Part shown: positions 1 through 64,000 of the stretch, in pieces
Layout of the letters: the number at the start of each line of letters is the position of its first letter
How positions within the stretch are numbered: position 1 is the stretch's first letter
From: Deltaproteobacteria bacterium
Lineage (GTDB): Bacteria; Desulfobacterota; Binatia; HRBIN30; JACQVA1
Direction of reading: 5' to 3'
Length of the DNA stretch: 64,000 nt
Assembly: GCA_016178705.1 (NCBI GenBank)
Contig: JACOST010000032.1
Coordinates: forward strand, 152,448 to 216,447
Notes under the pieces: generated by a model
Databases searched by the model: none
The model's input: the letters and a program-made list of their open reading frames with translations, nothing else
What the model was told of the DNA's origin: nothing
Program-made: the position numbers and the translations under genes

Positions 1-3000
1 GATCGCGACGAAGCTGGCCAGACGCGCCTCGGACGCTAGCAAGTCGTAGCAATTGGAATCGAGGCGGCCTTCGGCGACCTGGTATCCGATCGACAGGAGC
101 TGCCGTGACGGATCGAAGAGAAAGCCGAACTCCATAGCCTCGAACATCTTGCGGGCAAGCGCGGCCAGCGCCGTAAGTCGCCGCTCCAACGCGCGCGCCG
201 TGCGACCGGAATGCTCGACAGCCGCGATGAGCGCTTCCAGCGCCTGGCCTTGCGCCGCTGCGTCGCCATTTGTGTCTCCACGCGCGGCGAGGTCTGCGCG
301 CCGACCGAAGAGGATCACGAGTACCGCATCGCAGCGGTCCGGCAGATCAGCCAAGGTGGGGATAGTGTCGAAGAGCGGGCGGAGCGCCGCATCCAAGTTG
401 CGAGACGGCCCTTCGAGACGCCGCCAAAATGACGGCGGCTCCTCAGGGCAAACGGTTGTGTTGTCGGTTTGAAAGGACCGTTCCGCTCGCCCTGAGGAGG
501 CCCCATTTTTTTGGGGCCGTCTCGCAGGGCTGTCTGGGACAGGATCGACGCCCTCCGGCGCAAGCAGACGCGCCCAGGGCATCAACTCCCGCAGATCGCG
601 GTCGTGGCTCTGGATGGAGGCACGCACTGCTTCCGCCCAGGCCAGCACGTCGGCGCTGCTGCCGTCGCCACGTTCCTCGCTCAGCGCTCGCGCGATGTCA
701 GTGACGGTGTCGGCGTGAAGAACGATCTCACCGAGCAGCCCTGCGACATCCGCCGGGGTCTCCGCCCGCGACTCATCGAGCGAAACCGCGAGAGCGTTGA
801 GCGCGTCGTCCAGTTGCTTCCGCGTCACCGTTTGTGTTCGGCGGTCGTCCGCGAGCGCGCCCAAGGCCTCACGAGTGAGCCCGAGCGCGTCGGCGATCCC
901 CGCGAACCATTGTGGACCCACCACAGCCCGGCCGACCAGTTCCCGACAGGCGTTTGAGAGAGCGATCAGGTGTCCCGCGAGATTTCCGCTGTCCACGGAA
1001 GAGACGTACTTCGGCTCGAGCGAACGAAGGTCACGCGTGTCGTACCAGTTGTAGAAGTGGCCGCGAAAGCGCTCGAGCTCATTCATCGTTCCGAGCGTCG
1101 CCTCCAATTTTTCCGTGGCATCGAGCGTACCGAACCAGCCGAAGTCGCGCGCGGCAACCACCGACAGGAGGTACAATCCGAGGTTCGTCGGGGAGGTCCG
1201 ATGGGCAACCACCGGCTTCGGATCTTCCTGAAAGTTGTCGGGAGGCAGCATGTGATCATCCGCCGCGACGAAGATCTCGAAGAACCGCCATGTACGACGG
1301 GCGATCAGCCGCAGTACCTGCGCGTTCGCGGCCGACACGGGCTCGGAGCCCGCCACGCTTGGTGGACGGCTCGCCCACTGCGCCACGACCGGTGACAACG
1401 TCCACAGAATCAAGAATGGACCCGCGATCAACGCCGCACCGTGCCCGGCGTACGCGACGGCGGCGGCCCCCGCTGCAGCCAACACGACGCCGCCAGCCAT
1501 CCGACGGTAGAAACCGGGGACATTGAGGGGAAGGCTGAACTTCGCCTGCGCGGCGGTCACCCACTCGAGCATGCGTCGGTGCGAAACGAACAGACGGAAG
1601 AGCGTGCGCACGATGGCGTCGGTCATCAACCACGCCTGATGCGCGAGCAGCGTGAGCGAGAACCCAATCTGTGACAAACCGAGCGCGAGATCCGAAGCTA
1701 CTGCGAGCAAGTGGCTACGCTTCGAAATCCCGAACCGTCGCGGCAGGATGCCGGCACCAAACGGTAGCAGCGCGGGCAGCGCGATCATCGCGAGGACGAC
1801 CCCGGTCCAGACCGCGGCAGCAATAGGCGGCAACATCCACCCTGCCGCGAGCGCGAGAAAAGTAACCGGCGCCGACACCGTGCGACGGAGGTTGTCGATC
1901 ATCTTCCAACGCCCGATCAAGGGAATTGCCCCGCAGACCGGGTCGCTGGTTGCGCCCCGTCCACGGCCGAGAATCCAGGGAAGCAACTGCCAATCACCGC
2001 GCGCCCACCGATGCTGCCGCGCCGCGGCGACGTCGTAGCGCGACGGGAACTCCTCGACGACCTCGATGTCGGAAGCCAGTCCAGCGCGCGCGAAAATGCC
2101 CTCGAACAGATCGTGACTCAGAAGCGTGCGCTCAGGCACCCGCCCTTTGAGGGCGGCTTCGAAGATGTCGACATCATAGATTCCCTTTCCGGTGAACGAC
2201 CCTTCGCCGAAGAGGTCCTGGTACACGTCGGAGACCGCAAACGCGTAGGGGTCGATGCCCCCGGGACCTGAGAACACACGCTGGAAGACCGACCCCTCAC
2301 GACCAATTGGCAACGACGGCGTGACGCGCGGCTGCAGCACCGCGTAGCCGTCGACGACGCGACGGCTATGGGGATCGAGCTGCGGGCGATTGAGTGGGTG
2401 CGCCATCTTCCCAACGAGTTGGCGGGCCGCTCCCCGCGGGAGTCGCGTATCGCCGTCAAGGGTGATCACGTAGCGTACGCTGGCCGGGACCGCGGGTGCG
2501 CGGTCGCCGATGGCAAGGAAGGTCGTGTCGGTAGCGCCGCGCAGCAATCGATTCAGCTCGTGCAGCTTGCCGCGCTTGCGTTCCCACCCGATCCACTTTC
2601 CTTCTCCCGCATTCCAGCGCCGCCCACGATGGAGCAAGAGGAATCGCGCGCCATCCGGTGCGGGTCCGTAGCGTTGATTCAAGCGGGCGATGCCCTCCGT
2701 GGCAGCACCCAACAGCGCGTCGTCGTCCGGCACACTCTCGCTGGCGGCGTCCGTCCAGTCAGAGAGCAGCGCAAAGTAGAGGTCGCCGGCCTCCGCACTC
2801 GCCAGATACCGAACCTCGAGGCGCTCGATCTGCTCTTCGATCTCCGTCGGCGTGGTCAAGAGCGTGGGCACGACGACCATCGTGCGCAGGTTCGACGGCA
2901 CGCCGTCGCGTAGCTCCAACGCCGGCAGTGCCGTGGGGCCGAACTGATTCGTGACGTGGCGATTCACCAGCGCCATCGCCACATCCGACGCCGGGACGAG

Positions 3001-4434
3001 GGCGAGCAGCGCGAGCAGGCCGAGCGCCGATCCGCCCACCCCGCATTCCGCGACACCGAGCAGAGACAGAGCGAGGATGATGGCGCTGAGGATCGCGACC
3101 GTTCCTAGATATCCGAAGATCCCCGCGGCCGCGTAGACGCGAGTGAGCCAGTGGCGCATCGGCACGCGAAATCCGAGCTCCGTCTCCAAGGCCCGCCGTC
3201 CCTTGGCGATGAGGTAGTAGCCGGGATCTTGCTCACGGCGACGGTCGGGCAATTCGCAAGCAGGGCCTCGAGACGGCTCCTGGAAAGATGGGGCCTCCTC
3301 AGCCCGAGCGGTATTGTTCCTTGGTTCGACCGACTTCTTCCGTTCACCCTGAAGAGTCGCTTCTGTTGGCGGCGTCTCGAAGGGCGCGCCGTCCGCGCAC
3401 TGGGCCGCGCGCAACGCGCGCCCGGCGACTTCGAGCTCCGAGTGTCCCGAGCCGCGCGCCAGCACTTCGATCGCGTGGCGGTAGCGATCCCGCGTCGGAA
3501 AATCCATGGCGGCAAAGTCGCTGCCAGCGCGAAGCTCCGCATCGACGAGGCTGACGTTCTCGAAGAACTCCGCCCAATCAACGGCGGACATCAAGCGCAT
3601 GCTGGTGATGACATTACGCACCGTGATGTTCATCGCACCCTGCCGCTGGTGTTCCTCGCGAACGATCTCATCGGCGGTTGTGCCCTGCGCGATGAGGCGG
3701 TCGTCCAGCCAGCGCAGAGCGGGTGTCACTGCCGGATCCTGATCGCGCAGCCGCTGGACGAGCTGGACCGCGAAGGCCGGGCGCGTCCGGTCGAAGCCTC
3801 GCAGGGCCGTTGCCGCCGGCTCGGGGGCGCGGTTGCCAACTCCGAGGAGGCGGTCAGCCAAGGCGTCGGCCTCTTGGCGCGCGGCGCGACTGCTCACGAT
3901 GCGCTCGGCCGCGCGGCGCAGATTCTCGACGAGTACGATGCGCAGCGTGATCGCCACTGCCCAGAGCTCACCGATCGTGAGCGGCTGCACCCGCTGATAG
4001 GCGCGCACGAACCGGCTCAGCGTCTGCGGATCGAACAAGCTGTCGGTGTGGGCGACGAAGGCCCAGGCGATCCCAAACACGCGCGGATAGCCCGCGAGAG
4101 ATCCTTCCGCCAGCTTGGGCAACTGGCGATAGAACCCGCTGGGAAGATCGTCGCGGATCTCGCGAATCTGTTCCTCGACCACGTGAAAGTTGTCGACCAG
4201 CCATTCGGCTGCGGGGGTGATGGCGCGTTCCTCACGGATGGCTTCGCCGATGGTGCGATACGCTGCGAGCAGCACTCGGCCATTGTCCCGCAGTCGGCTT
4301 GCCAGCGGTCGACCGACCCCAGGCCGCGGCGTTACACGTTGAGCCGCAGCGAGACTCTCGGCGTGTTGCTCCAGGCGCTCGATGCTGAACAATTCGCTGC
4401 GGATCGGCTCTTCGGGCTCTCGTGGGGGAGCCAT
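1..4434 (-). CDS. cyclic beta-1,2-glucan synthase-like giant glycosyltransferase (Cgs/NdvB/ChvB family), N-terminal 1478 codons; 3' end lies beyond nt 1
   Basis: Absent from ORF track (no stop in window). Hand translation of the minus strand from ATG 4434 stays open to nt 1: MAPPREPEEPIRSELFSIERLEQHAESLA..TPAAEWLVDNFHVVEEQIREIRDDLP..LTIGELWAVAITLRIVLVENLRR; TM block; VITLDGDTRLPRGAARQLVGKMAHPLNRP and QHRWARGDWQLLPW (GT84-type core); later HRTSPTNLGLYLL..FRGHFYNWYDT. Confidence 0.85.
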   Translation of the reverse strand, partial: MAPPREPEEPIRSELFSIERLEQHAESLAAAQRVTPRPGVGRPLASRLRDNGRVLLAAYRTIGEAIREERAITPAAEWLVDNFHVVEEQIREIRDDLPSGFYRQLPKLAEGSLAGYPRVFGIAWAFVAHTDSLFDPQTLSRFVRAYQRVQPLTIGELWAVAITLRIVLVENLRRAAERIVSSRAARQEADALADRLLGVGNRAPEPAATALRGFDRTRPAFAVQLVQRLRDQDPAVTPALRWLDDRLIAQGTTADEIVREEHQRQGAMNITVRNVITSMRLMSAVDWAEFFENVSLVDAELRAGSDFAAMDFPTRDRYRHAIEVLARGSGHSELEVAGRALRAAQCADGAPFETPPTEATLQGERKKSVEPRNNTARAEEAPSFQEPSRGPACELPDRRREQDPGYYLIAKGRRALETELGFRVPMRHWLTRVYAAAGIFGYLGTVAILSAIILALSLLGVAECGVGGSALGLLALLALVPASDVAMALVNRHVTNQFGPTALPALELRDGVPSNLRTMVVVPTLLTTPTEIEEQIERLEVRYLASAEAGDLYFALLSDWTDAASESVPDDDALLGAATEGIARLNQRYGPAPDGARFLLLHRGRRWNAGEGKWIGWERKRGKLHELNRLLRGATDTTFLAIGDRAPAVPASVRYVITLDGDTRLPRGAARQLVGKMAHPLNRPQLDPHSRRVVDGYAVLQPRVTPSLPIGREGSVFQRVFSGPGGIDPYAFAVSDVYQDLFGEGSFTGKGIYDVDIFEAALKGRVPERTLLSHDLFEGIFARAGLASDIEVVEEFPSRYDVAAARQHRWARGDWQLLPWILGRGRGATSDPVCGAIPLIGRWKMIDNLRRTVSAPVTFLALAAGWMLPPIAAAVWTGVVLAMIALPALLPFGAGILPRRFGISKRSHLLAVASDLALGLSQIGFSLTLLAHQAWLMTDAIVRTLFRLFVSHRRMLEWVTAAQAKFSLPLNVPGFYRRMAGGVVLAAAGAAAVAYAGHGAALIAGPFLILWTLSPVVAQWASRPPSVAGSEPVSAANAQVLRLIARRTWRFFEIFVAADDHMLPPDNFQEDPKPVVAHRTSPTNLGLYLLSVVAARDFGWFGTLDATEKLEATLGTMNELERFRGHFYNWYDTRDLRSLEPKYVSSVDSGNLAGHLIALSNACRELVGRAVVGPQWFAGIADALGLTREALGALADDRRTQTVTRKQLDDALNALAVSLDESRAETPADVAGLLGEIVLHADTVTDIARALSEERGDGSSADVLAWAEAVRASIQSHDRDLRELMPWARLLAPEGVDPVPDSPARRPQKNGASSGRAERSFQTDNTTVCPEEPPSFWRRLEGPSRNLDAALRPLFDTIPTLADLPDRCDAVLVILFGRRADLAARGDTNGDAAAQGQALEALIAAVEHSGRTARALERRLTALAALARKMFEAMEFGFLFDPSRQLLSIGYQVAEGRLDSNCYDLLASEARLASFVAI
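408..530 (+). repeat. 123-nt TIR-bounded palindromic (MITE-like) element, copy 1, inside the glucan-synthase ORF
   Basis: Ends gcccttcgagacgcc / ggccgtctcgcagggc are imperfect inverted repeats; nested inverted repeat 441-449 vs 489-497; GGCCCC-AT7-GGGGCC hairpin 499-518; aligns by eye over its full length with the reverse complement of 3263..3385. Confidence 0.6.
3263..3385 (-). repeat. 123-nt TIR-bounded palindromic (MITE-like) element, copy 2, opposite orientation, inside the glucan-synthase ORF
   Basis: gggcctcgagacggc ... ggcgtctcgaagggc termini; core gcgactcttcagggtgaacgg..ccgctcgggctgaggaggcccc (reverse complement) matches copy 1. Confidence 0.6.
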
Positions 4435-4889
4435 CGACAGTCCCTTGAGACTGCGAACAATTGACCGCTGCAATCGTGCGCTGCCTCGCACTAGCCTGAA
4501 GAAGAAAAAACGAGCTCCAGCGAAATGTAACGGTAAGATCATCGACAAGGCGCCCTGACGGGAACGAAGAGCCCACCGCCCTCGAACGAGATGTGTGCAA
4601 CACCTTTCGTTGGAGCTCTCCTGTCTGGGCGGGCTTGCGCCCGCGCGGTGTGGGGAGACTCGGCACTCCCGATGGGCTCGTGCACAGTTGTGTCGTGCGC
4701 CTCACGGCCAACAGCACCGATGTGCCATCGCCGCGTCTGCCTGAGTGTGGGGTGAGGAAGGCTCTCGGAGGCCCAAATGCGAGGGTAATCCTCGCGCCGA
4801 ACAGTCAGTAGGAACTGCACCATAGTCCCCGCCACCCAGAGTTGCAACCTTCGGTACTGTCTCCACACGTTGCGCGCGTACTCTGCGGA

Positions 4890-6077
4890 TCAGCGCTCGG
4901 TCGTGCCTTCGCCCTCGACGCCGTGCGCGTCGATGTCTGCCAGCGCAGCTTGTAGGAAGGCGACGGTCTGCTCCAATGTGCCGGCTTGAATGCGGTCGCG
5001 GTTGTCGGCAGCCGAGTGCAGTCCGCGAATCTGCCCATCGCCATTGCGCTGACTGCCGAGGGCGACACTCGGAATTCCGGCGGCGAGGAAACTACGCGCA
5101 TCCGTGCTCACCGGTTGAATGTCCGGTACCAGGCCCGCGCCAGATACGAGCTGGCGGAGCGCGTGATCGAGAGTGCGCACCAACGTGCCGGACGCATCAT
5201 AGCGGCGCCACGCCGACCGCTCGCTGACGAAGTAGCTCAGCCCGCGCCCGTATCCCCATCGCTCGCCATTGATGACATAGGTTGGACGCGGCAGCGGCGG
5301 CATCAATCGCTCGGCCACGTAGGCCGCCGACCCTTGCAACCCGACTTCCTCGCCGGCGAACAGCACGATCTCGATCTCCGTGTGTTCGAGCGGCGGCTCG
5401 CGCCCGCCGAGCTGCTCGGCCAATTTCGTCAGCGTCGCCACCGCGGCCGCATCGTCAAGCGCGCCGGGACTGCGCGCAGACACGATCGCGCCGCCGGACA
5501 TCATCAAGAGGAAGCCGAAGAAATACAGCGGAACCAACGCCGCCCACATCCGCACGTGTCGCTCGTCATGACCGCTGGCCTGGCGCCACAGCGCCGTGAG
5601 CGGCAACGCCAGGGTGATCACCAGTATCGGCACGATGAGAAACTGGATCGGGGCGCGTTGATAATCATCGAGCAGATCCGTCTTAGTATCGTAGTGGGCA
5701 GTCAAGATCACCGTGCGCTGCGGCTGCGCGACCGGAAAGCGGGCGATGATGCTGTGCTCACGCACGGCGCCGATGCGGCTCAGCAGCGGCAGCCGCAACT
5801 CGTAGTCCAATCCCAGATACGCGGGCAACAGCGCGGCGACGAGCAGCGCCCACACGAAGCGCCGCCGCCACATCAGCACACAGAAGACGACCGACAATGT
5901 GAAGCACACCACCCCCGCCAGCCGCGCGGCATAGGGTCGACAGACGAACTCCTGCAACGAGACCTCAGCACCGGCGGCGCGCAAGGTCTTTTCGAGCGCG
6001 CTCGCCGCCTCTGTCAGACCGGCGCTGCCGTTCTCGCGCGCCGTCGCCAATCCATCGAGTAGTTGATTGATCGTCAT
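4890..6077 (-). CDS. M28-family metallopeptidase with internal membrane-spanning segments
   Basis: 395-aa ORF; VILTAHYDTKTD and LFAGEEVGLQGSAAYV motifs typical of M28 aminopeptidases; several hydrophobic helices. Confidence 0.75.
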   Translation of the reverse strand: MTINQLLDGLATARENGSAGLTEAASALEKTLRAAGAEVSLQEFVCRPYAARLAGVVCFTLSVVFCVLMWRRRFVWALLVAALLPAYLGLDYELRLPLLSRIGAVREHSIIARFPVAQPQRTVILTAHYDTKTDLLDDYQRAPIQFLIVPILVITLALPLTALWRQASGHDERHVRMWAALVPLYFFGFLLMMSGGAIVSARSPGALDDAAAVATLTKLAEQLGGREPPLEHTEIEIVLFAGEEVGLQGSAAYVAERLMPPLPRPTYVINGERWGYGRGLSYFVSERSAWRRYDASGTLVRTLDHALRQLVSGAGLVPDIQPVSTDARSFLAAGIPSVALGSQRNGDGQIRGLHSAADNRDRIQAGTLEQTVAFLQAALADIDAHGVEGEGTTER

Positions 6078-6123
6078 GAGCGTCGCGGCTCACGGAGTTT
6101 TCCGCGGCGAGAAAACAACCGGC

Positions 6124-6312
6124 TCACAACCGCGCGGCGCCGTCGTCGCGTGACTCTTCACAACTGTCGGGCCACGGGTAGGTCACCGCGCCGGTCCAAC
6201 GATCGAGCACGCCCTCGACATTTTCGCCCGCGAGGATCGGCGTGTAGCGAAAGCTCGCGGCGACAATCGCGGCCGCCGCGACGATCGCGACGGCCAGTAG
6301 CAGTTCACGCAT
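6124..6312 (-). CDS. small membrane-anchored hypothetical protein (62 aa)
   Basis: Internal ATG (M63) of ORF 6124..6498 preceded by AGGAAG 7 nt upstream; MRELLLAVAIVAAAAIVAASF hydrophobic N-terminus; sits directly upstream of the M28 gene on the same strand. Confidence 0.4.
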   Translation of the reverse strand: MRELLLAVAIVAAAAIVAASFRYTPILAGENVEGVLDRWTGAVTYPWPDSCEESRDDGAARL

Positions 6313-6386
6313 GGGCGGACTTCCTAGCACGCAGCACCGCGTTTGCAACGATTGCAATGCGTCCACCTGCTCGGCATGCTGCCGCC

Positions 6387-6704
6387 ATGCGCGTGCTGGT
6401 GGGCCTGTGGGTGCCGCTGACATTGCTACTGACCTGGCCCGTGCGCCTCGTCGCGCCGCTCTTCCAGCACGTGGACGCGATAACCCGCAGCGCCCCACCG
6501 GCAGTAGTCGATGTCAATCGCCCGCGCACGCCCGACGACTGCGATCGGCAGATCGGCCTCGACTGGTACGGCTCACGCCAGCGCTGCCTGGCCGAGCTGT
6601 GCGCCGGCCAGAACGTGTTCAACGAATCCCTCTTCGATGCCGACAACCGCCGCCGAAAAAACCCATGCTATGGACAGAGCCCAACGGAGTACGAGGCACA
6701 ATAG
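6387..6704 (+). CDS. small secreted Cys-containing hypothetical protein (105 aa)
   Basis: Internal ATG (M109) of ORF 6063..6704; MRVLVGLWVPLTLLLTWPV signal-like N-terminus; GC3-rich codons; no clear SD. Confidence 0.3.
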   Translation: MRVLVGLWVPLTLLLTWPVRLVAPLFQHVDAITRSAPPAVVDVNRPRTPDDCDRQIGLDWYGSRQRCLAELCAGQNVFNESLFDADNRRRKNPCYGQSPTEYEAQ

Positions 6705-6823
6705 AGTCTTCGACTGTGAGTTCTTGAGGGGAGAACGCGCACCGTTTCACAAATCGGTCCATGTCTAAAACTCCCCTTGACCCGCTGGCGACGCTGCGAT
6801 GAAGTACCGCGGGCGAGGGTGGT

Positions 6824-8098
6824 ATGAGTAAGCTGATCATTACCGGCGGACGGCGATTGCGTGGGCGCATCCGCGTGGCAGGGAACAAGAATGCCGCGGC
6901 GCCGGTGTTGGCCGCGACGCTGCTCACCGATCAACCGATCCGACTCGGCAACATTCCCGACATCGAAGACGTGCGCGTGTTCGTTGAGATGCTGCGCGCG
7001 CTCGGCGCCACCGTCGAGTCTGCGGGTGAGGCCTGGCAGATCAGCACCGCCGCTGTGAGTTCGAGCCGCCCGGACCGGCGCCTCGCGCGCCAGATCCGCA
7101 TGTCGCTGCTGCTCGCCGGGCCGCTGTTGGCGCGCTTTGGGCGCGTGGCGTTGCCGTTCCCCGGCGGCGACGTAATCGGGCGGCGGCGCGTCGATACGCA
7201 CTTGCAGGCGCTGCAGGCGCTCGGCGCGTCGGTCGAAGTCACGCGCGAAGGTTATCGCTTGGCGGCCACACGCTTGCGCGGAGCCGAGATCTTTCTCGAT
7301 GAGATGAGCGTCACCGCCACCGAGAACACCATCCTGGCTGCGGTACTGGCTGAGGGCACTACCCTGATCCGTAACGCGGCCTCGGAACCGCACGTTCAGG
7401 ACCTCTGCAACTTCCTCGTCAGCCTCGGCGCCCGTATCGTTGGTATCGGCACCAACCTGCTCACCATCGAAGGTGTCACCAGTTTGCGCGGCGGCGAGTT
7501 CACGCTCGGTCCGGACTACATCGAGACCGGCAGCTTGATCGGCCTCGCCGCAGCGAGCGGAAGCCAACTCCGGATCGTCGACTGCCGTCCCAGCGATCAC
7601 GCGATGACGCGCATCATGTATGCCCGCCTCGGTATCCAGTGGAGCGTCGAGGACAATGACATCGTCGTTCCGGAAGGGCAGCGGCTCGAAGTGCTCGACG
7701 ACTTCGGGCACGCGATTCCAAAAATCGACGATGCGCCGTGGCCGGGCTTTCCGGCCGATCTGATTCCCATCGCGTTAGTGGTCGCCACGCAGGCACGCGG
7801 CTCGATCTTGATTCACGAGAAGCTGTTCGAGAGCCGGCTGTATTTCGTCGACCGCCTCATCCAGATGGGCGCGCGCATCGTCCTGTGCGATCCGCATCGC
7901 GCGGTGGTGATCGGACCGTCGAAGCTCTACGGGCAAGATCTCGCCTCACCCGACATCCGCGCCGGCATGGCGTTGCTGATTGCCGCACTGTGTGCCGAGG
8001 GCCGCAGCGTCATCCGCCATGCGCAGCAGATCGATCGCGGCTACGAACGGATCGATGAACGGCTCGCGGCGATCGGCGCGGATATTCGAAGGGAGTAG
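6824..8098 (+). CDS. murA: UDP-N-acetylglucosamine 1-carboxyvinyltransferase
   Basis: 424 aa; [30 protein letters not shown]-terminus and overall MurA layout; active-site loop [16 protein letters not shown]. Confidence 0.9.
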
Positions 8099-8101
8099 CG
8101 A

Positions 8102-8359
8102 CTACTCGCTGCCGGTGAACAGCCAGTCGTCGCTCTCGGTCGGGGGCGGGACTTCTTGCCACACACAGTCGAGCGACGCGAGGATCGCGCGGGTGTGCTC
8201 CACGGCGTCCGGCACCGCGAGGACGACGATCACCGCGGTCTTGCGATCGACCGTGCGCACGATCGCGACGTCTTCGTAGGACTCGAACACGAACTTGATG
8301 AACGCGATGTCGCGGCGCGCCACGCGCAAGAAGATGGGAACGACATCGGTCGTGGTCAT
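8102..8359 (-). CDS. DUF4911-like small protein
   Basis: 85 aa; IFLRVARRDIAFIKFVFESYEDVAIVRTVD pattern; 4-nt overlap with the upstream kinase gene. Confidence 0.7.
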   Translation of the reverse strand: MTTTDVVPIFLRVARRDIAFIKFVFESYEDVAIVRTVDRKTAVIVVLAVPDAVEHTRAILASLDCVWQEVPPPTESDDWLFTGSE

Positions 8360-9957
8360 CGTGCGGGATCTGCGGGCAACGCCACGCGAAAGGTCGAGCC
8401 GACGCCGATTCGGCTGGTCACGTTGATCTCACCACCGAGCAACTCGACCACGCGCTTCACCAAGTAGAGCCCGAGTCCGACGCCGCCGCGCGCGTGTGCG
8501 CCTTGGCGGAACATGCCGAAGATCTGCGGGAGGTCCTCGGCGGCGATGCCGGGCCCGCTGTCGGCCACTGTTAACTCCAGCCGCCGCGCGGCCGCATCGT
8601 AGCCAATCGTGATGGTGATCGTGCCCGCGCGAGTGAACTTGAGCGCGTTGCTGACGAGATTGCGCACGATGAGCTTCAACTTCTCCGGATCGCTGCAAAA
8701 CCCCGGCACCGCGTCGGCCTGCCAGCGCAGTGGTACCTGTCCCCAATCCGGATACTCTTCAAACTCGAGCAGCAGCTCAGCCCACAACTGATCGAGACTC
8801 ACCGGCACCGACTCGATCAGCGAGCGGCCCGCCTCCAATCGGTTGAGGTCGAGCGTCGCGTTGATCAATGCGGCCAAGCTCAACGACGTCGAGCGCATGC
8901 GTCGCAAGGCGTCGAGCTGCTCGGCAGTGACGGGTCCGAGCACGCCCTCGATCTGCAAATCGGTATAGCCGATGATGACATTCAGCGGCGTGCGCAAGTC
9001 GTGCGACACCGACGCGAGAAAATCACTCTTGAGCCGATCGGCGCGCCGCAGTTCCTCGATCAGTTGCGCGTTCTCCACCGCGACCGCCGCTTGCATGGCG
9101 AGAATTTCCGCTCGTTGGCTCAGGCGATCATCGAGGCATCCGGGCGTGTGCGGTTCGTGCAGCGCCAGCACACCTAGCGGCCCTCGCCGTCCGTTGAGCG
9201 GCAGGAGCAACACCGTCGGTGGCACGTTCGGCTCCCCGTTGCTGTCGACGGCCATCGTCGTGCCCGTGCGCAGCGTGATCACCAGCGATCCGCCACGATC
9301 GAGCGGATAGTGCTCCTGCGACAGGAACGCCGTGGCGCCTTCGCTGGCGACCGGAACCAGGCCGGTCTCGCGCACGAGAAAGAGGCGTGCGGCGCTGACG
9401 CCGAGCAAGCGGCGCCCCTGGGAGCAAATCAGGAGACATAGCTCGTCCAGCGTCTGCGCCGCATGCAGCGCCAGCGATACCTCCGCCAAGGTGGCCTGAA
9501 ACGCGGCGGCTTCGCGCAGCTCGGCATCAGCCATCGTGCGAGCGCTCACGTCGCGCGCAACGCCGACGATCAACGGCAGGCCGTCTTGGCCGTCGATGAC
9601 CGCCGGCACGAACTCGGCATAGCTCAACGATCCGTCCTTGCGACGAATCGCCATCTCCACCGGGAACTGTAACTCGCCGCCGGCAAGAAACGACGCGATG
9701 CGCGCCCCGTTGGCGGCGAAATCTTCCGGTGTGAGCAGGTCGCTGATATTCAGTCGTGGCAGATCGGCTTCCGTGTACCCCGTAGCACGATAGAAGGCCG
9801 GATTGACCGCCAGCAACCGCCCGTCGAGATCGTGGACGTAAAACACGTCGCCAGTTTCGTTGAGCAGTCGCCACCACGCCCCGACGGCCGCGGGATCGAC
9901 GGGCGAGTGCGTCAGAGACAGTTCAGATTTGCGCGCCGGGCGTGCGATCGAATTCAC
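8356..9957 (-). CDS. PAS/GAF sensor histidine kinase
   Basis: 533 aa; PAS-like VFYVHDLDGRLLAVNPAFYRATGYTEADL; H-box FLASVSHDLRTPLN; ATPase boxes LVSNALKF, DSGPGI, GVGLGLY. Confidence 0.9.
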   Translation of the reverse strand: MNSIARPARKSELSLTHSPVDPAAVGAWWRLLNETGDVFYVHDLDGRLLAVNPAFYRATGYTEADLPRLNISDLLTPEDFAANGARIASFLAGGELQFPVEMAIRRKDGSLSYAEFVPAVIDGQDGLPLIVGVARDVSARTMADAELREAAAFQATLAEVSLALHAAQTLDELCLLICSQGRRLLGVSAARLFLVRETGLVPVASEGATAFLSQEHYPLDRGGSLVITLRTGTTMAVDSNGEPNVPPTVLLLPLNGRRGPLGVLALHEPHTPGCLDDRLSQRAEILAMQAAVAVENAQLIEELRRADRLKSDFLASVSHDLRTPLNVIIGYTDLQIEGVLGPVTAEQLDALRRMRSTSLSLAALINATLDLNRLEAGRSLIESVPVSLDQLWAELLLEFEEYPDWGQVPLRWQADAVPGFCSDPEKLKLIVRNLVSNALKFTRAGTITITIGYDAAARRLELTVADSGPGIAAEDLPQIFGMFRQGAHARGGVGLGLYLVKRVVELLGGEINVTSRIGVGSTFRVALPADPAR

Positions 9958-10084
9958 CTTTCATGGGTGCCCGACTAGCGCTAGCGGTCGGCACTTGTCA
10001 AAGGCAGCGGCGGCTTCGCACGAAGGAGGAACGATATCCCCGATCGCCATACCGGCGAGAGAGAGAGTGACTGGAAGGTCGCGC

Positions 10085-10190
10085 GTCGTCGCGACCGCTT
10101 CTTCGCCAATGGCGGCGCCGACGACGCGGCGCCCTCCACGAACCGGTTCATGAGCAGAGGCCGCCTTATTCTGGCGGCGTCTCGAAGGGC
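10085..10190. repeat. degenerate or partial copy of the 123-nt element (intergenic)
   Basis: ggcggcgtctcgaagggc at 10173-10190 is identical to the terminus at 3368-3385; upstream cgaccgcttcttcgcc resembles cgaccgacttcttccg of copy 2; the rest has diverged. Confidence 0.35.
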
Positions 10191-10245
10191 GTGTACGCGA
10201 GAGCATCGACGGTCTCGAAAGTCGGAATCCAGGAGTCACAACCCT

Positions 10246-10267
10246 CCGGCTTTCGCCGGCATGACGG
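10246..10267 (+). repeat. ccggctttcgccggNatgacg palindromic repeat unit
   Basis: ccggctttcgccggcatgacg; same core as 43838-43857; preceded by ggaatccagg, which is the complement of the cctggattcc arm seen at 43829. Confidence 0.5.
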
Positions 10268-10284
10268 GGCTAACCATTTCCGCG

Positions 10285-10920
10285 CTACGGCCGCGCACGG
10301 GGCTCGACCGCAATCGCCACCGCTTCGGTGTAGGTGAGTTCGACCAGATCACCGACGCTCAGCAGAACCAGTCGCTCGGGATTGCGGACCTTCACGGGCA
10401 TCAGCTTCCCTGCCGGACCCTGCAACACAATCATCCCCAGCCGCTCGTTGATTTCCTTGATCGTTCCGGTGACGGTCGCGACACGCGCAATCGCGCCGGC
10501 GGGTCTGTCGCCGAGTTGCGCTCGGTCAACCTCCACGCCCAATGCGGCTCCTGGCTGCGCGCCGCCCGCCGGCTTGACCTGGTACGCGATCGATTCGTAG
10601 TAGGTAACGGCGACTTCGTCGCCGCTTTTGACCTGATCGAGATTCCGCACGTCGTCACCAACCGCTGTTGTGAACGTCGAGCCGTCCGGCCGCTTGAGGG
10701 TCACGTGACGCGTCTTGGGATCGACGTGTTCGACGATCGCCGTGGCCTTCACAACGGTCTCGCCCAAATCTCCACCCAGCTCCTCAGCCGCTGCGCCCGC
10801 CGACTGAAACGCGGGGTCCGGTATCGGCGCTATCTGTGGCACTGGCGGTGACGCAGAACATCCCGCCAACAGCATCGCCCCGATTGTCGCTAGTCCAACT
10901 CTCCGCTCGCGCATTTCCAT
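10285..10920 (-). CDS. lipoprotein with two tandem small beta-domain repeats, function unknown
   Basis: Lipobox LLAGC after MEMRERRVGLATIGAM; two similar segments (VEHVDPKTRHVTLKRPDGS..GDEVAVTYYE and IKEINERLGMIVLQGPAGK..GDLVELTYTE). Start taken at M11; the ORF extends to 10950. Confidence 0.65.
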   Translation of the reverse strand: MEMRERRVGLATIGAMLLAGCSASPPVPQIAPIPDPAFQSAGAAAEELGGDLGETVVKATAIVEHVDPKTRHVTLKRPDGSTFTTAVGDDVRNLDQVKSGDEVAVTYYESIAYQVKPAGGAQPGAALGVEVDRAQLGDRPAGAIARVATVTGTIKEINERLGMIVLQGPAGKLMPVKVRNPERLVLLSVGDLVELTYTEAVAIAVEPRARP

Positions 10921-10960
10921 TCCTCCCCTTCGCGTCCAACACCGAATCAAACGTCGCCGT

Positions 10961-11653
10961 TCACGGCGCGACGCGCCATTGCTCCCACACCTTCCACAGG
11001 AGCAGCTTCTGATACTCGAAGATCACTCGCCGGACGAAGGCGCGGTGATGCCACCAGGTGGCGGGATCGTAGGTGTCGAAGGGCGACGCACAGACGGTGA
11101 ACTGCACACTGTTGCCGGCCACCGAGCGAAAAATCATTCCGGCTCGGCGCGCGTGCAGCTTCGACGTCACCAGCAGCACGCGGTGAATGCCGGCGTGGCG
11201 CAGGAACGCCACGGCGATTTCTGCTTCGCTGCGCGTGCTCGTCGCATGGCCCGGTGCGGTGACAATCGCGCTTGCCGGCACGCCGAACTGGGTCGCCACG
11301 GAAACATTCACATCGTGACGATCGGGGACCTCGACGCCACGGGCGCGTGCTGCCGCCACACCAGGCGCCTCGTCTTCACGCGTCAGCACGATGGCTGGCG
11401 CCAAGCCGCCGCGATACAGCTCGACGGCTTCGAGCATCCGGTCGGGCACCGAGCCTGACACCACGACGATGGCTTCGGCGCGATCACGCGGCTCGTCGAC
11501 GACGAGATACGCCCCGACCGCGGTCAGCAGCGGCTGCCGCATCCACCACGCGGCGACCGCGAGCGCGAGCCACACCATCCCGCCCGCAACGACACCGCCG
11601 CGCCAACGCCGGCGATGAATGCGACCCACATTGCTTGGATCCGCTGCCTGCAT
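10961..11653 (-). CDS. YdcF/ElyC-like DUF218 protein
   Basis: 230 aa; N-terminal TM helix then AIVVVSGSVPDRMLEAVELYRGGLAPAIVLT..VTSKLHARRA, typical of DUF218. Confidence 0.75.
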   Translation of the reverse strand: MQAADPSNVGRIHRRRWRGGVVAGGMVWLALAVAAWWMRQPLLTAVGAYLVVDEPRDRAEAIVVVSGSVPDRMLEAVELYRGGLAPAIVLTREDEAPGVAAARARGVEVPDRHDVNVSVATQFGVPASAIVTAPGHATSTRSEAEIAVAFLRHAGIHRVLLVTSKLHARRAGMIFRSVAGNSVQFTVCASPFDTYDPATWWHHRAFVRRVIFEYQKLLLWKVWEQWRVAP

Positions 11654-11708
11654 GGTTGCCGGTCTCTCCGTGTCCTGCTACTGCGCCCCTCGTGATGGGG
11701 GTGACCAC

Positions 11709-11987
11709 ATGACTCGATTGGCGCTCGCACTAGTGTTGGCGGCGGGTTGCGGCATCGCGACGGCTGCGTCGACCACCGACGAGAAGGCGACCATCAAAAC
11801 CGAACACGAACGACTCGAGCGCGAGCAAGACCGCGTGCGCAAGGAACAGAAGAAGCTCAACGAAGAAATGCGCGCGCTGCGGCGCGAGGTGCTGCGGCTG
11901 CGCCAGCGCGAACGCAGCCTCGCGACGGAGCCCGGCGAAAAGCCGGTGCCACTCGCACCGATGCCGCCACTACCGCCGACGAAATAG
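11709..11987 (+). CDS. small secreted coiled-coil lipoprotein
   Basis: ATG at M31 of ORF 11619..11987; MTRLALALVLAAGCGIA lipobox; charged heptad-like EHERLEREQDRVRKEQKKLNEEMRALRREV; Pro-rich tail. Confidence 0.55.
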   Translation: MTRLALALVLAAGCGIATAASTTDEKATIKTEHERLEREQDRVRKEQKKLNEEMRALRREVLRLRQRERSLATEPGEKPVPLAPMPPLPPTK

Positions 11988-12101
11988 TCTCGAACGCACC
12001 GCGCGCCATCGCCCATCACGTTTTCTATGGCACAGCGGCCGCGCTGAGCGAAACGCTGCGGTGGTTGCGCCGCGACTTCGCTGTGCCGTATCGTTCGCTG
12101 C

Positions 12102-12470
12102 ATGCCCGACGACCGCCAGATACTCGGTGCCGAGGGCGAACGCGCGGCGGAAAAGTTCCTGCGCCGGCATCGCTATCGGATCTTGCAACGCAACTACCGC
12201 TGCGCCGCCGGCGAAGTTGACATCGTCGCCCTCGACGGCACTACCGTCGTCTTCGTCGAGGTGAAGACCCGTACGCAAGAAGGTTTTGGAAGCCCACTCG
12301 ACGCCGTCGACCGCCGCAAGCAAGGCCAACTGGCGCGAGCCGCCAGATACTATCTCAGCGAGCACGCGTTGCACGATCGTGACGCACGCTTCGATGTGGT
12401 CGGCGTCTGGTGGGAAGGAGATCGCGTCACCTGCGAGCTGATCCAGAATGCCTTCGACCTACCCGAGTGA
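12102..12470 (+). CDS. yraN: YraN-family (UPF0102) endonuclease-like protein
   Basis: 122 aa; GERAAEKFLRRHRYRILQRNYRCAAGEVDIVALDGTTVVFVEVKTR. Confidence 0.85.
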   Translation: MPDDRQILGAEGERAAEKFLRRHRYRILQRNYRCAAGEVDIVALDGTTVVFVEVKTRTQEGFGSPLDAVDRRKQGQLARAARYYLSEHALHDRDARFDVVGVWWEGDRVTCELIQNAFDLPE

Positions 12471-12503
12471 GCAGTCCGAGGCGTCATCCATCAGCATCGC
12501 ACG

Positions 12504-15500
12504 TCACGCGCACTCGCCGAGCGCGTTGTTGACGCCGACCACTAGTTCATCGACCGTCACGTCGCCGCTCTGATCCCCGTCGAACTCGGGACAGTTCTCC
12601 AGTGGCACCGTTCCGAGCGCGATGTTGACGCCCAGCACCAGTTCTTCAACCGTGACCGCGCCGTCATGACCGCAATCGCCAACGCACGCCGGACCACCAG
12701 TCGTGGTCGGCGTCGGTGAGGCGCCCGGGGTCGTGGGCGTCGCGGTCGGCGTTGCCCCAGCACCGGCTGTGGTCGCGGTCGGCGACGAGGTGAAGGAGGC
12801 CAAGCCGGTCGTAGTTACTGTCGGCGTCGCGATCACCATGCCTGTGGGAGTTCGCGTCGGCGTAGGAGTCTGGGTTGGTGTGGCCGTCGGCGCATCCGGC
12901 ACGCTCAGATCGATGGCCCACAGCTCGATACCGTGAATCCCGTCGTTCACGACGAAGAAGAGATGATTGGCGGACACCCTGAAGTTGTACCCGGCGATCG
13001 CCGCGATAGGCACAGTGCCAGCGTCGGTGCCGTCGCTGCGCCACAGTTGTGTGCCGTGCACGCCATCGTTGGCGTCAAAGTAGAGTGTGCCACTCACATT
13101 GGTCAGAGATGACGGAAATGAGTGACCCGCCCCTGGATTGATATCCTTCACCAGCACCGTGCCGGTAGAGGTCCCGTCACTCTTCCACAGCTCGATCCCG
13201 GTGGTGCCGTCGTTGGCCGAGAAGAAGAGCGTGCCGTTGACGTTCGTGAAACCCGTTGGATTCGATCCAGTGGCGCCCGGAGCAATATCCTTCACCATCG
13301 TCGTGCCGGCGTCAGTCCCATTGCTGCGCCACAGCTCGCTGCCGTTGATTCCGTCGTTCGCCGTGAAGAGCAGCGTGCCGTTCAAATTGACAAGCTCGGC
13401 AACCCCGCCGCCGCTACCACCCGGGTGAATGTCTTTCACCAAGACGGTGCCGGCAGGCGTGCCGTCGCTCTTCCACAGGTCTCTGCCGAAACCGCCGTTG
13501 AAGGTGGCCACGGTGGTGAAGAAGAGCGTCGTGCCGATCGGAACAAAATTCTTCGGAATCGACGCCAAAGAGCCCGGAGCAATGTCCTTGACTTGAATCG
13601 TTCCCGCATCCGTCCCGTCGCTCCTCCAGAGCTCAATGCCGGTGGTGCCATCATCCGCTGTGAAGTAGAGGAGATTGCCGACGGCGGCCATGACGGGCGG
13701 AAAGGACGGATTGTCGTTACTGCCGGAGGAACCCGGATGGATATCTTTCACCAGGACTGTGCCGTCGGTCGTGCCATCGGTCTTCCACAGTTCGTAACCG
13801 TGGACCTGATCGTTGGCGTAGAAGAACAGCCAACCCCCGGCAATGGTGAAGCTGATCGGTGCAGAGTCGACCGTTCCGGGACGAATATCCTTCACCAACG
13901 TCGTACCCGCTTCCGTGCCGTCGCTCTTCCACAACTCGCGGCCGTGGGTGAATTCGATCGCGGAAAAAAACAGCGCTCCGTTGAATACCGTCAATCCCGC
14001 AGGTGGTGAGGTATTCGGCGGCTGGATGTCCTTGACTTGCATCGTGCCGGCATCGCTGCCGTCGCTCGTCCATAGATCGTACTCGGGGACACGTTGACTG
14101 GCGTCGCCGGCGTTCCTAGCCGAGAAGAAAAGTTTGCCCGCGAAGTTCGTGAGCGAGTCCGGAATACTGTCGGCCGTTCCGGGATAGACATCCTTGACCA
14201 GATGCGTGCCGGCATCCGTTCCGTCGCTCGTCCACAGCTCCGTGGCGCTCAGCGGATCGGTCGCGGCAAAGAACAGCCGACCATTGGCAACGATGAGATT
14301 GGACGGGTTGGAGTTCGCCGCGCCGGGATAGATGTCTTTCACCAATACGGTTCCGTTCACGGTCCCATCGCTCTTCCACAGCTCGGTCCCGTGCGTGCTG
14401 TCGCTGTTCACAAAGAATACCGTGCTGCCCAATTTCGAGAACGAGCCGGCAGCGCTAGATTGAATGGATCCGTGATTAGTGAGGGGGATGGTCCCGGCTT
14501 CCGTCCCGTCGCTCTTCCACAAATCGGAGCCCGTCGCGCTAAACGCCGCGAAGAACAGCGTGCCGTTTACGTCCGTAAACGCGAATGGGCTTTGGGCGAA
14601 GCTCTTCACCACCACCGTGCCGGTGGTCGTACCGTCACTCTTCCACAGGCCCGATGTCGTCTGGTCAACCGCCGCGCTGAAGAAGAAAGTACTACCGACA
14701 GCGCCCGCTCCGTAGGCAATTGGGAAGAGAGGGAAATTCGCAATCGCGTTGGTACCGCCGGTGGTGCCGTCGCTCACCCACAAGTCGAAGGTCGAACCGT
14801 TCGCCCCCAACGTCTGAAAAAAGAGCAAGTTGCCCGCCGCACTCAGACCGCTTGGTCCCACTCGAAGCAGGTTCGGCGGGAAGCTCTGCAGAAGTACAGT
14901 ACCGGCGTCGGTGCCGTCGCTCTTCCACAGACCAAAGCCGGTGCCGACACGCGCCACGAACAAGAGCGCTCCGCCGACGTTGACGAGACCCGAAGGGAAC
15001 GAACCTAGCCCACCGGGCACGATATCTTTCACTAGAACGGTTCCGGCTTCAGTGCCGTCGCTCTTCCACAACTCGTTGCCGCTCACGCCGTCGCTGCCAC
15101 TGAAGTACAGCACCCCGTTGACGTTGGTGAGGCTGTTCGGAATGATCGTCTTCACTAGCACCGTACCGTTGCTCGTGCCGTCGCTCTTCCACAAACCCAC
15201 GTGCGTTGCGTCCACCGTGGCGCTGAAGAAGAGGGTGCCGTTCACGTTGATGAACCCACTAGGCCTCGATTCGCCATTGGGGTTGATGTCTTTGACGAGC
15301 ACCGTGCCTTGCGCGGTGCCGTCGCTCTTCCACAGCTCGACGCCGTGCACACCGTCGTTGCCGGCGAAGAATACCGTGTCACCGACCGCCCCGGTATCCG
15401 CCACGCCGATCCCGCTCGGTTGCGGATTGATGTCCTTGACCAGGTAGGGTGCCGACGCGCCGTGTGCGAGCAACGGAGTGCCGAGAGCCAGCGTCAGGGC

Positions 15501-15527
15501 AATCAGAGCCACGCGCAGTTGAATCAT
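12504..15527 (-). CDS. secreted ELWxxDGT-repeat protein (about 17 repeats) with Pro/Thr linker and C-terminal dockerin-like double EF-hand
   Basis: True start at M369 of ORF 12504..16631 (MIQLRVALIALTLALGTPLLAHGA signal peptide, GGAGGA SD upstream); repeated ELWKSDGTxxGT..VKDI.PG; PTATPTQTPTPTRTPT linker; GDCGHDGAVTVEELVLGVNIALG + DGDQSGDVTVDELVVGVNNALG. Confidence 0.85.
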   Translation of the reverse strand: MIQLRVALIALTLALGTPLLAHGASAPYLVKDINPQPSGIGVADTGAVGDTVFFAGNDGVHGVELWKSDGTAQGTVLVKDINPNGESRPSGFINVNGTLFFSATVDATHVGLWKSDGTSNGTVLVKTIIPNSLTNVNGVLYFSGSDGVSGNELWKSDGTEAGTVLVKDIVPGGLGSFPSGLVNVGGALLFVARVGTGFGLWKSDGTDAGTVLLQSFPPNLLRVGPSGLSAAGNLLFFQTLGANGSTFDLWVSDGTTGGTNAIANFPLFPIAYGAGAVGSTFFFSAAVDQTTSGLWKSDGTTTGTVVVKSFAQSPFAFTDVNGTLFFAAFSATGSDLWKSDGTEAGTIPLTNHGSIQSSAAGSFSKLGSTVFFVNSDSTHGTELWKSDGTVNGTVLVKDIYPGAANSNPSNLIVANGRLFFAATDPLSATELWTSDGTDAGTHLVKDVYPGTADSIPDSLTNFAGKLFFSARNAGDASQRVPEYDLWTSDGSDAGTMQVKDIQPPNTSPPAGLTVFNGALFFSAIEFTHGRELWKSDGTEAGTTLVKDIRPGTVDSAPISFTIAGGWLFFYANDQVHGYELWKTDGTTDGTVLVKDIHPGSSGSNDNPSFPPVMAAVGNLLYFTADDGTTGIELWRSDGTDAGTIQVKDIAPGSLASIPKNFVPIGTTLFFTTVATFNGGFGRDLWKSDGTPAGTVLVKDIHPGGSGGGVAELVNLNGTLLFTANDGINGSELWRSNGTDAGTTMVKDIAPGATGSNPTGFTNVNGTLFFSANDGTTGIELWKSDGTSTGTVLVKDINPGAGHSFPSSLTNVSGTLYFDANDGVHGTQLWRSDGTDAGTVPIAAIAGYNFRVSANHLFFVVNDGIHGIELWAIDLSVPDAPTATPTQTPTPTRTPTGMVIATPTVTTTGLASFTSSPTATTAGAGATPTATPTTPGASPTPTTTGGPACVGDCGHDGAVTVEELVLGVNIALGTVPLENCPEFDGDQSGDVTVDELVVGVNNALGECA

Positions 15528-15964
15528 TCCTTCCTCCTGCAGATCGACTCGAACCGACTGCGACCGCACCCATGCGCCACCACGACCCCGTACAGACACA
15601 GCCGCGGCTCTTGTATCCTCAAGCAGCGTCGTTTTTCCAGTACGAAACAACGACGGCCCAGACGGCTCAGCTCTTACTCGCGCCGGAAGGCGTACGCGCA
15701 TGCCGGCGCGCATCGCGTCGTTCTGTGGGCGCTCGCCGACGAGTGCGCTCAACTGGAAGTGTTCCGCAAGCGCGTCGTGCCACTGCTCGATGGTTAACGG
15801 ACGTAGGCTGACGTGAGGGGTCCGCCTGCGTGCCGTGACCGGTGAGTCTCGATCGTGATCCGTAGCTCCGACGCCATCCTGTGCGATCGGCGGCTTGCTG
15901 GGCGAGATGCGATTGCTCACGTTGCTCGCACGCTTACGATTTATCTCTCCGCGACGAGCACCGC

Positions 15965-17014
15965 TCAAGGTGCCGCCGCACGCTGTTCCGCGCGATGAAT
16001 GAAATCGCGTACCACCTTGAGGTATTTGTCCGACTCTTCGAAGAACGGCGTGTGGGCACTCTTCTCGAAGATCACCATCTCTGACCCCGGCAGCGCGTTG
16101 TGGCACAACGCGGTCGCACGCGGGCTGGTCTCGTCGAAGCGCCCCGCGATGTAGAGGGCAGGAGATTTGATTTCCTTCAGGCGCGCGGTCTGGTCCCAGT
16201 CTTTCAGGTTTCCGGTGCAGGTGAACTCGTTGGGACCCTGCATCGTGACGTAGACCGCTTCGTTGGCTCCAGCGAACGCGCGTTCGAGGGCGTCGGGCCA
16301 CACCGCAAGCCTGCACACATGCCGCTTGTAATACTCGAGGACGGCGCTCTGGTATTCGGGGCACTGGGTGTATCCGCCCGCTTCGTGACGGTCCAGGGTG
16401 GCGCGCGTAGCGGCGGGAAGTTCCTTGCGATAGGTGGCCGCGTCGCGCGACCATTCGGGGAACGAGCACAATGGGTTGGAGAAGATCAGACTCACGACAC
16501 CATCGGGCTGCGTGAGTGCATAGTCGGTCAGCAGCATCGAGCCCCACGACTGCCCGAGAATATGCGCGCGCTTCAATCCGAGCGCACTGCGAAGTTCTGC
16601 GAGCTCCTCGACGAAGCGGTCGATCGTCCACAGCGACTTGTCATCCGGGTGATCTGATTTTCCCGAGCCGAGTTGGTCGTAGAAGACCACCGGTCTTTCG
16701 TGGCACAACACGCCAATCGGTTCCAGGTAGTCATGCGTGAATCCTGGGCCGCCATGCAGTACGATCAGCGGCGTCGCATCGCCGTCACCAACAATTTCGT
16801 ACCAGACCTTGCCGCCCGTGACAGTGACGGAGCCCTCTCGCACCGCGCATCCGAACGGGAATTGTGAATTCTCCGCCCAGGCGATGCTTGCGAGCGTGGA
16901 AAGGCTCACCACCAGGATCACTAGCAGCGCTCTCGTCGTCGGGCGCGAGCACTCACTGAACATTGGGTTTTCCTTTCCAGAACTTGAGCGCTTATCGCGC
17001 ACGCGCGAACTCAA
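15965..17014 (-). CDS. secreted proline iminopeptidase-family alpha/beta hydrolase
   Basis: 349 aa; PLIVLHGGPGFTHDYLEP and nucleophile elbow GQSWGSMLL; hydrophobic signal segment; start may be M18 (16963). Confidence 0.8.
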   Translation of the reverse strand: MSSRVRDKRSSSGKENPMFSECSRPTTRALLVILVVSLSTLASIAWAENSQFPFGCAVREGSVTVTGGKVWYEIVGDGDATPLIVLHGGPGFTHDYLEPIGVLCHERPVVFYDQLGSGKSDHPDDKSLWTIDRFVEELAELRSALGLKRAHILGQSWGSMLLTDYALTQPDGVVSLIFSNPLCSFPEWSRDAATYRKELPAATRATLDRHEAGGYTQCPEYQSAVLEYYKRHVCRLAVWPDALERAFAGANEAVYVTMQGPNEFTCTGNLKDWDQTARLKEIKSPALYIAGRFDETSPRATALCHNALPGSEMVIFEKSAHTPFFEESDKYLKVVRDFIHRAEQRAAAP

Positions 17015-17139
17015 CTCAAGGGCGATCGCCTCCGGAGCACTCGGTCAACGGACGACCGTGCCGCAAGGCGGCACGATTCGCCGCCTTCACGGTTCTTCGA
17101 CACTCCGGTTCGTGTCTTCGACAAGTGCTGAACGGAAGT

Positions 17140-17886
17140 TCAGCGTGCCCATTGTGTGCCGGGCGGGGTGTCGCAGGGGCCGCCGATACGTTCAAGCGTC
17201 ACCATGAGGTCGCCGAGGTCCGGACGATGCCACAGCATGTGGCCGTCGGCATCGAGTCTGCGTGTGATCTCAATGGGGAAGCGTGGCGGTCGCAACACGA
17301 ACACACCATTCTCATACGTGGCGGCCACGTTGATCGGGGTCTTGAAGTCGAATGCGGACACATCGTGGATGCCGTTCTCCTCGGTGCCGTCGGCCCGCGC
17401 GTCGGCAATCGTCCCGCCCCCGATGTCAACGATTCGGTTGCCACACTGCTCGATGCGCTCCACGTAGGCGTAGATAGGGTGACCCGCTGGCACGGGCTTG
17501 CGAACCCGCTCGACGCCCAGCGTCTTCCAGAAGAGAAACCGTACGATCGAAAAAAGCCTAGAGGAAGGCTTGGAGGAAGTCTCGTCGGCCCACTCGGCGC
17601 GCAGCGTCCGCCAGAGCCCGCGCAGATCGGGCGCGCCCTTCACGATCGGCTCGGTGCACGTGGCAAGAACCGGCTTGGGAAACTTGTCTCCGTAGCCGCT
17701 CGGCGGGGTGTGGGCCACTGGGATGTCGTTCACCGACACGGCCCGCCCAGCAGTCGTCGAGGTATTCGAGGCGTCGGCGTCGCTGATTGGCGGGCACTCA
17801 AGCTTCGGTTCTGTGGACGCGTGGGCAGTCGTCATGGAGGCGCACACCATAGCTGCGCCGAGCAGAAGGTGTTGTGGAATACGCAT
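17140..17886 (-). CDS. secreted hypothetical protein
   Basis: 248 aa; signal peptide MRIPQHLLLGAAMVCASMTTAHA; no motif recognised. Confidence 0.6.
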   Translation of the reverse strand: MRIPQHLLLGAAMVCASMTTAHASTEPKLECPPISDADASNTSTTAGRAVSVNDIPVAHTPPSGYGDKFPKPVLATCTEPIVKGAPDLRGLWRTLRAEWADETSSKPSSRLFSIVRFLFWKTLGVERVRKPVPAGHPIYAYVERIEQCGNRIVDIGGGTIADARADGTEENGIHDVSAFDFKTPINVAATYENGVFVLRPPRFPIEITRRLDADGHMLWHRPDLGDLMVTLERIGGPCDTPPGTQWAR

Positions 17887-17980
17887 AGGGACAGTGCGCT
17901 ACCGCCGATCCTGGAACGGACTCCGGGAATTCGCAAGTGTGCGCCCGCTACGCACCGCGCCGACGCTTCGGCTTGCCTGC

Positions 17981-19699
17981 CTATCCGTTCGAGTCCCGCG
18001 CGAGCCGTATATCGCGCAGTCGCAACTGCAAGCGCGTCTCGCCGTTCCACTCGTCTTGCTGCGGTGAGTACAGAAGATCGACGGTCGCGCCTTCTGGCAC
18101 GTCGCGGTCGGCCATTCCGAAACCGATCGCACCAATGCCGCGGCCGTCGTGTTTGAGGTAGAGCCGCAAATGGTTCTCGCCGACGATCTTGCGCGAGGCC
18201 ACCGTCGCGCCGCGCGTGCAAAAGATCGGCTCGGGGTTGCCCATGCCGAATGGTTCGAGTCGATCGAGATCGTCCATCAAGGGCTGATCGATATCGCGAA
18301 ACGAGAGTTCGGCATCGACGGTGGTCTCCGGCACGAACTGCTCGGCGCGGGTGCGCGCGCGCACCGCCTCCTCGAACAACCCGGCGAAGTCGTCGACCTG
18401 CTCGGCGCGAATGCTCAACCCCGCGGCCATGCGATGACCGCCGAATCCTTCCAAGACCTCGCGGCAGGCGCCCATGGCTTCGTGCAAATTGAAGCCGCGG
18501 ATGCTGCGGCCTGAGCCGCGCCCGATGCCGGTGTCGAGATTCACCGCGATCAGGATCGTCGGCCGGTAGTAACGCTCGACCAAGCGCGACGCGACGATGC
18601 CGATCACGCCGGGGTGCCAGTCTTCCGATGCCAGCACGATGCTGCGACGCTCGGCGAAGTCGGGGGTCGCCTCGACCTGCGCGATCGCGTCGTTGAGGAT
18701 CTCGACCTCGATGGTCTGCCGTGCGCGGTTCTCTTGATCGAGTTCTTGCGCCAGTTGTTCGGCCCGCGCCTTGTCCGTGGTGGTGAGCAATTCCACCGAG
18801 CGCGTCGCGTCGGCGAGTCGTCCGCCGGCGTTGAGCCGCGGCGCGAGCCGAAAGCCCACTGTGCCGGTCGTGACATCCGCCACGCCGCTCACCGTCTTCA
18901 ACGCAATGATGCCCGGCCGCACGGACTGCGTCAGCTCACGCAGCCCATGCTTCACCAAGACGCGGTTTTCTTCGACGATCGGAACGATGTCGGCGATGGT
19001 CCCGAGCGTCACCAAATCGAGATAGCGGCGCAGGTCCGGGACTGCGGCACCGGACTCACGCAGACGCATCCGCACACCGAGCGCAAGATAGAAGGCAACG
19101 CCCGCGCCACACAGCCCGGCGAATGGAAAGCCGCTGTCGGGTTCGATCGGATTCAACACCGCGTGCGCCGGCAGCGGCGTGCCCGACACTTGGTGGTGAT
19201 CGCACACGATCGCGTCCATCCCTAACTCGCGTGCGAGCGCTAGCTCTCGGTGCGCAACGCCACCGCAGTCGACGGTGATCATCACGCGCGCGCCCTGCTC
19301 GGCCAAGCGGCGCACGCCGGGCTCGGTCACGCCGTAGCCATCATTCAAGCGATGGGGGATATGCAGCACCGGCTCGTGACCGAGCGCGCGCAGGAAGGTG
19401 ACCAGGATCGCGCTACCGCTGATGCCATCGACGTCGTAGTCACCGTAGATGCCGATGCGTTCGCTAGCGTTCACGGCGGCAACGACGCGCTCGGCGGCGC
19501 GTCCCATGTCGCGGAACAGCATCGGCGAGCGCAGATGCTCGGCCAGCTTAGAAGTGAGAAACGCGCTCGCCGCTTCGGGTGTGATCACGTCGCGGTTGAC
19601 CAGCAGGCGCGCCAGCAGCGGCGACACGCCCAGCGCGCCGCACAACTCCGCTTCCGGCTCGGGCCGGCGCGGAACGAGCATCCAGCGCCGGGCCGGCAT
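17981..19699 (-). CDS. recJ: single-stranded-DNA-specific exonuclease RecJ
   Basis: 572 aa; DHH motifs IGIYGDYDVDGISG, VDCG, VCDHHQ; DHHA1 GGHRMAAG. Confidence 0.92.
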   Translation of the reverse strand: MPARRWMLVPRRPEPEAELCGALGVSPLLARLLVNRDVITPEAASAFLTSKLAEHLRSPMLFRDMGRAAERVVAAVNASERIGIYGDYDVDGISGSAILVTFLRALGHEPVLHIPHRLNDGYGVTEPGVRRLAEQGARVMITVDCGGVAHRELALARELGMDAIVCDHHQVSGTPLPAHAVLNPIEPDSGFPFAGLCGAGVAFYLALGVRMRLRESGAAVPDLRRYLDLVTLGTIADIVPIVEENRVLVKHGLRELTQSVRPGIIALKTVSGVADVTTGTVGFRLAPRLNAGGRLADATRSVELLTTTDKARAEQLAQELDQENRARQTIEVEILNDAIAQVEATPDFAERRSIVLASEDWHPGVIGIVASRLVERYYRPTILIAVNLDTGIGRGSGRSIRGFNLHEAMGACREVLEGFGGHRMAAGLSIRAEQVDDFAGLFEEAVRARTRAEQFVPETTVDAELSFRDIDQPLMDDLDRLEPFGMGNPEPIFCTRGATVASRKIVGENHLRLYLKHDGRGIGAIGFGMADRDVPEGATVDLLYSPQQDEWNGETRLQLRLRDIRLARDSNG

Positions 19700-19718
19700 C
19701 AGCCTTCCAATTTAGGTT

Positions 19719-19760
19719 CCCTCTCCCTCGGGGCCCCCGGGGAGACGGTTAGGGTGAAGG
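19719..19760 (+). repeat. 33-nt palindromic repeat family, degenerate or expanded copy
   Basis: ccctctccctcggggcccccggggagacggttagggtgaagg compared with consensus ccctctccctctgggagagggctggggtgaggg. Confidence 0.5.
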
Positions 19761-19787
19761 AAGCAAAGCAGCGCCGGTGCTCACATA

Positions 19788-19820
19788 CCCTCACCCCCGC
19801 CGTCGCCCAAAGGGAGAGGG
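19788..19820 (-). repeat. 33-nt palindromic repeat family copy
   Basis: ccctcacccccgccgtcgcccaaagggagaggg is the reverse orientation of the consensus; lies 27 nt from the inverted copy at 19719. Confidence 0.6.
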
Positions 19821-19859
19821 AGTCGGAGCCGAGCAGCGCCGCCGCGTACATTTGAACGA

Positions 19860-20768
19860 CTACCGCTTCCCTCGTCCAGCGGGGGCGCGCTCGAATGCCA
19901 GCACGATCGGGCTGGCGATGAAGATCGATGAGTACGTTCCGGTGATGAAGCCGATCACCAGCGCAAAGGCGAAGCCGTTGATGACGCTGCCGCCGAGGAA
20001 GTAGAGCGCCAACGTCACCAGCAACGCCGTGCCCGAAGTCAGGATGGTACGGCTGAGTGTTTCGTTGATGGAGCTGTTGATGATCTGCGCCATCGACTCG
20101 CGCCGACTCTTGCGCATGTTCTCGCGAATGCGGTCGGAGACGATCACCGTGTCATGCACCGAGTAGCCGACCACCGTGAGCAGCGCGGCGACGATCGTCA
20201 GATCGATCTCGTAGTGCATCACCACCAGCGCGCCGAGCGTGATCAGCACGTCGTGCACCAGCGCCACCGCGGCACCGACGCCGAAGCGCCACTGAAAGCG
20301 AAGCCAGATATACGACGCCATCATCATGGTCGAGAAGCACACCGCCAGGATGGCCTTGCGGCGCAAATCACTGCCGACGCGCGGGCCGACCGACTCGACG
20401 CGCAGCACTTCGACTTGGCCCTGACCGAATTTGGAACTGAGACTGTCGGTGATTTGCACCGCCGCCTTCGCCGTCTCCTCTCCGGTCATCGGCAAGCGGA
20501 TCAGAAACTCGCCGGCCGCGCCAAAGTCCTGGATCGTGACGTCACCGAATTCAGCGCTCGCCAGGGCACCACGCACATCGCTGACCGACGGCGGGGTCTT
20601 GAACTTCACCTGCATAACCGTGCCGCCGGAAAAATCGACGCCGTAGTTCGGGCCGCCCCGCGCGATCAAGAACAGCACGACGGCGAGATTGAGGATGGTC
20701 GAGACGATGACCGCATAGTAGCGGATGCCAACGAAATCGAAATTGGTGCCGGGTTTGATCAGTTCCAT
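19860..20768 (-). CDS. secF: protein translocase subunit SecF
   Basis: 302 aa; typical SecF TM layout; follows secD. Confidence 0.92.
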   Translation of the reverse strand: MELIKPGTNFDFVGIRYYAVIVSTILNLAVVLFLIARGGPNYGVDFSGGTVMQVKFKTPPSVSDVRGALASAEFGDVTIQDFGAAGEFLIRLPMTGEETAKAAVQITDSLSSKFGQGQVEVLRVESVGPRVGSDLRRKAILAVCFSTMMMASYIWLRFQWRFGVGAAVALVHDVLITLGALVVMHYEIDLTIVAALLTVVGYSVHDTVIVSDRIRENMRKSRRESMAQIINSSINETLSRTILTSGTALLVTLALYFLGGSVINGFAFALVIGFITGTYSSIFIASPIVLAFERAPAGRGKR

Positions 20769-20771
20769 GGC

Positions 20772-22331
20772 TTACACACTCACGGTCTGCAGCCGTCGTT
20801 GGCTGAGCAAGTAGTCATACACCACGCGCGTTCCGACCACCGCGGTGAACAAGCTGGTCGCGATGCCGATGCAGAGCGTGACGGCAAAGCCCTTCACCGG
20901 CCCGGAGCCGAACTGGAACAGGATGATACCGGAGAGGAACGTCGTCGTATTGGAGTCGAGAATGGCCGGGAGCGCCCGCTTGTATCCGGCGTCGATCGCG
21001 GCGCGCGCGGTCTTACCCAGGCGCAGCTCCTCACGGATGCGCTCGTTGATCAGCACGTTCGCATCCACCGCCATACCCAAGGTGAGCACGATGCCGGCGA
21101 TGCCGGGCAACGTCAGGGTTGCGCCGAGCGCGGCCAGCGCGGCCAGAGAGAACAACACGTTGAGTACCAGCGCGGAGTCGGCGATCACCCCCGCACCCTT
21201 GTAGTACACCAGCATGAACACGACGACGAGGCTGCCACCGACAACGAACGAGAGCACGCCCTGTCGAATGGAATCCTTGCCGAGTGAAGGGCCGACAGTC
21301 CGCTCTTCGGCGGGATGGACGGGAGCCGGCAACGCGCCGGTGCGCAGCACCAGCGCGAGATCGCGCGCTTCCTTCAGTTCGAAGTTACCGGTGATGATTC
21401 CGCGCTCGCTGATGCGATCGTTGATGCGCGGGGCCGACTGCACCACCCCGTCGAGGATGATCGCCAGTTGGCGACCGACGTTGTTGCCGGTGAGTTCTTC
21501 GAAGATTTTGGCGCCGCGCGGGTTCAACTCGAACTCGACGTGTGCCCCTTGCGTGGCGGTCGGGGGACGCGGCCGGGCATTGCTGATGGCGTCTCCGGTC
21601 ATCAGCGTACGGGGCTCGACTTTAATCTCACTGCGCGTGACCCGCCCGGTGACGGCGTCGCGATCGTGCAACGGCATCGTGACCGCGCCGGCAGCCGACG
21701 CATCCTTGGGGACGAGTTTGAACTCGAGCAGCGCGGTCTTACCGATGAGCGCCTTGGCGCGTTCGGGATCCTGGATGCCGGGCAACTGCACCAGAATGTC
21801 GCGATCGCCTTCGCGCTGGACAATCGGCTCGGCGACACCGAACTGATCGACGCGGTTGCGCATGATTTCGAGCGATTGGTCGAGGGCGCTCTCGCGGATG
21901 TCGCGGATCGTCACCTTCGTCATTCTCGCACGGACGACGCCCTCGCTGCTGTCGGTTTCGATCGAGAGATTGGGGAAGTGATCGGAGATCACTTTCTCCA
22001 GCGCGTCCTTCTTGGCCGGGTCGCTGAGCTGGGCGGTGATGATTTCGTTCTGCACGCTCACGCTGCTGAGGCCGATCTGCTCGTTCTTCGCGTCAGTCTT
22101 CAGTTCGTCGGCCGCGCGTTCGAGATGATTCTCGATCGCCTTGTCGACATCCACGGTGTAGACCAAGTGCGTCCCACCTTGGAGATCGAGGCCGAGCCGA
22201 ATTGGGGCGGGCAAGAACCCGGGCCAACCATCGGGCTTCGCGCCGAAGTAAGTCGGCACCAACATCACCACCGCGGCCACGATCATGGCCGCGACGAGTC
22301 CTATCCGCATCCACAGATTTTGCGAGTTCAC
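20772..22331 (-). CDS. secD: protein translocase subunit SecD
   Basis: 519 aa; LGLDLQGG, periplasmic domain, C-terminal 5-TM block LPGIAGIVLTLGMAVDANVLI. Confidence 0.92.
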   Translation of the reverse strand: MNSQNLWMRIGLVAAMIVAAVVMLVPTYFGAKPDGWPGFLPAPIRLGLDLQGGTHLVYTVDVDKAIENHLERAADELKTDAKNEQIGLSSVSVQNEIITAQLSDPAKKDALEKVISDHFPNLSIETDSSEGVVRARMTKVTIRDIRESALDQSLEIMRNRVDQFGVAEPIVQREGDRDILVQLPGIQDPERAKALIGKTALLEFKLVPKDASAAGAVTMPLHDRDAVTGRVTRSEIKVEPRTLMTGDAISNARPRPPTATQGAHVEFELNPRGAKIFEELTGNNVGRQLAIILDGVVQSAPRINDRISERGIITGNFELKEARDLALVLRTGALPAPVHPAEERTVGPSLGKDSIRQGVLSFVVGGSLVVVFMLVYYKGAGVIADSALVLNVLFSLAALAALGATLTLPGIAGIVLTLGMAVDANVLINERIREELRLGKTARAAIDAGYKRALPAILDSNTTTFLSGIILFQFGSGPVKGFAVTLCIGIATSLFTAVVGTRVVYDYLLSQRRLQTVSV

Positions 22332-22678
22332 TTGTCTTTATCCTTCGCCTTGGGGTCGTCTTTCGACTTCGGTTCGTCTTTACGCGCAAGCGAAGCGATC
22401 TGCGGCCGATCGACGCGTACACGCACGTTGGGAGCGACTTCGAGCGTTACGATCTGGGTTTCGATGGTGATCACGCGCCCGTACAAGCCACCGGTGGTGA
22501 TCACCTCATCGTTCTTCTTGAGATTCTCGAGCATCAGGCGATGCTCCTTCTGCTTCTGTTGCTGCGGGCGGATCAGCAAGAAGTAGAAGACGACGAACAC
22601 CAGCAGCAGCGGCGCGAAGCTCACCAACGCCGGCGGCGCGCCACCCGGTCCGGCCTGTGCCCAGGCGGTATCGATCAT
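22328..22678 (-). CDS. yajC: preprotein translocase subunit YajC
   Basis: Start at M16 of ORF 22328..22723 (ATGA overlap with the tgt stop); FAPLLLVFVVFYFLLIRPQQKK..GGLYGRV. Confidence 0.85.
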   Translation of the reverse strand: MIDTAWAQAGPGGAPPALVSFAPLLLVFVVFYFLLIRPQQQKQKEHRLMLENLKKNDEVITTGGLYGRVITIETQIVTLEVAPNVRVRVDRPQIASLARKDEPKSKDDPKAKDKDK

Positions 22679-23826
22679 GCATCTGCTCCCTGTTCGAGGC
22701 GCGCGATGCGCGCGGTGGCCCATTCGGCAAAGCTACCCGCCGCGATCTGCGCCCGCATCTGGCGCATCAAGTCGAGATAGAAGTGGAGGTTGTGCAGCGA
22801 GTTGAGCTGCGGGCCGAGCATCTCGCGGCTCGCCGCCAAGTGGCGGAGGTAGGCGCGCGAGAAGGTGCGGCAGGCGTAGCAGCCGCAGCTCGCGTCCACC
22901 GGTTCGGGATCGCGCGCGTAACGCGCCAGGCGGATGTTCATCGGACCGTCCCACGTAAACAGCATGCCGTTGCGCCCGTTGCGCGTCGGCATGACACAAT
23001 CGAACAGGTCGTAGCCCATTCCGACGAAGCGGATGAGGTCCTCCGGCCGGCCGACGCCCATCAGGTAGCGCGGCGCACGGGCCGGCAAAGCGGCCGCAGT
23101 CGCCGCAGCCACGTCGCGAGTCATTTCCACAGCTTCTCCCACACTCAATCCGCCCACCGCATAGCCTGGAAACCCCAGCGCGACAAGTTCCGCAGCGCAC
23201 TGTTCGCGCAGATCGCCAAACACACCGCCTTGCACGATCCCGAATAGGACCTGGCCCTCGTTCAGCGCCACGGTCTGCGAACGGCCGGCCCACCGGAGCG
23301 TGCGCGCCATCGCACGTTGGGCATCGGCGCGAGCGACCGGTGCCGGGAGGCACTCATCGAGTGGCATGAGGATATCGACACCCAGGCGCAGTTGAATCGT
23401 GATGACGTCTTCCGGACGCAGGGCGAGCTTGGCGCCATCGATGTGCGAGCGGAACTCCACGCCCTCTTCGCTCACTTTGCGCAGCGGTGCCAGGCTGAAG
23501 ACCTGATAGCCGCCACTGTCGGTGAGGATCGGACCGTTCCACCCCATGAAGCGGTGCAACCCCCCCTGCCCTTCGATCAACTCGACGCCCGGACGCAACG
23601 CCAAGTGATACGCATTGGCGAGAATGATCTGTGCGCCGATCTCGCCGAGTTGCGAGGGCGTGATGCCCTTGACCGTTCCCGCCGTCGCCACCGGCATGAA
23701 GTTCGGCGTCGACACCAGGCCGTGCGCGGTGGTGAGCGTTCCGCAGCGGGCGGTGCGCCCGTCACCGGGTTGATCGACGGCAAAGAACGGCGGAGCGCTG
23801 GCGGCGGTGGGCACGGCGCAGCTCAT
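22675..23826 (-). CDS. tgt: tRNA-guanine transglycosylase
   Basis: 383 aa; TPNFMPVAT, DCVMPTRNGRNG, zinc site CGCYACRTFSRAYLRHL. Confidence 0.92.
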   Translation of the reverse strand: MSCAVPTAASAPPFFAVDQPGDGRTARCGTLTTAHGLVSTPNFMPVATAGTVKGITPSQLGEIGAQIILANAYHLALRPGVELIEGQGGLHRFMGWNGPILTDSGGYQVFSLAPLRKVSEEGVEFRSHIDGAKLALRPEDVITIQLRLGVDILMPLDECLPAPVARADAQRAMARTLRWAGRSQTVALNEGQVLFGIVQGGVFGDLREQCAAELVALGFPGYAVGGLSVGEAVEMTRDVAAATAAALPARAPRYLMGVGRPEDLIRFVGMGYDLFDCVMPTRNGRNGMLFTWDGPMNIRLARYARDPEPVDASCGCYACRTFSRAYLRHLAASREMLGPQLNSLHNLHFYLDLMRQMRAQIAAGSFAEWATARIARLEQGADA

Positions 23827-24923
23827 TGAATCAACATCGCATCGCCGTAGCTGTAGAATCGGTAGCGCTGCCGCACGGCATCTTCGTACACGGCGAGCGT
23901 TTGCTCGCGGCCGGCGAACGCACTGACGAGTGCCAGCAACGTCGACCCCGGCAAATGAAAATTGGTGAACAGCGCATCGATCACGCGAAAGCGATGACCG
24001 GGGCGAATGAACTGATCCGCCCAGCGCGCGCCGGCGCGCAGCGTACCCGCCGCGTCAACCGAAGACTCCAGGGCGCGCGTCGTCGTCGTACCGACCGCCA
24101 CGATGCGTCGGCCATCGCGGCGCGTCTCGGTGATCCGCGCCGCCGTCGCCTCGGGAATCTCGCACCACTCGGCGTCCATGACATGATCGTTCAAGTCATC
24201 GCCCCGCACCGGCAGAAACGTTCCCGGTCCGACGTGGAGCGTCACGAAGACGGTCGCGGCGCCCACTGCACGCAAGCCATTGAGCAGCGCGGGCGTGAAG
24301 TGCAAGCCCGCCGTCGGCGCGGCAATCGCACCGGGCTGCGACGCGTACACTGTTTGATAGCGCTCACGATCGAACGGCAGCGGTCCGTCCGGCCGCTTGA
24401 TGTACGGCGGCAACGGCACTTCACCGTGCGCGGCGAGGAGCGCGAGCACATCGTCAGTGTCGAAGGTGACATCGTAGCGACCGTCGCCGTGAGCGGCGCA
24501 AACAACCGCCGACGCGGCATCAGCGAAGCGCAGTTCAACGCCCGGCCGCAGTCGCTTGCTCGGTCGCCCCAGGCACTCCCACTCCGCCCCCTCTCCCTCT
24601 GGGAGAGGGCTGGGGTGAGGGCTTCTTCGCCAAATCACGAGCAGCTCGACGGCGGCGCCGGCGCTGGTTCGGCCGTACAGACGCGCCGGGATGACCTTGG
24701 TGTCGTTGAACACGAACACGTCGCCCGGGCGAACGAAACGAGCGAGGTCGGCGACGTGCGTGTGCGTGCGCGCAGCCGAGCCGCGATCCCAGACCAAAAG
24801 ACGCGCCTGCGAACGACCTACTGCCGGTTCCTGAGCGATCAATTCGGGAGGCAGGTCGAACTGGAAGTCGCCGAGAGAGAGGCGGGACGGTTCGGCACCG
24901 GCGATGTGAACAGCACTCTGCAT
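23823..24923 (-). CDS. queA: S-adenosylmethionine:tRNA ribosyltransferase-isomerase
   Basis: LGDFQFDLPPELIAQEP, FNDTKVIPARL, PLPPYIKRP. Start taken at M20; the ORF extends to 24980. Confidence 0.88.
   Translation of the reverse strand: MQSAVHIAGAEPSRLSLGDFQFDLPPELIAQEPAVGRSQARLLVWDRGSAARTHTHVADLARFVRPGDVFVFNDTKVIPARLYGRTSAGAAVELLVIWRRSPHPSPLPEGEGAEWECLGRPSKRLRPGVELRFADAASAVVCAAHGDGRYDVTFDTDDVLALLAAHGEVPLPPYIKRPDGPLPFDRERYQTVYASQPGAIAAPTAGLHFTPALLNGLRAVGAATVFVTLHVGPGTFLPVRGDDLNDHVMDAEWCEIPEATAARITETRRDGRRIVAVGTTTTRALESSVDAAGTLRAGARWADQFIRPGHRFRVIDALFTNFHLPGSTLLALVSAFAGREQTLAVYEDAVRQRYRFYSYGDAMLIQ
24589..24621 (+). repeat. 33-nt palindromic repeat family copy, in frame inside queA
   Basis: ccctctccctctgggagagggctggggtgaggg; read on the minus strand as [11 protein letters not shown]. 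Confidence 0.7.
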
Positions 24924-25046
24924 TTGGCTCGCAAAAAGAAGGGCACCGCAGGGGTGCCCGTCGTGTGCGTTGAAAATCACATGCCCGGAAACGAGTCAAG
25001 GCGCGCGGGGTCGAACCGATGCATCCATCCGCCGGCAATCTTCGTA

Positions 25047-25607
25047 ATGAGGGGTGAGATGACCAGAGCGAGCCAGGCCGGGTTACTAGCCCTGCGACTG
25101 ATGCTGATGAGTCGGATCGCCATAGCCGCCGAACCGTCTGGCTCGCCGATGGCTCGCGAGTCGCTCACAATGTGCGAACGGGCGGAGGATCTCACCGACA
25201 CCGAGAAACCTGTCATCCTCGATCGCGGCTTGCAGCTTGCCGAGGCGGCGGTCGCCGCTGATTCGGGCGATGCCAGAGCTCACTTCGCCGTCTTCTGCAA
25301 CCTCGGCAAGCAGGCAGAGCTGGCCGGGCTCGGCCTCAACAGCCTCGCCACCGTCCGTCGTCTGCGACAGGAACTTGATCTGGCGCTCGGTCTCAGTCCC
25401 GACGATGCCGATGCGCTCGCGGCCAAGGGCGCCCTACTCCTCAATCTGCCACGGTTGTTGGGAGGCGATCCGGCTGCGGCCGAACAGTTGCTGCGTCGAG
25501 CTGTCGTGCTCAATCCGCAGAACGCCGCAGCCCGGCGCTACCTCGCGCAAGCGCTCGTGGGGCGGGGTAGCTGTGACGAAACCTTCGCACAGGTTGCGTG
25601 TCGTTGA
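25047..25607 (+). CDS. small secreted TPR-like protein
   Basis: C-terminal 186 codons of ORF 23826..25607 (the rest is antisense to queA); hydrophobic N-terminus; helical TPR-like AEQLLRRAVVLNPQNAAARRYLAQAL. Confidence 0.6.
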   Translation: MRGEMTRASQAGLLALRLMLMSRIAIAAEPSGSPMARESLTMCERAEDLTDTEKPVILDRGLQLAEAAVAADSGDARAHFAVFCNLGKQAELAGLGLNSLATVRRLRQELDLALGLSPDDADALAAKGALLLNLPRLLGGDPAAAEQLLRRAVVLNPQNAAARRYLAQALVGRGSCDETFAQVACR

Positions 25608-25616
25608 GTCGATCGC

Positions 25617-26621
25617 TCACGCCACCGGTTCGGATTGCGCCTCACCCCTCGCACGCAATACGTCTTCGATCCGCACGCCGGCGAACGGCAGCGCGATCAC
25701 TCCTTGGCCGATCAAGCTCGCGAGCTGAATTGCGTTGAGCACCACTCCGTAGGCGAGGGCGTCAGCCGCCGGCACGCCGAACAATGCGAGCGCGAGCTGA
25801 CAGGCGTACTGGTACGTCCCGATCATACCCGGCGCTTGCGGCAGGGCAGTGCCAAAACCAATGAAGATGAACACGATCACGGCGGCGTTGAAGGGCACGG
25901 CGAAGCTGAAGGCGCGGATGACGACGTAGCTCGATAAGATCGGCAGGAACCACAGCGCCAGCGACATCACGAACACCAAGCCGAGCAGTCGCCGGTCGGG
26001 CAGGATCTGCATGCCGGCGACGACCGCCTTGAGGAACCGCATCAGCCCGACGCCGAAACGCTCGGGAAGCAACCGCACGACCGCGCGCTCGAAGAACGCT
26101 TCACCACGCCACCACAAGAGCAGCACCAGCGTCACCAACACTGCGGCGCCCACGGCTGGGAACAACGCGCCGCGCCGTACCCACACCGGTAGATCGGCGG
26201 TCGTCAGCAGGCCGAGCAGGATGTAGAAAAGGATGACCACCGAATCCATCGTCTTCTCGACCACGAGATTGCCGACAACGTTGGAGAAGCTCACCGCGCT
26301 ACGGCGCGACAGCAGCCATGGCCGCACTACTTCACCCATGCGCGCCGGCAACACGTTGATGGCCATGTACGCGACACTGGTGATGACCCATAGCGGAGCC
26401 AGCGCGATGTGGGTCAGTGGCCGTAGCTCCAACTGCCAGCGCCAGGCGCGAAAGATTTGCAACATAATACTGATGGCAAACGCCGGCACCAACCACCGCG
26501 CATCGAAGCGGCCGAACGCGGCGCCGAGATCCGCCAACGGCACGTTGCGAAACGCAAGATAGAGGAACAGCGCGCTGACGACGAGACTGAGGACGATGTT
26601 GCGGAACGTGCGTGCGTTCAT
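25617..26621 (-). CDS. UPF0104 / lysyl-PG-synthase-TM-family (flippase-like, HpnL-like) membrane protein
   Basis: Start at M44 (MNARTFRNIVLSLVVSALFLYLAF..RAWRWQ); about 8 TM helices; the upstream ORF extension is made of repeat sequence. Confidence 0.75.
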   Translation of the reverse strand: MNARTFRNIVLSLVVSALFLYLAFRNVPLADLGAAFGRFDARWLVPAFAISIMLQIFRAWRWQLELRPLTHIALAPLWVITSVAYMAINVLPARMGEVVRPWLLSRRSAVSFSNVVGNLVVEKTMDSVVILFYILLGLLTTADLPVWVRRGALFPAVGAAVLVTLVLLLWWRGEAFFERAVVRLLPERFGVGLMRFLKAVVAGMQILPDRRLLGLVFVMSLALWFLPILSSYVVIRAFSFAVPFNAAVIVFIFIGFGTALPQAPGMIGTYQYACQLALALFGVPAADALAYGVVLNAIQLASLIGQGVIALPFAGVRIEDVLRARGEAQSEPVA

Positions 26622-26677
26622 GCGTGCCAGAACCTGCCCCAGGTGAGGGTTTGGCGCAAGCTCAGCCTTGTCCGACT

Positions 26678-26759
26678 GTAGGGGCGACGCATGCGTCGCC
26701 CGCGAACTAGCAGGTTCGCCACGGTTGAAGACGGAGGGCGATGCATGCATCGCCCCTAC
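26678..26759. repeat. 82-nt composite element: two 24-nt units (GTAG + perfect 20-nt palindrome) inverted, 34-nt spacer
   Basis: gtaggggcgacgcatgcgtcgccc (26678-26701) and gggcgatgcatgcatcgcccctac (26736-26759); same 24+34+24 architecture at 60557..60638. Confidence 0.7.
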
Positions 26760-26803
26760 GCTTCAGAGACAATCGACGGTCTCTGCGAAGGAAGCGGAAG
26801 GAG

Positions 26804-27802
26804 CTACGACGAGAAATTCCACCGCGCCATGGTGGCCATATCTTTCATGCTGCCGCCGAGGTGGCGCACCACCGATGCCTCGAAGCCGCTGTGCATCTTG
26901 CAGTTCTGGCACAGCGGATCTTTGCGTGACTCCCAGTAGTCCCAGTCGACACCGTTCCAAAATTCGCCCCAGGTGGCGAACTGCTGCTTCTCGATCAGAT
27001 AGCAAGGCCCCTTCCAGCCCTTCGGCGTGCGGGTCGGATTGCCCCACGGCGTGCACGGATAGTCGCGCTCGCCGGCGGCGAACTGCAGGAACAGCGGCGT
27101 CGAGTACAGACGATACTTCTTCGAGAGCTCGAGCACGCGTTTGAACTTCTGATGGATCTCGTCGCGGATCAGGAAGTGGTTCTCTTTGATCGGCTCGTAG
27201 TGGTAACCGGGCGAGATCAACATACCGTCGACGCCAATCGAATCGAGGAACGCGCACATCTCTTCGATCTCCGCGACGTCGGTCTCGCGGAACACCGTGG
27301 TGTTGGTACAGACCTGATAGCCGAGCCGCTTGCCTTCTTTGATCATCTCGATCGCCTTGTCGAACACGCCGGCGCGATCGGTCACCAGATCGTGGGTCCG
27401 CTTCATCCCATCGAGGTGGACGTTGATGCTCAGTCGCTTGTGCGGCTTGCCCTTCTTGAAGAAGCGGTCGAGCAGCAGGCCGTTGGTGCACAGGTAAATG
27501 TGACGCTTGCGCGCGATGATGCCGTCGATCAGCTCAGGTAGTTCGGGATAGATCGTCGGCTCACCGCCGCAGATGGAGACCACCGGCGCACCGGCTTCGT
27601 CGACGGATTGCAGACACTCGTCGAGCGAGAGGCGATCCTTGAGATCACCGCTGTAGCGTTCGGGCGAACAGCCGATGCACGCGAGGTTGCAGGTGTGCAA
27701 CGGCTCGAGCATCAGCACGAACGGATAGCGCGTGCGGCCCTGCCACCAGTTCTTGGCCTGCCACTTCACCATGTCGGTCATGATGTGAATCGGAAATCTC
27801 AT
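26804..27802 (-). CDS. hpnH: adenosyl-hopene transferase (hopanoid radical SAM protein HpnH)
   Basis: 332 aa; RYPFVLMLEPLHTCNLACIGC (CxxxCxxC), GAPVVSICGGEPT, YLCTNGLLL, CTPWGNPTRTPKGWKGPCYL, C-terminal CQNCKMHSGFE. Confidence 0.85.
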   Translation of the reverse strand: MRFPIHIMTDMVKWQAKNWWQGRTRYPFVLMLEPLHTCNLACIGCSPERYSGDLKDRLSLDECLQSVDEAGAPVVSICGGEPTIYPELPELIDGIIARKRHIYLCTNGLLLDRFFKKGKPHKRLSINVHLDGMKRTHDLVTDRAGVFDKAIEMIKEGKRLGYQVCTNTTVFRETDVAEIEEMCAFLDSIGVDGMLISPGYHYEPIKENHFLIRDEIHQKFKRVLELSKKYRLYSTPLFLQFAAGERDYPCTPWGNPTRTPKGWKGPCYLIEKQQFATWGEFWNGVDWDYWESRKDPLCQNCKMHSGFEASVVRHLGGSMKDMATMARWNFSS

Positions 27803-27888
27803 CGGCCTCCTCGTTCTGACCCAACGGTCAGGGCGCGGATGATAGCCATCGCGGCGATCTCATTGCAACACGGATCATGGATTTCGAG

Positions 27889-28344
27889 TTAGCGGTGAGC
27901 GGCGGCGCTCGCCGGCGCTCGCAGCGGCAAGGTCATGATGATCGCGTCGTCACCCTGACCATAGTAGTTGCGGCGCACGCCGCGATCGGTGAAGCCCAGC
28001 TTGAGATAGAGCGCGCGCGCCGCCTCGTTGCCGTGGCGCACTTCGAGCGTGACCGAATCCACTCCCGCAGTGCGCGCTTCGGTGATGACCGACTCGACCA
28101 GTAAGCGACCGACGCCGCGCCCGCGATGCGCGGGATGCACGGCGAGGTTCAAGATGTGACCCTCGTCGCCCACCAACCAGCGGCACACATAGCCCAGCGT
28201 CGTGCGGGTGCCGTTGGTGGCGCGCACGAGGGTGACGCGCGAGAACGGCACCTTCAGCTCGTGCAGAAACAGCCCCGGCGTCCACGGCTGGGAGAACGAG
28301 CGGCGCTCGATCTCCATCACATCGGCGAGATCATCGGCGCGCAT
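27889..28344 (-). CDS. rimI: ribosomal-protein-alanine N-acetyltransferase (GNAT)
   Basis: ATG at M149 of ORF 27889..28788 (alternative GTG at 28365); MEIERRSFSQPW, LAVHPAHRGRGVGRLL, LEVRHGNEAARALYLKLGF. Confidence 0.8.
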   Translation of the reverse strand: MRADDLADVMEIERRSFSQPWTPGLFLHELKVPFSRVTLVRATNGTRTTLGYVCRWLVGDEGHILNLAVHPAHRGRGVGRLLVESVITEARTAGVDSVTLEVRHGNEAARALYLKLGFTDRGVRRNYYGQGDDAIIMTLPLRAPASAAAHR

Positions 28345-28373
28345 CGGCGCGAGGTTGAGTTCCACGCAGTCCC

Positions 28374-29384
28374 CTACCAGCGGATCAAGGCGGACGCCCA
28401 GGTGAAGCCGGCACCGAACGCCGCGAGGCAGAGCAGCGAGCCGTCCCGCACCCGCCCGGCTTCCAGCGCTTCGGAGAGCGCGATCGGAATCGACGCCGCG
28501 GTGGTGTTGCCGTAGCGCTCGATGTTGGTGAACAGTTTCCCCTCCGGCAACTCCAGTCCCATCGTCACCATCTGGCTGATGCGCTGATTGGCTTGGTGCG
28601 GAATGAGCAGATCTATGTCCGCGACCGTCAGCCCGTTGGTATCGAGCGCTTCCCGAATGACCTCCGGGAAGCGAGTGACCGCGTGGCGAAAGACTTCGCG
28701 GCCTTTCATCTTCGGAAAAATCCGCGCGTTGGTGATCATCTCCTCGGTCAGGCGTGGCCGCTCGCGGCTTCCCGGACTTTCGAGCCACAACATCTCAGCG
28801 TACTTGCCGTCGGCGTGCAGATGCGTCGACAGGATGCCGCGCGTACGATCGTCCGATGGTCCGATCACCAGCGCGCCCGCACCGTCGCCGAAGATCACCC
28901 CGACCTCGCGGCCCCGCGTGGTGAGTTCGATGCCGGTAGAGTGAATCTCACCGCCCACCAGCAGCACATAGTCACACGTGCCGTTCTTGATGTACGCATC
29001 GGCCGTCGCCAAGCCATAAATGAATCCCGAGCACTGATTGCGCACGTCGAACGCCGGCATGCCTGACATCCCCATACGCGCCTGCAGCACGCACGCCGAA
29101 CTCGGCATGTCGTAGTCGGGGCTGAGCGTGCAGAAGATCACCAGGCCGATTTGCTCGGTCCGCACCCCGGCGCGCTGCAACGCCTCGGTGGCGGCGATTG
29201 CGCCGAGATCGGCGGCGCCGACATCGTCGCCACTGAAGTGACGCTGTTTGATGCCGGTGCGCTGCTGAATCCATTGGTCCGACGTCTCCATGCGCCCGGC
29301 GAGGTCGTTGTTCGTCACGACGAGATCGGGCACGTGGCGCGCGACGCTCAGAATCCGCGAGTTGCGTCCTCCAGTCTGGCTCAT
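28374..29384 (-). CDS. beta-ketoacyl-ACP synthase III (FabH-like), canonical Cys-His-Asn
   Basis: ATG at M19 of ORF 28374..29438; RNQCSGFIYG (Cys), LIPHQANQRI (His), YGNTTAASIP (Asn); ATGA overlap with the upstream gene. Confidence 0.85.
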   Translation of the reverse strand: MSQTGGRNSRILSVARHVPDLVVTNNDLAGRMETSDQWIQQRTGIKQRHFSGDDVGAADLGAIAATEALQRAGVRTEQIGLVIFCTLSPDYDMPSSACVLQARMGMSGMPAFDVRNQCSGFIYGLATADAYIKNGTCDYVLLVGGEIHSTGIELTTRGREVGVIFGDGAGALVIGPSDDRTRGILSTHLHADGKYAEMLWLESPGSRERPRLTEEMITNARIFPKMKGREVFRHAVTRFPEVIREALDTNGLTVADIDLLIPHQANQRISQMVTMGLELPEGKLFTNIERYGNTTAASIPIALSEALEAGRVRDGSLLCLAAFGAGFTWASALIRW

Positions 29385-30310
29385 AGCTGCACCACCGCGG
29401 CGCCCCAGGCGAAACCAGCGCCGCACGCCGCCAAGCACACCTTCGCGCCGGGACCGACTGCGCCCGCCGTCATCGATATGCTCAAACTCACGGGCACCGA
29501 CGCCGCGGCAAGATGGCCGACCTCACGGCTGGGATTGCTGAACCGACTGGCGATGCCCATCTGTTCGGCCACACGATCGGCGACTTCCGGGAAGACGTGG
29601 GCGATCACGAAGTGATCGATGCCGTCGCGCGGTACCCCGGCCTTCGCAAGCGCCTCATCGATCACCACGGGAAGCGTGACCAGACCGAAGTCGCGCACGA
29701 CGTCGAAGTCGAGCGTGGGGAAATGAACCCGCTGCTCGAAGTTCTCCAACGTCACCCGCACCGGGTGCTGGCGACTCGATGGATACTCGCACCAGAAGCG
29801 ATCGTACTGTCGCCCATCGCTGTGAATCACCACCGAGCGCACGCCCGCATCGCCGCTACCCGGACCCAGCACCGCCACCGCGCCACCGTCGCCGAACAGC
29901 CGCGCCACTCGCTCGCCGCCTTCAGAGTAATCTAGTCCAGGAGAGATCACCTCAGCGGCGACCAACAGCACGCGGCGATACGTTCCCGCCCGGATGAACT
30001 GATCGGCAACCGAGAGACCGAACAGAAAGCCCGCGCACTGCCCGCGCACGTCGAGTGCGCCGACGGTTCCGCATTCGAGTTTGTGCTGGAAGAAACACGC
30101 CGCACCCGGGAATGTCACGTCCGGGGTCATGGTCGCAAAGATGATGAAGTCGACCGCGTCAGCGGTCACGCCCGCTTGCGCGAGTGCGCTGCGCGCGGCC
30201 GGCAGAGCCATATCGGAGGCGCCGCCCGTCGGCGCAATTGGCCGACGAACGCCGGCGATGTCGGCCAGCGGCGCGAGATTGTGGCTCAGCCCCTGCAGGG
30301 CGGTGCGCAT
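29381..30310 (-). CDS. divergent KAS III-like condensing enzyme, N-terminally short, altered catalytic residues
   Basis: 309 aa; RGQCAGFLFG keeps the Cys; PHQAN replaced by AHVFP; GNT replaced by GHL; GAGFAWGAAVV C-terminus. Confidence 0.75.
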   Translation of the reverse strand: MRTALQGLSHNLAPLADIAGVRRPIAPTGGASDMALPAARSALAQAGVTADAVDFIIFATMTPDVTFPGAACFFQHKLECGTVGALDVRGQCAGFLFGLSVADQFIRAGTYRRVLLVAAEVISPGLDYSEGGERVARLFGDGGAVAVLGPGSGDAGVRSVVIHSDGRQYDRFWCEYPSSRQHPVRVTLENFEQRVHFPTLDFDVVRDFGLVTLPVVIDEALAKAGVPRDGIDHFVIAHVFPEVADRVAEQMGIASRFSNPSREVGHLAAASVPVSLSISMTAGAVGPGAKVCLAACGAGFAWGAAVVQL

Positions 30311-30316
30311 ACTCGA

Positions 30317-31696
30317 TTACTTCAACAGCACCACTTCGAGCGTACGGTCGACGAAGCGATGCTTGAAGCCGGCCACCGGGGCCGGCAGCTTGATGTGAGT
30401 GGTGAAGTCGGGCGGAAACGCCGGCGAGACCGCCGCCAGCTTGCGCAAAACAGGATCCTCCACCCGCCCCTTCACGATCAAGTACCCACCCTGTAACGCC
30501 AGATCGTAATCGTAGTCCGGCATGTCGTCCGGAACGCCGAACTGGTCCTTCAACGCGGAGTGCGGCACCGTGCGGGGAAATTCCAGCCGCAGCAGGAAAC
30601 CGTTGCCCTGCTCGGTGAGCGTGTAGACCTCGCCGTAGCGTTTCTCGCGTTCCTGCTTGTCTTCGAACTCGCCGCCGTGAAAGCCATCGACCGGCGATGT
30701 CCCGACACTTTCGGCGGTCTTGAGCATACGAGTCAGCGGCACGAACAGTGCGGCCAGCGGCGGCGCGTACAGTGCCGCGCGGAAGCGGACTTGATCCAAC
30801 GGCGCGGCGCGAAAGATCGCTTCGCGCATGCGCCAGATCGCTTCGAAGGCCGCCATCGCGAAGCCGAGGACGATCAGCGAACTGAGCTCGTCGCTGAACA
30901 CGTTGCGCTTGAGTGCAAACGCGCCGACAGCCACCATCACCGCCGGATAGATGATCATGTTGTGAAGGATGTTGAGCCCGGTGGCGCCGGCGGCGGTGAA
31001 GAAGCGCTTGTCACCGACCGCGGCTTCGATGCGCTGCTTCTGACCGAACGGCAAGGCCCCGAGCAGCGGCTGCGCCAGCGCGGCGAACCATTTGAAGCCG
31101 CGCGAACCAGAGCGCGGCGCATTCAGCATCGCCGCCGCTTCTTCGAAGTTGATTTTCAATTCGCCTTGGAAGGCCTTGAGCATACGCGGCTTGCGCGGCA
31201 CCCGGACGCTCGCCGGCCTCGGCCCGGAGAGTGCCTTCTCGACGCGGGCACCAATCACCGCGGGCGCCTTGGCCGCGGGGGCGGCGGCCGCCTGAGTCGC
31301 CGGCGCCGGAGCCGCTGCTGCGGCCGGGGCCGCTGCCGGCACCCCTTCAACGGCATGCCCATTCCCCTTCCTGAACCGCGACGGGTAGTCGGGCGGGAAC
31401 TCGGTGCCCGGATGCAACTCGCGCGCGCGCGCAATCAACACCTCATCGACCTCCGGACGGGCCGGATCGGGGATGCAGCAGTCCACCGGACACACCGCCG
31501 CGCAGGCTTCGTGATCGTGGAAGCCGACACACTCGGTGCATTTTTCGGGAACGATGAAGAAGATGTCCTGCGCAACCGCCGGGTGCTTCGCGTCGTTCAG
31601 GTCCCACTCCACCCCACCCTGATAGATCGCGGTGTTGGGACATTCCGGTTCACACGCGCCGCAGTTGATGCACTCCGACGTAATTACGGTCGCCAT
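30317..31696 (-). CDS. fusion protein: YfhL-type 2x[4Fe-4S] ferredoxin + Ala/Pro linker + multi-TM region + C-terminal alpha-crystallin/Hsp20-like domain
   Basis: 459 aa; CINCGACEPECP and CTECVGFHDHEACAAVCPVDC; AAPAAAAAPAPATQAAAAPAAKAP linker; about 4 hydrophobic helices; C-terminus FLLRLEFPR..YLIVKGRVED..FTTHIKLPAPVAGFKHRFVDRTLEVVLLK. Confidence 0.7.
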   Translation of the reverse strand: MATVITSECINCGACEPECPNTAIYQGGVEWDLNDAKHPAVAQDIFFIVPEKCTECVGFHDHEACAAVCPVDCCIPDPARPEVDEVLIARARELHPGTEFPPDYPSRFRKGNGHAVEGVPAAAPAAAAAPAPATQAAAAPAAKAPAVIGARVEKALSGPRPASVRVPRKPRMLKAFQGELKINFEEAAAMLNAPRSGSRGFKWFAALAQPLLGALPFGQKQRIEAAVGDKRFFTAAGATGLNILHNMIIYPAVMVAVGAFALKRNVFSDELSSLIVLGFAMAAFEAIWRMREAIFRAAPLDQVRFRAALYAPPLAALFVPLTRMLKTAESVGTSPVDGFHGGEFEDKQEREKRYGEVYTLTEQGNGFLLRLEFPRTVPHSALKDQFGVPDDMPDYDYDLALQGGYLIVKGRVEDPVLRKLAAVSPAFPPDFTTHIKLPAPVAGFKHRFVDRTLEVVLLK

Positions 31697-31793
31697 AGAG
31701 ACAGCTCTCCTTCAATCGACTGCCAACGGCTGGCTTAGCGTGTTTCCCAGGTCGATTCAACGAAGGCGTCGGAGACGCGTGCGGCTCAGAAGA

Positions 31794-32228
31794 CTAGCTC
31801 AGTTTGCGCGCTAGCTCGCTGGCGAGCTTGCCGTCGTACTGCCCGGCGTATCGCTGCTTGAGCGTCGCCATGATGGGGCCGATGGCGGGACTGCCGAGTT
31901 CCTGCGCGATCTCGCGGATCACGGCTTCGAGCCGCGGAGCATCCATCTGCGCCGGGAGATACGCTTCGAGCACAACTTGTTCGGCGCGATTCTGGGCAAC
32001 AAGTTCCTCGCGGCCGCTCTTGGCTGCGAATCCCGCAGCTTCCGTACGCTTATTGATCTCCTTGCGAATCAGTCCGGCGATCTCCGCCTCGGGCAGCTCG
32101 GGGATCTGCTTGTCGACCTTGACGCTCTTGATGGCCGCCAACACGCCGCGCAACACGTAGACCGTGGACATATCGCGCGCCTTCATCGCTGTCGTCAGGT
32201 CGCGCTGCAACTGGGCTTCGCTCGCCAT
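31794..32228 (-). CDS. GatB/YqeY domain protein
   Basis: 144 aa; LQRDLTTAMKARDMSTVYVLRGVLAAIK..YGGQYDGKLASELARKL-type layout. Confidence 0.85.
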   Translation of the reverse strand: MASEAQLQRDLTTAMKARDMSTVYVLRGVLAAIKSVKVDKQIPELPEAEIAGLIRKEINKRTEAAGFAAKSGREELVAQNRAEQVVLEAYLPAQMDAPRLEAVIREIAQELGSPAIGPIMATLKQRYAGQYDGKLASELARKLS

Positions 32229-32230
32229 GA

Positions 32231-34819
32231 TCAGCTCCCGACAAAGATCCGGCGCGCGGTCGCGAAAGTGTCCTGCGGAGTCACGACGCCGTCGCCGTTG
32301 GCATCAACACCCGCGGCGGCCGCAAAGGTGCCCCGCCCGACATCTTCGACACGGTGACTGTCACTGTCTGTGACCTGCCGCTGCGCCGCCACCAGATCCG
32401 CGGCGGAGACCCGTCCATCGCCATTGCCGTCGCCGCGCAGCACCGGTGTCGCACCCGAGTTGTTGAGGGCCGACACATTCATCGCGGTCGAAGCGTTGCC
32501 GGTTGCAACATCGTAGCGTCCGTCGGCGTTGAAGTCGGCCGTAACGATTGCCTTCGGTTGGCGGCTGATCGTCACACTGCCGGCGCGCATCAAGCGCCCG
32601 GTTTGGGTGTTCACCAGCACGGTCACGTCGTTCGACACTTGATTGGCGACGACGATGTCGGGCCGCCCGTCACCATTGAAGTCGCGGGCAACGATCCCCG
32701 ACGGGGTACTGCCGGCTGCGGGTGGGAACGTCGGAATCGTGAAGCTGCCCATGCCGTTGCCGGTGTACACTTCCACGCGCTGGCCGGTGGCCGTCGCCAC
32801 CGCGAAGTCATCGAAGCCATCGCGATTCAAGTCGAGGGTCGCGAGCGCCACTGGATTCATCCCGACCGGCACCACCGAGCCGGTGTGAAAGGTGCCGTTG
32901 CCATTGCCAAGCAGAACCGACACGTTGTCGGAGCCGCTGTTGGCAATGGCGAGATCCTCGAAGGCGTCACCGTTGAAGTGCCCGACCACGATGGCCACCG
33001 GCGTGTTGCGGACACCCGTCGTGCCTGCGCTGTGCAACGTGCCGTCGCCGTTGCCCAACATCACCGTGACAGAGCCCGGCTCACCGATGGACACAAGGGC
33101 GATGTCCGGGATGCGATTGTTGTCGAAGTCGCCGACGACACCCGCTACCGCGTGAGCCGTCGTGGCAATGACCGCCTGCGAATCGAACGTGCCGTCACCA
33201 TGACCCAACAGCATCGAGATGCTGCCGGTGCCACCATTCACGGTGGCCAGATCGAGCTTGCCGTCGCGATTGAAGTCGGCCGCGACCGCCGCGCTCGGGT
33301 TGCTGTCTACCTCGATGTCGCTGCCCGCGAGAAATTTGCCGTCCGCTCGCGCCAGATACAAGCGCGCGCGACTGCTCGTATCGGCTCCGAAGGTGACCGC
33401 GATGTCCGGCAAGCTGTCACCATCGAAGTCCCCTGCCACCATGCCAGAGACCGTCGAGCCGACCAAGATGTCTTCAACGCCCAGCAAACGCCCGGGACTG
33501 CGATTGAGCAGCACCGCCACGTCGGGGCCTTGGGTTGCCTGGTTGCCGGTGACCACGTCGGGCTTGCCGTCACCGTCGAGATCACCGACGGCCACCACGA
33601 GCGGCTCTCCATCCGCCACGAACGTGCGGGCGGTCGCGAAATGTCCGCGCCCGTCGCCTAACAACACACTCGCATCGGTGCTCCGGCTATTGCTCGTGAC
33701 AATGTCGAGATGATTGTCACCATTGGTGTCGGTGACCACGACGTCCGACGGCGTATTGCCGGCTGCTAGGGTCGGCCCAACGGTGAAGTGTCCCTGCCCG
33801 TCTCCGAGCAACACCACCAGACCGGTCGGTACCGCGACGATCAAGTCACGCCGGGTGTCTTCGTTGACGTCGCCGCCGGCGGCGGCGGCGGGTGCCGTTC
33901 CTATGTTCGTGTCGATGCGCGGCATGAAGTTTCCGTGTCCATCGCCGAGAAACACCGAGACGGTCTGACTGGCGCTGTTAATCGCCACGACATCGGGCTT
34001 GGTATCACCATTGAAGTCACCGATGACGACGGCGTTGGTCTTGGAACCCGCCGCGCGGGTCGTGATCCGCCCGAAGGTACCGTCGCCATTTCCGAACAGG
34101 ACACTGACCTTGCCGTCACCGTCGCCGTTACCTTCGCTGACCACCGCCACGTCGATGTGTCCATCGCCATCGAGGTCGGCCGCGGCCACGGCCCCGGGGC
34201 CCGCAATCGTGTTGCACGTCCCCACGCCGGCTACGCGACATTCGTCCATGTCGCCGGTCAACTGTGGGTTGCAGCGCCGGCTGAAATCCCCCGTACACAC
34301 ACCACCGAGCACAAACGTCAACGGGCTGCATGTGCCGACGCTGTCCAGCTCGCATTCATCGAGACTGCCGGAATCCATCGAGGGCTCGCACTCCCTGCTG
34401 GTGTCGCCCGTGCAGTAGTAGTGAAAGCATACCGGGTCACCGTTCGGACACGGATCGCTAAAGCGCTTGAGGACCGATACGGTCGACACGTTGGCATTGG
34501 AGACCACGACATCGGGATTGTGATCCCCGTCCATGTCGGCGATCGCCAACCCCATCGGCACCGTGCCCGCGTTGAACTTCGGGAACGAGAACACGTTGCC
34601 CATGCCGTCGCCCGTCAAGAGCGTGATCGACGCACTATCGGAGTTCGCCGTGATCACGTCCAAGTGGCCATCCTTGTCCATGTCGGCGATCGCGATCGCC
34701 GAGGGCCGGCCATCGGTTCCCGTGGTCACAGCCGAGTCGAAGTTCGCCGTTTGCGCCCCCACCCATACCGGCACCAACAGCACGCCCACACCCACCAGCC
34801 TCGTACGAAACCGCCACAT
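32231..34819 (-). CDS. secreted FG-GAP/VCBS-repeat (integrin-alpha-like) protein with Cys-rich insert and C-terminal dockerin-like module
   Basis: 862 aa; signal peptide; more than 10 repeats of the D.DGDG..D type (ADMDKDGHLDV, GDLDGDGKPDVV, DFNGDGRPDIVV); C-terminus GDGNGDGRVSAADLVAA and DANGDGVVTPQDTFA. Confidence 0.85.
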   Translation of the reverse strand: MWRFRTRLVGVGVLLVPVWVGAQTANFDSAVTTGTDGRPSAIAIADMDKDGHLDVITANSDSASITLLTGDGMGNVFSFPKFNAGTVPMGLAIADMDGDHNPDVVVSNANVSTVSVLKRFSDPCPNGDPVCFHYYCTGDTSRECEPSMDSGSLDECELDSVGTCSPLTFVLGGVCTGDFSRRCNPQLTGDMDECRVAGVGTCNTIAGPGAVAAADLDGDGHIDVAVVSEGNGDGDGKVSVLFGNGDGTFGRITTRAAGSKTNAVVIGDFNGDTKPDVVAINSASQTVSVFLGDGHGNFMPRIDTNIGTAPAAAAGGDVNEDTRRDLIVAVPTGLVVLLGDGQGHFTVGPTLAAGNTPSDVVVTDTNGDNHLDIVTSNSRSTDASVLLGDGRGHFATARTFVADGEPLVVAVGDLDGDGKPDVVTGNQATQGPDVAVLLNRSPGRLLGVEDILVGSTVSGMVAGDFDGDSLPDIAVTFGADTSSRARLYLARADGKFLAGSDIEVDSNPSAAVAADFNRDGKLDLATVNGGTGSISMLLGHGDGTFDSQAVIATTAHAVAGVVGDFDNNRIPDIALVSIGEPGSVTVMLGNGDGTLHSAGTTGVRNTPVAIVVGHFNGDAFEDLAIANSGSDNVSVLLGNGNGTFHTGSVVPVGMNPVALATLDLNRDGFDDFAVATATGQRVEVYTGNGMGSFTIPTFPPAAGSTPSGIVARDFNGDGRPDIVVANQVSNDVTVLVNTQTGRLMRAGSVTISRQPKAIVTADFNADGRYDVATGNASTAMNVSALNNSGATPVLRGDGNGDGRVSAADLVAAQRQVTDSDSHRVEDVGRGTFAAAAGVDANGDGVVTPQDTFATARRIFVGS

Positions 34820-34840
34820 GGAATCCTCCTCTGCACTACC

Positions 34841-35515
34841 CTAATACACTAAATCGCCCAGCCGCTCCCAGCGCACCCGCCACACATCCCAATCGATGGA
34901 GAAATAGATCAGGAAGGCTTTGCCATGGATCGCGTCCAAGCTCACAAAGCCCCAGAAGCGACCATCGAGACTGCGATCGCGATTGTCGCCCATGACGAAC
35001 ACATGGTCGGGCGGCACCGTGACCGGCCCGAAGTTGTCGCGCGGCGCGGGGCCGCCGACTTGATTGCGGCCATCGGCAAAGTACGCGTGCTCGTTGTCAC
35101 GGGGCACGCCATTGACGAACACGTGCTTATCGCGCACCTCGATTACCTCGCCCGCCACCGCGATCACGCGCTTGATGAAGTCCTTGGTCACGTCCTGGGG
35201 ATAAATGAATACGATGATGTCGCCCGGCTTCGGCGTGCCGAATCGAACCAGGTTCTTTTCGAGAAACGGGATGCGAATACCGTAGGCAAGCTTGTTGACG
35301 AGGAGATGATCACCGATCTGGAGCGTCGGCACCATCGAGCTGGAAGGAATCTTAAACGCTTGGACGAAGAAGGTGCGAATGAACAGCGCCACCAGCACCG
35401 CCACGACGATGGCTTCGATATACTCACGCGCCGTCGACTTGGTCGCCGGGCGCGCGCTCGTGCCGGCCGCGGTTTTGGCGACAATCGAACCCGTTCGTGG
35501 CGTGCGTGCAGACAT
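34841..35515 (-). CDS. lepB: signal peptidase I
   Basis: 224 aa; IPSSSMVPTL, GDHLLVNK, GDNRDRSLDGRFWG. Confidence 0.9.
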   Translation of the reverse strand: MSARTPRTGSIVAKTAAGTSARPATKSTAREYIEAIVVAVLVALFIRTFFVQAFKIPSSSMVPTLQIGDHLLVNKLAYGIRIPFLEKNLVRFGTPKPGDIIVFIYPQDVTKDFIKRVIAVAGEVIEVRDKHVFVNGVPRDNEHAYFADGRNQVGGPAPRDNFGPVTVPPDHVFVMGDNRDRSLDGRFWGFVSLDAIHGKAFLIYFSIDWDVWRVRWERLGDLVY

Positions 35516-35565
35516 CGCGTGTGACCTTAGCCTTGAAAACGCAGCTTCGCCTAGTAAATTCGCGC

Positions 35566-37365
35566 CTACGCTTCCACCTTGAGAACAGCCAGGAACGCTT
35601 CCGGCGGAATCTCGACCCGGCCGACTTGCTTCATGCGCTTCTTGCCTTCCTTCTGCTTCTCGAGCAGCTTGCGCTTACGCGTGATGTCGCCGCCGTAGCA
35701 CTTGGCGGTCACGTTCTTGCGCAGCGCGCGCACGGTTTCGCGCGCGATGATCTTGCTGCCGATGGCGGCCTGGATGATCACTTCGAACATTTGCTGCGGG
35801 ATGAGTTCCTTCATCTTCTCGGCCAGCTCACGCCCACGCGGATACGCGCGCTCGCGGTGGATGATGAGGGAGAGGGCGTCGACCGCCTCGCCATTGATGC
35901 GCACGTCGAGCTTGATCAGATCCCCGGGTCGGAGATCGAGGAACTCATAGTCGAGCGAGGCGTATCCCTTGCTCACCGACTTCAAGCGATCGTAGAAGTC
36001 GAGCACCACCTCGTTGAGCGGCAATTCGTAAATCACCGCGGCACGGCCGCGGCCGAAGAATTTCAACTCGCGCTGCTTGCCGCGTTTTTCTTCGCAGAGC
36101 TTGAGCACGCCGCCCAGATAGGTCTCGGGAACGTGAACCGTGGCCACGATGAACGGTTCCTCGAAGGTCGCGATGCTCTGCGCGTCGGGTAACTTCACCG
36201 GGCTATCGACCATCAAGACCTCGCCGGTGATCGTCGTAACGCGATACGCCACGGTGGGCGCGGTGGTGATCAACGTGAGGTTGAATTCGCGCTCGAGCCG
36301 CTCGCGGATCACGTCCATGTGCAACAGCCCGAGAAAGCCGCAGCGGAAACCGAAGCCGAGCGCCACCGACACTTCGGGTTCGTAGGTGAATGACGAATCG
36401 TTCAGGCGCAGCTTCTCCATCGCCTCGCGCAGCGGGCCGTACTGCGTCGTGTCGGCCGGATAGAGTCCGCTGAACACCATCGGCTTCACGCTCTTGAACC
36501 CCGGCAGCGGCAGCGCCGTCGGACGATCGGCTTCGGTGACCGTATCGCCGATGTTGGTGTGCCGGATGTCTTTGATGCCGGCCATGATGAATCCGACTTC
36601 GCCCGACTCCAACGCGTCGATGACCGTGGCGCGAGGCGCGAACACGCCGACTCGGGTGACATCGAATTGCGCACCGGTGGTCATCATCACGATGCGCATG
36701 CCGGCGGTGACGCGGCCGTCCAGCACGCGCACCAGCACGACGGCACCGTGATAGGGATCGAACCAGCTATCGAAAATCAACGCCTTCAGCGGCGCGGTCG
36801 GATCGCCGAGCGGGGCCGGAATACGCTGCACGATCGCTTCGAGCACCGCCTCCGTCCCGATGCCGGCCTTCGCACTGGTGCGCACGGCTTCGTGTGCATC
36901 GAGGCCGATGATCTCTTCAATCTCAGCGATGACTCGCTCCGGCTCAGCGCTCGGCAGATCGATCTTGTTGAGCACCGGCACGACGGTGAGATTGGCATCG
37001 ATGGCGAGGTACGCGTTGGCCACCGTCTGCGCCTCGACGCCTTGCGCCGCGTCCACTACCAGCAGCGCTCCCTCGCATGCCGCCAAGCTGCGCGACACCT
37101 CATACGCGAAGTCGACGTGCCCCGGCGTATCGATCAGGTTCAGGACATAGTCGTTGCCGTCTTGCGCGTGGTAGTACAAGCGCACCGCGCTGGCCTTGAT
37201 GGTGATGCCCCGCTCGCGCTCGAGATCCATGCTGTCGAGAATCTGCGCCTGGCGCTCGCGTTCGGTGATCGCGCCGGTGAACTCGAGCAGCCGATCGGCC
37301 AGCGTCGACTTGCCGTGGTCGATGTGGGCGACGATCGAGAAATTGCGAATGAACTGCAGCTCCAT
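35566..37365 (-). CDS. lepA: translation elongation factor 4
   Basis: 599 aa; [29 protein letters not shown], LepA C-terminal region. Confidence 0.95.
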
Positions 37366-37440
37366 AGGACGATGGTCAGGTGCTCGGAAGCGGATGCCGC
37401 GTTCGGAGGGACATGCCCCAGCCCCTCTTCACCTGACACC

Positions 37441-38363
37441 TCACTGTTTCCGCGCGCGAAACCACTCCACCGTCTGGCGCAGTCCTTCGTCGAGCGACAC
37501 TTCCGGACGCCAGCGGAGCACGCGGCCAGCGGCCGACGCGTCGATCACACTGCGGAGCTGCTCGCCGGGCTTGGCCGGGCCGTGCTGCGCCGGCGCACTG
37601 GAACCACACAACGGCGCCAAGCGTTCGTACAGCGTGTTCACGTCGGTCTCGCGCCCGTTGCCGAAGTTCAACGCGCCGCAATAGTCTGACTTCAACGCGG
37701 CGACGCTGGCCCGTGCGAGATCACCGACGAAGACATAGTCGCGCGTCTGCTTGCCATCGCCGTTGATGATCGGGTGCTCGCCGCGAAGGAACTTCTCGAT
37801 GAAGATGGCGATCACGCCGGCCTCACCGTGCGGGTTCTGGCGCGGGCCGTACACGTTGCCGTAGCGACAGGCGAGGTACGGGATGCCGTAGGCGGTGAAA
37901 TAGAAAAACAGATAACGCTCACTCGAGAGCTTGGCGACGCCGTACGGGCTGATCGGTGCGAGCGGATGGGTCTCGGGCGCGGGAAAGGCTTCCTGCTCGC
38001 CGTAGATCGCGCCGCCCGTCGAGGCGAAGATCACTCGCTTCAAACCATTGCGCCGCCCCTGCTCCATCAAGTTGAGCAAGCCGACGATATTGACGCGCGC
38101 GTCGAACACCGGATCGGCAACCGAACGGCGCACGTCCATCTGCGCCGCGTGGTGATTGAGCACCTCGGGCTTCTCGCGCGCGAAGAGTTCCCCAACTGCG
38201 GCGCCATCCTGGATGTCGAGTTGAACGAAGCGAGCCTTGGGGTTGAGGTTCGCCCGCTTACCCGACGATAGGTCGTCGACCACCACGACATCGTGACCCG
38301 CCGCGACGTAGGCATCGGTGATATGCGAAGCGATGAAGCCGGCGCCGCCTGTGACCACGATCT

Positions 38364-38367
<4 letters not shown>
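37441..38367 (-). CDS. NAD-dependent nucleotide-sugar 4-epimerase (GalE/UDP-xylose 4-epimerase-like)
   Basis: Start at M28 ([15 protein letters not shown]), ATGA overlap with the upstream stop; YGVAKL (YxxxK). Confidence 0.8.
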
Positions 38368-39325
<958 letters not shown>

Positions 39326-39329
<4 letters not shown>

Positions 39330-40639
39330 GACGTGACCGGAGGCCGCCCCACGGAGTAGTAGGTGAAACCGCGCTGCTTCATTTCCACCGGCTCGTAAAG
39401 GTTGCGGCCGTCGAAGATCACCGGGTGCTTGAGAAGCTGACGCATGCGATCGAAATCGGGGCGGCGGAACTCGTTCCACTCGGTCATGATCAAGAGCGCC
39501 GACGCGCCGGCGAGGGCGTCATAGTTGACGCGATGGTATTGAATGCGATCGCCGAAAATCTTGCGCGCCTCGCCGAGCGCTTCGGGATCGTGCGCGTGGA
39601 CCTCAGCGCCGGCCTTGAGCAACGAGTCGATCGCGGTGACCGCCGGCGCTTCGCGCATGTCGTCGGTGCGCGGCTTGAACGCGAGGCCCCAGACCGCGAA
39701 CTTCATCCCGCGCAGATACTCGCCGAAGTGCCGCTGCACCTTGTCGACCACGGTCTGCTTCTGGCGTTCGTTGACCGCCTCGACGGCGCGCAGCATCGCG
39801 AAGTCGAGCCCCTGATCGATGGCGGTGCGAATCACGGCTTTGACATCCTTGGGAAAGCACGAGCCGCCGTAGCCGACACCGGGAAAAAGAAAATGATGCC
39901 CGATGCGGCGATCGGAGCCGATGCCGCGACGCACGTCGCTGACATCCGCACCGACTCGCTCGCACAGATTTGCGATCTCGTTCATGAACGAAATGCGCGC
40001 CGCCAGCATCGCGTTGGCTGCGTACTTGGTCATCTCGGCGCTCGCGGTACCCATGACGAGAATCGGGTTCTCGTTACGGACGAACGGGCCGTAGAGTTCC
40101 TTCATCAACTCGATCGCCTTCTCGCTGCCGCTGCCGATCACAACGCGGTCGGGCTTCATGAAGTCTTCGATCGCCGCCCCTTCTTTGAGGAACTCGGGAT
40201 TGGAGACGACATCGAACTCGTGCCGGGTGCGCGACGCGATCACTTGCCGCACCCGTTCGGCGGTGCCGACGGGCACCGTGCTCTTGTCGACGATGACGCG
40301 ATAGCCATCCATCGCTTCGGCGATCTCGGCGGCGACGCGCATGACCGCGTGCAAATCCGCGCTGCCGTCCGAACCAGAGGGCGTGCCGACGGCGATGAAG
40401 CAGATGAGCGATTGGCGGATCGCCGCGGCGAGGTCAGTGCTAAAGGTCAGCCGCTTCTCGGCGACGTTGCGCTTGATCAGCTCTTCCAGCCCGGGCTCGT
40501 AGATCGGCACCATCCCTTGGCGGAGCTGAGCGATCTTGGCTTCGTCGATGTCGACACAGATCACATCGTTGCCGCCCTCGGCGAAGCAGGTACCCGCCAC
40601 CAGCCCGACGTAGCCAGTCCCGATGACGCAGAGTTTCAC
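39326..40639 (-). CDS. ugd: UDP-glucose 6-dehydrogenase
   Basis: 437 aa, GTG start; IGTGYVGLV, catalytic GGSCFPKD. Confidence 0.92.
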
Positions 40640-40663
40640 GTGGTGGTCTCCTCACGCCTCGGT

Positions 40664-40696
40664 GCAAAAAAGGGCCTGACGGCGCGCAGCCAAGCC
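40664..40696 (-). terminator. candidate intrinsic terminator or attenuator between the GT2 gene and ugd
   Basis: Minus-strand RNA GGCUUGGC-UGCGCGCC-GUCAGGCC (8 bp including 2 G-U) followed by CUUUUUUGC; ends 25 nt before the ugd GTG. Confidence 0.45.
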
Positions 40697-40752
40697 AGAC
40701 CCTTTCGAAGCCACCGAGACCATCAAAATCCGCCGGAGCTATAGCGGCGGGT

Positions 40753-41748
40753 CTAGGGGAAGTCAACGCGAGGTAGGGAGTTGTGCGCGTTGTCGGCGGT
40801 GCGCCCACCCGCTTCAATCACGCTTGCTACCCTATACACCGGCTTCCCTTGCGACTCGTGGTAGGTGCGCACGAGCAGCTCGCCGAGCAGGCCCATGGTC
40901 ACGAACTGGATGCCCATGATGGTGAGCAAGATGCCGAGCCACACCAGCGGACGGCCGGCGAGGCGGACATCGAAGAACAGCCGTTCAAACCCGAGCCACC
41001 CGACGATGAGTAGGCCCACGGCGGTGGCGAGCAGGCCGAAGACGCCAAAGATATGAATCGGGCGCGTCGAGTAGCTCGACATGAACTTCACCGTCACCAG
41101 ATCGAGCAACACGCGCACGACGCGCGAGAGGCCGTACTTCGACTGTCCGCGCAGCCGTGGGCGATGATTCACGGGGACCTCGACGATGCGCGCGCCAAGA
41201 TCGGCCGCCAGTGCCGGAATGAACCGGTGCATCTCACCGTACAGCCGCAGTCCGCGCGCCAGGTCGCCGCGCAGCGCCTTCAGCGTGCAGCCGTAGTCGT
41301 GCAAGCGCACGCCGGTGATGGCGCCGATAAACCAGTTCGCCGCCACCGACGGCACCCGCCGGCTCCACAACGGATCCTGCCGATTGGCCCGCCATCCGGC
41401 GACCAGGTCGTAGCCTTCATTCATCTTCGCGAGCAGCCGCGGGATCTCGGTCGGATCGTTCTGACCGTCGCCGTCCATCAGCACGACCACCTCACCCTGC
41501 GCATGCGCAATGCCGGCGGCCATTGCGGCGGTCTGGCCGAAGTTGCGACTGAGCTGCACGACTGTCACGCGCGGATCGTCGTCGTGCAGCCGTCGCAACA
41601 CCTCGAAGCTGCCGTCGCGGCTGCCGTCGTCGACGTAGATCACTTCACTCTGCTGCCCGAGCTGGTCGAGCACCGCGCGCAACTCGGCATGCAAGGGCAC
41701 GAGGTTATCGACCTCGTCGTGAACGGGGATGACGATGGAGAGATGCAT
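40753..41748 (-). CDS. GT2 polyprenyl-phosphate glycosyltransferase (ArnC/GtrB-like)
   Basis: Start at M26 (MHLSIVIPVHDE); YVDDGSRDGS, DGDGQNDP, two C-terminal TM helices. Confidence 0.85.
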   Translation of the reverse strand: MHLSIVIPVHDEVDNLVPLHAELRAVLDQLGQQSEVIYVDDGSRDGSFEVLRRLHDDDPRVTVVQLSRNFGQTAAMAAGIAHAQGEVVVLMDGDGQNDPTEIPRLLAKMNEGYDLVAGWRANRQDPLWSRRVPSVAANWFIGAITGVRLHDYGCTLKALRGDLARGLRLYGEMHRFIPALAADLGARIVEVPVNHRPRLRGQSKYGLSRVVRVLLDLVTVKFMSSYSTRPIHIFGVFGLLATAVGLLIVGWLGFERLFFDVRLAGRPLVWLGILLTIMGIQFVTMGLLGELLVRTYHESQGKPVYRVASVIEAGGRTADNAHNSLPRVDFP

Positions 41749-41853
41749 GACACCTATCGCAGATAGCCGATCGCTGATTGCGTATCGTCGGATCCCCGAG
41801 CCCGGCAATACGCCATCGGCCATCTGCCATCCGCGTTCCTCATCCCAGGTTCC

Positions 41854-42756
41854 TCATCCGATGTCCGTCAGGCTGATGAACTGCCGATAGCGCCGCTCGA
41901 TGTCGTCGCGCGTGAGCGTGCGCAGACGATTGAGGCTGAAGTCTTCGACGCAGTACGACGCCAGCACGCTGCCGTAAACGATCGCGCGTCGCAAGCCACC
42001 TTCCGACGTGTCGCCCGAGCGCGCGATCTCGCCCATGAAGCCGCCGGCAAAGGTATCGCCGGCACCGGTCGGATCGAAGACCTCTTCGAGCGGGAACGCC
42101 GGAATGGCAAAAACCGAATCGGGTGCGAAGCGGATCACACCGTACTCGCCGCGCTTGATCAGCACGCTCTTCGGTCCCATCGCGAGAATCCGGCGCGCCG
42201 CTTTCACGATGTTGCGCTCGCCGCTGAGCAGGCGCGCTTCCTCATCGTTGATGGTGAGGATGTCGACGCGACCGAGCAGGCGCTCCACGTCGGGGCGTGA
42301 CGACGTGATCCAGTGATTCATCGTGTCGCAGCCGATCAAGCCGGGTGCCGAGAGTTGATCGAGGACCGTGCTTTGCAACTTCGGATCGATATTGGCGAGG
42401 AAGACGTACGGCGCATCGCGATAACTCGCCGGCAACACCGGTTCGAAGTCGGCGAACACGTTGAGCTGCAAGTCGAGCGTATCGCGAACGTTCATGTCCT
42501 CATGATAACGGCCCGTCCAGCGGCCGGTCTTTCCCGGCTGCAACTTCAGGCCGCTCAGATCGATACCGCGACCGGTGAGGAATTCGATCTCCGCCTGCGG
42601 AAAATCCTCGCCCGCCGTCGCCACCATCTTCACCGGCGCGAAGAAACTCGCCGCCACCGCGAAGTAGGTCGCTGCGCCGCCCATGACGTCCTCGACCTTG
42701 CCATGTGGCGTCTCGACGGTATCGAAAAATACGGACCCAACAACAACGATGCTCAT
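41854..42756 (-). CDS. PfkB-family carbohydrate/nucleoside kinase
   Basis: 300 aa; DPTGAGDTFAGGF anion-hole motif. Confidence 0.85.
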   Translation of the reverse strand: MSIVVVGSVFFDTVETPHGKVEDVMGGAATYFAVAASFFAPVKMVATAGEDFPQAEIEFLTGRGIDLSGLKLQPGKTGRWTGRYHEDMNVRDTLDLQLNVFADFEPVLPASYRDAPYVFLANIDPKLQSTVLDQLSAPGLIGCDTMNHWITSSRPDVERLLGRVDILTINDEEARLLSGERNIVKAARRILAMGPKSVLIKRGEYGVIRFAPDSVFAIPAFPLEEVFDPTGAGDTFAGGFMGEIARSGDTSEGGLRRAIVYGSVLASYCVEDFSLNRLRTLTRDDIERRYRQFISLTDIG

Positions 42757-42815
42757 GCGATCCTCGAAACCTTTCTCAACAAACGATTACACAGATTCAG
42801 AGTTCTTCCTCTCCC

Positions 42816-42842
42816 AATCCGTGAAATCCGCGTAATCCGTGG
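42816..42842 (+). repeat. tandem nonamer array (3 units) AATCCGNNN
   Basis: aatccgtga aatccgcgt aatccgtgg, between the mtnP stop and the PfkB start. Confidence 0.6.
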
Positions 42843-42861
42843 TAGTCCCCCGTCCGATGCC

Positions 42862-43761
42862 CTAAACGTATTTCCCAATGATCACCTTGAGATCGTCTTT
42901 CACCTTCTGTGGGATGCGGGCGCGGTCGGTGATGATGGCGTGTTGCAGCGCGCTCGCACAGGGGCAAGACCGTGTCGTCGGGAGATGCGACACCGTCTCG
43001 CCGACCACGCGGCGCGCCAACTCAACGTTGGCGTTCAGCACGCGCAGGATGTCGGCGATCGCGACATCGTCGTGGTGCGGGTTCCAGCAATCGAAATCGG
43101 TCACCAGCGCCAAGCTCGCAAAACACATCTCGGCTTCGCGCGCGAGTTTGGCTTCCTGCAGATTGGTCATGCCGATCACACTCGCGCCCCAGTTGCGATA
43201 CAGCTCCGACTCGGCACGGGTGGAGAACTGCGGCCCTTCCATGCACAGATAAGTGCCGCCGGCGTGTACGGTTGCGCCGGCCGTACGAGCCGCATCGCTG
43301 ACGGTGCGCATGAGCACCGCACAGCACGGATCGGCGAACATGACGTGGGCGACGATGCCGTCGCCGAAAAACGTGCTCGGCCGCTTCACCGTACGATCGA
43401 TGAACTGATCCGGCACGACCACATGCCCTGGCGCAATCTCGCCGCGCAAGCTGCCCACCGCGCCGACGGATATCAGCCACTCGACGCCGAGCTGCTTCAT
43501 GCCGTGAATGTTGGCGCGGAAATTCAACTCGCTCGGCAAAATGCGATGCCCGCGCCCATGCCGCGGGAGGAACACCAGGCGCACGCCGGCTAGCGTGCCG
43601 CACACGAACTCATCTGACGGTTCGCCGAAGGGCGTGGTCAGCCGACGCGATTCGACGTTCGCCAAACCCGGCAGCTCGTACAACCCGCTGCCGCCAACTA
43701 CCCCGACGGTCGTCACGCGGAAACCGCTTCCGTCTGAGCGCTCGCGCCGCGCTCTACACAA
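42862..43761 (-). CDS. mtnP: S-methyl-5'-thioadenosine phosphorylase
   Basis: VGVVGGSGLY, FLPRHGRGH, GPQFSTRAES. Start uncertain: ATG at 43761, or GTG at 43716, which gives a canonical N-terminus. Confidence 0.85.
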   Translation of the reverse strand: MCRARRERSDGSGFRVTTVGVVGGSGLYELPGLANVESRRLTTPFGEPSDEFVCGTLAGVRLVFLPRHGRGHRILPSELNFRANIHGMKQLGVEWLISVGAVGSLRGEIAPGHVVVPDQFIDRTVKRPSTFFGDGIVAHVMFADPCCAVLMRTVSDAARTAGATVHAGGTYLCMEGPQFSTRAESELYRNWGASVIGMTNLQEAKLAREAEMCFASLALVTDFDCWNPHHDDVAIADILRVLNANVELARRVVGETVSHLPTTRSCPCASALQHAIITDRARIPQKVKDDLKVIIGKYV

Positions 43762-43783
43762 GAGGTCCCAGCAGTGGGTCCGC

Positions 43784-43857
43784 CATACCGGCGAAAGCCG
43801 GTATCCAGGCGGGGGCGTGGGGTGTGAGCCTGGATTCCGGCTTTCGCCGGAATGACG
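43784..43857. repeat. inverted pair of the ccggctttcgccgg / cctggattcc repeat (23-bp arms, 17-nt loop)
   Basis: ccggcgaaagccggtatccaggc (43788-43810) against gcctggattccggctttcgccgg (43828-43850), 1 mismatch. Confidence 0.65.
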
Positions 43858-43923
43858 AGTCGGGAGGCCGCTCCATTTCTGAGAAGAGCGCTCCCGCTGT
43901 TGTACCGCATCGGTTCCAACTCC

Positions 43924-44859
43924 TCACCCTCGAATCATTCCCAGTCGCGGCCCGGTCTCGATGGTTAGCTGACGAACGGGCCCAAGAATTTCGCCGTCGA
44001 CCATGTACTGGCTCGGCAGCGGAAACTCAACTACGACACGCTGCGCGAGGTTGTCGTAGAGTTGCTCCGATTCCAACGGGAAGCCACGCCGCATCCGCCA
44101 CAGCTTGCGCACGATCTCGGGCGGCGTGATCGGTCCAGCGATCAGATGGAAGAAGCCGCGCTTGCGAGTGGCGAGGTACGTCGGCTTGAAGCCGAGGCCG
44201 ATGTCCACCAGCGTGCTGGCGTAGACGATGTTGAAGCGGCGGAACGGTAGGCGTTCACCGTCGCAGTCAATGTCAGCCTCGGTTGCTTGGAACACGCCGC
44301 GCGACAGCGAGGTGCCGAGCAACGTCGACAGCGACAGTTGCGCGATCAACCACGCCGCGCGGCGCGGACCACGGCGCGCACCGGAGTAGTAGATGCGCAG
44401 GAAGTTGATGATCGGGCCGGCGCCGAACATGAAGCCGTAGTACTGGCCGTCAACGCGTAGGAGATGGCGCTCGACCACTTCATGGGTGTGGCCGTGACGG
44501 TAGTCGGCGATCACGTGCGCCAGCATGCGTTCGGGCCGCCGCCACTTGCCGCCGATCGAGCGGATCATCGTGTTCATCGTCCCGGCGCGTAGCGGCAGGA
44601 ACAGCGGCAGCGGCGCGCCGTCATACTCGCGGATGAGCGCGGAGAGCGTGTGAAAATAACTGCCATCACCGCCACAGACGGTGACGATGTCACACCCCTT
44701 GATACGGATCTCGCGCACCGCATCCGGCAAGGCGGCCAGACTGGGCGTTTCGAGCACGCAGCCGTCGTCACCGATGATTTTACGAAGCCGCTCGGTGCGT
44801 TTCCCCTCCGCGCGATTGCCCGCCGCGTGGGGATTCACCACTACCGCGATGCCCGGCAC
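43924..44859 (-). CDS. diacylglycerol-kinase-family lipid kinase (YegS/BmrU-like)
   Basis: 311 aa, GTG start; VVVNPHAAGN, VTVCGGDGSYFH. Confidence 0.8.
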   Translation of the reverse strand: MPGIAVVVNPHAAGNRAEGKRTERLRKIIGDDGCVLETPSLAALPDAVREIRIKGCDIVTVCGGDGSYFHTLSALIREYDGAPLPLFLPLRAGTMNTMIRSIGGKWRRPERMLAHVIADYRHGHTHEVVERHLLRVDGQYYGFMFGAGPIINFLRIYYSGARRGPRRAAWLIAQLSLSTLLGTSLSRGVFQATEADIDCDGERLPFRRFNIVYASTLVDIGLGFKPTYLATRKRGFFHLIAGPITPPEIVRKLWRMRRGFPLESEQLYDNLAQRVVVEFPLPSQYMVDGEILGPVRQLTIETGPRLGMIRG

Positions 44860-44867
44860 GGTTCGAT

Positions 44868-44895
44868 CGTGAGGCGTGACTCGTGAATCGTGAGT
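44868..44895 (+). repeat. tandem heptamer array (4 units) CGTGANN
   Basis: cgtgagg cgtgact cgtgaat cgtgagt, 8 nt from the lipid-kinase start codon. Confidence 0.65.
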
Positions 44896-45075
44896 CGCAA
44901 GACTTGACCGGCCGAGACGCGACTGCGCCCACGTCGGCCCTCAATACGTTCGCCCCGGCAAACGGGTATTGAAAGCGGGCGAGAACAAACCGTTTCCCCG
45001 AGTAGCGGCACTGAGTAGAAGCCGCAGGCTTCGTATCGAAGGGTCGCGCATCGAGGGGCTGTTCGCGCAAAGCGC

Positions 45076-45134
45076 GTGAGTGGTGAGGCGTGATCGATGC
45101 GAGCGCTCACGATTCACCCTTCACGGCGATCACG
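45076..45134. repeat. inverted heptamer arrays (3 + 3-4 units) forming an imperfect hairpin at the rlmN 3' end
   Basis: gtgagtg gtgaggc gtgat ... ctcacga ttcaccc ttcacgg cgatcacg; the rlmN TGA (45130-45132) lies in the last unit. Confidence 0.6.
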
Positions 45135-46194
45135 CTGCCGTGGCATGTCGGGCGGCGAGTTGGCCGCACGCGGCGTCGATGTCTTGGCCGCGGCTGCGGC
45201 GTACGGTGGCGAGCACGCCGGCCGCAAGCAGGCGGCGGCGGAACGCCTCGACCGCCGCATCGCTGGCGCGCGCCACCTCGGCGTCGGGAAAGGGATTGAA
45301 CGGAATCACGTTGACCTTGGCGCGAATGCCGTGCAGCAGCCGCGTCAGACGATCGGCGTCGGCCAGCGAGTCATTGCGGCCGGCCAGCATCACATACTCG
45401 AACGTAATGCGGCGGCGCTGCGCGATCGGCAGTGCCCGGCACAGCGCCATCAGCTTCTCCAGCGGATATTTCTTGTTCACCGGCATCAGGGCCGTGCGCT
45501 GCACGTCAGTGGTGGCGCTGAGCGACACCGCTAGATTGACGTTGGTCTCCCGCACCAGCCGTTCCATCTGCGGCAGCAGCCCGACGGTCGACACGGTGAT
45601 GCGCCGCGCGCTGATGGCCAAACCCCACGGCGCCGACAACGTGGCGAGCGCGGCAACCACGTTGTCGTAGTTGTGCAGCGGCTCGCCCATACCCATGAAG
45701 ACGATGTTGGTGATCGTTTCGCCTGCGGCGAGTGCACGCTCGGCCGCCATCACCTGACCAACGATTTCGTCCTCGGTGAGATTGCGCTGCAACCCCAATC
45801 GGGCGGTCGCGCAGAACACGCACCCCATGCCACAACCGGCCTGCGACGAGATGCACAGCGTCAACCGCGGCGGCTCGGGGATCAGGACCGACTCAATCGC
45901 GAAGCCGTCACGCAGGCCGAAGAGAAACTTGCGCGTGCCGTCACGCGAGCGCGCGACCTGAACCGGATCGAGCCGTGGTAGTTCGAACGCAGCGACGAAC
46001 GCGTCGCGCACCGCGCGCGGCAAGTCGCTCATCGCCGCAGCGTCCTCGATGCGGTGATGGTAGATCCAAGTCAGAATCTGTTCGGCGCGATATTTTGGAA
46101 GACCCTGCGCCGCAATCCACGACCGAACGGCCACGGGCGTAGCAATCTGGTGGTACCGGCTTCCAGCCGGTGTACCCTCTGCAAACGCTACCAC
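45130..46194 (-). CDS. rlmN: 23S rRNA/tRNA (adenine-C2)-methyltransferase RlmN (radical SAM)
   Basis: LPKYRAEQILTWIY, CISSQAGCGMGCVFCATA, MGMGEPL. Start placed at GTG 46194, just after the ndk stop; the ORF extends to 46317, overlapping ndk. Confidence 0.85.
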   Translation of the reverse strand: MVAFAEGTPAGSRYHQIATPVAVRSWIAAQGLPKYRAEQILTWIYHHRIEDAAAMSDLPRAVRDAFVAAFELPRLDPVQVARSRDGTRKFLFGLRDGFAIESVLIPEPPRLTLCISSQAGCGMGCVFCATARLGLQRNLTEDEIVGQVMAAERALAAGETITNIVFMGMGEPLHNYDNVVAALATLSAPWGLAISARRITVSTVGLLPQMERLVRETNVNLAVSLSATTDVQRTALMPVNKKYPLEKLMALCRALPIAQRRRITFEYVMLAGRNDSLADADRLTRLLHGIRAKVNVIPFNPFPDAEVARASDAAVEAFRRRLLAAGVLATVRRSRGQDIDAACGQLAARHATAA

Positions 46195-46207
46195 TTCTAT
46201 GGCAGTG

Positions 46208-46630
46208 TCAGCTCGGGAGTTCGAGCTGACTGAAGAAGAAGCTGATCTCCCAGCGCGCGGTGTCGGCGGCGTCGGAACCATGGCAGGCATTCTGCTCGAC
46301 ATCCGTGCCGAAGTCACGCCGCAGCGTGCCGGCCGCGGCCTTCGCTGGATCGGTGGCGCCCATGATCTCGCGGTTACGCGCGATCGCGTTGTCGCCTTCG
46401 AGCACGGAGACCAGGATCGGTCCCGACGACATGAACTTCGTCAGGTCCGCATAAAACGGTCGCTCTTTGTGCACGACATAGAAGCGCGCGGCGTCGGCCG
46501 AACTCATGCGGATGAGTTTCGCCGCCACGATTTTGAGCCCGCCTTGTTCCAGCCGCGCCAGAATTTGGCCGACCCCGTGCTTGCGCACTGCGTCGGGCTT
46601 CACAATCGAGAGTGTTCGCTCAGACATCAT
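46208..46630 (-). CDS. ndk: nucleoside-diphosphate kinase
   Basis: 140 aa; [19 protein letters not shown]. Confidence 0.95.
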
Positions 46631-46644
46631 CTTGATCCTTTGAC

Positions 46645-46726
46645 AACGGATTAAACGGATTGAACGGATTTCGGACGGGCCTGGCTGACCCTCGCGCCCA
46701 ATCCGTTTAATCCGTTCAATCCGTTG
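46645..46726. repeat. inverted nonamer arrays: 3x AACGGATTN, 28-nt spacer, 3x AATCCGTTN
   Basis: aacggatta aacggattg aacggattt ... aatccgttt aatccgttc aatccgttg, between the sucD stop and the ndk start. Confidence 0.7.
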
Positions 46727-46736
46727 TAAACTCTTC

Positions 46737-47606
46737 TTACGCCAACGCTGCCTTCATCGTCGTGCCGAGCTCGGCCGGACTCTTCGCGACATGGATGCCC
46801 GCGGCTTCGAAGGCCTTGATCTTGTCGACAGCCGAGCCGCTGCCGCCGGCGATGATCGCGCCGGCATGTCCCATGCGTTTGCCCTTCGGCGCGGTTTGCC
46901 CGGCGATGAACCCGACCACCGGTTTGGTCATCTTCGCCCGCACGAACTCCGCCGCCGATTCTTCCGCCGTGCCGCCGATCTCACCGATCATGATGACGCC
47001 TTCGGTGTCGGGATCGGCTTGAAACAGCGCGAGCGCATCGATGTGACTGGTGCCGACGATGGGATCGCCGCCGATGCCGATACACGTCGATTGCCCCAGC
47101 CCGAGCTGCGTCAGTTGATGCACCGCTTCGTAGGTGAGCGTGCCGCTGCGCGAGACCACACCAATATGGCCGGGCTTGTGAATGTAGCCCGGCATGATGC
47201 CGATCTTGCATTGGCCGGGGGTAATAATGCCCGGACAGTTCGGACCGATCAGGCGCGTCGCGCGGCCTTCGAGGTAGCGCTTCACCTTCACCATATCGAG
47301 CACAGGGATACCTTCGGTGATGCAGATCACCAGCGGTATCCCCGCATCCGCTGCTTCCATGATCGCATCGGCGGCGAACGGCGGTGGCACGTAGATCACC
47401 GAAGCATTGGCACCGGTCGCTTTCACGGCGTCGGCGACGGTGTTGAAGATAGGAATGCCCTCGAAGTCAGTACCACCTTTGCCTGGCGTGACACCCGCAA
47501 CCATTTGCGTGCCGTACTCCTTGCACGCGCGAGTATGAAACTGTCCGGTCGATCCGGTGATGCCCTGGGTCAAGACGCGCGTGTTTCGGTCAACAAGAAT
47601 GCTCAA
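46737..47606 (-). CDS. sucD: succinyl-CoA ligase (ADP-forming) alpha subunit
   Basis: 289 aa, TTG start after GAGGG; full-length match to the SucD layout: VICQ-like [27 protein letters not shown]. Confidence 0.92.
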
Positions 47607-47632
47607 CGGAATACCCTCGGCGAAGTTCCGAT

Positions 47633-47661
47633 CGTGTAGCGACTGATCCTTCCGAAGTCAA
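47633..47661 (-). promoter_or_regulatory. candidate sigma70-type promoter for sucD within a duplicated AAATTGACTT box
   Basis: Minus strand TTGACT - 17 nt - TACACG; AAATTGACTT occurs twice 15 nt apart (47655-47664, 47670-47679); AT-rich island in GC-rich DNA. Confidence 0.3.
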
Positions 47662-47708
47662 TTTGGCCAAAGTCAATTTCGATGATCGCCGCGGCGGTGT
47701 CCGGGAGC

Positions 47709-47736
47709 CGTGAACCGTGAGTCGTGACTCGTGAGT
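47709..47736 (+). repeat. tandem heptamer array (4 units) CGTGANN
   Basis: cgtgaac cgtgagt cgtgact cgtgagt, in the sucD / deacetylase divergent intergenic region. Confidence 0.65.
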
Positions 47737-47915
47737 CGGAGCCTCCTCCCTCGCCCTCCTCCGCGGCTGGTGATGCCGCAAAGGAGGGACCTACACCAAG
47801 TGGCTGGAGCGGGCGGTTTGTTTCACGCTAGCATCGCCGCGATGAATCGGACGCGGCACGTACTCTCACGCACGGCGGTCCATGCGCGTTGCGACGGGCT
47901 CGTCATGCGATCGAG

Positions 47916-48923
47916 ATGAACTACGAGACACTGAAAGCCCTCCCTGGTGTTCGACCGGCGGTCTACCGGATCCGCCGTTGGCGCGACTGGATCAGTCCGG
48001 GAGCGGTCATCCTCGCCTATCATCGCATCGCGGAGCCGGCGTGCGATCCGCACGGGCTCACCGTATCGCCGCGCGAGTTCGCCGAGCAGATGGAAGTCTT
48101 GCGGCGGTACGCGCGACCGATGCGCCTGCACGATGTCGTGAATCGGTTGAACGGGCGTTCGCTACCACGGGACGCTGTCGCGGTCACACTCGATGACGGC
48201 TATGCCGACAATCTGCACGCGGCCAAGCCCATCCTTGAACGTTTCGACATTCCCGCCACCTGCTTCGTGACCACCAGCGCCATCGATAGTCCGACAGGAT
48301 TCTGGTGGGACGAAGTGGCTCGTGCGTTCTTGCAGCCGACTATCTTACCGCCGCAACTGTGTCTGACCATCGGCGGGCGTGATTACAGGTGGAGCTTGGA
48401 TACGGCGCCGATTGCAAACGCACGTGCACACACCTTTCAGGCCGTGCGGGAGCTGGTGCGCGTCGCCGCGCACGATGAGCAACAGCGCGTACTCGCCGAG
48501 CTGCGCGCTTGGTCGGGCGTGCCCGCAGACTCCAACAGTGACGGCTGCACGCTCACGCTCGCGGAGCTGCAGCAACTCGCTGCCGGCGAACTGGTGGAGA
48601 TCGGGGCCCACACGCTGACCCATCCGGTGCTGTCGACGCTTGCCCCCGACGCGCAACGCGCCGAGATCGCCGGCAGCAAGCACCAGCTTGAGCAGTGGCT
48701 GGGACGCCCGGTGACCAGCTTTGCGTATCCATACGGCGGCGCGTTGGCCTTCAACGCGACATCGGTGACCGCCGCGCGCGCGGCCGGCTTCACGTCTGCG
48801 TGCGTGCTCGACGCGCGACGCGCCCGCCGCGGCGCCGATCCGTTTCGGCTCTCACGGGTGATGGTCAGCGGTACTCGAAAATGGACCGGTGATCAGTTTG
48901 CGCGCTGGTTGCAAACGCGCTGA
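47916..48923 (+). CDS. polysaccharide deacetylase (CE4) family protein
   Basis: Start at M10 (MNYETLKAL; the ORF starts at 47889); VTLDDGYADN, HTLTHPVL. Confidence 0.8.
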   Translation: MNYETLKALPGVRPAVYRIRRWRDWISPGAVILAYHRIAEPACDPHGLTVSPREFAEQMEVLRRYARPMRLHDVVNRLNGRSLPRDAVAVTLDDGYADNLHAAKPILERFDIPATCFVTTSAIDSPTGFWWDEVARAFLQPTILPPQLCLTIGGRDYRWSLDTAPIANARAHTFQAVRELVRVAAHDEQQRVLAELRAWSGVPADSNSDGCTLTLAELQQLAAGELVEIGAHTLTHPVLSTLAPDAQRAEIAGSKHQLEQWLGRPVTSFAYPYGGALAFNATSVTAARAAGFTSACVLDARRARRGADPFRLSRVMVSGTRKWTGDQFARWLQTR

Positions 48924-48927
48924 ACGC

Positions 48928-49314
48928 TCAACCTGCCCGATTCGGCCGCGTGTACCACCACGCCCACGCGATCAGCACGCCTTGCAACGGCAGCCGCACC
49001 CAATTGAGGATGCCCGCACCCTCTGGCGCACCGAACAGCGGCACGTTGTTGAGCGCGATGTGCAGGTTGGCGGGAAACACCGCGATCAGCAGCAGGATCG
49101 TCGCCCACGCGGCCAACACGCGAGTGCGCGGAATCAACACACCGACGCCGCACACGACTTCGGCGACACCCGACAGGTAAATGAGGAACAGATGCGCCGG
49201 CAGATACGGCGGCATCATCGGCATGTACGCATCCGAGTTCCGAAAGTGCATGACCCCACCGCCGATGTAGAAGATCCCCATTAGCCACAGCAGAACGAGT
49301 TTGAGTATGCGCAT
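48928..49314 (-). CDS. DoxX-family membrane protein
   Basis: 128 aa, 4 TM helices; YIGGGVMHF..AEVVCGVGVLIP..FPANLHIALN. Confidence 0.75.
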   Translation of the reverse strand: MRILKLVLLWLMGIFYIGGGVMHFRNSDAYMPMMPPYLPAHLFLIYLSGVAEVVCGVGVLIPRTRVLAAWATILLLIAVFPANLHIALNNVPLFGAPEGAGILNWVRLPLQGVLIAWAWWYTRPNRAG

Positions 49315-49332
49315 GACGCGCTTGTAGTCGGG

Positions 49333-50577
49333 TTAGCCGACGGAAGGCAATCGCAGGACTTCATCGAGGGCGCCGAGCGAGTCGAGGTCCATCACGGCGT
49401 GGCTGCTGCGGGCCAAGCCCGCGCGCACGATGGGTTCCACTTGCAAAGTGGCCGCGGCAGCAGTGACCACCGTAGCGATCCACGTATACAACGCGTGCAG
49501 CCGATACTGCTGCCACGCGGTTTCGGGGTCGGGGCCACTCACGCCGTGCTCCGCCAACGTCGACAGGTAGAGCGCGATGAGATCGCGTTGATGCGCGCGG
49601 CGCAACTCGGTCGGGACAGAGTTGATCACAAAGTAGGCCACATCGCGCATGCCCTGACCCCGCTGCACCACTTGCCAATCCAAGAAGCCGGCCGTTCCCG
49701 AGGAGAAGTAGAGGTTACCGACGTGCGCGTCGCCGTGAATCACGGTGAGCGGGCCGTGCGCCCACGCGTTCTCCAAGCGAGCGCGCGCCGCCGCGATCCG
49801 TCCCGTCGCCGCCTGCAGTTCGCGCGGCACCAGATCGGGAAATCGCCGAATGCCGGGCCGCATGGCGAGCGCGCACAGACAACGCTCGACCCGCTCGTTC
49901 GGATTGTGGTCGCGCGATTTCAGCCACGCGAGATCACCGTTGAAACGCGGACTGTCCCACAAGTGCGCGTGTAGTCGCGCCAGGGCTTGCATGACGACGC
50001 GGGCGTCATCGAGGGTCAACGCTTGCGCCACGGTCGTGAAGCGCACCGCACGTGCGCTGAGATCTTCGAGGACCAAGATGAAGCGTTGGGCGCGGCCCTG
50101 GCTATGGGCGTAGAAAACCCGCGGCGTGTCGACCGGCAGCCAAGCAGCCACCTGCCGATAGAAGGCGACTTCGGTTGCACCGAGCCGCATGAGGTTGACG
50201 AGGAGTCGGGTCTTGAAGTCGGCGGGCGCCAGCTTCACGAACAGCGACGCGGGCGGCGGGTCGCCCGAACCGAGATCATCGTACGTGACCGCGAGACGAG
50301 CTCGATCCGTTGTCCCCGCATCGGCCGCGATCTGCTCCAACGAGCGGACCCGGCATCCGGGGAAGTACGGCTGCAAAATACGCGTGAGCCACCCCGGAGT
50401 GATACTGGCAGCGTGCGCCGGAATGTCTGAGGGATCTCCGCGCCATCTCAACCGCTCCGCGGCCAGCCAGCAAGCCTCGCGCAAAACTCGGCCAGTCGCC
50501 ACCAACGCGTCGCGCACGCGCCGACCGTAGCAGCAGACGGCGATGATGTAGAGGGCGAGACGCCCGCTGGTAACCAA
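49333..50577 (-). CDS. phosphotransferase (APH/choline-kinase-like) family protein
   Basis: 414 aa; VIHGDAHVGNLYF and FLDWQVVQRG (Brenner and DxD-type motifs). Confidence 0.75.
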   Translation of the reverse strand: MVTSGRLALYIIAVCCYGRRVRDALVATGRVLREACWLAAERLRWRGDPSDIPAHAASITPGWLTRILQPYFPGCRVRSLEQIAADAGTTDRARLAVTYDDLGSGDPPPASLFVKLAPADFKTRLLVNLMRLGATEVAFYRQVAAWLPVDTPRVFYAHSQGRAQRFILVLEDLSARAVRFTTVAQALTLDDARVVMQALARLHAHLWDSPRFNGDLAWLKSRDHNPNERVERCLCALAMRPGIRRFPDLVPRELQAATGRIAAARARLENAWAHGPLTVIHGDAHVGNLYFSSGTAGFLDWQVVQRGQGMRDVAYFVINSVPTELRRAHQRDLIALYLSTLAEHGVSGPDPETAWQQYRLHALYTWIATVVTAAAATLQVEPIVRAGLARSSHAVMDLDSLGALDEVLRLPSVG

Positions 50578-50616
50578 ATCAGCGGACCTCGGTCGGGCCG
50601 ACGGGGCGAGTAATCC

Positions 50617-51756
50617 TCAGGTCCGCCGCAGAATCACAACGCACGCATTCGCGCCGCGGCCGACGGTGTGCGCGAGTGCGATGCGCGCGTTCGGAATCTG
50701 TCGAGGCCCCGCCGTACCGCGCAGTTGCCAGGTCAACTCGACGATCTGGCCGAGCGCCGAGGCGCCGAGCGGTTCGCCTTTCGAGAGCAGGCCGCCGCTG
50801 ACGTTCACCGGCAATCGCCCGCTACGGTCGGTGACGCCGTCAGTGATCCATTGACCGCACTCGCCGCGTGCGCACAACTGCAGCTCCTCGTAGGATTGCA
50901 GCTCGCGGCCCGATTCGGTGTCCTGCAGCTCGACAACATCGAGATCGTCTGGGCCAAGACCGGCTGCCGCGTATGCCGCGCGCGCCGCCAACTCCGTCGG
51001 CGAGGTTACGTCGTCATCGATGAGCCCACATAACGGCGTGTGCTCACCCAGCACGTTGCCCGGTAGATGCGAACGCAGCGCAGCGCCGGCAACGACGACT
51101 TCTCCAGGCGCACCCGTCGCTGGCCGCAGCACTACCGCGGCCGCGCCTTCGTTCGGCGAGCACAGCATGTAGAGCGTGAGCGGATCGCACACCATCGCCG
51201 AGTTGAGCACCTGCTCGACGGTGAAGGGCTTGCGAAACATCGCATACGGATTGTCGACGCCGTGCCGATGATTCTTGACCGATACCTGTGCGAGTTGCTC
51301 GCGCGTGACGCCGCTCTCCGCCATCAGGCGCTGGGCGCGCAGCGCGAAATAGGCGGGCGCCGGGCTGAGGCCTATCTGTTCCGCCCAGGGTTCCCAGAAC
51401 GACGAGCGAATGATGCCACGCGGCATCTTCTCCATGCCGAACGTGAGCACGCAGTCGCATTGTCCCGAACGAATCGCCTCGACACCGAGTTGCAGCGCGG
51501 CGCCGCCGCTGGCGCAGCCGGCCTCGATGTTCATGATCGGCATGCCGGTGGCGCCGATTGCGGTCAGCACCCGATGCCCGGCGGCGACACCGGAGTAGAC
51601 CGTGCCGCAATACCCCGCCTGCACGCGTGTGCGCTCCACACCGGCATCCTTGAGTGCGAGCTGCACCGCCTCAACGCCGAGGTCGACCACGCTCTTGCTG
51701 TCGAACCGCCCGAACGGATGGAGGCCGACCCCAACTATGGCAACGTCGCGGCTCAT
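50617..51756 (-). CDS. thiolase-family protein (SCP-x / lipid-transfer-type)
   Basis: 379 aa; MNIEAGCASGGAAL active-site Cys region; C-terminal GRGANACVVIL. Confidence 0.85.
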   Translation of the reverse strand: MSRDVAIVGVGLHPFGRFDSKSVVDLGVEAVQLALKDAGVERTRVQAGYCGTVYSGVAAGHRVLTAIGATGMPIMNIEAGCASGGAALQLGVEAIRSGQCDCVLTFGMEKMPRGIIRSSFWEPWAEQIGLSPAPAYFALRAQRLMAESGVTREQLAQVSVKNHRHGVDNPYAMFRKPFTVEQVLNSAMVCDPLTLYMLCSPNEGAAAVVLRPATGAPGEVVVAGAALRSHLPGNVLGEHTPLCGLIDDDVTSPTELAARAAYAAAGLGPDDLDVVELQDTESGRELQSYEELQLCARGECGQWITDGVTDRSGRLPVNVSGGLLSKGEPLGASALGQIVELTWQLRGTAGPRQIPNARIALAHTVGRGANACVVILRRT

Positions 51757-51760
51757 GGTG

Positions 51761-51793
51761 CCCTCACCCCTGCCCTCTCCCAGAGGGCGAGGG
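51761..51793 (-). repeat. 33-nt palindromic repeat family copy at the DUF35 / thiolase junction
   Basis: ccctcacccctgccctctcccagagggcgaggg; supplies the PSPSGRGQG-TGA end of the DUF35 gene. Confidence 0.7.
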
Positions 51794-52192
51794 AGTCACC
51801 GGCTCAAATGCGTAGCTGAGGACTTCGCGGGCATCGTCGTCGGTGAACAACGGTGCGATGCGGAGACGAACCGGCATGCCGATGCGCAAGGCGTCGAGCC
51901 GCGCTTCGGTCAATGGGCTGATGATGCGCACACCTTCGGGGAGCTCCACGACGCCGAAGCCATACGGCGCGGTGCCACGAAAGCCCGGCGGCGCGTTACG
52001 CACAACAGTGTAAAGGTAGAGCGTGCCGTGTTCGCTCAGCGGGACGGCCACGCAATCATCGGCTGCACAATACGGGCAGCTCGATTGAGCGGGAAAGTGA
52101 TAGCGCCGGCACACTTCGCAACGTCCGCCCAGCAAGCGCGGCGGATCAATCGAGAACAGCCCGGCACGAATCGAAACCTGCTCCATCACCAC
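51764..52192 (-). CDS. Zn-ribbon / OB-fold protein (DUF35), thiolase partner
   Basis: 142 aa, GTG start; CEVCRRYHFPAQSSCPYC rubredoxin-like ribbon, then an OB-fold-like region. Confidence 0.8.
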   Translation of the reverse strand: MVMEQVSIRAGLFSIDPPRLLGGRCEVCRRYHFPAQSSCPYCAADDCVAVPLSEHGTLYLYTVVRNAPPGFRGTAPYGFGVVELPEGVRIISPLTEARLDALRIGMPVRLRIAPLFTDDDAREVLSYAFEPVTPSPSGRGQG

Positions 52193-52254
52193 TCACGACT
52201 CACGCTTCACTCTTCACGATTCACCGCTCACGATTCACGTCTCACGCCTCACTC
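52192..52254 (-). repeat. tandem heptamer array (9 units), GTGARNN on the coding strand
   Basis: ctcacga ctcacgc ttcactc ttcacga ttcaccg ctcacga ttcacgt ctcacgc ctcactc; fills the whole gap between the 52249 stop and the 52192 start. Confidence 0.75.
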
Positions 52255-52656
52255 AAACTCATCGAAGTTCGCCACCCGCCAGCCGTCCGCTTCCTTGCGC
52301 GTGGTCACCAGCCATTTGCGGGTGAAGGTGCCGGCATCGTCGACACGGATGGAGCCCTCGAACATGAACGACACGCGATCCGCGCCCTCTTCCTTTTTCT
52401 CCAGCAACGAGTAGTGAACATGCGGCTTGCGAGTGGTCTCGTCGATCACCTGACCGCTGGTCAGCCGTTGCTCTTCTTCCACCTTCGCCAGCGCCGGTCC
52501 GACGCAGAACGGCCGTGCCGCCGCCAGATCTATATTGACATAGTGTGCGTCCACGAAGCGCTCGGCCGTACCCTGCGGAGTATCGGCCCCCGCGCGGCAG
52601 CCAGCGAGGGCCGTAATCATCACCATGACAACGCCCGTGGTGGCAGCAGGCATCAT
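52249..52656 (-). CDS. lipoprotein, NTF2-like fold suspected
   Basis: Start at M104 of ORF 52249..52965; MMPAATTGVVMVMITALAGC lipobox; ERFVDAHYVNIDLAAA..WLVTTRKEADGWRVANF. Confidence 0.6.
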   Translation of the reverse strand: MMPAATTGVVMVMITALAGCRAGADTPQGTAERFVDAHYVNIDLAAARPFCVGPALAKVEEEQRLTSGQVIDETTRKPHVHYSLLEKKEEGADRVSFMFEGSIRVDDAGTFTRKWLVTTRKEADGWRVANFDEFE

Positions 52657-52657
52657 T

Positions 52658-52996
52658 CTATTTCTTCCCGAACAGCGCATCCAATTTCGCCCGCGCATCG
52701 GCACCGGGTGACGACCCGACGCCTGCGGGGCCAAGGCGAAATGCAAAATACTCGCAGAAGTTGCCGGCCACCTTGTCGACTTGCCGCTCGGCTTGCGTCT
52801 CCAGACAATCGTTGTGCGAGCCGGGCGCGTAGAAGCGGCAATTGCGGCAACAGTGCAGATCGGCGCCGCACTGCAGGCAGGCATCGCGACGGCCGATCCG
52901 TTCGAGCCGGCCGATGTCGTTGCCGCAGCGGTGGCAGAGCCGTTCGCCCGCGGTGACCGCTTCACGCACCACGCGTCTCCGCAACTGTCGAATCAA
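52658..52996 (-). CDS. small Cys-rich zinc-ribbon protein, function unknown
   Basis: 112 aa; CHRCGNDI..CLQCGADLHCCRNCRFY..DCLE..NFCEYF. Confidence 0.6.
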   Translation of the reverse strand: MIRQLRRRVVREAVTAGERLCHRCGNDIGRLERIGRRDACLQCGADLHCCRNCRFYAPGSHNDCLETQAERQVDKVAGNFCEYFAFRLGPAGVGSSPGADARAKLDALFGKK

Positions 52997-53088
52997 GAGG
53001 CCCTGTCGTTCCCGCCATCTTCCTTGCTTTGAGACGCCGGGTTGATACCATACGGTCGCAGTCGCTCACAACGAGACGAGCGTGTGAA

Positions 53089-54000
53089 ATGTTGAAGCAG
53101 ATCGACGAATTCGAGCAGGCCCTGCGTATCGAGCGCAACGCCTCACCACACACGGTGCGCAACTACGTCAGCGACCTGCGCCAGTTCCGCGCCTTCTTGG
53201 CGGAACAGCACTTGTGTGGCGCGTCGGCCGACACCGATGCCGACGTGCGGCAACTCGACCAAGCTGCGATCCGCGCCTATCTCGTCGAGCTGTTGCAACA
53301 CACGCGCAAGAGTTCCGCCGGACGCAAGCTGTCTGCCGTGAAGACCTTCTGCCGCTTCCTGCGCCGCCGCGGCGTGATCGATCACGATCCCACCGCGGGG
53401 ATCCGCACGCCCAAGAAGGAGCAGCAACTGCCGGTTCACTTGACGGTCGACGACATCTTCCGGCTGATCGAAGCGCCGTCGACGGTGACGCCCGACGGCT
53501 GTCGCGACCACGCGATGCTGGAAGTGATCTACTCGGCCGGGTTGCGCGTGAGCGAACTCGTGTCGCTCAACTGGGACGATATCGATCGCGAGCTCGAGTT
53601 GGTGCGCGTGCGCGGCAAAGGTGGCAAAGAGCGCATCGTTCCGATCGGCACGAAGGCGTTGGCGGCGTTGGATACCTATCGGGCGCGACTCGGCGAGCTG
53701 TGCCGCGCGCACCTGTTCGATGCGCAGGCGGTGTTCCTCAATCGCCGCGGCCAACGCCTGACCACCCGCAGCGTCGGTCGCGTGGTCGAGCACTACATCC
53801 TCGCCGCCGGCATCGCCACCAAGGCCAGCCCGCACGCGTTGCGCCATAGCTTCGCGACGCATCTGCTCGGCGCCGGCGCCGATCTGCGCGCGATCCAGGA
53901 GCTGCTGGGCCACTCCAGCTTGTCCACCACGCAGAAATATACGCATCTCAACCTCGACCACCTGATGGCGGTTTACGACAAGGCGCACCCGCGCGCCTGA
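53089..54000 (+). CDS. xerC: tyrosine recombinase XerC/XerD family
   Basis: Start at M21 (the ORF starts at 53029); [43 protein letters not shown]. Confidence 0.88.
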
Positions 54001-54028
54001 GCGCGTCGCGGTCGAGGGGATCGAAGCG

Positions 54029-56968
<2,940 letters not shown>

Positions 56969-56973
56969 CGGTC

Positions 56974-58182
56974 ATGACGAATCGAGACATCATCGACCTC
57001 GGCGCGAAGTACCTCTTCCAAATCTACCCGCGCGCCCCGCTGGCGATCGTGCGCGGCGAGGGCTGCCGCGTGTGGGACGCCGATGGCAAGTCGTATCTCG
57101 ACTTCTTCGGCAGCACCGTCGTGGTCAACCTCGGCCACTGCCATCCGAACGTGACGCGGGCGATCACCGAGCAGGCCAACACGATCCTGCACGTCTCCAA
57201 CTTGCACCACAGCGCGCCGCAGGCGCAGTTGGCCGAGCGCTTGTGCACGCACTCGTTCGCCGATCGCGCGTTCTTCTGTAACAGTGGCGCGGAAGCCAAC
57301 GAAGCGGCGATCAAGCTGGCGCGCAAGTTTGGCGCCGATCATGGCGACGGCCGCTACGAGATCGTCACCATGCTCGGCTCGTTCCACGGCCGCACCATCG
57401 CCACTATCGCGGCCACCGGCCAAGAGAAGGTCCGGCACGGTTTCCAACCGCTGCCGCAGGGCTTTCGCTACGCACCGTACAACGATATCGCCGCCGTCGA
57501 AGCCGTGGTGACCGATCGCACGATCGCCATCATGCTCGAACCGGTCCTCGGCGAAGGCGGCATCATCGCCGCGACGCCCGAGTTCATGAAGGCCGTGCGC
57601 GAGCTGTGCAATCGTCGCAACCTGTTGCTCATCCTCGACGAGGTGCAGACCGGGATGGGGCGACTCGGCACGTTGTTCGGCTACGAACTCAGCGGCATCA
57701 CGCCGGACATCATGACGCTCGGCAAAGGGCTGGGTAGCGGTGTGCCGATCGGTGCCATGCTCGCCACCGAGCGCGTCGCCCCGGCGTTCTCGGTCGGAAC
57801 GCACGGCACCACCTTCGGCGGCAATGCGCTCACCTGCGCGGTCGGCATCGCGGTGGTCGACACGCTGCTCAACGACGGCGTGCTGGAGAACGGTCGCGCG
57901 ATGGGCGAGTATCTGCGCGAGGGCTTGCGTCGGCTGCAGCGGACGCTGCCGATCATTCGCGACGTGCGGGGGCACGGCTTGCTGGTGGGCGTCGAGTTGG
58001 CTCAGCCCGGCGCCGCGATCGTCGATCGCTGCCGCGCGGCCGGGCTGATTCTGAATTGCACCGCCGACAAGGTGCTGCGCTTCACCCCGCCACTGATCGT
58101 CACGCGCGACGAAATCGACGAGGCGCTGGCCATTGTCGAGCTGGCGCTTCGACCTGCCGAAGCACAGGCGTTGCCATCATGA
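56974..58182 (+). CDS. argD: acetylornithine aminotransferase
   Basis: Start at M68 of ORF 56773..58182 (MTNRDIIDLGAKYLFQ); DEVQTGMGRLG, TLGKGLG (PLP Lys). Confidence 0.92.
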   Translation: MTNRDIIDLGAKYLFQIYPRAPLAIVRGEGCRVWDADGKSYLDFFGSTVVVNLGHCHPNVTRAITEQANTILHVSNLHHSAPQAQLAERLCTHSFADRAFFCNSGAEANEAAIKLARKFGADHGDGRYEIVTMLGSFHGRTIATIAATGQEKVRHGFQPLPQGFRYAPYNDIAAVEAVVTDRTIAIMLEPVLGEGGIIAATPEFMKAVRELCNRRNLLLILDEVQTGMGRLGTLFGYELSGITPDIMTLGKGLGSGVPIGAMLATERVAPAFSVGTHGTTFGGNALTCAVGIAVVDTLLNDGVLENGRAMGEYLREGLRRLQRTLPIIRDVRGHGLLVGVELAQPGAAIVDRCRAAGLILNCTADKVLRFTPPLIVTRDEIDEALAIVELALRPAEAQALPS

Positions 58183-59105
58183 AGCGCGACTTCCTGTCGC
58201 TTGCTGACTTACAGCGCAGCGAGATCGACGAGATCCTCCATCTCTCCGCCACGCTCAAGCGCGACCTCAAGGCCGGCAAGCGCCCGCCCCTGCTCGCCGG
58301 CCAATCGCTGGCCATGATTTTCGAGAAGCCGAGCCTGCGCACGCGCGTCACCTTCGAGGTCGGCATGACGCAGCTCGGTGGCTATGCGGTGTACTTGGCA
58401 CCGAAGGACGCTCAGCTCGGGGAGCGCGAATCGGTCGCCGATATCGCGCGCAACCTCGAGCGCTGGGTCGATTTGATCATGGCGCGCACCTTCGCCCACG
58501 ACACGCTCATCGAATTGGCCGGTCACGCCGGGGTTCCGGTCATCAACGGATTGTCGGACCTGCTGCATCCGTGTCAGGTGCTGACCGATTGCTTCACGCT
58601 CATCGAGAAGCGCGGCCGGCTGGACGGGTTGCGCATCGCCTTCGTCGGTGACGGCAACAACGTGGTCAATTCGTGGATCAACGCCGCCGCCAAGCTCGGC
58701 TTTCGCTTCGCGCTCGCGTGCCCGCCGGGTTACGAACCGAATCGCGCCGTCCGCGACGCGGCGATCGCCGGCCGCGCCGACGTGCAGATCACCCACGATG
58801 TAGCCGAGGCCGTACGCGGTGCGGACGTGATCTATACGGACGTGTGGACCAGCATGGGCCAAGAGGCCGACGCCGAGCGGCGGCGGCGCGACTTCGCCGG
58901 TTATCAGGTCAACGCGGCGGTCTTGGCGCTGGCGCGTCGCGACGCGTTGGTGATGCACGACTTGCCGGCGCACCGCGGCGAGGAAATTACCGACGACGTG
59001 ATCGACGGACCACAATCGATCGTCTTCGATCAGGCCGAGAACCGCCTGCACGTGCAGAAAGGCATCATGGTGTGGCTCAACGACAAGCGGCCGAAACATA
59101 GATGA
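58179..59105 (+). CDS. argF: ornithine carbamoyltransferase
   Basis: Start at M42 of ORF 58056..59105 (ATGA overlap with the argD stop); FEKPSLRTR, HPCQ, DVWTSMG. Confidence 0.92.
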   Translation: MKRDFLSLADLQRSEIDEILHLSATLKRDLKAGKRPPLLAGQSLAMIFEKPSLRTRVTFEVGMTQLGGYAVYLAPKDAQLGERESVADIARNLERWVDLIMARTFAHDTLIELAGHAGVPVINGLSDLLHPCQVLTDCFTLIEKRGRLDGLRIAFVGDGNNVVNSWINAAAKLGFRFALACPPGYEPNRAVRDAAIAGRADVQITHDVAEAVRGADVIYTDVWTSMGQEADAERRRRDFAGYQVNAAVLALARRDALVMHDLPAHRGEEITDDVIDGPQSIVFDQAENRLHVQKGIMVWLNDKRPKHR

Positions 59106-59128
59106 GACAGTCCAAGGTCTAAAGTCCA

Positions 59129-60346
<1,218 letters not shown>

Positions 60347-60394
60347 ACGATCGGCTTACTTGACCCTGCGCGTGACATACGAGTAGACAATCGC

Positions 60395-60865
60395 GTGGCG
60401 TGTTGCTCAGCTTGTAATCACGATAGTCCCACGGGTTCGAAGTTCTGCCCGGAGTGCGGCACAGCCCTGGGAGAGCACTGCGCTCAGTGCGGCAGCGACC
60501 TGCCGGCGAGTGCGAAGTTTTGCAATCAATGCGGCGCTGTCGCGGGTGCGTCCGGTGTAGGGGTGACGCATGCGTCACCCTCCGCTGCACGCGATGGCCC
60601 CAGTGACGACGGACGGGCGAGGCATGCCTCGCCCCTACAAGATGAAGCAACCCCTGCGTCTTCAGGCGAGCGGCGCCAACCCACGGTCATCTTCTCCGAT
60701 CTCGTCGGCTCCACCGCGCTCAGCACGCAGTTCGATCCCGAGGAGTGGCGCGAGATTGTGTCGCGTTGCCAGCGCGCTACAACAGCCGCCGTGCAAGAAT
60801 TCGGCGAGCATCATGCCAAGAACCTCGGCGATCGGGAAGAGCTAAGGAACGGACGCGATGAGTAA
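60395..60865 (+). pseudogene. 5' remnant of a double-zinc-ribbon / class III adenylate-guanylate cyclase gene
   Basis: CSACNHDSPTGSKFCPECG..CAQCGSDLPASAKFCNQCG, then ERRQPTVIFSDLVGSTALS..DPEEWREIV..AKNLGD. The frame then diverges (REELRNGRDE-stop), so the rest of the cyclase domain and any C-terminal domains are missing. Confidence 0.6.
60557..60638. repeat. 82-nt composite palindromic element, second copy, inside the cyclase-remnant ORF
   Basis: gtaggggtgacgcatgcgtcaccc (60557-60580) + 34 nt + gggcgaggcatgcctcgcccctac (60615-60638). Confidence 0.7.
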
Positions 60866-61562
60866 GCGCCCCCAGGCGACGAGCGATGGCACCCCGCCAA
60901 GGCAAAGCGGCTGGAGCAAGATGTCTGCGGTGGCCGGCTTTCTCGCGCTGTGCCTCTCCGTGTTCACGCTCTACGAGACTTGGCTGCGTCCATTCGATCC
61001 GATCTTTGGCGTTGGCTACATGGTCTTCGACAAACAGTCACCTCGTACAGCCATTGAGATCTCTCTTACAATCACGAATCGCGGCGCCGTAGGAGGATCG
61101 ATCGACGAGTTTGTCATCACCCTGCAACGTGCCGAGGATCGATACCCCCAGTGGCTCTATGAAGGGGACATCCTGATCGACGAGGCTGCGTACTTGTGTC
61201 GTCAGAAACTCTATGACGCCGACACGACAGACGAAAAACAGCAGACGGCGACGTGTGGAGGATATGAGAAGGAGAGTTTTCGGCCGGTCTTCCTCTTGGG
61301 CAGACAGCAAACGTCGATGGCGATGCACTTCTTTCCTCGAACAACCTCACACTTCCCCGCAATTGCCGGCGGAGTTTCGAACGGAACGTATCTGTTGAAA
61401 CTTCTCGCGCGAATCGACGGCGACAAGACATACAAGGAAGTTTTCAGTCATCCCCTCACTGTCAACAGTCGGACGTTCATCGCTTCCAAGCCCTGCGAGG
61501 AGCCGCTTGTTACGTTGTCGCCCGCTACGCCCGCTCCGACTTTAGGTCGCCGCTGGTGGTAA
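60858..61562 (+). CDS. orphan membrane-anchored hypothetical protein, compositionally atypical
   Basis: 234 aa; one N-terminal TM helix (MSAVAGFLALCLSVFTLY); many A/T-ending codons compared with neighbours; AAGGA 8-10 nt upstream; overlaps the remnant ORF by 8 nt. Confidence 0.55.
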   Translation: MSKRPQATSDGTPPRQSGWSKMSAVAGFLALCLSVFTLYETWLRPFDPIFGVGYMVFDKQSPRTAIEISLTITNRGAVGGSIDEFVITLQRAEDRYPQWLYEGDILIDEAAYLCRQKLYDADTTDEKQQTATCGGYEKESFRPVFLLGRQQTSMAMHFFPRTTSHFPAIAGGVSNGTYLLKLLARIDGDKTYKEVFSHPLTVNSRTFIASKPCEEPLVTLSPATPAPTLGRRWW

Positions 61563-61644
61563 CGCCTGCGTGTCATGGCGATATCCGCTCACCACGCCGG
61601 CAACCGCACTACCAGAGCAGCTTCGCCAGCGCCTCCTCCCGGCC

Positions 61645-61660
61645 TTGCAGACGTCTGCAA
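61645..61660. promoter_or_regulatory. perfect 16-bp palindrome TTGCAGACGTCTGCAA (possible operator)
   Basis: Read directly; lies in the 271-nt non-coding gap between the orphan ORF and the convergent oxidoreductase gene. Confidence 0.2.
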
Positions 61661-61833
61661 CGTAGCCGCGCGCCCTATGGCGTTCGATCCGCTGCCGCAG
61701 CGGCTCCGCGCAAGCAGCCCCACCTCACTGCCGCTTCAACTCAATCCGCAGCACATGGTACGGGTGCCTCGCGACGTCGAGAGTCAGATCCAGGTCGCCG
61801 CCGCGGCTGAGGCGGCTCGACACACATTGGCTG

Positions 61834-64000
61834 CTACTCCACCCGCTCGATGCGGCAGCGCACATGGCGATGGTGCGGCACGCCGGTGAACGGATCGCGA
61901 TCGGCGGTGTCGGTGAGTTCGTTGGAGTTGGCGCCGTCGACGTTCATGCGGCCGTCGGCGCCCGACATCATTCCGAAACCGTTGGGCATCCAGACGTGAC
62001 CATCGAGTAGCTTGGCGTCGATTTGCGCCGGCAACGTCACCGCACCGCGACGCGTGCTGATGCGCACCGAGTCGCCGTCGCGCAGGCTCAGGCTCTTGGC
62101 GTCGCTTGGAGAGAGATTGAGGGCGCAATGCGGCCCGCGGCCTTTGCGCCAGCTCGGATCGCGTTGAATCGTGTTGGCCGTCCAGCGCGTGCGCAACCCG
62201 GCCGCGAGCACGAACGGATAGCTCGCATCCCGCGACGGCGCTGTGTCCACCGCTCGGCCGAGCTCCTTGAGCATCGGCGCGGGCGCCAGTCGCACGCGCT
62301 TGTCGTCGAAGCCGATGTGGTCGGTGAAATTGGTTTCAGTGGCGACGCGCGCGATCTCGACGCCTTCGGGGTGCGCGAGAATGCGGCGAAAGAGTTCGGA
62401 CGCAATCTCGAACGGATTCTTGCCTTGCCACTCGACGCCCAGCGCGCGCACCACGCTGTCACCGCGCAGCATGGCGTTCAAGTGCGCTACCATCCAAAAC
62501 GCCGCCAGCGACGGCGCCGAGAGCAGCGGACCCAGCGTGCGGTACGCCCAGAACAGCATCTGGTTCGACGGGTCGTGTCCGCGCGGTTGCTCGGCAGCGA
62601 GTTGCTGCAACGCGCCGAGAAACATCATCCCTCCGTTTGGTTCCAACGCCTCCGCGGCAAGCTCGTGCAACTGCGCCGGCGGCGTGCCGAACAGATTCAT
62701 CGCCTCGGCGAGGCGCACGTAGATCTCGGGTTCCGGCAACGCCTCGGTGGGCCCGGGAACGACGGGCGGCCGGACTTGCACGTCCACTTGCGGGTAGCGT
62801 TTCGGAAAACCGGCGAACTCCCACTTCTCGTAGCCGACCGGGGTGGGCAATACATAGTCCGCAAGCAGCGCGGTCTCGGTCATCGCCGGCTCGATCACCA
62901 CTAGCAAATCGAGTCGCTCGCGCGCGGCGCGCCAGGCGGCGGTGTCGGAGTAAGAGAGAAATGGATTCGAGCCCTCGACGATCAACGCGCGCAGTCGCTG
63001 CGGATGATCGACCATCACTTCTTCCGGCACTAACGTCGGCGACATCATCCCAAAGTTGCCGATCGCGCGGATCGCCGGAATGCCCGACGCCAGCGCGCGT
63101 TCGGGTTCGCTCACCCGCGCCGGATCGAGCACGGCCGGCGCAAAGGTCTCCATGAACACGTTGCCACCGGCGCGTCCGAGATTGCCGGTGACCGTCAGCA
63201 GCACGCGAATCAGGTACGAAATCAGCGTCGAGAACGGTGTCTGCTCGACGCCGAGATCGAAGAAGATCGACGCCGACTCGGCGGTGGCGAAGCCGGTGGC
63301 GGTTTCGATCAACGCATCCACCGCGATGCCGCAGCGTGACGCCATCTCGTTCACGTCGACCGACGCCAGCGCGGTCCGCAACGCGTCGAAGTCGGTCGTG
63401 TGGTCGCGGATGAATGCCTCGTCCACCAGATTCCGTTCCACGATCACAGCGGCGAGCGCGAGCAACAGATACGCATCGGTGCCCGGCTGCACGCGCAGAT
63501 GACGCGTCGCCGTGCGCGTGGTTTCGGTTTCGCGTGGATCGACGACCACCAGCGTGCGCGAGAGATCGTCGCTGAAGTGTTTGAACGTATCGGTGGCGTT
63601 GTGACCACGGTTGCTGATTTTCGGATTGGTTCCCAGCACCAGCATGAAGCGCGTGTGCTCGGCATCGGCGTGGAGCCAGGCCGCTGGCGAGGCATTGAAC
63701 ATCCACTGGTCCATCAAGTTGTGCTGCGTCTTCTCCTGCGCGAAGGCGTTGAACCACTTGCGTGAGCCGAGGCCGCGCAAGAAACCAATCGCATAGGGAC
63801 CATCCAAGTGGTTGGCCTGGCCGCCGACGCCGACCAAGGCGATAGCGCGCGGCGAATGGCGCGTGCGGATGTCGTCGAGCTTGGCGGCGATCTCGGCGAT
63901 CGCGACATCCCAAGTGATGCGCTCGAAACTGCCGTCGGCCTGTCTCTTCAAGGGATGGACGACGCGCTGCGCGTGCTCGACATAGTGCGCGATGCTGAAG
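61834..64000 (-). CDS. molybdopterin (Mo/W-bisPGD) oxidoreductase catalytic subunit, 5' end beyond the window
   Basis: The frame stays open to nt 64000 (the track M at 63951 is a TTG inside ..VVHPLKRQADG..); ALVGVGGQANHL, LGTNPKISN, VVVDPRETET, C-terminal beta-barrel domain GDSVRISTRRGAVTLPAQI. Confidence 0.85.
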   Translation of the reverse strand, partial: FSIAHYVEHAQRVVHPLKRQADGSFERITWDVAIAEIAAKLDDIRTRHSPRAIALVGVGGQANHLDGPYAIGFLRGLGSRKWFNAFAQEKTQHNLMDQWMFNASPAAWLHADAEHTRFMLVLGTNPKISNRGHNATDTFKHFSDDLSRTLVVVDPRETETTRTATRHLRVQPGTDAYLLLALAAVIVERNLVDEAFIRDHTTDFDALRTALASVDVNEMASRCGIAVDALIETATGFATAESASIFFDLGVEQTPFSTLISYLIRVLLTVTGNLGRAGGNVFMETFAPAVLDPARVSEPERALASGIPAIRAIGNFGMMSPTLVPEEVMVDHPQRLRALIVEGSNPFLSYSDTAAWRAARERLDLLVVIEPAMTETALLADYVLPTPVGYEKWEFAGFPKRYPQVDVQVRPPVVPGPTEALPEPEIYVRLAEAMNLFGTPPAQLHELAAEALEPNGGMMFLGALQQLAAEQPRGHDPSNQMLFWAYRTLGPLLSAPSLAAFWMVAHLNAMLRGDSVVRALGVEWQGKNPFEIASELFRRILAHPEGVEIARVATETNFTDHIGFDDKRVRLAPAPMLKELGRAVDTAPSRDASYPFVLAAGLRTRWTANTIQRDPSWRKGRGPHCALNLSPSDAKSLSLRDGDSVRISTRRGAVTLPAQIDAKLLDGHVWMPNGFGMMSGADGRMNVDGANSNELTDTADRDPFTGVPHHRHVRCRIERVE

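Follow-up and report, generated by a model that had tools for sequence, protein, structure and literature searches.

In-frame insertions of palindromic elements are best known from Rickettsia. The Rickettsia palindromic elements RPE-1 to RPE-10 (Ogata et al. 2000; summarised in PMC10969869 and PMC3733652) are non-autonomous palindromes of approximately 100-150 bp for which no transposase has been identified, and are found both between genes and in frame within unrelated genes, whose products thereby gain a hydrophilic peptide at fold-compatible positions. REP doublets or REPINs, which RAYT transposases mobilise, and TIR repeats, which are linked to TIRYT transposases (PMC3733652), are inverted doublets of hairpin units that fold into a larger hairpin; REPINs combine short conserved motifs with adjacent covarying hairpins, generate no target duplications and are mostly extragenic and occasionally genic. 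For the CGTC-tagged REPs of Alphaproteobacteria, CGTC-1 to CGTC-4 (Di Nocera et al. 2013, PMC3733652), intragenic copies are documented and no dedicated transposase is known. REPs inside genes are on record from other bacteria (PMC3733652), and intragenic MITEs, e.g. QMITE1 of Coxiella burnetii, are small inverted-repeat elements that give rise to in-frame fusions with, or insertions into, host ORFs (PMC10969869).

The stretch of DNA analysed here (64,000 nt, referred to as the window) very likely carries two copies of a dispersed, non-coding, multi-hairpin palindromic repeat that lie in frame in an intact cyclic-glucan synthase gene (cgs) and are tolerated as loops. The family was not found described in the literature; it is a new family of the RPE-like, intragenic REP/MITE kind. 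By description, it shares with the RPEs all of the properties listed above, but its hosts are free-living, G+C-rich Binatia and non-rickettsial Alphaproteobacteria rather than reduced intracellular genomes, its intragenic share is approximately 5% of sampled copies versus nearly half for three RPE families, and its architecture is a three-hairpin junction (hairpins H1 to H3) with outer arms. The properties given above for REP doublets, TIR repeats and REPINs are likewise shared; in contrast to REPINs, the family has no GTAG tag and its longer units surround a third, long hairpin. With the CGTC REPs it has in common inverted dimers with structured spacers, a CGTC abutting each small hairpin and an occurrence in Alphaproteobacteria, whereas its stems consist of 6 bp of G+C instead of 8-9 bp starting with A-T pairs (PMC3733652), its loops measure 7-9 nt in Binatia-type copies (shorter in some Alphaproteobacteria-type copies) instead of 4-5 nt, the CCA tail is absent, and CGTC is located 3' of H3 (and of H1 on the other strand) within the terminal inverted repeat (TIR) stem rather than unpaired, as CGTC, TGTC or CCTC, at the hairpin head. 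The family has the MITE features of a length under ~500 bp, non-coding sequence, terminal inverted repeats and multiple dispersed copies, but classical MITEs are defined partly by target-site duplications, and none were seen here. In-frame palindromic insertion is thereby extended to free-living, G+C-rich, uncultured soil and groundwater bacteria, reaching the Alphaproteobacteria.

Palindromic segments in an intact cgs gene

The host gene, cgs/ndvB, occupies positions 1..4542 on the minus strand, with its start between 4434 and 4542 and its end beyond the window start. The start called for this gene in the assembly index is ~800-900 nt downstream of the likely start, so that the N-terminal 270-300 codons are omitted. 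In the source contig cgs is intact, with 3023 codons and one terminal stop. It was aligned to the A. tumefaciens Cgs structures 8RF0 and 8RF9 (E = 0), contains the QHRWARGDW motif, and follows the domain order NTD - TM - GT84 - cyclase - GH94 in an unbroken reading frame; its homologues carry PF10091, PF06165 and PF17167. The original prediction had held that the host frame stays open, and both segments were indeed located within a single minus-strand frame (4701..1) and encode the peptides that it quoted. Independent assemblies of other sequencing runs were 100% identical over their overlap with the window, and L245, which alone among them reaches cgs, confirmed copy 2.

Copy 1 (123-nt core, 408..530, minus strand) matched a covariance model at 114.8 bits over model positions 1-124, and copy 2 (123-nt core, 3263..3385, plus strand in model orientation) matched at 110 bits; both scores are inflated by the inclusion of these two copies among the 8 family members from which the model was made. 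Model boundaries fell at exactly 408-530 and 3263-3385. In copy 1, the termini gcccttcgagacgccgcc and ggggccgtctcgcagggc, the nested inverted repeat (cctcagggc at 441-449 and gccctgagg at 489-497) and the hairpin GGCCCC-A-T7-GGGGCC (499-518) are present where they had been placed from the sequence by eye, and an additional hairpin overlooked at that time, CCGCC-aaaatgac-GGCGG, is located at 421-438. On the coding (minus) strand the order is TIR-L (GCCCTGCGAGACG), H1 (GGCCCC(A7T)GGGGCC), H2 (the long hairpin TCCTCAGGGCGAGCGG...CCGTTTGCCCTGAGGA), H3 (GCCGCC(gtcatttt)GGCGGC) and TIR-R (CGTCTCGAAGGGC). The translation is PARRPQKNGASSGRAERSFQTDNTTVCPEEPPSFWRRLEGP, residues 1302-1342 (numbered from the A after Met-4434). 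The RNA fold of copy 1 is -87.1 kcal/mol (z = -9.2), and of the two cgs copies only this one has retained strong folding.

The end-to-end match proposed by eye between 408-530 and reverse-complemented 3263-3385 was reproduced by global alignment at ~78% identity, with 20/20 positions identical at one terminus and 15/15 in an internal block; the two copies are, as claimed, each 123 nt (41 codons) and mutually inverted. In the minus-strand gene, copy 2 encodes APFETPPTEATLQGERKKSVEPRNNTARAEEAPSFQEPSRGP (residues 349-389). Its hairpins are decayed and most pairing is lost (RNA fold z = +1.2), and its differences number 8, 13 and 16 at codon positions 1, 2 and 3, respectively, a weak sign of coding constraint.

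Flanking sequence belonging to the family also appears to survive on one side of each core. Adjoining copy 1, positions 531..555 (minus strand; coding strand GAGGGCGTCGATCCTGTCCCAGACA, encoding EGVDPVPDS) probably represent the outer inverted arm of the family, GAGAGTGTCGAT..., at the usual spacing from the core, based on the flank consensus of 67 metagenomic copies and on alignment to the metagenomic cgs gene L177, whose arm reads GAGAGTGTCGAT. The corresponding arm of copy 2 (3240..3262, minus strand; coding strand TGCTTGCGAATTGCCCGACCGTC, encoding ACELPDR) agrees with the family arm GTGCTTGCGAGAAAATCGACAGTC and is common to the copy in the metagenomic cgs gene L237 (TTTGCGAGTGTATCGAGAGTC). 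Directly 3' of copy 1 on the coding strand, the terminus is repeated in an 11-nt stretch, CGTCTCGCAAC (397..407, minus strand), which together with the last core base is the reverse complement of TIR-L at 10/10 positions; the same feature is present in L177 cgs. This stretch may have belonged to the target, or it may be what is left of an older terminus.

A third, truncated copy of 93 nt (10098..10190, plus strand; 36.2 bits, E 2e-7) accounts for the intergenic terminus that had been noted at 10173-10190, and it retains the exact 20-nt right terminus. It is flanked on one side by a PAS/GAF histidine-kinase gene (8356-9957, minus strand), whose start is nearest, and on the other by an ORF at 10285-10950 (minus strand), whose end is nearest, the neighbours having been classified with Pfam. 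With up to 3 mismatches allowed, the window contains the 18-mer terminus 5 times, versus 0.38 expected, and 0/100 shuffles reached 5; these shuffles and the covariance model supply formal support for the similarity of copies 1 and 2. Two marginal model matches (both E ~0.01) were obtained in the window, at 26674-26763 and at 2049-2167; the latter was rejected as a chance match, located in the conserved GT84 core, which has the same length as in orthologues.

Comparison with orthologous genes showed both segments to be insertions and not ancestral sequence. As would be expected of lineage-specific segments, cgs orthologues are without both: at the copy 1 site the linker spans 67 aa versus a median of 28 (n = 82), with the insert absent from 81 aligned orthologues, and at the copy 2 site it spans 61 aa versus a median of 22 (n = 121; 120 orthologues). 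Alignment to the solved A. tumefaciens Cgs (8RF0) is interrupted at both sites. A longer linker at the copy 2 site in one homologue (P0001) was considered as a decayed copy and rejected (DNA score 18, with shuffles averaging 16 and reaching at most 25; no model match). In AlphaFold models the copy 1 insert is coil (pLDDT 44-57) and the copy 2 insert mostly coil (pLDDT 48-64), and the bordering helices are mostly at pLDDT above 80-90. Residues of the insert peptides are 85-90% polar or small. These models suggest that the inserts most likely form ~41-53 extra disordered residues in two surface loops. On the published A. tumefaciens Cgs domain map, copy 2 would be positioned at the junction between the NTD and the first membrane helix, and copy 1 in a helical-bundle loop of the cyclase domain.

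The element would have landed in cgs at least twice. Its survival there may be attributed to three conditions met together: a length that is a multiple of three, use of a frame that is free of stops, and variable, solvent-exposed connector sites. Only one frame per strand is stop-blocked, by a TGA read within CCCTGAGGAG. The inserts are most likely translated as Pro/Glu/Ser/Arg-rich disordered loop extensions that the enzyme tolerates, and cgs would offer a concrete, datable case of new protein surface loops arising from selfish DNA in an enzyme of now-known structure.

Architecture and distribution of the family

In the family, a conserved terminal inverted repeat of 9-13 bp (CTTCGAGACG / CGTCTCGAAG), paired in 97% of cells, encloses three hairpins. 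The unit consists of CTTCGAGACG, a short G+C hairpin and CTCCTCAGG, and the element is an inverted doublet of such units around a variable spacer. The outer stem that closes the three hairpins can form from either DNA strand or from an RNA copy, and the two strands are nearly equal in folding. Sequence is conserved in the outer stem and at the base of the middle hairpin, while the two small hairpins vary with their pairing kept by compensatory changes. Overall, 95.9% of cells are paired versus 82.6% in shuffles; in H1 the paired share is 97%, and 38 independent elements contribute 47 double-change cells, whereas the outer stem does not vary. Conserved flanks read GAGACG and CTCCTCAGG.

The original prediction of a 123-nt element was correct in its boundaries, which the covariance model reproduced, but not in its full extent: the 123 nt form the core of an element of ~150-175 nt with outer arms. 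Outer inverted arms accompany most family copies and are complementary in 38% of them versus 5% in controls. No element-specific ORF is present. In some metagenomic loci the element is additionally enclosed by a CGTC-type stem (GTCATTCCCGC...GCGGGAATCG).

Exact-pattern scans of a genome collection and of metagenome collections each returned at least 120 loci. Profile searches delimited 38 elements in the genome-collection loci listed and 136 in the 120 metagenomic loci listed; together with the third window copy, these supply the further, dispersed copies that had been predicted. Among the matches listed, hosts were Binatia and Alphaproteobacteria MAGs, and soil and sediment metagenomes. Covariance-model scores were 100-136 bits in Binatia loci versus 45-83 bits in Alphaproteobacteria loci, showing, at the level of sequence similarity, a family abundant in Candidatus Binatia with a recognisable sister form in many Alphaproteobacteria. 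Taxon labels were taken from MAG records, in which binning errors are possible; one Binatia-type copy was labelled Margulisiibacteriota. Several MAGs contain two or more copies on different contigs.

Metagenomic elements are 119-127 nt in length, with multiples of three not favoured, and most copies are intergenic; those inspected lie near gene ends or starts. Partial and nested copies are common, and copies occur in either orientation. Approximately 5% of sampled metagenomic copies are truly in frame within genes, a count obtained through open frames that disrupted or bypassed insertions would escape. Of 18 metagenomic copies in long open frames, 17 were inspected, and only those in cgs, a P1B-ATPase and a PPDK_N enzyme were confirmed by two-sided homology. 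In the P1B-ATPase (L202) and the PPDK_N enzyme (L164/L227), one Pfam domain match runs across the element. Judged by eye, the element in L184, L142, L169 and L201 is just upstream of the real start codon, and the frames of L181 and L144 look spurious; these were rejected as genic copies.

No relevant Rfam family was found with the whole window at gathering thresholds or with positions 300-3500 searched permissively, and BLAST of copy 1 against PLSDB plasmids returned no match. An Alphaproteobacteria-type copy gave only partial matches of 41-45 nt in Rhizobium plasmids. Full-text literature searches with six diagnostic sequence strings returned chance primer matches only. A profile of the encoded peptide searched against 5.8 billion proteins recovered four tiny hypothetical proteins and is useless as a census. 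Annotators should be aware that the family generates numerous spurious 'hypothetical proteins' and can mislead gene calling.

Mode of movement and competing readings

The original prediction, namely that a palindromic, MITE/REP-like mobile element had colonised a coding sequence that it did not inactivate, held as to the palindromic structure, the dispersal and the intact gene; assignment as a strict MITE did not hold, with no target-site duplication and no transposase found. By eye, no consistent direct repeats were seen at the core boundaries of 31 copies or in the flanks of 25 of the 67 metagenomic copies, with the qualification that the outer boundary is uncertain and very short duplications could escape. 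A crude search of ~1.5 Mb of fetched loci detected no transposase next to or between family termini, and no RAYT or TIRYT gene flanked by units was seen in these loci. Coverage of the source genome comprised the 64-kb window and ~5 kb of adjoining sequence on its contig (L244). The lack of target-site duplications, the motifs beside covarying hairpins, the inverted doublets and the repeated nesting of the family within or beside its own copies are together best fitted by a REPIN-like element, and we tentatively propose, at somewhat less than even confidence, that it moves as a folded single strand through an HUH tyrosine transposase (RAYT/TIRYT, IS200/IS605) acting in trans. The design of conserved motifs with covarying hairpins, and the finding of the same two cgs sites occupied in other species, offer a handle for finding the mobilising enzyme.

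A rather unlikely alternative to this single-strand route is a classical MITE, i.e. an internally deleted IS moved by cut-and-paste as double-stranded DNA by a DDE transposase that recognises the TIR or the outer arms. The small, non-coding, dispersed copies with clear TIRs and outer inverted arms would suit it, as would the frequency of partial and nested copies, which many MITE families share. The flanks, however, show no consistent direct repeats at either core or extended boundaries; the fetched loci contained neither a parent IS with an ORF between distant inverted TIR pairs nor any longer, same-ended element with an ORF; and recognition of double-stranded ends does not require compensatory changes in internal hairpins. 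Those compensatory changes could instead reflect a structured RNA or DNA signal kept by the host (a bidirectional terminator, an mRNA stabiliser or a protein-binding site), of which the cgs copies would be by-products. This reading, for which the very stable, conserved and covarying pairing of H1 and H3 and the position of inspected intergenic copies near gene ends and starts, as for REPs (PMC3733652), can be cited, is considered distinctly unlikely: no Rfam family matched, the strands fold almost alike, copies are found inside ORFs, nested, truncated and in either orientation, and copy 2 persists though its fold is lost.

Two further readings concern the cgs inserts themselves. Were the hairpin excised from the mRNA or skipped by ribosomes, the inserts would be untranslated. 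Ribosome bypass has precedents in phage T4 gene 60 and the mitochondrial 'byp' elements; the -87 kcal/mol structure of copy 1 within a coding region would be a strong obstacle to ribosomes, and bypassed insertions are invisible to an open-frame criterion. Yet all examined genic copies keep the host frame with a net multiple of three and no stop, in four cgs cases, in the nested 99-nt and 24-nt additions described below, and in the ATPase and PPDK_N genes, which would be needless if the segment were skipped, and copy 2 has retained its frame despite the loss of structure; this reading is very improbable. An intragenic inverted duplication or assembly artefact outside any mobile family could be suspected from there being just two full copies in the 64-kb window, both in one gene. 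It has virtually no chance of being correct and was refuted by more than 170 copies delimited on other contigs and in other organisms, by the third copy in the window, and by the 100% identity of copy 2 in independent assemblies from other sequencing runs.

The same sites in other cgs genes

Two other species-level metagenomic cgs genes, L177 and L237, have the element at these same two sites, one of them in the opposite orientation. The closest empty alleles are L121 and L122, and at the copy 1 site, where opposite orientations are found in two species, the nearest sampled relative of each occupied allele is an empty allele. Occupation of the same sites in two lineages, once flipped, with empty nearest relatives points either to insertion at a favoured target, which may be what remains of an older terminus, or to old insertions that were later lost in frame and inverted in place. 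Nesting is also seen within the copies: a 99-nt half element is nested in the copy 2 homologue of L237, L177 has 24 extra nt, and L045 and L078 have 24-nt inserts within their own copies.

It is conceivable, though improbable, that the family is a self-targeting mobile module of two phyla whose near-perfect two-fold symmetry permits either orientation in frame, with the copy 1 site of cgs serving as a reusable docking site. If so, gain, loss or flipping of the insert would constitute a natural 'linker cassette' that alters the loops of a giant enzyme, the mobilising transposase would be one not yet linked to any repeat family, and the finding would also bear on how the CGTC-type repeats of Alphaproteobacteria are mobilised.

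Copy 1 shares 88% identity with copies on unrelated contigs versus only 84% with the copy in L177. Descent of copy 2 and the L237 copy from one insertion, argued from shared substitutions, was rejected, the states concerned (CCTCAGCCC and GGGCTTCGAG) being common subfamily variants.

Palindromic insertions within cgs

Copy 1 (408-530) and copy 2 (3263-3385) are both 123 nt long and, as originally predicted for copy 1, are read through in frame by the minus-strand cgs/ndvB gene for cyclic-glucan synthase. The predicted end-to-end match between copy 1 and the reverse complement of copy 2 was recovered by pairwise alignment (~78% identity), with a terminus identical at 20 of 20 positions (GCCCTTCGAGACGCCGCCAA) and an internal block identical at 15 of 15. 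All motifs previously listed for copy 1 were present at their positions; the list of hairpins was incomplete, a third (CCGCC-aaaatgac-GGCGG, 421-438) having been overlooked. With up to 3 mismatches allowed, the window contained the 18-mer terminus five times, versus 0.38 expected. A covariance model was built from a seed alignment of eight Binatia-type copies, including copies 1 and 2, which it matched at 114.8 and 110 bits, respectively (both scores inflated by membership of the seed), along with a shortened copy 3 (10098-10190; 36.2 bits, E 2e-7) between a histidine-kinase gene and the preceding ORF. Other matches in the window were at chance level only. A marginal match on both strands at 26674-26763 (17.8 bits, E ~0.01) may be a very decayed copy or chance.

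Across the copy region, the sole long open frame is that of the minus strand (4701 to 1), which runs off the window start. In JACPZC010000024.1 (GCA_016195705.1), which is 100% identical to the window, cgs comprises 3023 codons with a single stop and contains no family element beyond copies 1 and 2. Contigs independently assembled from three other sequencing runs were 100% identical in their overlap, one of them spanning copy 2. The claim that the host gene was not inactivated is borne out by this intact frame.

Orthologues without the segments have much shorter linkers. At the copy 1 site the window linker is 67 aa versus an orthologue median of 28 aa (n=82, maximum 32), and at the copy 2 site 61 aa versus 22 aa (n=121), in a set of up to 120 homologues with a best match of 77% identity. 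When its sequence is aligned to A. tumefaciens Cgs, as solved by cryo-EM, the window protein shows breaks precisely at both inserts (copy 2, query residues 344-397, chain residues 358-367; copy 1, query 1279-1414, chain 1236-1246). By the published domain map of that protein, in which the cyclase domain occupies 979-1535 and has a protruding helical motif of ~120 residues, the copy 2 site is the junction of the N-terminal domain and the first membrane helix, and the copy 1 site is within the cyclase domain. The peptides encoded by the 123-nt segments (PARRPQKNGASSGRAERSFQTDNTTVCPEEPPSFWRRLEGP and APFETPPTEATLQGERKKSVEPRNNTARAEEAPSFQEPSRGP) consist of 85-90% polar or small residues. AlphaFold models of the inserts with their arms, made using 29-30 homologues, were mostly coil, with pLDDT of 44-57 for copy 1 between helices mostly >90 and 48-64 for copy 2 between helices mostly >80. 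Both segments are insertions, in what are predicted to be tolerant loops, and their translation products would be disordered loop extensions.

The length of 123 nt was correct for the core of both copies; the whole element is longer. An outer inverted arm pair was identified in the flanks of 67 metagenomic elements (GAGAGTGTCGATAAAC, ~9 nt, core, ~9 nt, GAAAATCGACAGTCTC). Scored against the 5th percentile of controls, flanks were complementary in 38% of copies over the first 26 nt outside the core, 20% at 26-56 nt and 6% at 56-86 nt, the last against a control level of 5%. Each cgs copy retains one arm only (copy 1, 531-555, encoding EGVDPVPDS; copy 2, 3240-3262, encoding ACELPDR), so the inserted DNA is closer to 150 nt per site.

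Several observations concern gene calls. In one assembly index the cgs start is placed at window position 3633 (11188-12445 of L244, from the source contig, correspond to window 3633-4890), omitting ~270-300 N-terminal codons clearly homologous to other Cgs proteins; this call looks wrong, and an independent assembly, L245, places the start at 4542. In the closest relative (L121, JGI Ga0643842_0001316), the cgs call comprises two genes of 2139 aa and 838 aa, and the ~250 nt between them (9420-9667) are free of family elements. A frameshift, a genuinely split gene or an insertion of another kind at the junction ahead of the GH94 domain could account for this gap; many other homologues also stop at ~2100-2200 aa. 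A 1375-aa ORF at 12504-16631 (minus strand) had no Pfam match at E <= 0.001.

Fold, family size and genomic setting

The consensus fold of the eight seed copies consists of a 9-bp outer stem, corresponding to the terminal inverted repeat, enclosing three hairpins (H1, H2 and H3). In an alignment of all model matches, 95.9% of cells were paired, versus 82.6% when shuffled and 36-48% with partners slid, and the covariation score was 0.282 versus 0.088. Because this alignment was model-fitted and held both strands of each element, the count was repeated with one strand per element (38 elements). H1 was then 97% paired with 47 double-change cells (variants including GGCCCC/GGGGCC, GCTTGC/GCAAGC, GGCGC/GCGCC and GCGAAC/GTTCGC), and there was almost no variation in the outer stem or at the base of H2 (TCCTCAG/CTGAGGA). 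H3 was likewise variable yet paired, in copies found independently of the search word. Structure is conserved, and sequence only partly; from these conserved blocks and variable paired hairpins, the element consists of two inverted copies of the unit CTTCGAGACG - variable hairpin - CTCCTCAGG, separated by a spacer that varies. Copy 1 folded very strongly both as RNA (-87.1 kcal/mol, z = -9.2) and as DNA (z = -6.5); copy 2 gave no strong RNA fold (z = +1.2). On each strand the only closed frame is the one reading TGA within CCCTGAGGAG, which makes the element unusually easy to fit into a reading frame.

The further copies anticipated for a mobile element were found in the window (copy 3) and in many other genomes and metagenomes. 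An exact scan for the 18-mer terminus, with one genome per species, returned at least 120 loci, those listed being mostly from Alphaproteobacteria and Candidatus Binatia MAGs; a partner arm lay 36-146 nt away in 31 of the 120 listed matches, and full sequences share one architecture. Binatia-type copies (118-126 nt) are almost collinear with copy 1 (e.g. L036, L038, L048, L066, L083 and L087), on contigs mostly labelled Binatia except L087, labelled Margulisiibacteriota. A sister form of 95-130 nt is found in many Alphaproteobacteria MAGs (CCTCGTCCTTCGAGACG - hairpin - CTCCTCAGGATGAGG ... CCTCATCCTGAGGAGCC - hairpin - GCGTCTCGAAGGGCGAGG). The covariance model found further copies lacking the search word in fetched loci (three in L008, two or three in L098 and two in L002). 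A metagenome scan for the internal Binatia-type pattern returned at least 120 loci, and a profile search of 631 kb from the 120 listed delimited 136 elements, 70 of them full length. No family matching the element was found in Rfam, and a full-text literature search on diagnostic strings returned nothing relevant.

The sister family has the same conserved blocks with a different middle hairpin (CCTCAGGATGAGG / CCTCATCCTGAGG) and was seen in L002, L007, L008, L030, L031, L035, L042, L043, L055, L059, L072, L074, L084, L098, L119 and L016; in the last (Zavarzinia sp. CC-PAN008; 4490-4603, 114 nt), the frame around the copy extends open for 355 nt in one direction and 1430 nt in the opposite one. 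In metagenomic locus L157 (Ga0315288_10037873), the N-terminal part of a 769-aa frame, possibly a real protein without a Pfam match, carries an Alphaproteobacteria-type copy (…FETAPERTAPPQDER…HPEEPPPEERSVSKG…) and, 200 residues further, a Binatia-type copy, so the two subfamilies may coexist in one genome.

Family copies are mostly intergenic, with the open frame on one or both sides closing after tens of bases. Elements measured 95-159 nt in MAG loci, and most metagenomic ones 119-127 nt, with no preference for multiples of three in either. Among 88 metagenomic copies that had enough flank, 18 lay in a frame extending open for 300 nt or more in each direction. Of the 17 inspected, four were judged by eye to lie just upstream of a real start codon and two to be in apparently spurious frames; genuine in-frame insertions were identified at five loci representing four distinct genes, namely a P1B-type ATPase (L202, a single HAD-domain match spanning the element), a PPDK_N enzyme (L164, the same gene as L227, a single domain match spanning the element) and two cgs genes (L177 and L237). 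The intragenic, in-frame share of the copies sampled is thus roughly 5%. To survive within a gene, an element would need a net length in multiples of three, a frame free of stops and a site that tolerates it.

Occupancy of the same cgs sites in other species

The cgs of metagenomic locus L237, 76% identical to the window protein over the N-terminal 1424 residues, carries an element at the copy 2 site with the same orientation and both junctions. A 99-nt half element, again a multiple of three, is nested inside it; minus this piece, it and copy 2 form a gap-free 153-nt alignment (75.8% identity; of 51 codons, 22 identical, 10 with synonymous and 19 with non-synonymous differences). The L177 cgs (81% identical to the window protein) carries an element with 24 extra nt at the copy 1 site, having in common with copy 1 the right-hand junction and the following 11-nt terminus-like stretch. 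Its core is oriented oppositely (model 103 bits on the non-coding versus 81.6 on the coding strand), with an H3-type hairpin first and 107 positions matching copy 1 when reverse-complemented versus 94 in the same orientation. Neither site is occupied in the closest relatives of these two genes, P0002 on L122 (87% identical to L237) and P0001 on L121 (85% identical to L177), and the insertions are specific to some lineages.

These patterns may reflect old insertions, some lineages having later lost theirs in frame and one having inverted its copy in place between the inverted ends, or repeated insertion into a preferred target, perhaps what is left of an earlier terminus. The latter fits the nested and abutting copies found in L044, L045, L078, L098 and L237. 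Copy 1 shares 88% identity with copies in unrelated contigs versus 84% with that of L177 (ranked 9th of 79).

A 24-nt extra mini-insert, a CCTGAG block plus a CGTNTCGAAGG terminus within or beside H3, was observed in L045 (7101-7246), L078 (1153-1298) and L177 (left end of the element, coding strand) and appears to be a nested family fragment.

Mobility and relation to known repeats

The interpretation of the cgs segments as a mobile palindromic element that left its gene intact is supported by the many copies of the family; a strict MITE or REP assignment is not, there being no target duplications and no GTAG tag, the hallmark of REPs. Mobility is the weakest step of the explanation. Tentatively, the element could be REPIN-like, with an HUH tyrosine transposase acting on its folded single strand, which fits the conserved motifs beside covarying hairpins, the doublet layout, the nesting in its own copies and the lack of duplications, no consistent direct repeats having been seen in the flanks of MAG-locus or metagenomic copies. 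A classical MITE mobilised by a DDE transposase, a reading to which the terminal inverted repeats would correspond and the missing duplications would not, is less likely. No mobilising enzyme was found in the fetched loci.

The closest functional analogue is the RPE family (Rickettsia palindromic elements), similar in its in-frame intragenic copies, with a reported intragenic fraction higher than the ~5% here; the in-frame copies are also reminiscent of REPs that Di Nocera et al. catalogued inside genes (PMC3733652). In structure it comes closest to REP doublets (REPINs) and to the CGTC-tagged REP dimers found in Alphaproteobacteria; for the CGTC-tagged REPs no transposase is known, and intragenic copies are on record (PMC3733652). 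The defining features of CGTC-1 to CGTC-4 (stem length and composition, loop size, tail and tag position) were not found here, and the element was therefore not filed as a CGTC REP. With no description found in Rfam or by the full-text search, the family and its host range appear to be new; the kind of phenomenon is already known, with no new principle. What stands above routine is that the family apparently spans two phyla, that its junction is built of three hairpins, and that in other species elements occupy these two cgs sites as well, in one case in opposite orientation.

Several full-length metagenomic copies are enclosed by a further inverted pair of variable sequence (e.g. flanks gtcattcccgcgggag ... 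ggaagcgggaatcg), in two cases a CGTC-type REP stem (GTCATTCCCGC / GCGGGAATCG), which suggests either insertion into the loops of existing hairpins or extra outer layers of the element.

Follow-up and report, generated by a model that had tools for sequence, protein, structure and literature searches.

Cyclic glucan synthase and its two inserted segments

The window analyzed here is a 64,000-nucleotide stretch of a contig from a Binatia genome. Its left end is occupied by a minus-strand gene for a cyclic beta-1,2-glucan synthetase (Cgs, 1..4434), which leaves the window at that end and for which the ATG at 4434 is the probable start codon. We searched the Cgs frame, whose codons have their first bases at positions divisible by 3, for a stop and found none from 4703 to 1, so both repeat copies described below do lie in one stop-free ORF, as the initial annotation had stated. 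The product matches PDB entries 8rf0 and 8rf9 with E=0, the alignment with 8rf9 covering residues 263-2790, and its homologues, with the N-terminus covered, are annotated as cyclic beta-1,2-glucan synthetase. Pfam and NCBIfam searches with the 1478-residue portion of Cgs in the window gave almost no matches because the family domains lie beyond the window; the identity of the gene is therefore settled by the PDB and homologue searches. In a locus holding the complete gene (L121), the called gene carries the Pfam domains Glycoamylase, GH94_b-supersand and Glyco_hydro_94. The architecture is that of Cgs (NTD, six TM helices, GT84, a GH144-like cyclase (CY) domain and GH94), with an intact ORF that is open across ~3000 codons and retains the catalytic motifs. 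The NCBI MAG contig contains the same sequence, as do Logan contigs from four runs, and therefore it is not an assembly artefact.

Two segments of this ORF are missing from 47 of 47 Cgs homologues, the closest (76-79% identity) included, and by this comparison both are insertions. The segment before the first TM helix, copy 2, lies on the minus strand, with a 123-nt core at 3263..3385 (family HMM 3385-3265, E=1.5e-29) made up of an L unit (3346-3385), a variable spacer and an R unit (3263-3305). Its full homology extent is 3238..3389 (nhmmer with the full-length model, E=3.4e-26; start at 3238/3240), corresponding to positions 23-172 of the 174-position family model: the core and right arm are present, and the left arm is missing its outermost ~22 nt. 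Copy 2 encodes Cgs residues ~349-399 (~50 codons), and the peptide previously quoted for it is the exact product of the minus-strand frame at 3385..3263. Copy 1 lies on the plus strand, with a 123-nt core at 408..530 (family HMM 408-528, E=5e-31; L unit 408-449, spacer 450-488, R unit 489-530) and a full extent of 400..555 (nhmmer E=7.8e-32; model positions 19-173). It comprises the core and a right arm ending in the degenerate terminal repeat ATCGACGCCCTC, has lost the outermost ~18 nt of its left arm, and encodes Cgs residues ~1294-1345 (52 codons) antisense to the element. The 123-nt element of the initial annotation is thus the core length at both copies, but homology runs further on both sides, to ~3238/3240-3389 and 400-555. 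The repeat here also coincides with a mis-called gene start.

The copy 2 site maps between residues 339 and 347 of A. tumefaciens Cgs, at the end of the NTD and directly before TM1, in keeping with the linker position first proposed for it. Copy 1, in contrast, had been placed in a linker between the central and C-terminal catalytic regions, and we find it in the interior of the CY domain, probably in that domain's protruding helical motif. Variable regions of 8rf9 correspond to both sites. The expectation that the inserts occupy tolerant sites or surface loops is borne out at the level of prediction: AlphaFold2 models both as coil flanked by confident helices, with block-mean pLDDT of ~32-37 for copy 2 and 30-53 for copy 1 (AlphaFold2 residues 74-120 and 1018-1055, respectively, are coil with pLDDT <50), although these low values are partly automatic because the columns have no homologue coverage.

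The two copies differ markedly in preservation. Copy 1 keeps its hairpin potential: its core registers as an inverted repeat (I1), and a fold of -86 kcal/mol (z=-9) is obtained for the 133 nt of 403-535 on either strand. Copy 2, with a minimum free energy of -39.8 kcal/mol (vs -48.7 to -91.4 in the other 50 family copies) and a fold z-score of ~0, has decayed structurally further than any other of the 51. A third copy, truncated and apparently intergenic, lies on the minus strand at 10158..10216 (nhmmer E=1.8e-13; model positions 1-59) and retains only the left-hand part of the element, from the terminal inverted repeat GAGACCGTCGAT through the left arm to the L unit. Terminal repeats in the window are found on one side each of copy 1 (degenerate), copy 2 (very degenerate, CCCGACCGTCGC) and the third copy. 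Because copies 1 and 2 show neither a complete terminal-repeat pair nor a recognizable target duplication, their exact boundaries and junction-deletion history are reconstructions. One further candidate terminal repeat, GATAGTGTCGAA at 361-372, proved to be a chance match; it encodes the FDTI conserved in homologues and is host sequence.

The window contains the 19-mer GGCCCTTCGAGACGCCGCC 3 times (0.17 expected), and the segment at 3263-3385 had been described as an inverted copy of 408-530. The family HMM confirms this by placing the two on opposite strands. Their cores are 77% identical when inverted vs 70% in the same direction. The diagnostic inner stem distinguishes the two units (GCCGCC/GGCGGC vs GGCCCC/GGGGCC) and settles the relative inversion more firmly than these identity figures. 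Each copy is ~85% identical to copies in other genomes and only 77% to its partner in the window, and the two fall in different subfamilies, which suggests independent insertions. Contigs ~90% identical, from relatives in other metagenomes, carry element sequence at both Cgs sites, which suggests that the element is present in relatives ~9-10% diverged. These contigs are short and end at the repeat, so they do not fix its boundaries, and a search of related metagenomes for an empty-site allele returned only such short contigs breaking at the repeat. The weakest fold of all copies, together with the element sequence in ~90% identical relatives, points to copy 2 as an old insertion.

A palindromic repeat family with hallmarks of mobility

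Our census of distinct copies scoring at least 70 bits gave 51 strong copies, mostly from Binatia and "delta proteobacterium" MAGs. The modal total length of full-length intergenic members is 173 nt, the 123 nt being the conserved core alone. The full element is bounded by the terminal inverted repeats GAGACTGTCGAT and ATCGACAGTCTC, followed inward by arms of ~25 nt, and the core consists of two inverted, self-folding hairpin units of ~43 nt each, separated by a variable spacer. The unit reads GCCCT-TCGAGAC-GCCGCC-loop-GGCGGC-TCCTC-AGGGC, with TCGAGAC and TCCTC as invariant internal-loop motifs. Covariation supports the outer and inner stems of each unit: 96.7% of cells pair, 9 pairs show double changes, 3 pairs of the outer R-unit stem account for 11 double compensatory changes each, and the observed score was reached by no shuffle. 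The core is a heterodimer with respect to its inner stems, and singlet remnants also occur. In sediment metagenomes, word depth is 100-320x on the units vs 3-18x on the flanking gene. A search of Rfam with the window and eight related loci left the element unmatched, giving only sub-threshold microRNA-hairpin noise, and a literature search with words of the element sequence returned only primer coincidences; the family, mainly of Binatia, appears to be undescribed.

The full-length copies show the features expected of a miniature mobile element. Both outer terminal repeats are present in 25 of the 51 copies, and 12 of these 25 have an exact 4-bp direct repeat at offset 0, while in mismatched pairs, used as a control, a repeat of at least 4 bases at any allowed offset occurs in 7%. 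The element is small (~173 nt), non-coding and dispersed, and the two Cgs segments are absent from orthologues. The preferred target, found in at least 12 of 22 flanks, is a different hairpin repeat, CCCTCTCCC-N4-GGGAGAGGG, which the element enters at the loop. At one locus (L140), the same terminal repeats enclose different interiors, with duplications AAAG and TTTG. Among 236 fetched loci there was no transposase enclosed by a terminal-repeat pair and no recurrent neighboring gene. When 1826 ORFs near elements were clustered, small groups were all that emerged besides ORFs that read through the element itself; five representatives of these groups, read by eye, were housekeeping genes with no Y1 transposase among them. 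A search for terminal-repeat pairs spaced as in an IS yielded no convincing candidate. Since the 236 loci hold no parent element, our case for transposition draws only on the terminal repeats and target duplications.

The same core is also found between at least four other arm types and, arm-free, in Alphaproteobacteria, and because of this the core may spread by its own, different route.

Seven of the 51 copies (14%) are intragenic and in frame, all in real genes; the others have no spanning long ORF. The hosts are Cgs (twice), a cyclase-AAA ATPase, an Lhr helicase, a PMT/ArnT transferase, HypF and a DUF4912 protein. Pfam domains flank the insert on both sides in 5 of 7, and in the hosts at L169 and L233 they lie upstream of the insert only. 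Alphaproteobacterial relatives of the element are in frame in three genes, for oxoprolinase, PDH E2 and GlyS. In-frame insertion into unrelated genes is thus seen in 7 Binatia-type and 3 alphaproteobacterial cases, most with Pfam domains on both sides. Inserts of the FETPP...PEE... type occur in Cgs, oxoprolinase, PDH E2, GlyS, HypF and Lhr.

Comparison with known repeats

It is instructive to compare the element with three groups of bacterial repeats. Rickettsia palindromic elements (RPEs) are described in PMC10969869, in its summary of Ogata et al. (2000, 2002), as palindromic repeats of ~100-150 bp in many copies, some in frame in unrelated housekeeping genes. By the same account (PMC10969869) more than one can occur per gene, at fold-compatible sites, translated as added peptide segments, and the large majority of RPE-1 copies are intragenic. 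The likeness, which we draw from behavior only, lies in in-frame insertion at tolerant sites and in two insertions in one gene (Cgs). The Binatia element differs in that ~14% of its copies are intragenic, against the large majority given for RPE-1 in that summary; in its hosts, which are free-living, GC-rich Binatia (with relatives in Alphaproteobacteria) and not reduced intracellular genomes; and in its clear terminal repeats and 4-bp target duplications. Given its composition (61% GC) and its hosts, membership in RPE-1 to RPE-10 is very unlikely.

The core resembles REPs and REPINs in that two hairpin units, mostly unlike each other, face in opposite directions across a spacer of 20-100 bp, and in that singlet remnants occur; it is an inverted doublet in the REP/REPIN sense. 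The REPIN concept is reportedly due to Bertels and Rainey. The units of the element are longer (~43 nt) and have a conserved asymmetric internal loop. REP superfamilies carry a GTAG or CGTC head beside an 8-9-bp stem, and REP dimers inside ORFs encode 20-30 residues, sometimes twice per ORF (Di Nocera et al. 2013, PMC3733652). The supplementary lists of PMC3733652 contain none of the DNA or peptide motifs of the element. Membership in the CGTC or GTAG REPs, suggested by a CGTC that abuts the stems, was rejected: the element has no GTAG, and CGTC occurs only within GTCTCGAA, on the 3' side of the stem. The source genome does hold CGTC-type REPs, at 43781-43857, which are a different repeat.

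Correia, ERIC and Nezha are examples of bacterial MITEs that have terminal repeats and duplicate their target (PMC10969869). The element shares with MITEs its small size, non-coding sequence, multiple copies, terminal inverted repeats, short duplication and occasional in-frame gene fusion. It differs in that its GAGACTGTCGAT terminal repeats matched no family here, and in that its interior is a REP-like doublet common to several phyla while the same ends carry other interiors. IS1397-like IS elements target REP hairpins, and the preference of the element for another palindromic repeat is a further likeness.

Origin of the Cgs insertions

We consider it likely, with a probability of about 0.8, that the element is a non-autonomous palindromic mobile repeat (a MITE), and that 3263-3385 represents the core of a copy, now old and decayed, that survived through frame-keeping, stop-free insertion into a disordered segment. 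In the history that we propose, an old MITE copy would have inserted at this site of Cgs, with a transposase acting in trans, and would have been kept because the net insertion was in frame, stop-free and in a disordered surface segment, so that it would now be translated as ~50 extra Cgs residues. Copy 1, of another subfamily, would have entered a CY-domain loop in an independent event, oriented the opposite way. Later junction deletions would have removed one outer arm of both copies, and the inserted peptide would be neutral.

The initial annotation had offered two explanations for an element that is open on both strands, namely selection for coding-compatible insertions or strong filtering of those that survive. 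Under the former, a length that is a multiple of three and openness on both strands would be selected, with genic insertion as a strategy, as once proposed for Rickettsia palindromic elements. The modal core (123 nt) and the modal full length plus duplication (173+4=177) are indeed both multiples of 3, and the 14% of copies in frame in real genes, with the alphaproteobacterial oxoprolinase, PDH E2 and GlyS cases, point the same way. So does the number of open frames, 3.20 of 6 vs a dinucleotide-shuffle expectation of 2.95, an excess that is marginal but not zero (p ~0.05) and that comes from related, non-independent copies. However, cores of exactly 123 nt make up only 22 of 51 (43%; p=0.09 vs one third), core length ranges from 118 to 146 nt over the family and from 122 to 124 nt in the intragenic copies, and 86% of copies are not spanned by any long ORF despite the mostly coding nature of bacterial genomes. 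A conserved in-frame TGA, only one per strand, shuts one frame on each. Each of the three frames of the CCTTCGAGACG end is in use among the 10 intragenic copies, and the element peptides differ between hosts by frame. Very large protein libraries searched with element-coded peptides returned almost nothing, although these searches (zero shared words for the copy 1 peptide, three tiny hypothetical ORFs for a four-peptide profile, and three matches in an exhaustive HMMER search with one of those ORFs) are uninformative on frequency. On either strand the CCTTCGAGACG end is read first and the CCCTGAGGAG motif later; the two-strand openness comes from GC-rich composition and near-palindromy, largely from the latter. 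We therefore regard selection of the element for coding as very improbable. That only 7 of 51 copies are intragenic, and that all 7 are in frame, fits the filtering alternative: survival of copies would reflect filtering of insertions, not design, in an element that does not appear to be intrinsically built for coding.

Three other accounts bear on how the copies came to be where they are. The 123-nt core could be a REPIN-type REP doublet, spread as single-stranded DNA by a RAYT or IS200-IS605-type tyrosine transposase and nested in a separate armed element; the individually folding inverted units with their variable spacer, the singlet remnants and inner-stem heterodimer, the occurrence of the core among at least five arm types and arm-free in Alphaproteobacteria, and the retention of the core with incomplete arms in the window would all agree with this. 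We nevertheless think it unlikely, since the units have neither the GTAG or CGTC head nor the AT-starting stem of the described REP superfamilies, no recurrent neighbor gene was found, and the sole insertion signature observed is that of terminal repeats with a 4-bp duplication. That the peptide has been recruited for Cgs function (a flexible tether or an interaction loop, for instance) is highly doubtful: the insert is apparently kept in relatives ~9-10% diverged and the long ORF remains open with its catalytic motifs, but the insert is lacking in 47 of 47 homologues and has a prediction of disorder, and its sequence is whatever the repeat happens to encode. The position of the two copies, inverted and 2.7 kb apart in one gene (repeat I4), might suggest duplication and inversion of copy 1 inside Cgs, or an assembly chimera at the repeat. 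This has next to no likelihood, given that the copies are closer to those of other genomes (85%) than to each other (77%) and belong to different subfamilies, that the MAG and the Logan contigs of four runs agree, and that the reading frame is unbroken through both.

Palindromic repeats inserted in frame have been described before, in Rickettsia and in other bacteria, and our understanding of such insertions is unchanged. The independent MITE insertions proposed here provide a clear case in which a palindromic mobile repeat was absorbed twice into the coding sequence of one large enzyme, outside Rickettsia and in the poorly studied, uncultured phylum-level lineage Binatia. For annotation, it is useful to know that such repeats lengthen proteins, create spurious small ORFs and break short-read assemblies. 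The family is now defined by features that can be measured, namely its terminal repeats, the 4-bp duplication and the hairpin loop as target. A speculative extension, which we rate as improbable, is that the two-hairpin core represents an ancient, undescribed superfamily of structured repeats in Binatia and many Alphaproteobacteria, recognized by a candidate new protein (through a REP-transposase pairing or as a host factor), riding different palindromic carriers and repeatedly seeding peptide segments in housekeeping enzymes of free-living bacteria, as a free-living counterpart of the Rickettsia elements. The conserved core in common with Alphaproteobacteria points to a candidate recognition protein.

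Inverted repeat copies in an intact glucan synthetase gene

On the minus strand, window positions 1-4703 form a single frame without a stop, and a check of the host frame from 4703 to 1 found none in either copy of the 123-nt repeat core (copy 1, 408-530; copy 2, 3263-3385). The encoded protein matches cryo-EM chains 8rf0/8rf9 (E=0), and the top database relatives carry the name cyclic beta-1,2-glucan synthetase (Cgs). Read from ATG 4434, the first 1478 residues of Cgs lie within the window and the remainder lies past the left edge; this remainder, with Glycoamylase and GH94 domains, is found in JACPZC010000024.1 (GCA_016195705.1, a groundwater MAG). In the start region (12445 in L121, the source-gene contig locus) the public annotation opens Cgs at the internal ATG of window 3633, for 2756 aa; the ATG at 4434, backed by homologues whose alignment begins at residue 10, adds 267 N-terminal residues, for ~3023 aa in total. 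The peptide ..PFETPPTEATLQGERKKSVEPRNNTARAEEAPSFQEPSRGP.. reported for copy 2 is the exact translation of 3385..3263 in the stop-free minus frame.

The initial annotation described two inverted copies of one repeat within this intact frame, and three measures agree with it: the family HMM matches opposite strands (408-528, plus, E=5e-31; 3385-3265, minus, E=1.5e-29), the two cores are 77% identical when inverted versus 70% in the same orientation, and diagnostic inner stems set their relative orientation. A 19-mer from the left end of the element occurs three times in the window (0.17 expected). Copies in other genomes share ~85% identity with either Cgs copy, more than the two share with each other, and the two belong to different subfamilies, indicating independent insertions rather than an intragenic duplication. 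The identical sequence is present in Logan contigs from four sequencing runs, so the copies are not an assembly artefact.

In alignments with 14 and later 47 homologues (best 76-81% identity), both segments are missing from every homologue (0/47): the copy 2 site holds 72 residues in the host versus ~33 in homologues, and the copy 1 site 76 versus 38 in the closest homologues. On this comparison of sequences, both Cgs segments are insertions. In P0001, the closest Cgs homologue, an unrelated extra segment of ~22 residues (..GDAGSPSDLAAPRDQRERSVEETPAAGP..) lies within a few residues of the copy 2 site; the linker appears to have taken up insertions more than once.

Copy 1 folds at -86 kcal/mol (z=-9 on both strands). 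The fold of copy 2 is the weakest among 51 copies (-39.8 kcal/mol, versus -48.7 to -91.4 elsewhere), which fits an older insertion that has drifted. In ~90%-identical relatives from sediment metagenomes of other studies, contigs that are short and end at the repeat pass from host gene into element at both sites, suggesting that the Cgs insertions are probably inherited, not recent.

Structural setting of the insertions

Aligned against 8rf9, copy 2 maps to the gap between residues 339 and 347, where the N-terminal domain ends and shortly ahead of the DPGYYL segment and TM1, in keeping with the linker first proposed for it. Copy 1 maps between 1217 and 1227 and therefore lies inside the CY (GH144-like) domain (residues 979-1535), not in a linker between the central and C-terminal catalytic regions as had been supposed; it is probably part of the protruding four-helix motif of ~120 residues. 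For window residues 279-1478, AlphaFold2 (47 homologues; mean pLDDT 72.9) predicts coil for both stretches, with block-mean pLDDT of 32-37 for copy 2 (model residues 74-120) and 30-53 for copy 1 (1018-1055), low values that are to be expected in part, given that those columns are empty in every homologue. Confident helices border both predicted coils, and the model supports the expectation that the inserts occupy tolerant sites.

Anatomy and targets of the repeat family

Two pattern scans and an HMM gathered 51 distinct strong family copies from GTDB species genomes. Of the 31 strong-copy loci (outside L197-L236) classified by record title, 27 are in Binatia or 'delta proteobacterium' MAGs, three in one Margulisiibacteriota-labelled MAG and one in a cyanobacterium-labelled MAG. 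The core consists of two inverted ~43-nt units with a variable spacer between them: the L unit reads GCCCT-TCGAGAC-GCCGCC-loop-GGCGGC-TCCTC-AGGGC, and the R unit is its mirror image with inner stem GGCCCC/GGGGCC. Each unit folds on itself. In this two-hairpin model 96.7% of cells pair and nine pairs show changes on both sides, and in the R unit all three outer pairs switch in 11/25 sequences each (GC to AU, CG to GC or UA). The observed covariation score lies above that of every shuffle, and the signal collapses in slid controls. The RNAalifold alternative, a four-way fold, is built on invariant parts of the core. TCGAGAC and TCCTC, which face each other within the unit, show no variation, which suggests recognition of these internal-loop motifs by a putative protein. 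Rfam holds nothing resembling the element.

The flanks of independent copies are conserved for ~25 nt on either side of the core, and terminal inverted repeats (GAGACTGTCGAT... / ...ATCGACAGTCTC) are present in 25/51 copies, giving a full element with a modal total length of 173 nt. In 12/25 copies an exact 4-bp direct repeat abuts the two ends, compared with 7% of mismatched pairs having a repeat of at least 4 bases at any allowed offset. Insertion occurred within another repeat, CCCTCTCCC-N4-GGGAGAGGG(CTGGGGTGAGGG), at no fewer than 12 of 22 distinct sites: at ~8 of these the element occupies the 4-nt loop, which becomes the duplication, and at the remainder it lies within the GGGAGAGGG arm. 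This loop, the preferred site in other Binatia, is empty in all three window copies of the hairpin repeat (CCCTCTCCC-TCTG-GGAGAGGG-CTGGGGTGAGGGC; 24589-24622, 51760-51793 inverted, and 56936-56969).

At locus L140, elements at 6786-6946 (161 nt) and 6984-7114 (131 nt) carry the family terminal inverted repeats around unrelated interiors, with 4-bp duplications AAAG and TTTG, at least the second in a CCCTCTCCC...GGGAGAGGG hairpin loop; the same ends thus carry several cargoes. The core also lies within palindromic arms of four or more other kinds, and in Alphaproteobacteria it takes the form of a shorter doublet, CATCCTTCGAGACGCCGCC...GGCGGCTCCTCAGGATGAGG together with the inverse; it may have a separate, REPIN-like mode of spread. 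Full-length copies have the properties of MITEs, a parent IS excepted: no transposase turned up, ORFs near the elements share no recurrent family besides element translations, judged from the representatives read, and terminal-repeat pairs at IS-like spacing gave no convincing candidate. From the terminal repeats and duplications we infer mobilisation in trans by a putative transposase making 4-bp staggered cuts.

Within the window, copy 1 extends over 400-555 (model positions 19-173 of the 173-nt form), copy 2 over 3238/3240-3389 (23-172), and a truncated third copy over 10158-10216 (1-59). The same arm is shortened in both Cgs copies, each of which is missing its outer ~20 nt. The DNA adjoining copy 1 encodes LDAALR, which is conserved in homologues, so that DNA is host sequence. 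A full insertion would add 173+4=177 nt, or 59 codons, and would therefore be frame-preserving when intact, a total that could be coincidence (one chance in three). The observed net gain is ~38-39 codons per Cgs insert; in our reconstruction, in-frame junction deletions after insertion would have reduced 59 codons to that number.

The window also holds other repeats. CGTC-type REPs as defined by Di Nocera et al. (CGTC-ATTCCGGC-GAAA-GCCGGAAT-CCAGG) form an inverted dimer at 43781-43857 and a single unit at 10218-10265, which directly adjoins the truncated third copy. A short palindromic repeat forms an inverted pair 34 kb apart (TGTAGGGGCGACGCATGCGTCGCCCG / CGGGCGAGGCATGCCTCGCCCCTACA; 26677-26702 and 60614-60639), and long arrays of diverged ~141-162-nt repeats (60-80% identity; 12918-15390 and about 32650-34543) look like repeats within large putative protein-coding genes.

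Coding design or filtering

The initial annotation had read a 123-nt element open on both strands as evidence of either selection for coding-compatible insertions or strong filtering of those that survive. Both Cgs cores are 123 nt long and open in the host frame. Across the family, 22/51 cores measure 123 nt (122 nt in 13/51; range 118-146 nt), and the multiple-of-three excess is p=0.09. The seven intragenic cores measure 122, 122, 122, 123, 123, 123 and 124 nt, indicating that frame is kept by the net insertion, not the core. Open frames average 3.20 of 6 per copy (maximum four), with one conserved TGA per strand, within CCCTGAGG, compared with 2.95 in dinucleotide-preserving shuffles (p about 0.05, the copies being phylogenetically related) and 1.67 in mononucleotide shuffles; nearly all of the openness is accounted for by composition. 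Between copy 1 and its reverse complement identity is 73%, so the 'other strand' is nearly the same sequence read again; both Cgs insert peptides end (P/A)EE(P/A)PSF. The element is not built for coding, or at most marginally so.

The filtering branch fared better. Seven of the 51 strong copies lie within a long ORF encoding a recognisable protein, with consistent GC3 on both sides: Cgs (two), an adenylate cyclase-AAA ATPase, Lhr helicase, a PMT/ArnT glycosyltransferase, HypF and a DUF4912 protein. Pfam domains flank the insert on both sides in 5/7 hosts (upstream only at L169 and L233), and translation runs antisense to the element in six, with copy 2 alone being sense (not significant). The HypF host (L178) has a second stretch without a Pfam domain match downstream of its insert (..GLGGRNSQDLSEVRPQPFEATQRGADPSHRRGAQPFAD..), which may be another repeat-derived insert. 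Alphaproteobacterial doublets (SFETPP...PHPEE...VSKDE) are also in frame, in 5-oxoprolinase (L226 2535-2645), a pyruvate dehydrogenase E2 linker (L193 3326-3454) and glycyl-tRNA synthetase beta, GlyS (L051 116-225), with Pfam domains on both insert sides in the first two. Across the ten intragenic cases the CCTTCGAGACG end is read in all three frames (FET, LRDG, PSRR). Although a bacterial genome is coding for the most part, 86% of copies are intergenic, indicating either that insertions into genes are strongly purged or that the element is strongly directed to intergenic DNA; its preference for a hairpin loop suggests that targeting contributes too.

In behaviour the Binatia element resembles Rickettsia palindromic elements, which are in-frame palindromic insertions at tolerant sites, sometimes twice per gene (PMC10969869), and is also like the REP dimers that Di Nocera et al. 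(PMC3733652) catalogued inside genes. It falls outside the definition of the GTAG/CGTC REP superfamilies, the CGTC-type REP of this genome being a different repeat, and its motifs are missing from the lists in PMC3733652. The observation that opened this analysis is correct, and of its interpretation filtering and tolerant sites stand while intrinsic coding adaptation does not: the event is real and ordinary in kind, and the repeat family behind it appears undescribed.

What the first reader, a model, noticed from the sequence alone, without database searches (positions are those of the whole stretch)
28374..31696. Translationally coupled trio: ferredoxin-membrane-ACD fusion plus a KAS III pair, upstream of rimI-hpnH
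The stops and starts are 6 nt apart (30317/30310) and then overlap as ATGA (29381-29384), so the three proteins are probably made stoichiometrically. The combination is a redox module anchored in the membrane, a canonical FabH-like enzyme and a divergent partner. I do not recognise it as any described pathway. Heterodimeric KAS III pairs are known from PqsBC-type systems, and FabH-like enzymes are also used for starter-unit selection. Co-orientation with hpnH and the HpnL-like gene hints at a lipid or hopanoid side-chain modification, or an alkyl-lipid pathway needing electrons.
Basis: inference. Interest (0 to 1): 0.65.

Follow-up and report, generated by a model that had tools for sequence, protein, structure and literature searches.

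The report
Ferredoxin fusion and FabH pair before rimI
The three tightly packed genes are real and conserved, but they look like two separate uncharacterised modules sitting in front of the ribosomal acetyltransferase gene rimI: a membrane-anchored ferredoxin with a small-heat-shock-like tail, and a FabH enzyme paired with an unusual sister enzyme. They do not look like one three-protein redox-lipid pathway.

Summary
Three minus-strand ORFs sit at 31696-30317, 30310-29381 and 29384-28374, with a 6-nt gap and then an ATGA overlap. A fourth gene, rimI, starts 8 nt after the third, so the tight unit is a quartet.

Gene 1 is a YfhL/Alvin-type 2[4Fe-4S] ferredoxin, an Ala/Pro linker, a two-helix hydrophobic hairpin and a C-terminal alpha-crystallin-like fold. 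Gene 3 is a canonical FabH (Cys-His-Asn). Gene 2 is a conserved FabH paralogue. Its Cys is invariant, the catalytic Asn is always His, and the Trp32 CoA-adenine segment is deleted.

The neighbourhood is conserved in Binatia-like relatives, but the three genes are not one fixed unit:
- In 79 other loci the fusion is followed directly by rimI, with no KAS genes.
- In 2 loci the KAS pair precedes rimI, with no fusion.
- hpnH adjacency appears only in the closest relative.
- No ACP, reductase or dehydratase genes are nearby.

Best reading: two independent modules parked upstream of rimI. The KAS pair is probably a FabH-type initiation module, possibly heterodimeric. The ferredoxin-ACD protein belongs functionally or syntenically with rimI.

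The hopanoid and redox-lipid idea is not supported. Whether this FabH is the genome's only FabH could not be tested.

The parts
30317..31696 (-). Gene 1: a 459-aa fusion protein. It has an N-terminal 2[4Fe-4S] ferredoxin, an Ala/Pro-rich disordered linker, a helical hairpin and a C-terminal ACD-like beta sandwich.
   Evidence: ORF and translation. More than 3000 full-length homologues of about 460 aa, with a mean column identity of 67% across 30 sequences. AF2 model.
31397..31696 (-). Ferredoxin domain (aa 1-100). It is the YfhL/Alvin type, with CxxCxxCxxxCP and CxxCx8CxxxCP motifs and a conserved PSRF tail.
   Evidence: Pfam Fer4_7/Fer4. NCBIfam NF033683 YfhL scores 82.1 bits against a cutoff of 86. 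The profile hits PDB 1blu, 3eun, 2fgo, 2zvs and 1rgv at E 1e-19 to 1e-11. All 8 Cys are invariant.
30812..30994 (-). Hydrophobic helical hairpin (aa ~235-295), the probable membrane anchor. With two spans, both the ferredoxin and the ACD would face the cytoplasm.
   Evidence: AF2 helices at 235-260 and 269-289. Kyte-Doolittle 19-residue peaks of 1.77 and 1.59 are conserved across the family alignment. The topology is inferred.
30320..30631 (-). C-terminal alpha-crystallin-domain-like beta sandwich (aa ~356-459).
   Evidence: AF2 pLDDT is 75-90 over this stretch. The top 50 Foldseek PDB hits are all small-HSP ACDs: 6l6m at E 3e-4, with TM 0.6-0.69 normalised to the target. There is no Pfam hit at E=10.
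29381..30310 (-). Gene 2, here called 'KASb': a 309-aa divergent KAS III paralogue. It has a Cys92-His-His266 active site, has lost the FabH alpha1/Trp32 segment, and carries a WCEYPxSRQHP motif.
   Evidence: Pfam ACP_syn_III plus ACP_syn_III_C. TIGR00747 scores 183 bits against a cutoff of 292. Alignments. Census of 120 homologues: Cys 120/120, Asn to His 120/120, Trp32 segment deleted 120/120. AF2 pLDDT 92; Foldseek TM 0.9 to PqsD and FabH.
28374..29384 (-). Gene 3: canonical FabH (KAS III), 336 aa, with a Cys-His-Asn triad and Trp32/Arg36 present.
   Evidence: TIGR00747 scores 370 bits against a cutoff of 292. 274 bits to E. coli FabH 6x7r/1hn9 over the full length. Motifs NQCSGF, PHQAN and GNTTAAS.
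27889..28365 (-). Gene 4: rimI (ribosomal protein S18-alanine N-acetyltransferase family GNAT). It starts 8 nt after the FabH stop and is the constant member of the block in all relatives.
   Evidence: TIGR01575 scores 121 bits against a cutoff of 86.4. All 10 downstream GNATs tested in relatives also pass. Synteny tallies.
30308..30319 (-). Junction of genes 1 and 2: TAA, 6 nt, ATG.
   Evidence: Sequence. The gap is 0-10 nt in L003, L014, L087 and L172, but 212 nt in L089.
29381..29384 (-). Junction of genes 2 and 3: ATGA stop/start overlap.
   Evidence: Sequence. The overlap is the same in L087 and L172. The gap is 8-11 nt in L004, L088, L089 and L171.

Best explanation
The region is the front of a four-gene block, fusion - KASb - FabH - rimI. 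The block is built from two separable modules that both sit immediately upstream of rimI.

Module A is a cytoplasm-facing, membrane-tethered 2[4Fe-4S] ferredoxin with a C-terminal alpha-crystallin-like domain. Its evolutionary partner is rimI, followed by carD and ispD in most lineages, not the KAS genes.

Module B is a tandem duplicate of fabH.
- The downstream copy is an ordinary FabH. It primes type II fatty-acid synthesis from acyl-CoA plus malonyl-ACP.
- The upstream copy keeps the acyl-accepting Cys. It has swapped the decarboxylation Asn for His, giving a KAS I/II-like Cys-His-His set, and it has lost the segment that clamps the CoA adenine.
- The upstream copy therefore cannot be primed from acyl-CoA in the FabH manner.

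The most likely mechanism (inferred) is that the two paralogues assemble as a FabH-like pseudo-symmetric heterodimer, or act back-to-back. This would form the initiation module of fatty-acid synthesis in this Binatia lineage. No electrons from the ferredoxin would be involved, and there would be no dedicated link to hopanoid genes.

Shown: gene structures, domain and fold assignments, active-site states, synteny patterns.
Inferred: membrane topology, heterodimerisation, the role in primary fatty-acid synthesis, and the independence of the ferredoxin.
For: Separability:
- fusion then rimI without KAS genes in 79 loci. In the metagenome sample this was 72 of 72 loci with at least 500 nt of downstream sequence.
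- fusion - KAS - KAS - rimI in 6 loci plus the window.
- KAS - KAS - rimI with no fusion within 9 kb in L170 and L171.
- carD (52 loci) and ispD (44 loci) are the next conserved genes after rimI.
- All downstream GNATs tested pass the rimI equivalog model.

The KAS pair is the most tightly conserved two-gene unit:
- It is always adjacent, in the same order, with a gap of -4 to +11 nt.
- This holds even where the upstream copy is only 46-50% identical to the window's.
- Divergence is asymmetric: FabH is 63-88% identical and KASb 46-75% identical across the same loci.

Active-site census of KASb: Cys 120/120, Asn to His 120/120, Trp32 segment deleted 120/120. The sister family shows Cys 116/116 and Asn to His 115/116.

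The downstream gene passes the FabH equivalog model and aligns end to end with E. coli FabH. KASb is confidently a KAS III fold.

No ACP, FabD, KR or DH gene is conserved near the block. hpnH adjacency occurs only in L087.
Against: - In an NJ tree of the fusion's C-terminal half, KAS-containing loci are paraphyletic. L172 branches deep, and the KAS-less loci L001, L005 and L007 are nested among them. The four-gene block is therefore probably old in this clade, and long co-residence leaves room for a functional tie between fusion and KAS pair. The tree has no support values.
- The gene 1 to gene 2 gap is usually 0-10 nt, which is compatible with co-translation.
- Heterodimerisation was not tested. 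No multimer prediction was possible with the tools.
- I could not check whether the genome has another fabH in a plsX-fabD-fabG-acpP cluster, so 'primary FAS' is an assumption.
- The rimI anchor for both modules is itself unexplained.
- The metagenome sample was seeded with a distant family member, so the 79:7 ratio is not a natural frequency. Matching contig lengths suggest at least about 27 further contigs carry both a fusion and a KASb.
Confidence: 0.5

Rival explanations
1. The three proteins form one membrane-bound pathway. The ferredoxin supplies electrons to a lipid, hopanoid side-chain or alkyl-lipid modification started by a heterodimeric KAS III.
For: Tight packing. The four-gene block recurs in relatives as distant as 43% identity in the fusion's C-terminal half (L172) and may be ancestral in the clade. 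The radical-SAM gene hpnH, which needs a reductant, lies 2 genes downstream in the window and in L087.
Against: The fusion occurs without KAS genes in 79 loci, and the KAS pair occurs without the fusion in 2. hpnH and LPG_synthase_TM adjacency is limited to the closest relative. There are no ACP, reductase or dehydratase genes. Claisen condensation by KAS III needs no electrons (established enzymology).
Confidence: 0.08
2. The two KAS proteins work independently as homodimers. FabH is the housekeeping initiator. KASb is a separate enzyme, for example an acyl-ACP-primed condenser or a malonyl-ACP decarboxylase-type initiator. It stays next to fabH only for co-regulation.
For: KASb keeps Cys and two His, a set sufficient for decarboxylative condensation in KAS I/II (established knowledge). 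It lacks the CoA-adenine clamp. Its model is a complete, confident KAS III fold. KAS III enzymes are normally homodimers (PMC4807248).
Against: The order is invariant and the spacing is near zero across more than 50% sequence divergence. Tandem paralogues of an obligate dimer with asymmetric divergence are typical of heteromers (inference). There is no direct evidence either way.
Confidence: 0.25
3. The functional pair is ferredoxin-ACD plus RimI. The membrane-tethered Fe-S/ACD protein would be a substrate, regulator or docking partner of the N-terminal acetyltransferase. Its N-terminus, Met-Ala-Thr, is nearly invariant, and RimI acetylates an N-terminal Ala. The KAS pair would be a lineage-specific insertion.
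For: Fusion then rimI in 79 loci with intergenic gaps of a few tens of nt, and a stop/start overlap in L001. M1, A2 and T3 are conserved in at least 90% of 30 sequences. Stand-alone 110-aa paralogues of the ferredoxin do not sit next to rimI.
Against: Conserved order among housekeeping genes (rimI-carD-ispD) can persist without any functional tie. There is no biochemical precedent. Two fusion loci have no rimI within 8 kb (L007, L013).
Confidence: 0.15
4. This is pure synteny. All four genes are unrelated housekeeping genes in a long co-directional run (lepA ... secF), and close packing reflects genome compaction only.
For: The run of same-strand genes spans at least 18 kb with mixed functions: lepA, lepB, yqeY, rimI, hpnH, queA, tgt, secDF. 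Promoter and terminator scans show nothing above shuffled expectation.
Against: The paralogous KAS pair keeps its order and spacing across deep divergence, and fusion-rimI adjacency is near-universal. Both exceed what drift usually preserves.
Confidence: 0.15

Closest known systems
FabH (beta-ketoacyl-ACP synthase III, TIGR00747), the homodimeric initiator of type II fatty-acid synthesis
   Same: Gene 3 passes the equivalog model at 370 bits. It has Cys-His-Asn and the Trp32/Arg36 CoA-binding residues, and aligns over its full length with E. coli FabH. Gene 2 has the same fold, with TM about 0.9.
   Different: Gene 2 scores below the cutoff (183 against 292 bits). It has His in place of the catalytic Asn and lacks the roughly 20-residue alpha1/Trp32 segment. 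FabH is not normally encoded as a coupled pair with such a paralogue, and here it lies away from plsX, fabD and fabG.
PqsB/PqsC (PqsBC) of Pseudomonas aeruginosa, a heterodimer of two KAS III-fold paralogues (PMC4807248)
   Same: Both are two adjacent KAS III-fold genes, one more degenerate than the other. PqsBC forms a pseudo-2-fold dimer that mimics the FabH homodimer, and its active subunit lacks the canonical Asn (PMC4807248). This is the best precedent for how a KASb-FabH pair could work.
   Different: PqsB has none of the three catalytic residues, and PqsC has a Cys-His dyad with Val at the Asn position. Here both subunits keep Cys and His, one is a fully canonical FabH, and the other has Asn replaced by His. 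There are no pqsA, pqsD or pqsE-type genes nearby. KASb is closer to FabH and PqsD (127-135 bits) than to PqsC (74-78 bits).
KAS I/II (FabB/FabF) and KS-CLF heterodimers of type II polyketide synthases
   Same: The Cys-His-His catalytic set of KASb is the KAS I/II set. KS-CLF is a coupled pair of paralogous condensing-enzyme subunits (established knowledge; PMC8358021 for ApeO-ApeC).
   Different: KASb has the KAS III fold and sequence family, not KAS I/II. In CLF the catalytic Cys is lost, whereas here it is invariant.
YfhL / Allochromatium vinosum-type 2[4Fe-4S] ferredoxins (PDB 2zvs, 1blu, 2fgo)
   Same: The N-terminal 95 residues match the family profile and have both cluster motifs, including the long insert in the second.
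   Different: Those proteins are about 80-aa soluble proteins. This one carries about 360 extra residues: linker, hydrophobic hairpin and ACD-like domain. It scores just below the YfhL equivalog cutoff, 82.1 against 86.
Small heat-shock proteins (alpha-crystallin domain, Pfam HSP20)
   Same: The C-terminal ~105 residues fold as an ACD-like beta sandwich, and all of the top 50 Foldseek hits are sHSPs.
   Different: There is no sequence-level HSP20 match even at E=10. No sHSP N-terminal arm or C-terminal IxI tail was examined. The domain is fused to a ferredoxin and a membrane hairpin.

Membership tests
FabH / KAS III (TIGR00747), gene 3 | Scores above the curated equivalog cutoff over the full length | tested here: met
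   370 bits against a cutoff of 292.1, covering residues 8-336 of 336.
FabH / KAS III (TIGR00747), gene 3 | Cys-His-Asn catalytic triad and the Trp32/Arg36 CoA-adenine site | tested here: met
   NQCSGF, PHQAN, GNTTAAS and SDQWIQQRTG align to E. coli FabH.
FabH / KAS III (TIGR00747), gene 3 | Acts as the initiator of the organism's type II FAS (only fabH, or linked to plsX/fabD/fabG/acpP) | not testable with these tools
   No FAS genes occur in the 64-kb window or in the flanks of relatives.
FabH / KAS III (TIGR00747), gene 2 (KASb) | Scores above the curated cutoff | tested here: not met
   183 bits against 292.1. The best NCBIfam hit, PRK09352, scores 186 against 249.
FabH / KAS III (TIGR00747), gene 2 (KASb) | Cys-His-Asn triad | tested here: not met
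   Cys is kept in 120/120, Asn is replaced by His in 120/120, and a His lies one position after the FabH His in 119/120.
FabH / KAS III (TIGR00747), gene 2 (KASb) | N-terminal alpha1 segment with Trp32 that stacks on the CoA adenine | tested here: not met
   The segment is deleted in 120/120 homologues. In the sister family the segment is present but without Trp.
PqsBC-type heterodimeric KAS III | One subunit lacks all catalytic residues and the other has a Cys-His dyad without Asn | tested here: not met
   Both proteins keep Cys and His, and gene 3 has the full triad. The PqsBC features are taken from PMC4807248.
PqsBC-type heterodimeric KAS III | The two paralogues form a stable heterodimer | not testable with these tools
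   Only single-chain structure prediction was available. Adjacency and coupling are conserved.
PqsBC-type heterodimeric KAS III | Embedded in an alkylquinolone cluster (pqsA, pqsD, pqsE) | tested here: not met
   The neighbours are yqeY, rimI, hpnH, argS, pyrD and carD.
YfhL-family 2[4Fe-4S] ferredoxin (NF033683) | Two cluster-binding Cys motifs and a score above the cutoff | tested here: inconclusive
   All 8 Cys are invariant and there are strong PDB profile hits. The score of 82.1 bits is just under the cutoff of 86.
Small HSP / alpha-crystallin domain (Pfam HSP20) | Sequence match to the HSP20 profile | tested here: not met
   No Pfam family at E up to 10 for the C-terminal 284 or 107 residues.
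Small HSP / alpha-crystallin domain (Pfam HSP20) | ACD beta-sandwich fold | tested here: met
   The top 50 Foldseek hits are all sHSP ACDs, with probability 0.98-1.00 and TM 0.36-0.69, mostly 0.5-0.69, normalised to the target. The model's pLDDT is 75-90 in this stretch.
RimI (TIGR01575), gene 4 | Scores above the equivalog cutoff | tested here: met
   121 bits against 86.4. Ten orthologous neighbours score 90-134 bits. The actual substrate was not tested.
Hopanoid side-chain gene cluster (hpnH and partners) | Conserved linkage of the block to hpn genes across relatives | tested here: not met
   hpnH follows the block only in the window and in L087. It is absent from L003/L004, L014, L088, L089 and L170-L172.

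The most novel reading that the evidence does not exclude
KASb and FabH form an obligate heterodimeric KAS III for primary fatty-acid synthesis. One subunit would be a classical acyl-CoA-primed Cys-His-Asn site. The other would be a Cys-His-His site that cannot bind CoA and would have to be loaded from ACP or from its partner. This would be the first heteromeric FabH in a housekeeping pathway. A bolder extension is that the ferredoxin-ACD protein and RimI, which share the same locus, tether or regulate this enzyme at the membrane.
Probability: 0.3. Interest if true: 0.6.

Novelty: new variant of a known kind. Interest (0 to 1): 0.42.

Why it matters
Two large protein families without any functional annotation come out of this locus.

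1. A KAS III paralogue with a KAS I/II-like Cys-His-His site and no CoA clamp, always encoded just upstream of a canonical fabH. If the two form a heterodimer, it would change the picture of how fatty-acid synthesis is initiated in Binatia, an uncultured but abundant soil and groundwater lineage. It would also add a second, mechanistically different example to PqsBC.

2. A membrane-tethered ferredoxin with an alpha-crystallin-like domain (more than 3000 homologues found), almost always encoded next to rimI. This hints at an unstudied link between an Fe-S protein and N-terminal acetylation or ribosome maturation.

Neither point bears on hopanoids as proposed. The practical consequence is to redirect any experiment from a 'redox lipid pathway' to two separate questions.

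Tried and rejected
- Hopanoid link. I checked the flanks of 9 relatives with the KAS pair. hpnH and LPG_synthase_TM follow only in L087, so the link is rejected.
- ACP, reductase or dehydratase genes nearby. None are conserved. An SDR lies upstream on the opposite strand in L087 only.
- Pfam and NCBIfam on the fusion's C-terminal 284 aa gave no family.
- Literature searches found nothing describing these proteins. The searches covered FabH heterodimers, Cys-His-His KAS III, ferredoxin-ACD fusions and Binatia lipids.
- RNA evidence for co-transcription. No RNA runs hold the sequence. It occurs in groundwater DNA metagenomes.
- Promoter and terminator scans gave nothing above shuffled expectation.
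- Rfam found no RNA family in the window.
- The genome-contig scan keyed on the ferredoxin motifs. It mostly returned stand-alone 110-aa ferredoxins and other fusions, useful only as a negative control for rimI linkage.
- The housekeeping-fabH test was not achievable.
- Multimer prediction of KASb plus FabH was not possible. Only single chains can be submitted, and concatenated sequences are not accepted.

Full report
**Observation**

The minus strand between 31696 and 28374 carries three ORFs, of 459, 309 and 336 aa.
- The first ends in TAA, and 6 nt later the second starts with ATG.
- The second's TGA overlaps the third's ATG as ATGA (29384-29381).
- Eight nucleotides after the third gene's TAG, a GTG at 28365 opens rimI. 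The tightly packed unit therefore has four genes, not three.
- A good Shine-Dalgarno sequence (AGGAG) precedes only the first gene.
- The block sits in a long co-directional run: lepA, lepB, an FG-GAP protein, yqeY, [block], hpnH, an LPG_synthase_TM protein, queA, tgt, yajC, secD, secF, recJ.
- The window comes from a groundwater metagenome, and its closest named relatives are Candidatus Binatia MAGs.

**Gene 1, the fusion**

- Residues 1-95 are a YfhL/Allochromatium-type 2[4Fe-4S] ferredoxin. All eight cluster cysteines are invariant in 30 homologues.
- An Ala/Pro-rich, disordered linker follows.
- Two hydrophobic helices come next, with Kyte-Doolittle peaks of 1.77 and 1.59 that are conserved in the family. 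As a hairpin they would leave both ends on the cytoplasmic side. This is an inference, though it fits a ferredoxin that has no export signal.
- Residues ~356-459 are modelled with pLDDT 75-90 as a beta sandwich. All of its top 50 Foldseek hits in the PDB are alpha-crystallin domains of small heat-shock proteins.
- No Pfam or NCBIfam model covers the last 284 residues, even at E=10.
- The family is large, with more than 3000 hits, and is nearly always about 460 aa.
The ACD rests on fold evidence only.

**Genes 2 and 3, the KAS pair**

Gene 3 is a textbook FabH.
- TIGR00747 scores 370 bits against a cutoff of 292.
- It aligns over its full length with E. coli FabH at 274 bits.
- It has Cys-His-Asn and the Trp32/Arg36 CoA-adenine site.

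Gene 2 (KASb) is a FabH paralogue, 33-41% identical to its neighbour. It scores below every curated KAS III cutoff.
- It is not N-terminally truncated, as a first reading suggests. It has an internal deletion of about 20 residues that removes FabH helix alpha1 with Trp32.
- In 120 homologues the catalytic Cys is invariant, the Asn is always His, the Trp32 segment is always missing, and a His lies one position after the FabH His in 119.
- A WCEYPxSRQHP motif is characteristic.
- Its AF2 model is confident (pLDDT 92) and superposes on PqsD and FabH at TM about 0.9.
- At 50% clustering the KASb type is essentially one cluster. Its sister clusters, also from Binatia, keep the N-terminal segment but without Trp, and again have Cys plus Asn to His (115/116).

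KASb is thus a constrained, probably active enzyme with a KAS I/II-like Cys-His-His set in a KAS III fold. It cannot bind acyl-CoA in the way FabH does.

**Synteny**

I looked at 172 loci.
- The same four-gene block occurs in L003/L004, L014, L087, L088 (fusion frameshifted), L089 and L172. Fusion identities go down to 43% and KASb identities down to 46%.
- Matching contig lengths between the hit lists of the fusion and of KASb suggest at least about 27 more such contigs.
The neighbourhood is conserved.

The three genes are nevertheless separable.
- I ran a metagenome scan seeded with the fusion's C-terminal half, with a distant member placed first. All 72 loci with at least 500 nt of downstream sequence have rimI immediately after the fusion and no KAS gene.
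- Overall, 79 loci are fusion-rimI, 6 (plus the window) are fusion-KAS-KAS-rimI, and 2 have the fusion alone.
- Two loci (L170, L171) have KASb-like - FabH - rimI - pyrD - carD with no fusion within 9 kb.
- After rimI the commonest genes are carD and ispD.
- All ten downstream GNATs tested pass the rimI equivalog model.
- Stand-alone 110-aa paralogues of the ferredoxin are not next to rimI.
- hpnH and the LPG_synthase_TM gene follow the block only in the window and its closest relative, L087. Elsewhere the followers are argS-SPOR-trpE, pyrD-carD or unrelated genes.
- No ACP, FabD, ketoreductase or dehydratase gene is conserved nearby, and the 64-kb window has none.

**Direction of change**

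I built an NJ tree of the fusion's C-terminal half. It has no support values.
- All KAS-containing loci fall in one of two major clades.
- Within that clade they are paraphyletic. L172 branches deep, and the KAS-less loci L001, L005 and L007 are nested among them.
- The simplest reading is that the KAS pair entered the site between fusion and rimI early in this clade and was later lost or moved in some lineages.

**Mechanism**

Shown:
- two separable modules with rimI as the fixed point;
- a canonical FabH;
- a Cys-His-His paralogue that lacks the CoA clamp;
- a near-invariant order and a gap of -4 to +11 nt between the two KAS genes across deep divergence;
- asymmetric divergence, with FabH at 63-88% identity and KASb at 46-75% over the same loci.

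Inferred:
- KAS III enzymes are obligate dimers whose acyl pocket is completed by the partner subunit. Tandem paralogues of that kind often heterodimerise. PqsBC shows that a KAS III heterodimer can mimic the FabH homodimer (PMC4807248).
- I therefore favour a KASb-FabH heterodimer, or two enzymes acting consecutively, as the initiation module of type II fatty-acid synthesis. The ferredoxin would play no part.
- The alternative, that KASb is an independent homodimeric enzyme, is nearly as likely.
- The ferredoxin-ACD protein's own role is unknown. Its conserved tie is to rimI. I rate a substrate, regulator or docking relationship as possible but unproven.

**Comparison with known systems**

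- Gene 3 is a member of FabH.
- Gene 2 is not. It fails the model cutoff, the triad and the CoA site.
- The pair works most like PqsBC but is not a member of that family. Both subunits keep Cys, one is fully canonical, and no pqs genes are present.
- The fusion combines a YfhL-like ferredoxin (borderline on the equivalog score) with an ACD-like fold that has no HSP20 sequence signal.

**Limits**

- I could not test whether the genome has another fabH, whether the two KAS proteins bind each other, or whether the four genes are co-transcribed. No RNA runs hold the sequence.
- The 79:7 ratio reflects how the scan was seeded, not natural frequencies.

**Verdict**

This is a new variant of known kinds: a FabH paralogue pair and a ferredoxin fusion. 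It is of moderate interest, and the redox-lipid and hopanoid pathway idea is unsupported.

Noticed in passing
window 12504-16631 (-); the real start is probably near 15550: A large secreted protein with about 25 tandem 'ELWxSDGTxxGT' repeats, a Thr/Pro-rich linker and a C-terminal dockerin-like module. It has no Pfam hit at 1e-6. The long GTG ORF includes an implausible Arg-rich leader ahead of a clear signal peptide (MIQLRVALIALTLALG...).
   Followed up: partly
window 32231-34819 (-): An 862-aa FG-GAP repeat protein with a weak C-terminal Dockerin_1 match. It is wedged between lepB and yqeY in an otherwise housekeeping run, and is the second dockerin-tailed repeat protein in the window.
   Followed up: no
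L020:3245-5593 and L030:8001-9339; compare window 25617-26750: Stand-alone 110-aa paralogues of the ferredoxin domain (same PSRFRK tail) are followed by an LPG_synthase_TM-family gene similar to the one downstream of hpnH in the window. In L030 the two overlap. L020 comes from the same MAG as L087, so that genome has both the fusion and a free ferredoxin. Only 2 of about 70 loci show this, so it may be chance.
   Followed up: partly
L018, L019, L021, L025, L028, L046 (match start 8001 in each): The same ferredoxin domain also occurs fused to a different C-terminal extension, a charged, coiled-coil-like stretch that gives 265-284 aa in total. The ferredoxin therefore recruits several different tails.
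   Followed up: no
L090-L168, L001, L005 (downstream of the fusion): A conserved order of fusion - rimI - carD - ispD occurs across many metagenomic lineages. In the Binatia loci L170-L172, pyrD is inserted after rimI.
   Followed up: partly
No HpnL-specific model hit was returned.
   Followed up: partly
window 50617-52192 (-): A thiolase-fold 'lipid-transfer protein' (SCP-x/BbsB-like), followed by a 142-aa ORF in the position where a DUF35-type partner is usually found. This is a second pair of thiolase-superfamily genes in the window, unrelated to the finding.
   Followed up: no
window 37441-41823 (-): A sugar-nucleotide cluster just upstream of lepA: UDP-glucose dehydrogenase, two NAD-dependent epimerase/dehydratases and an ArnC-like family-2 glycosyltransferase. 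It may act in lipid-linked sugar modification.
   Followed up: no
window 11536-11623 (-): ARAGORN calls a tRNA-Arg(gcg) inside the 5' end of the DUF218 ORF at 10961-11653. The ORF probably starts further downstream. Rfam found no family at gathering score anywhere in the window.
   Followed up: no
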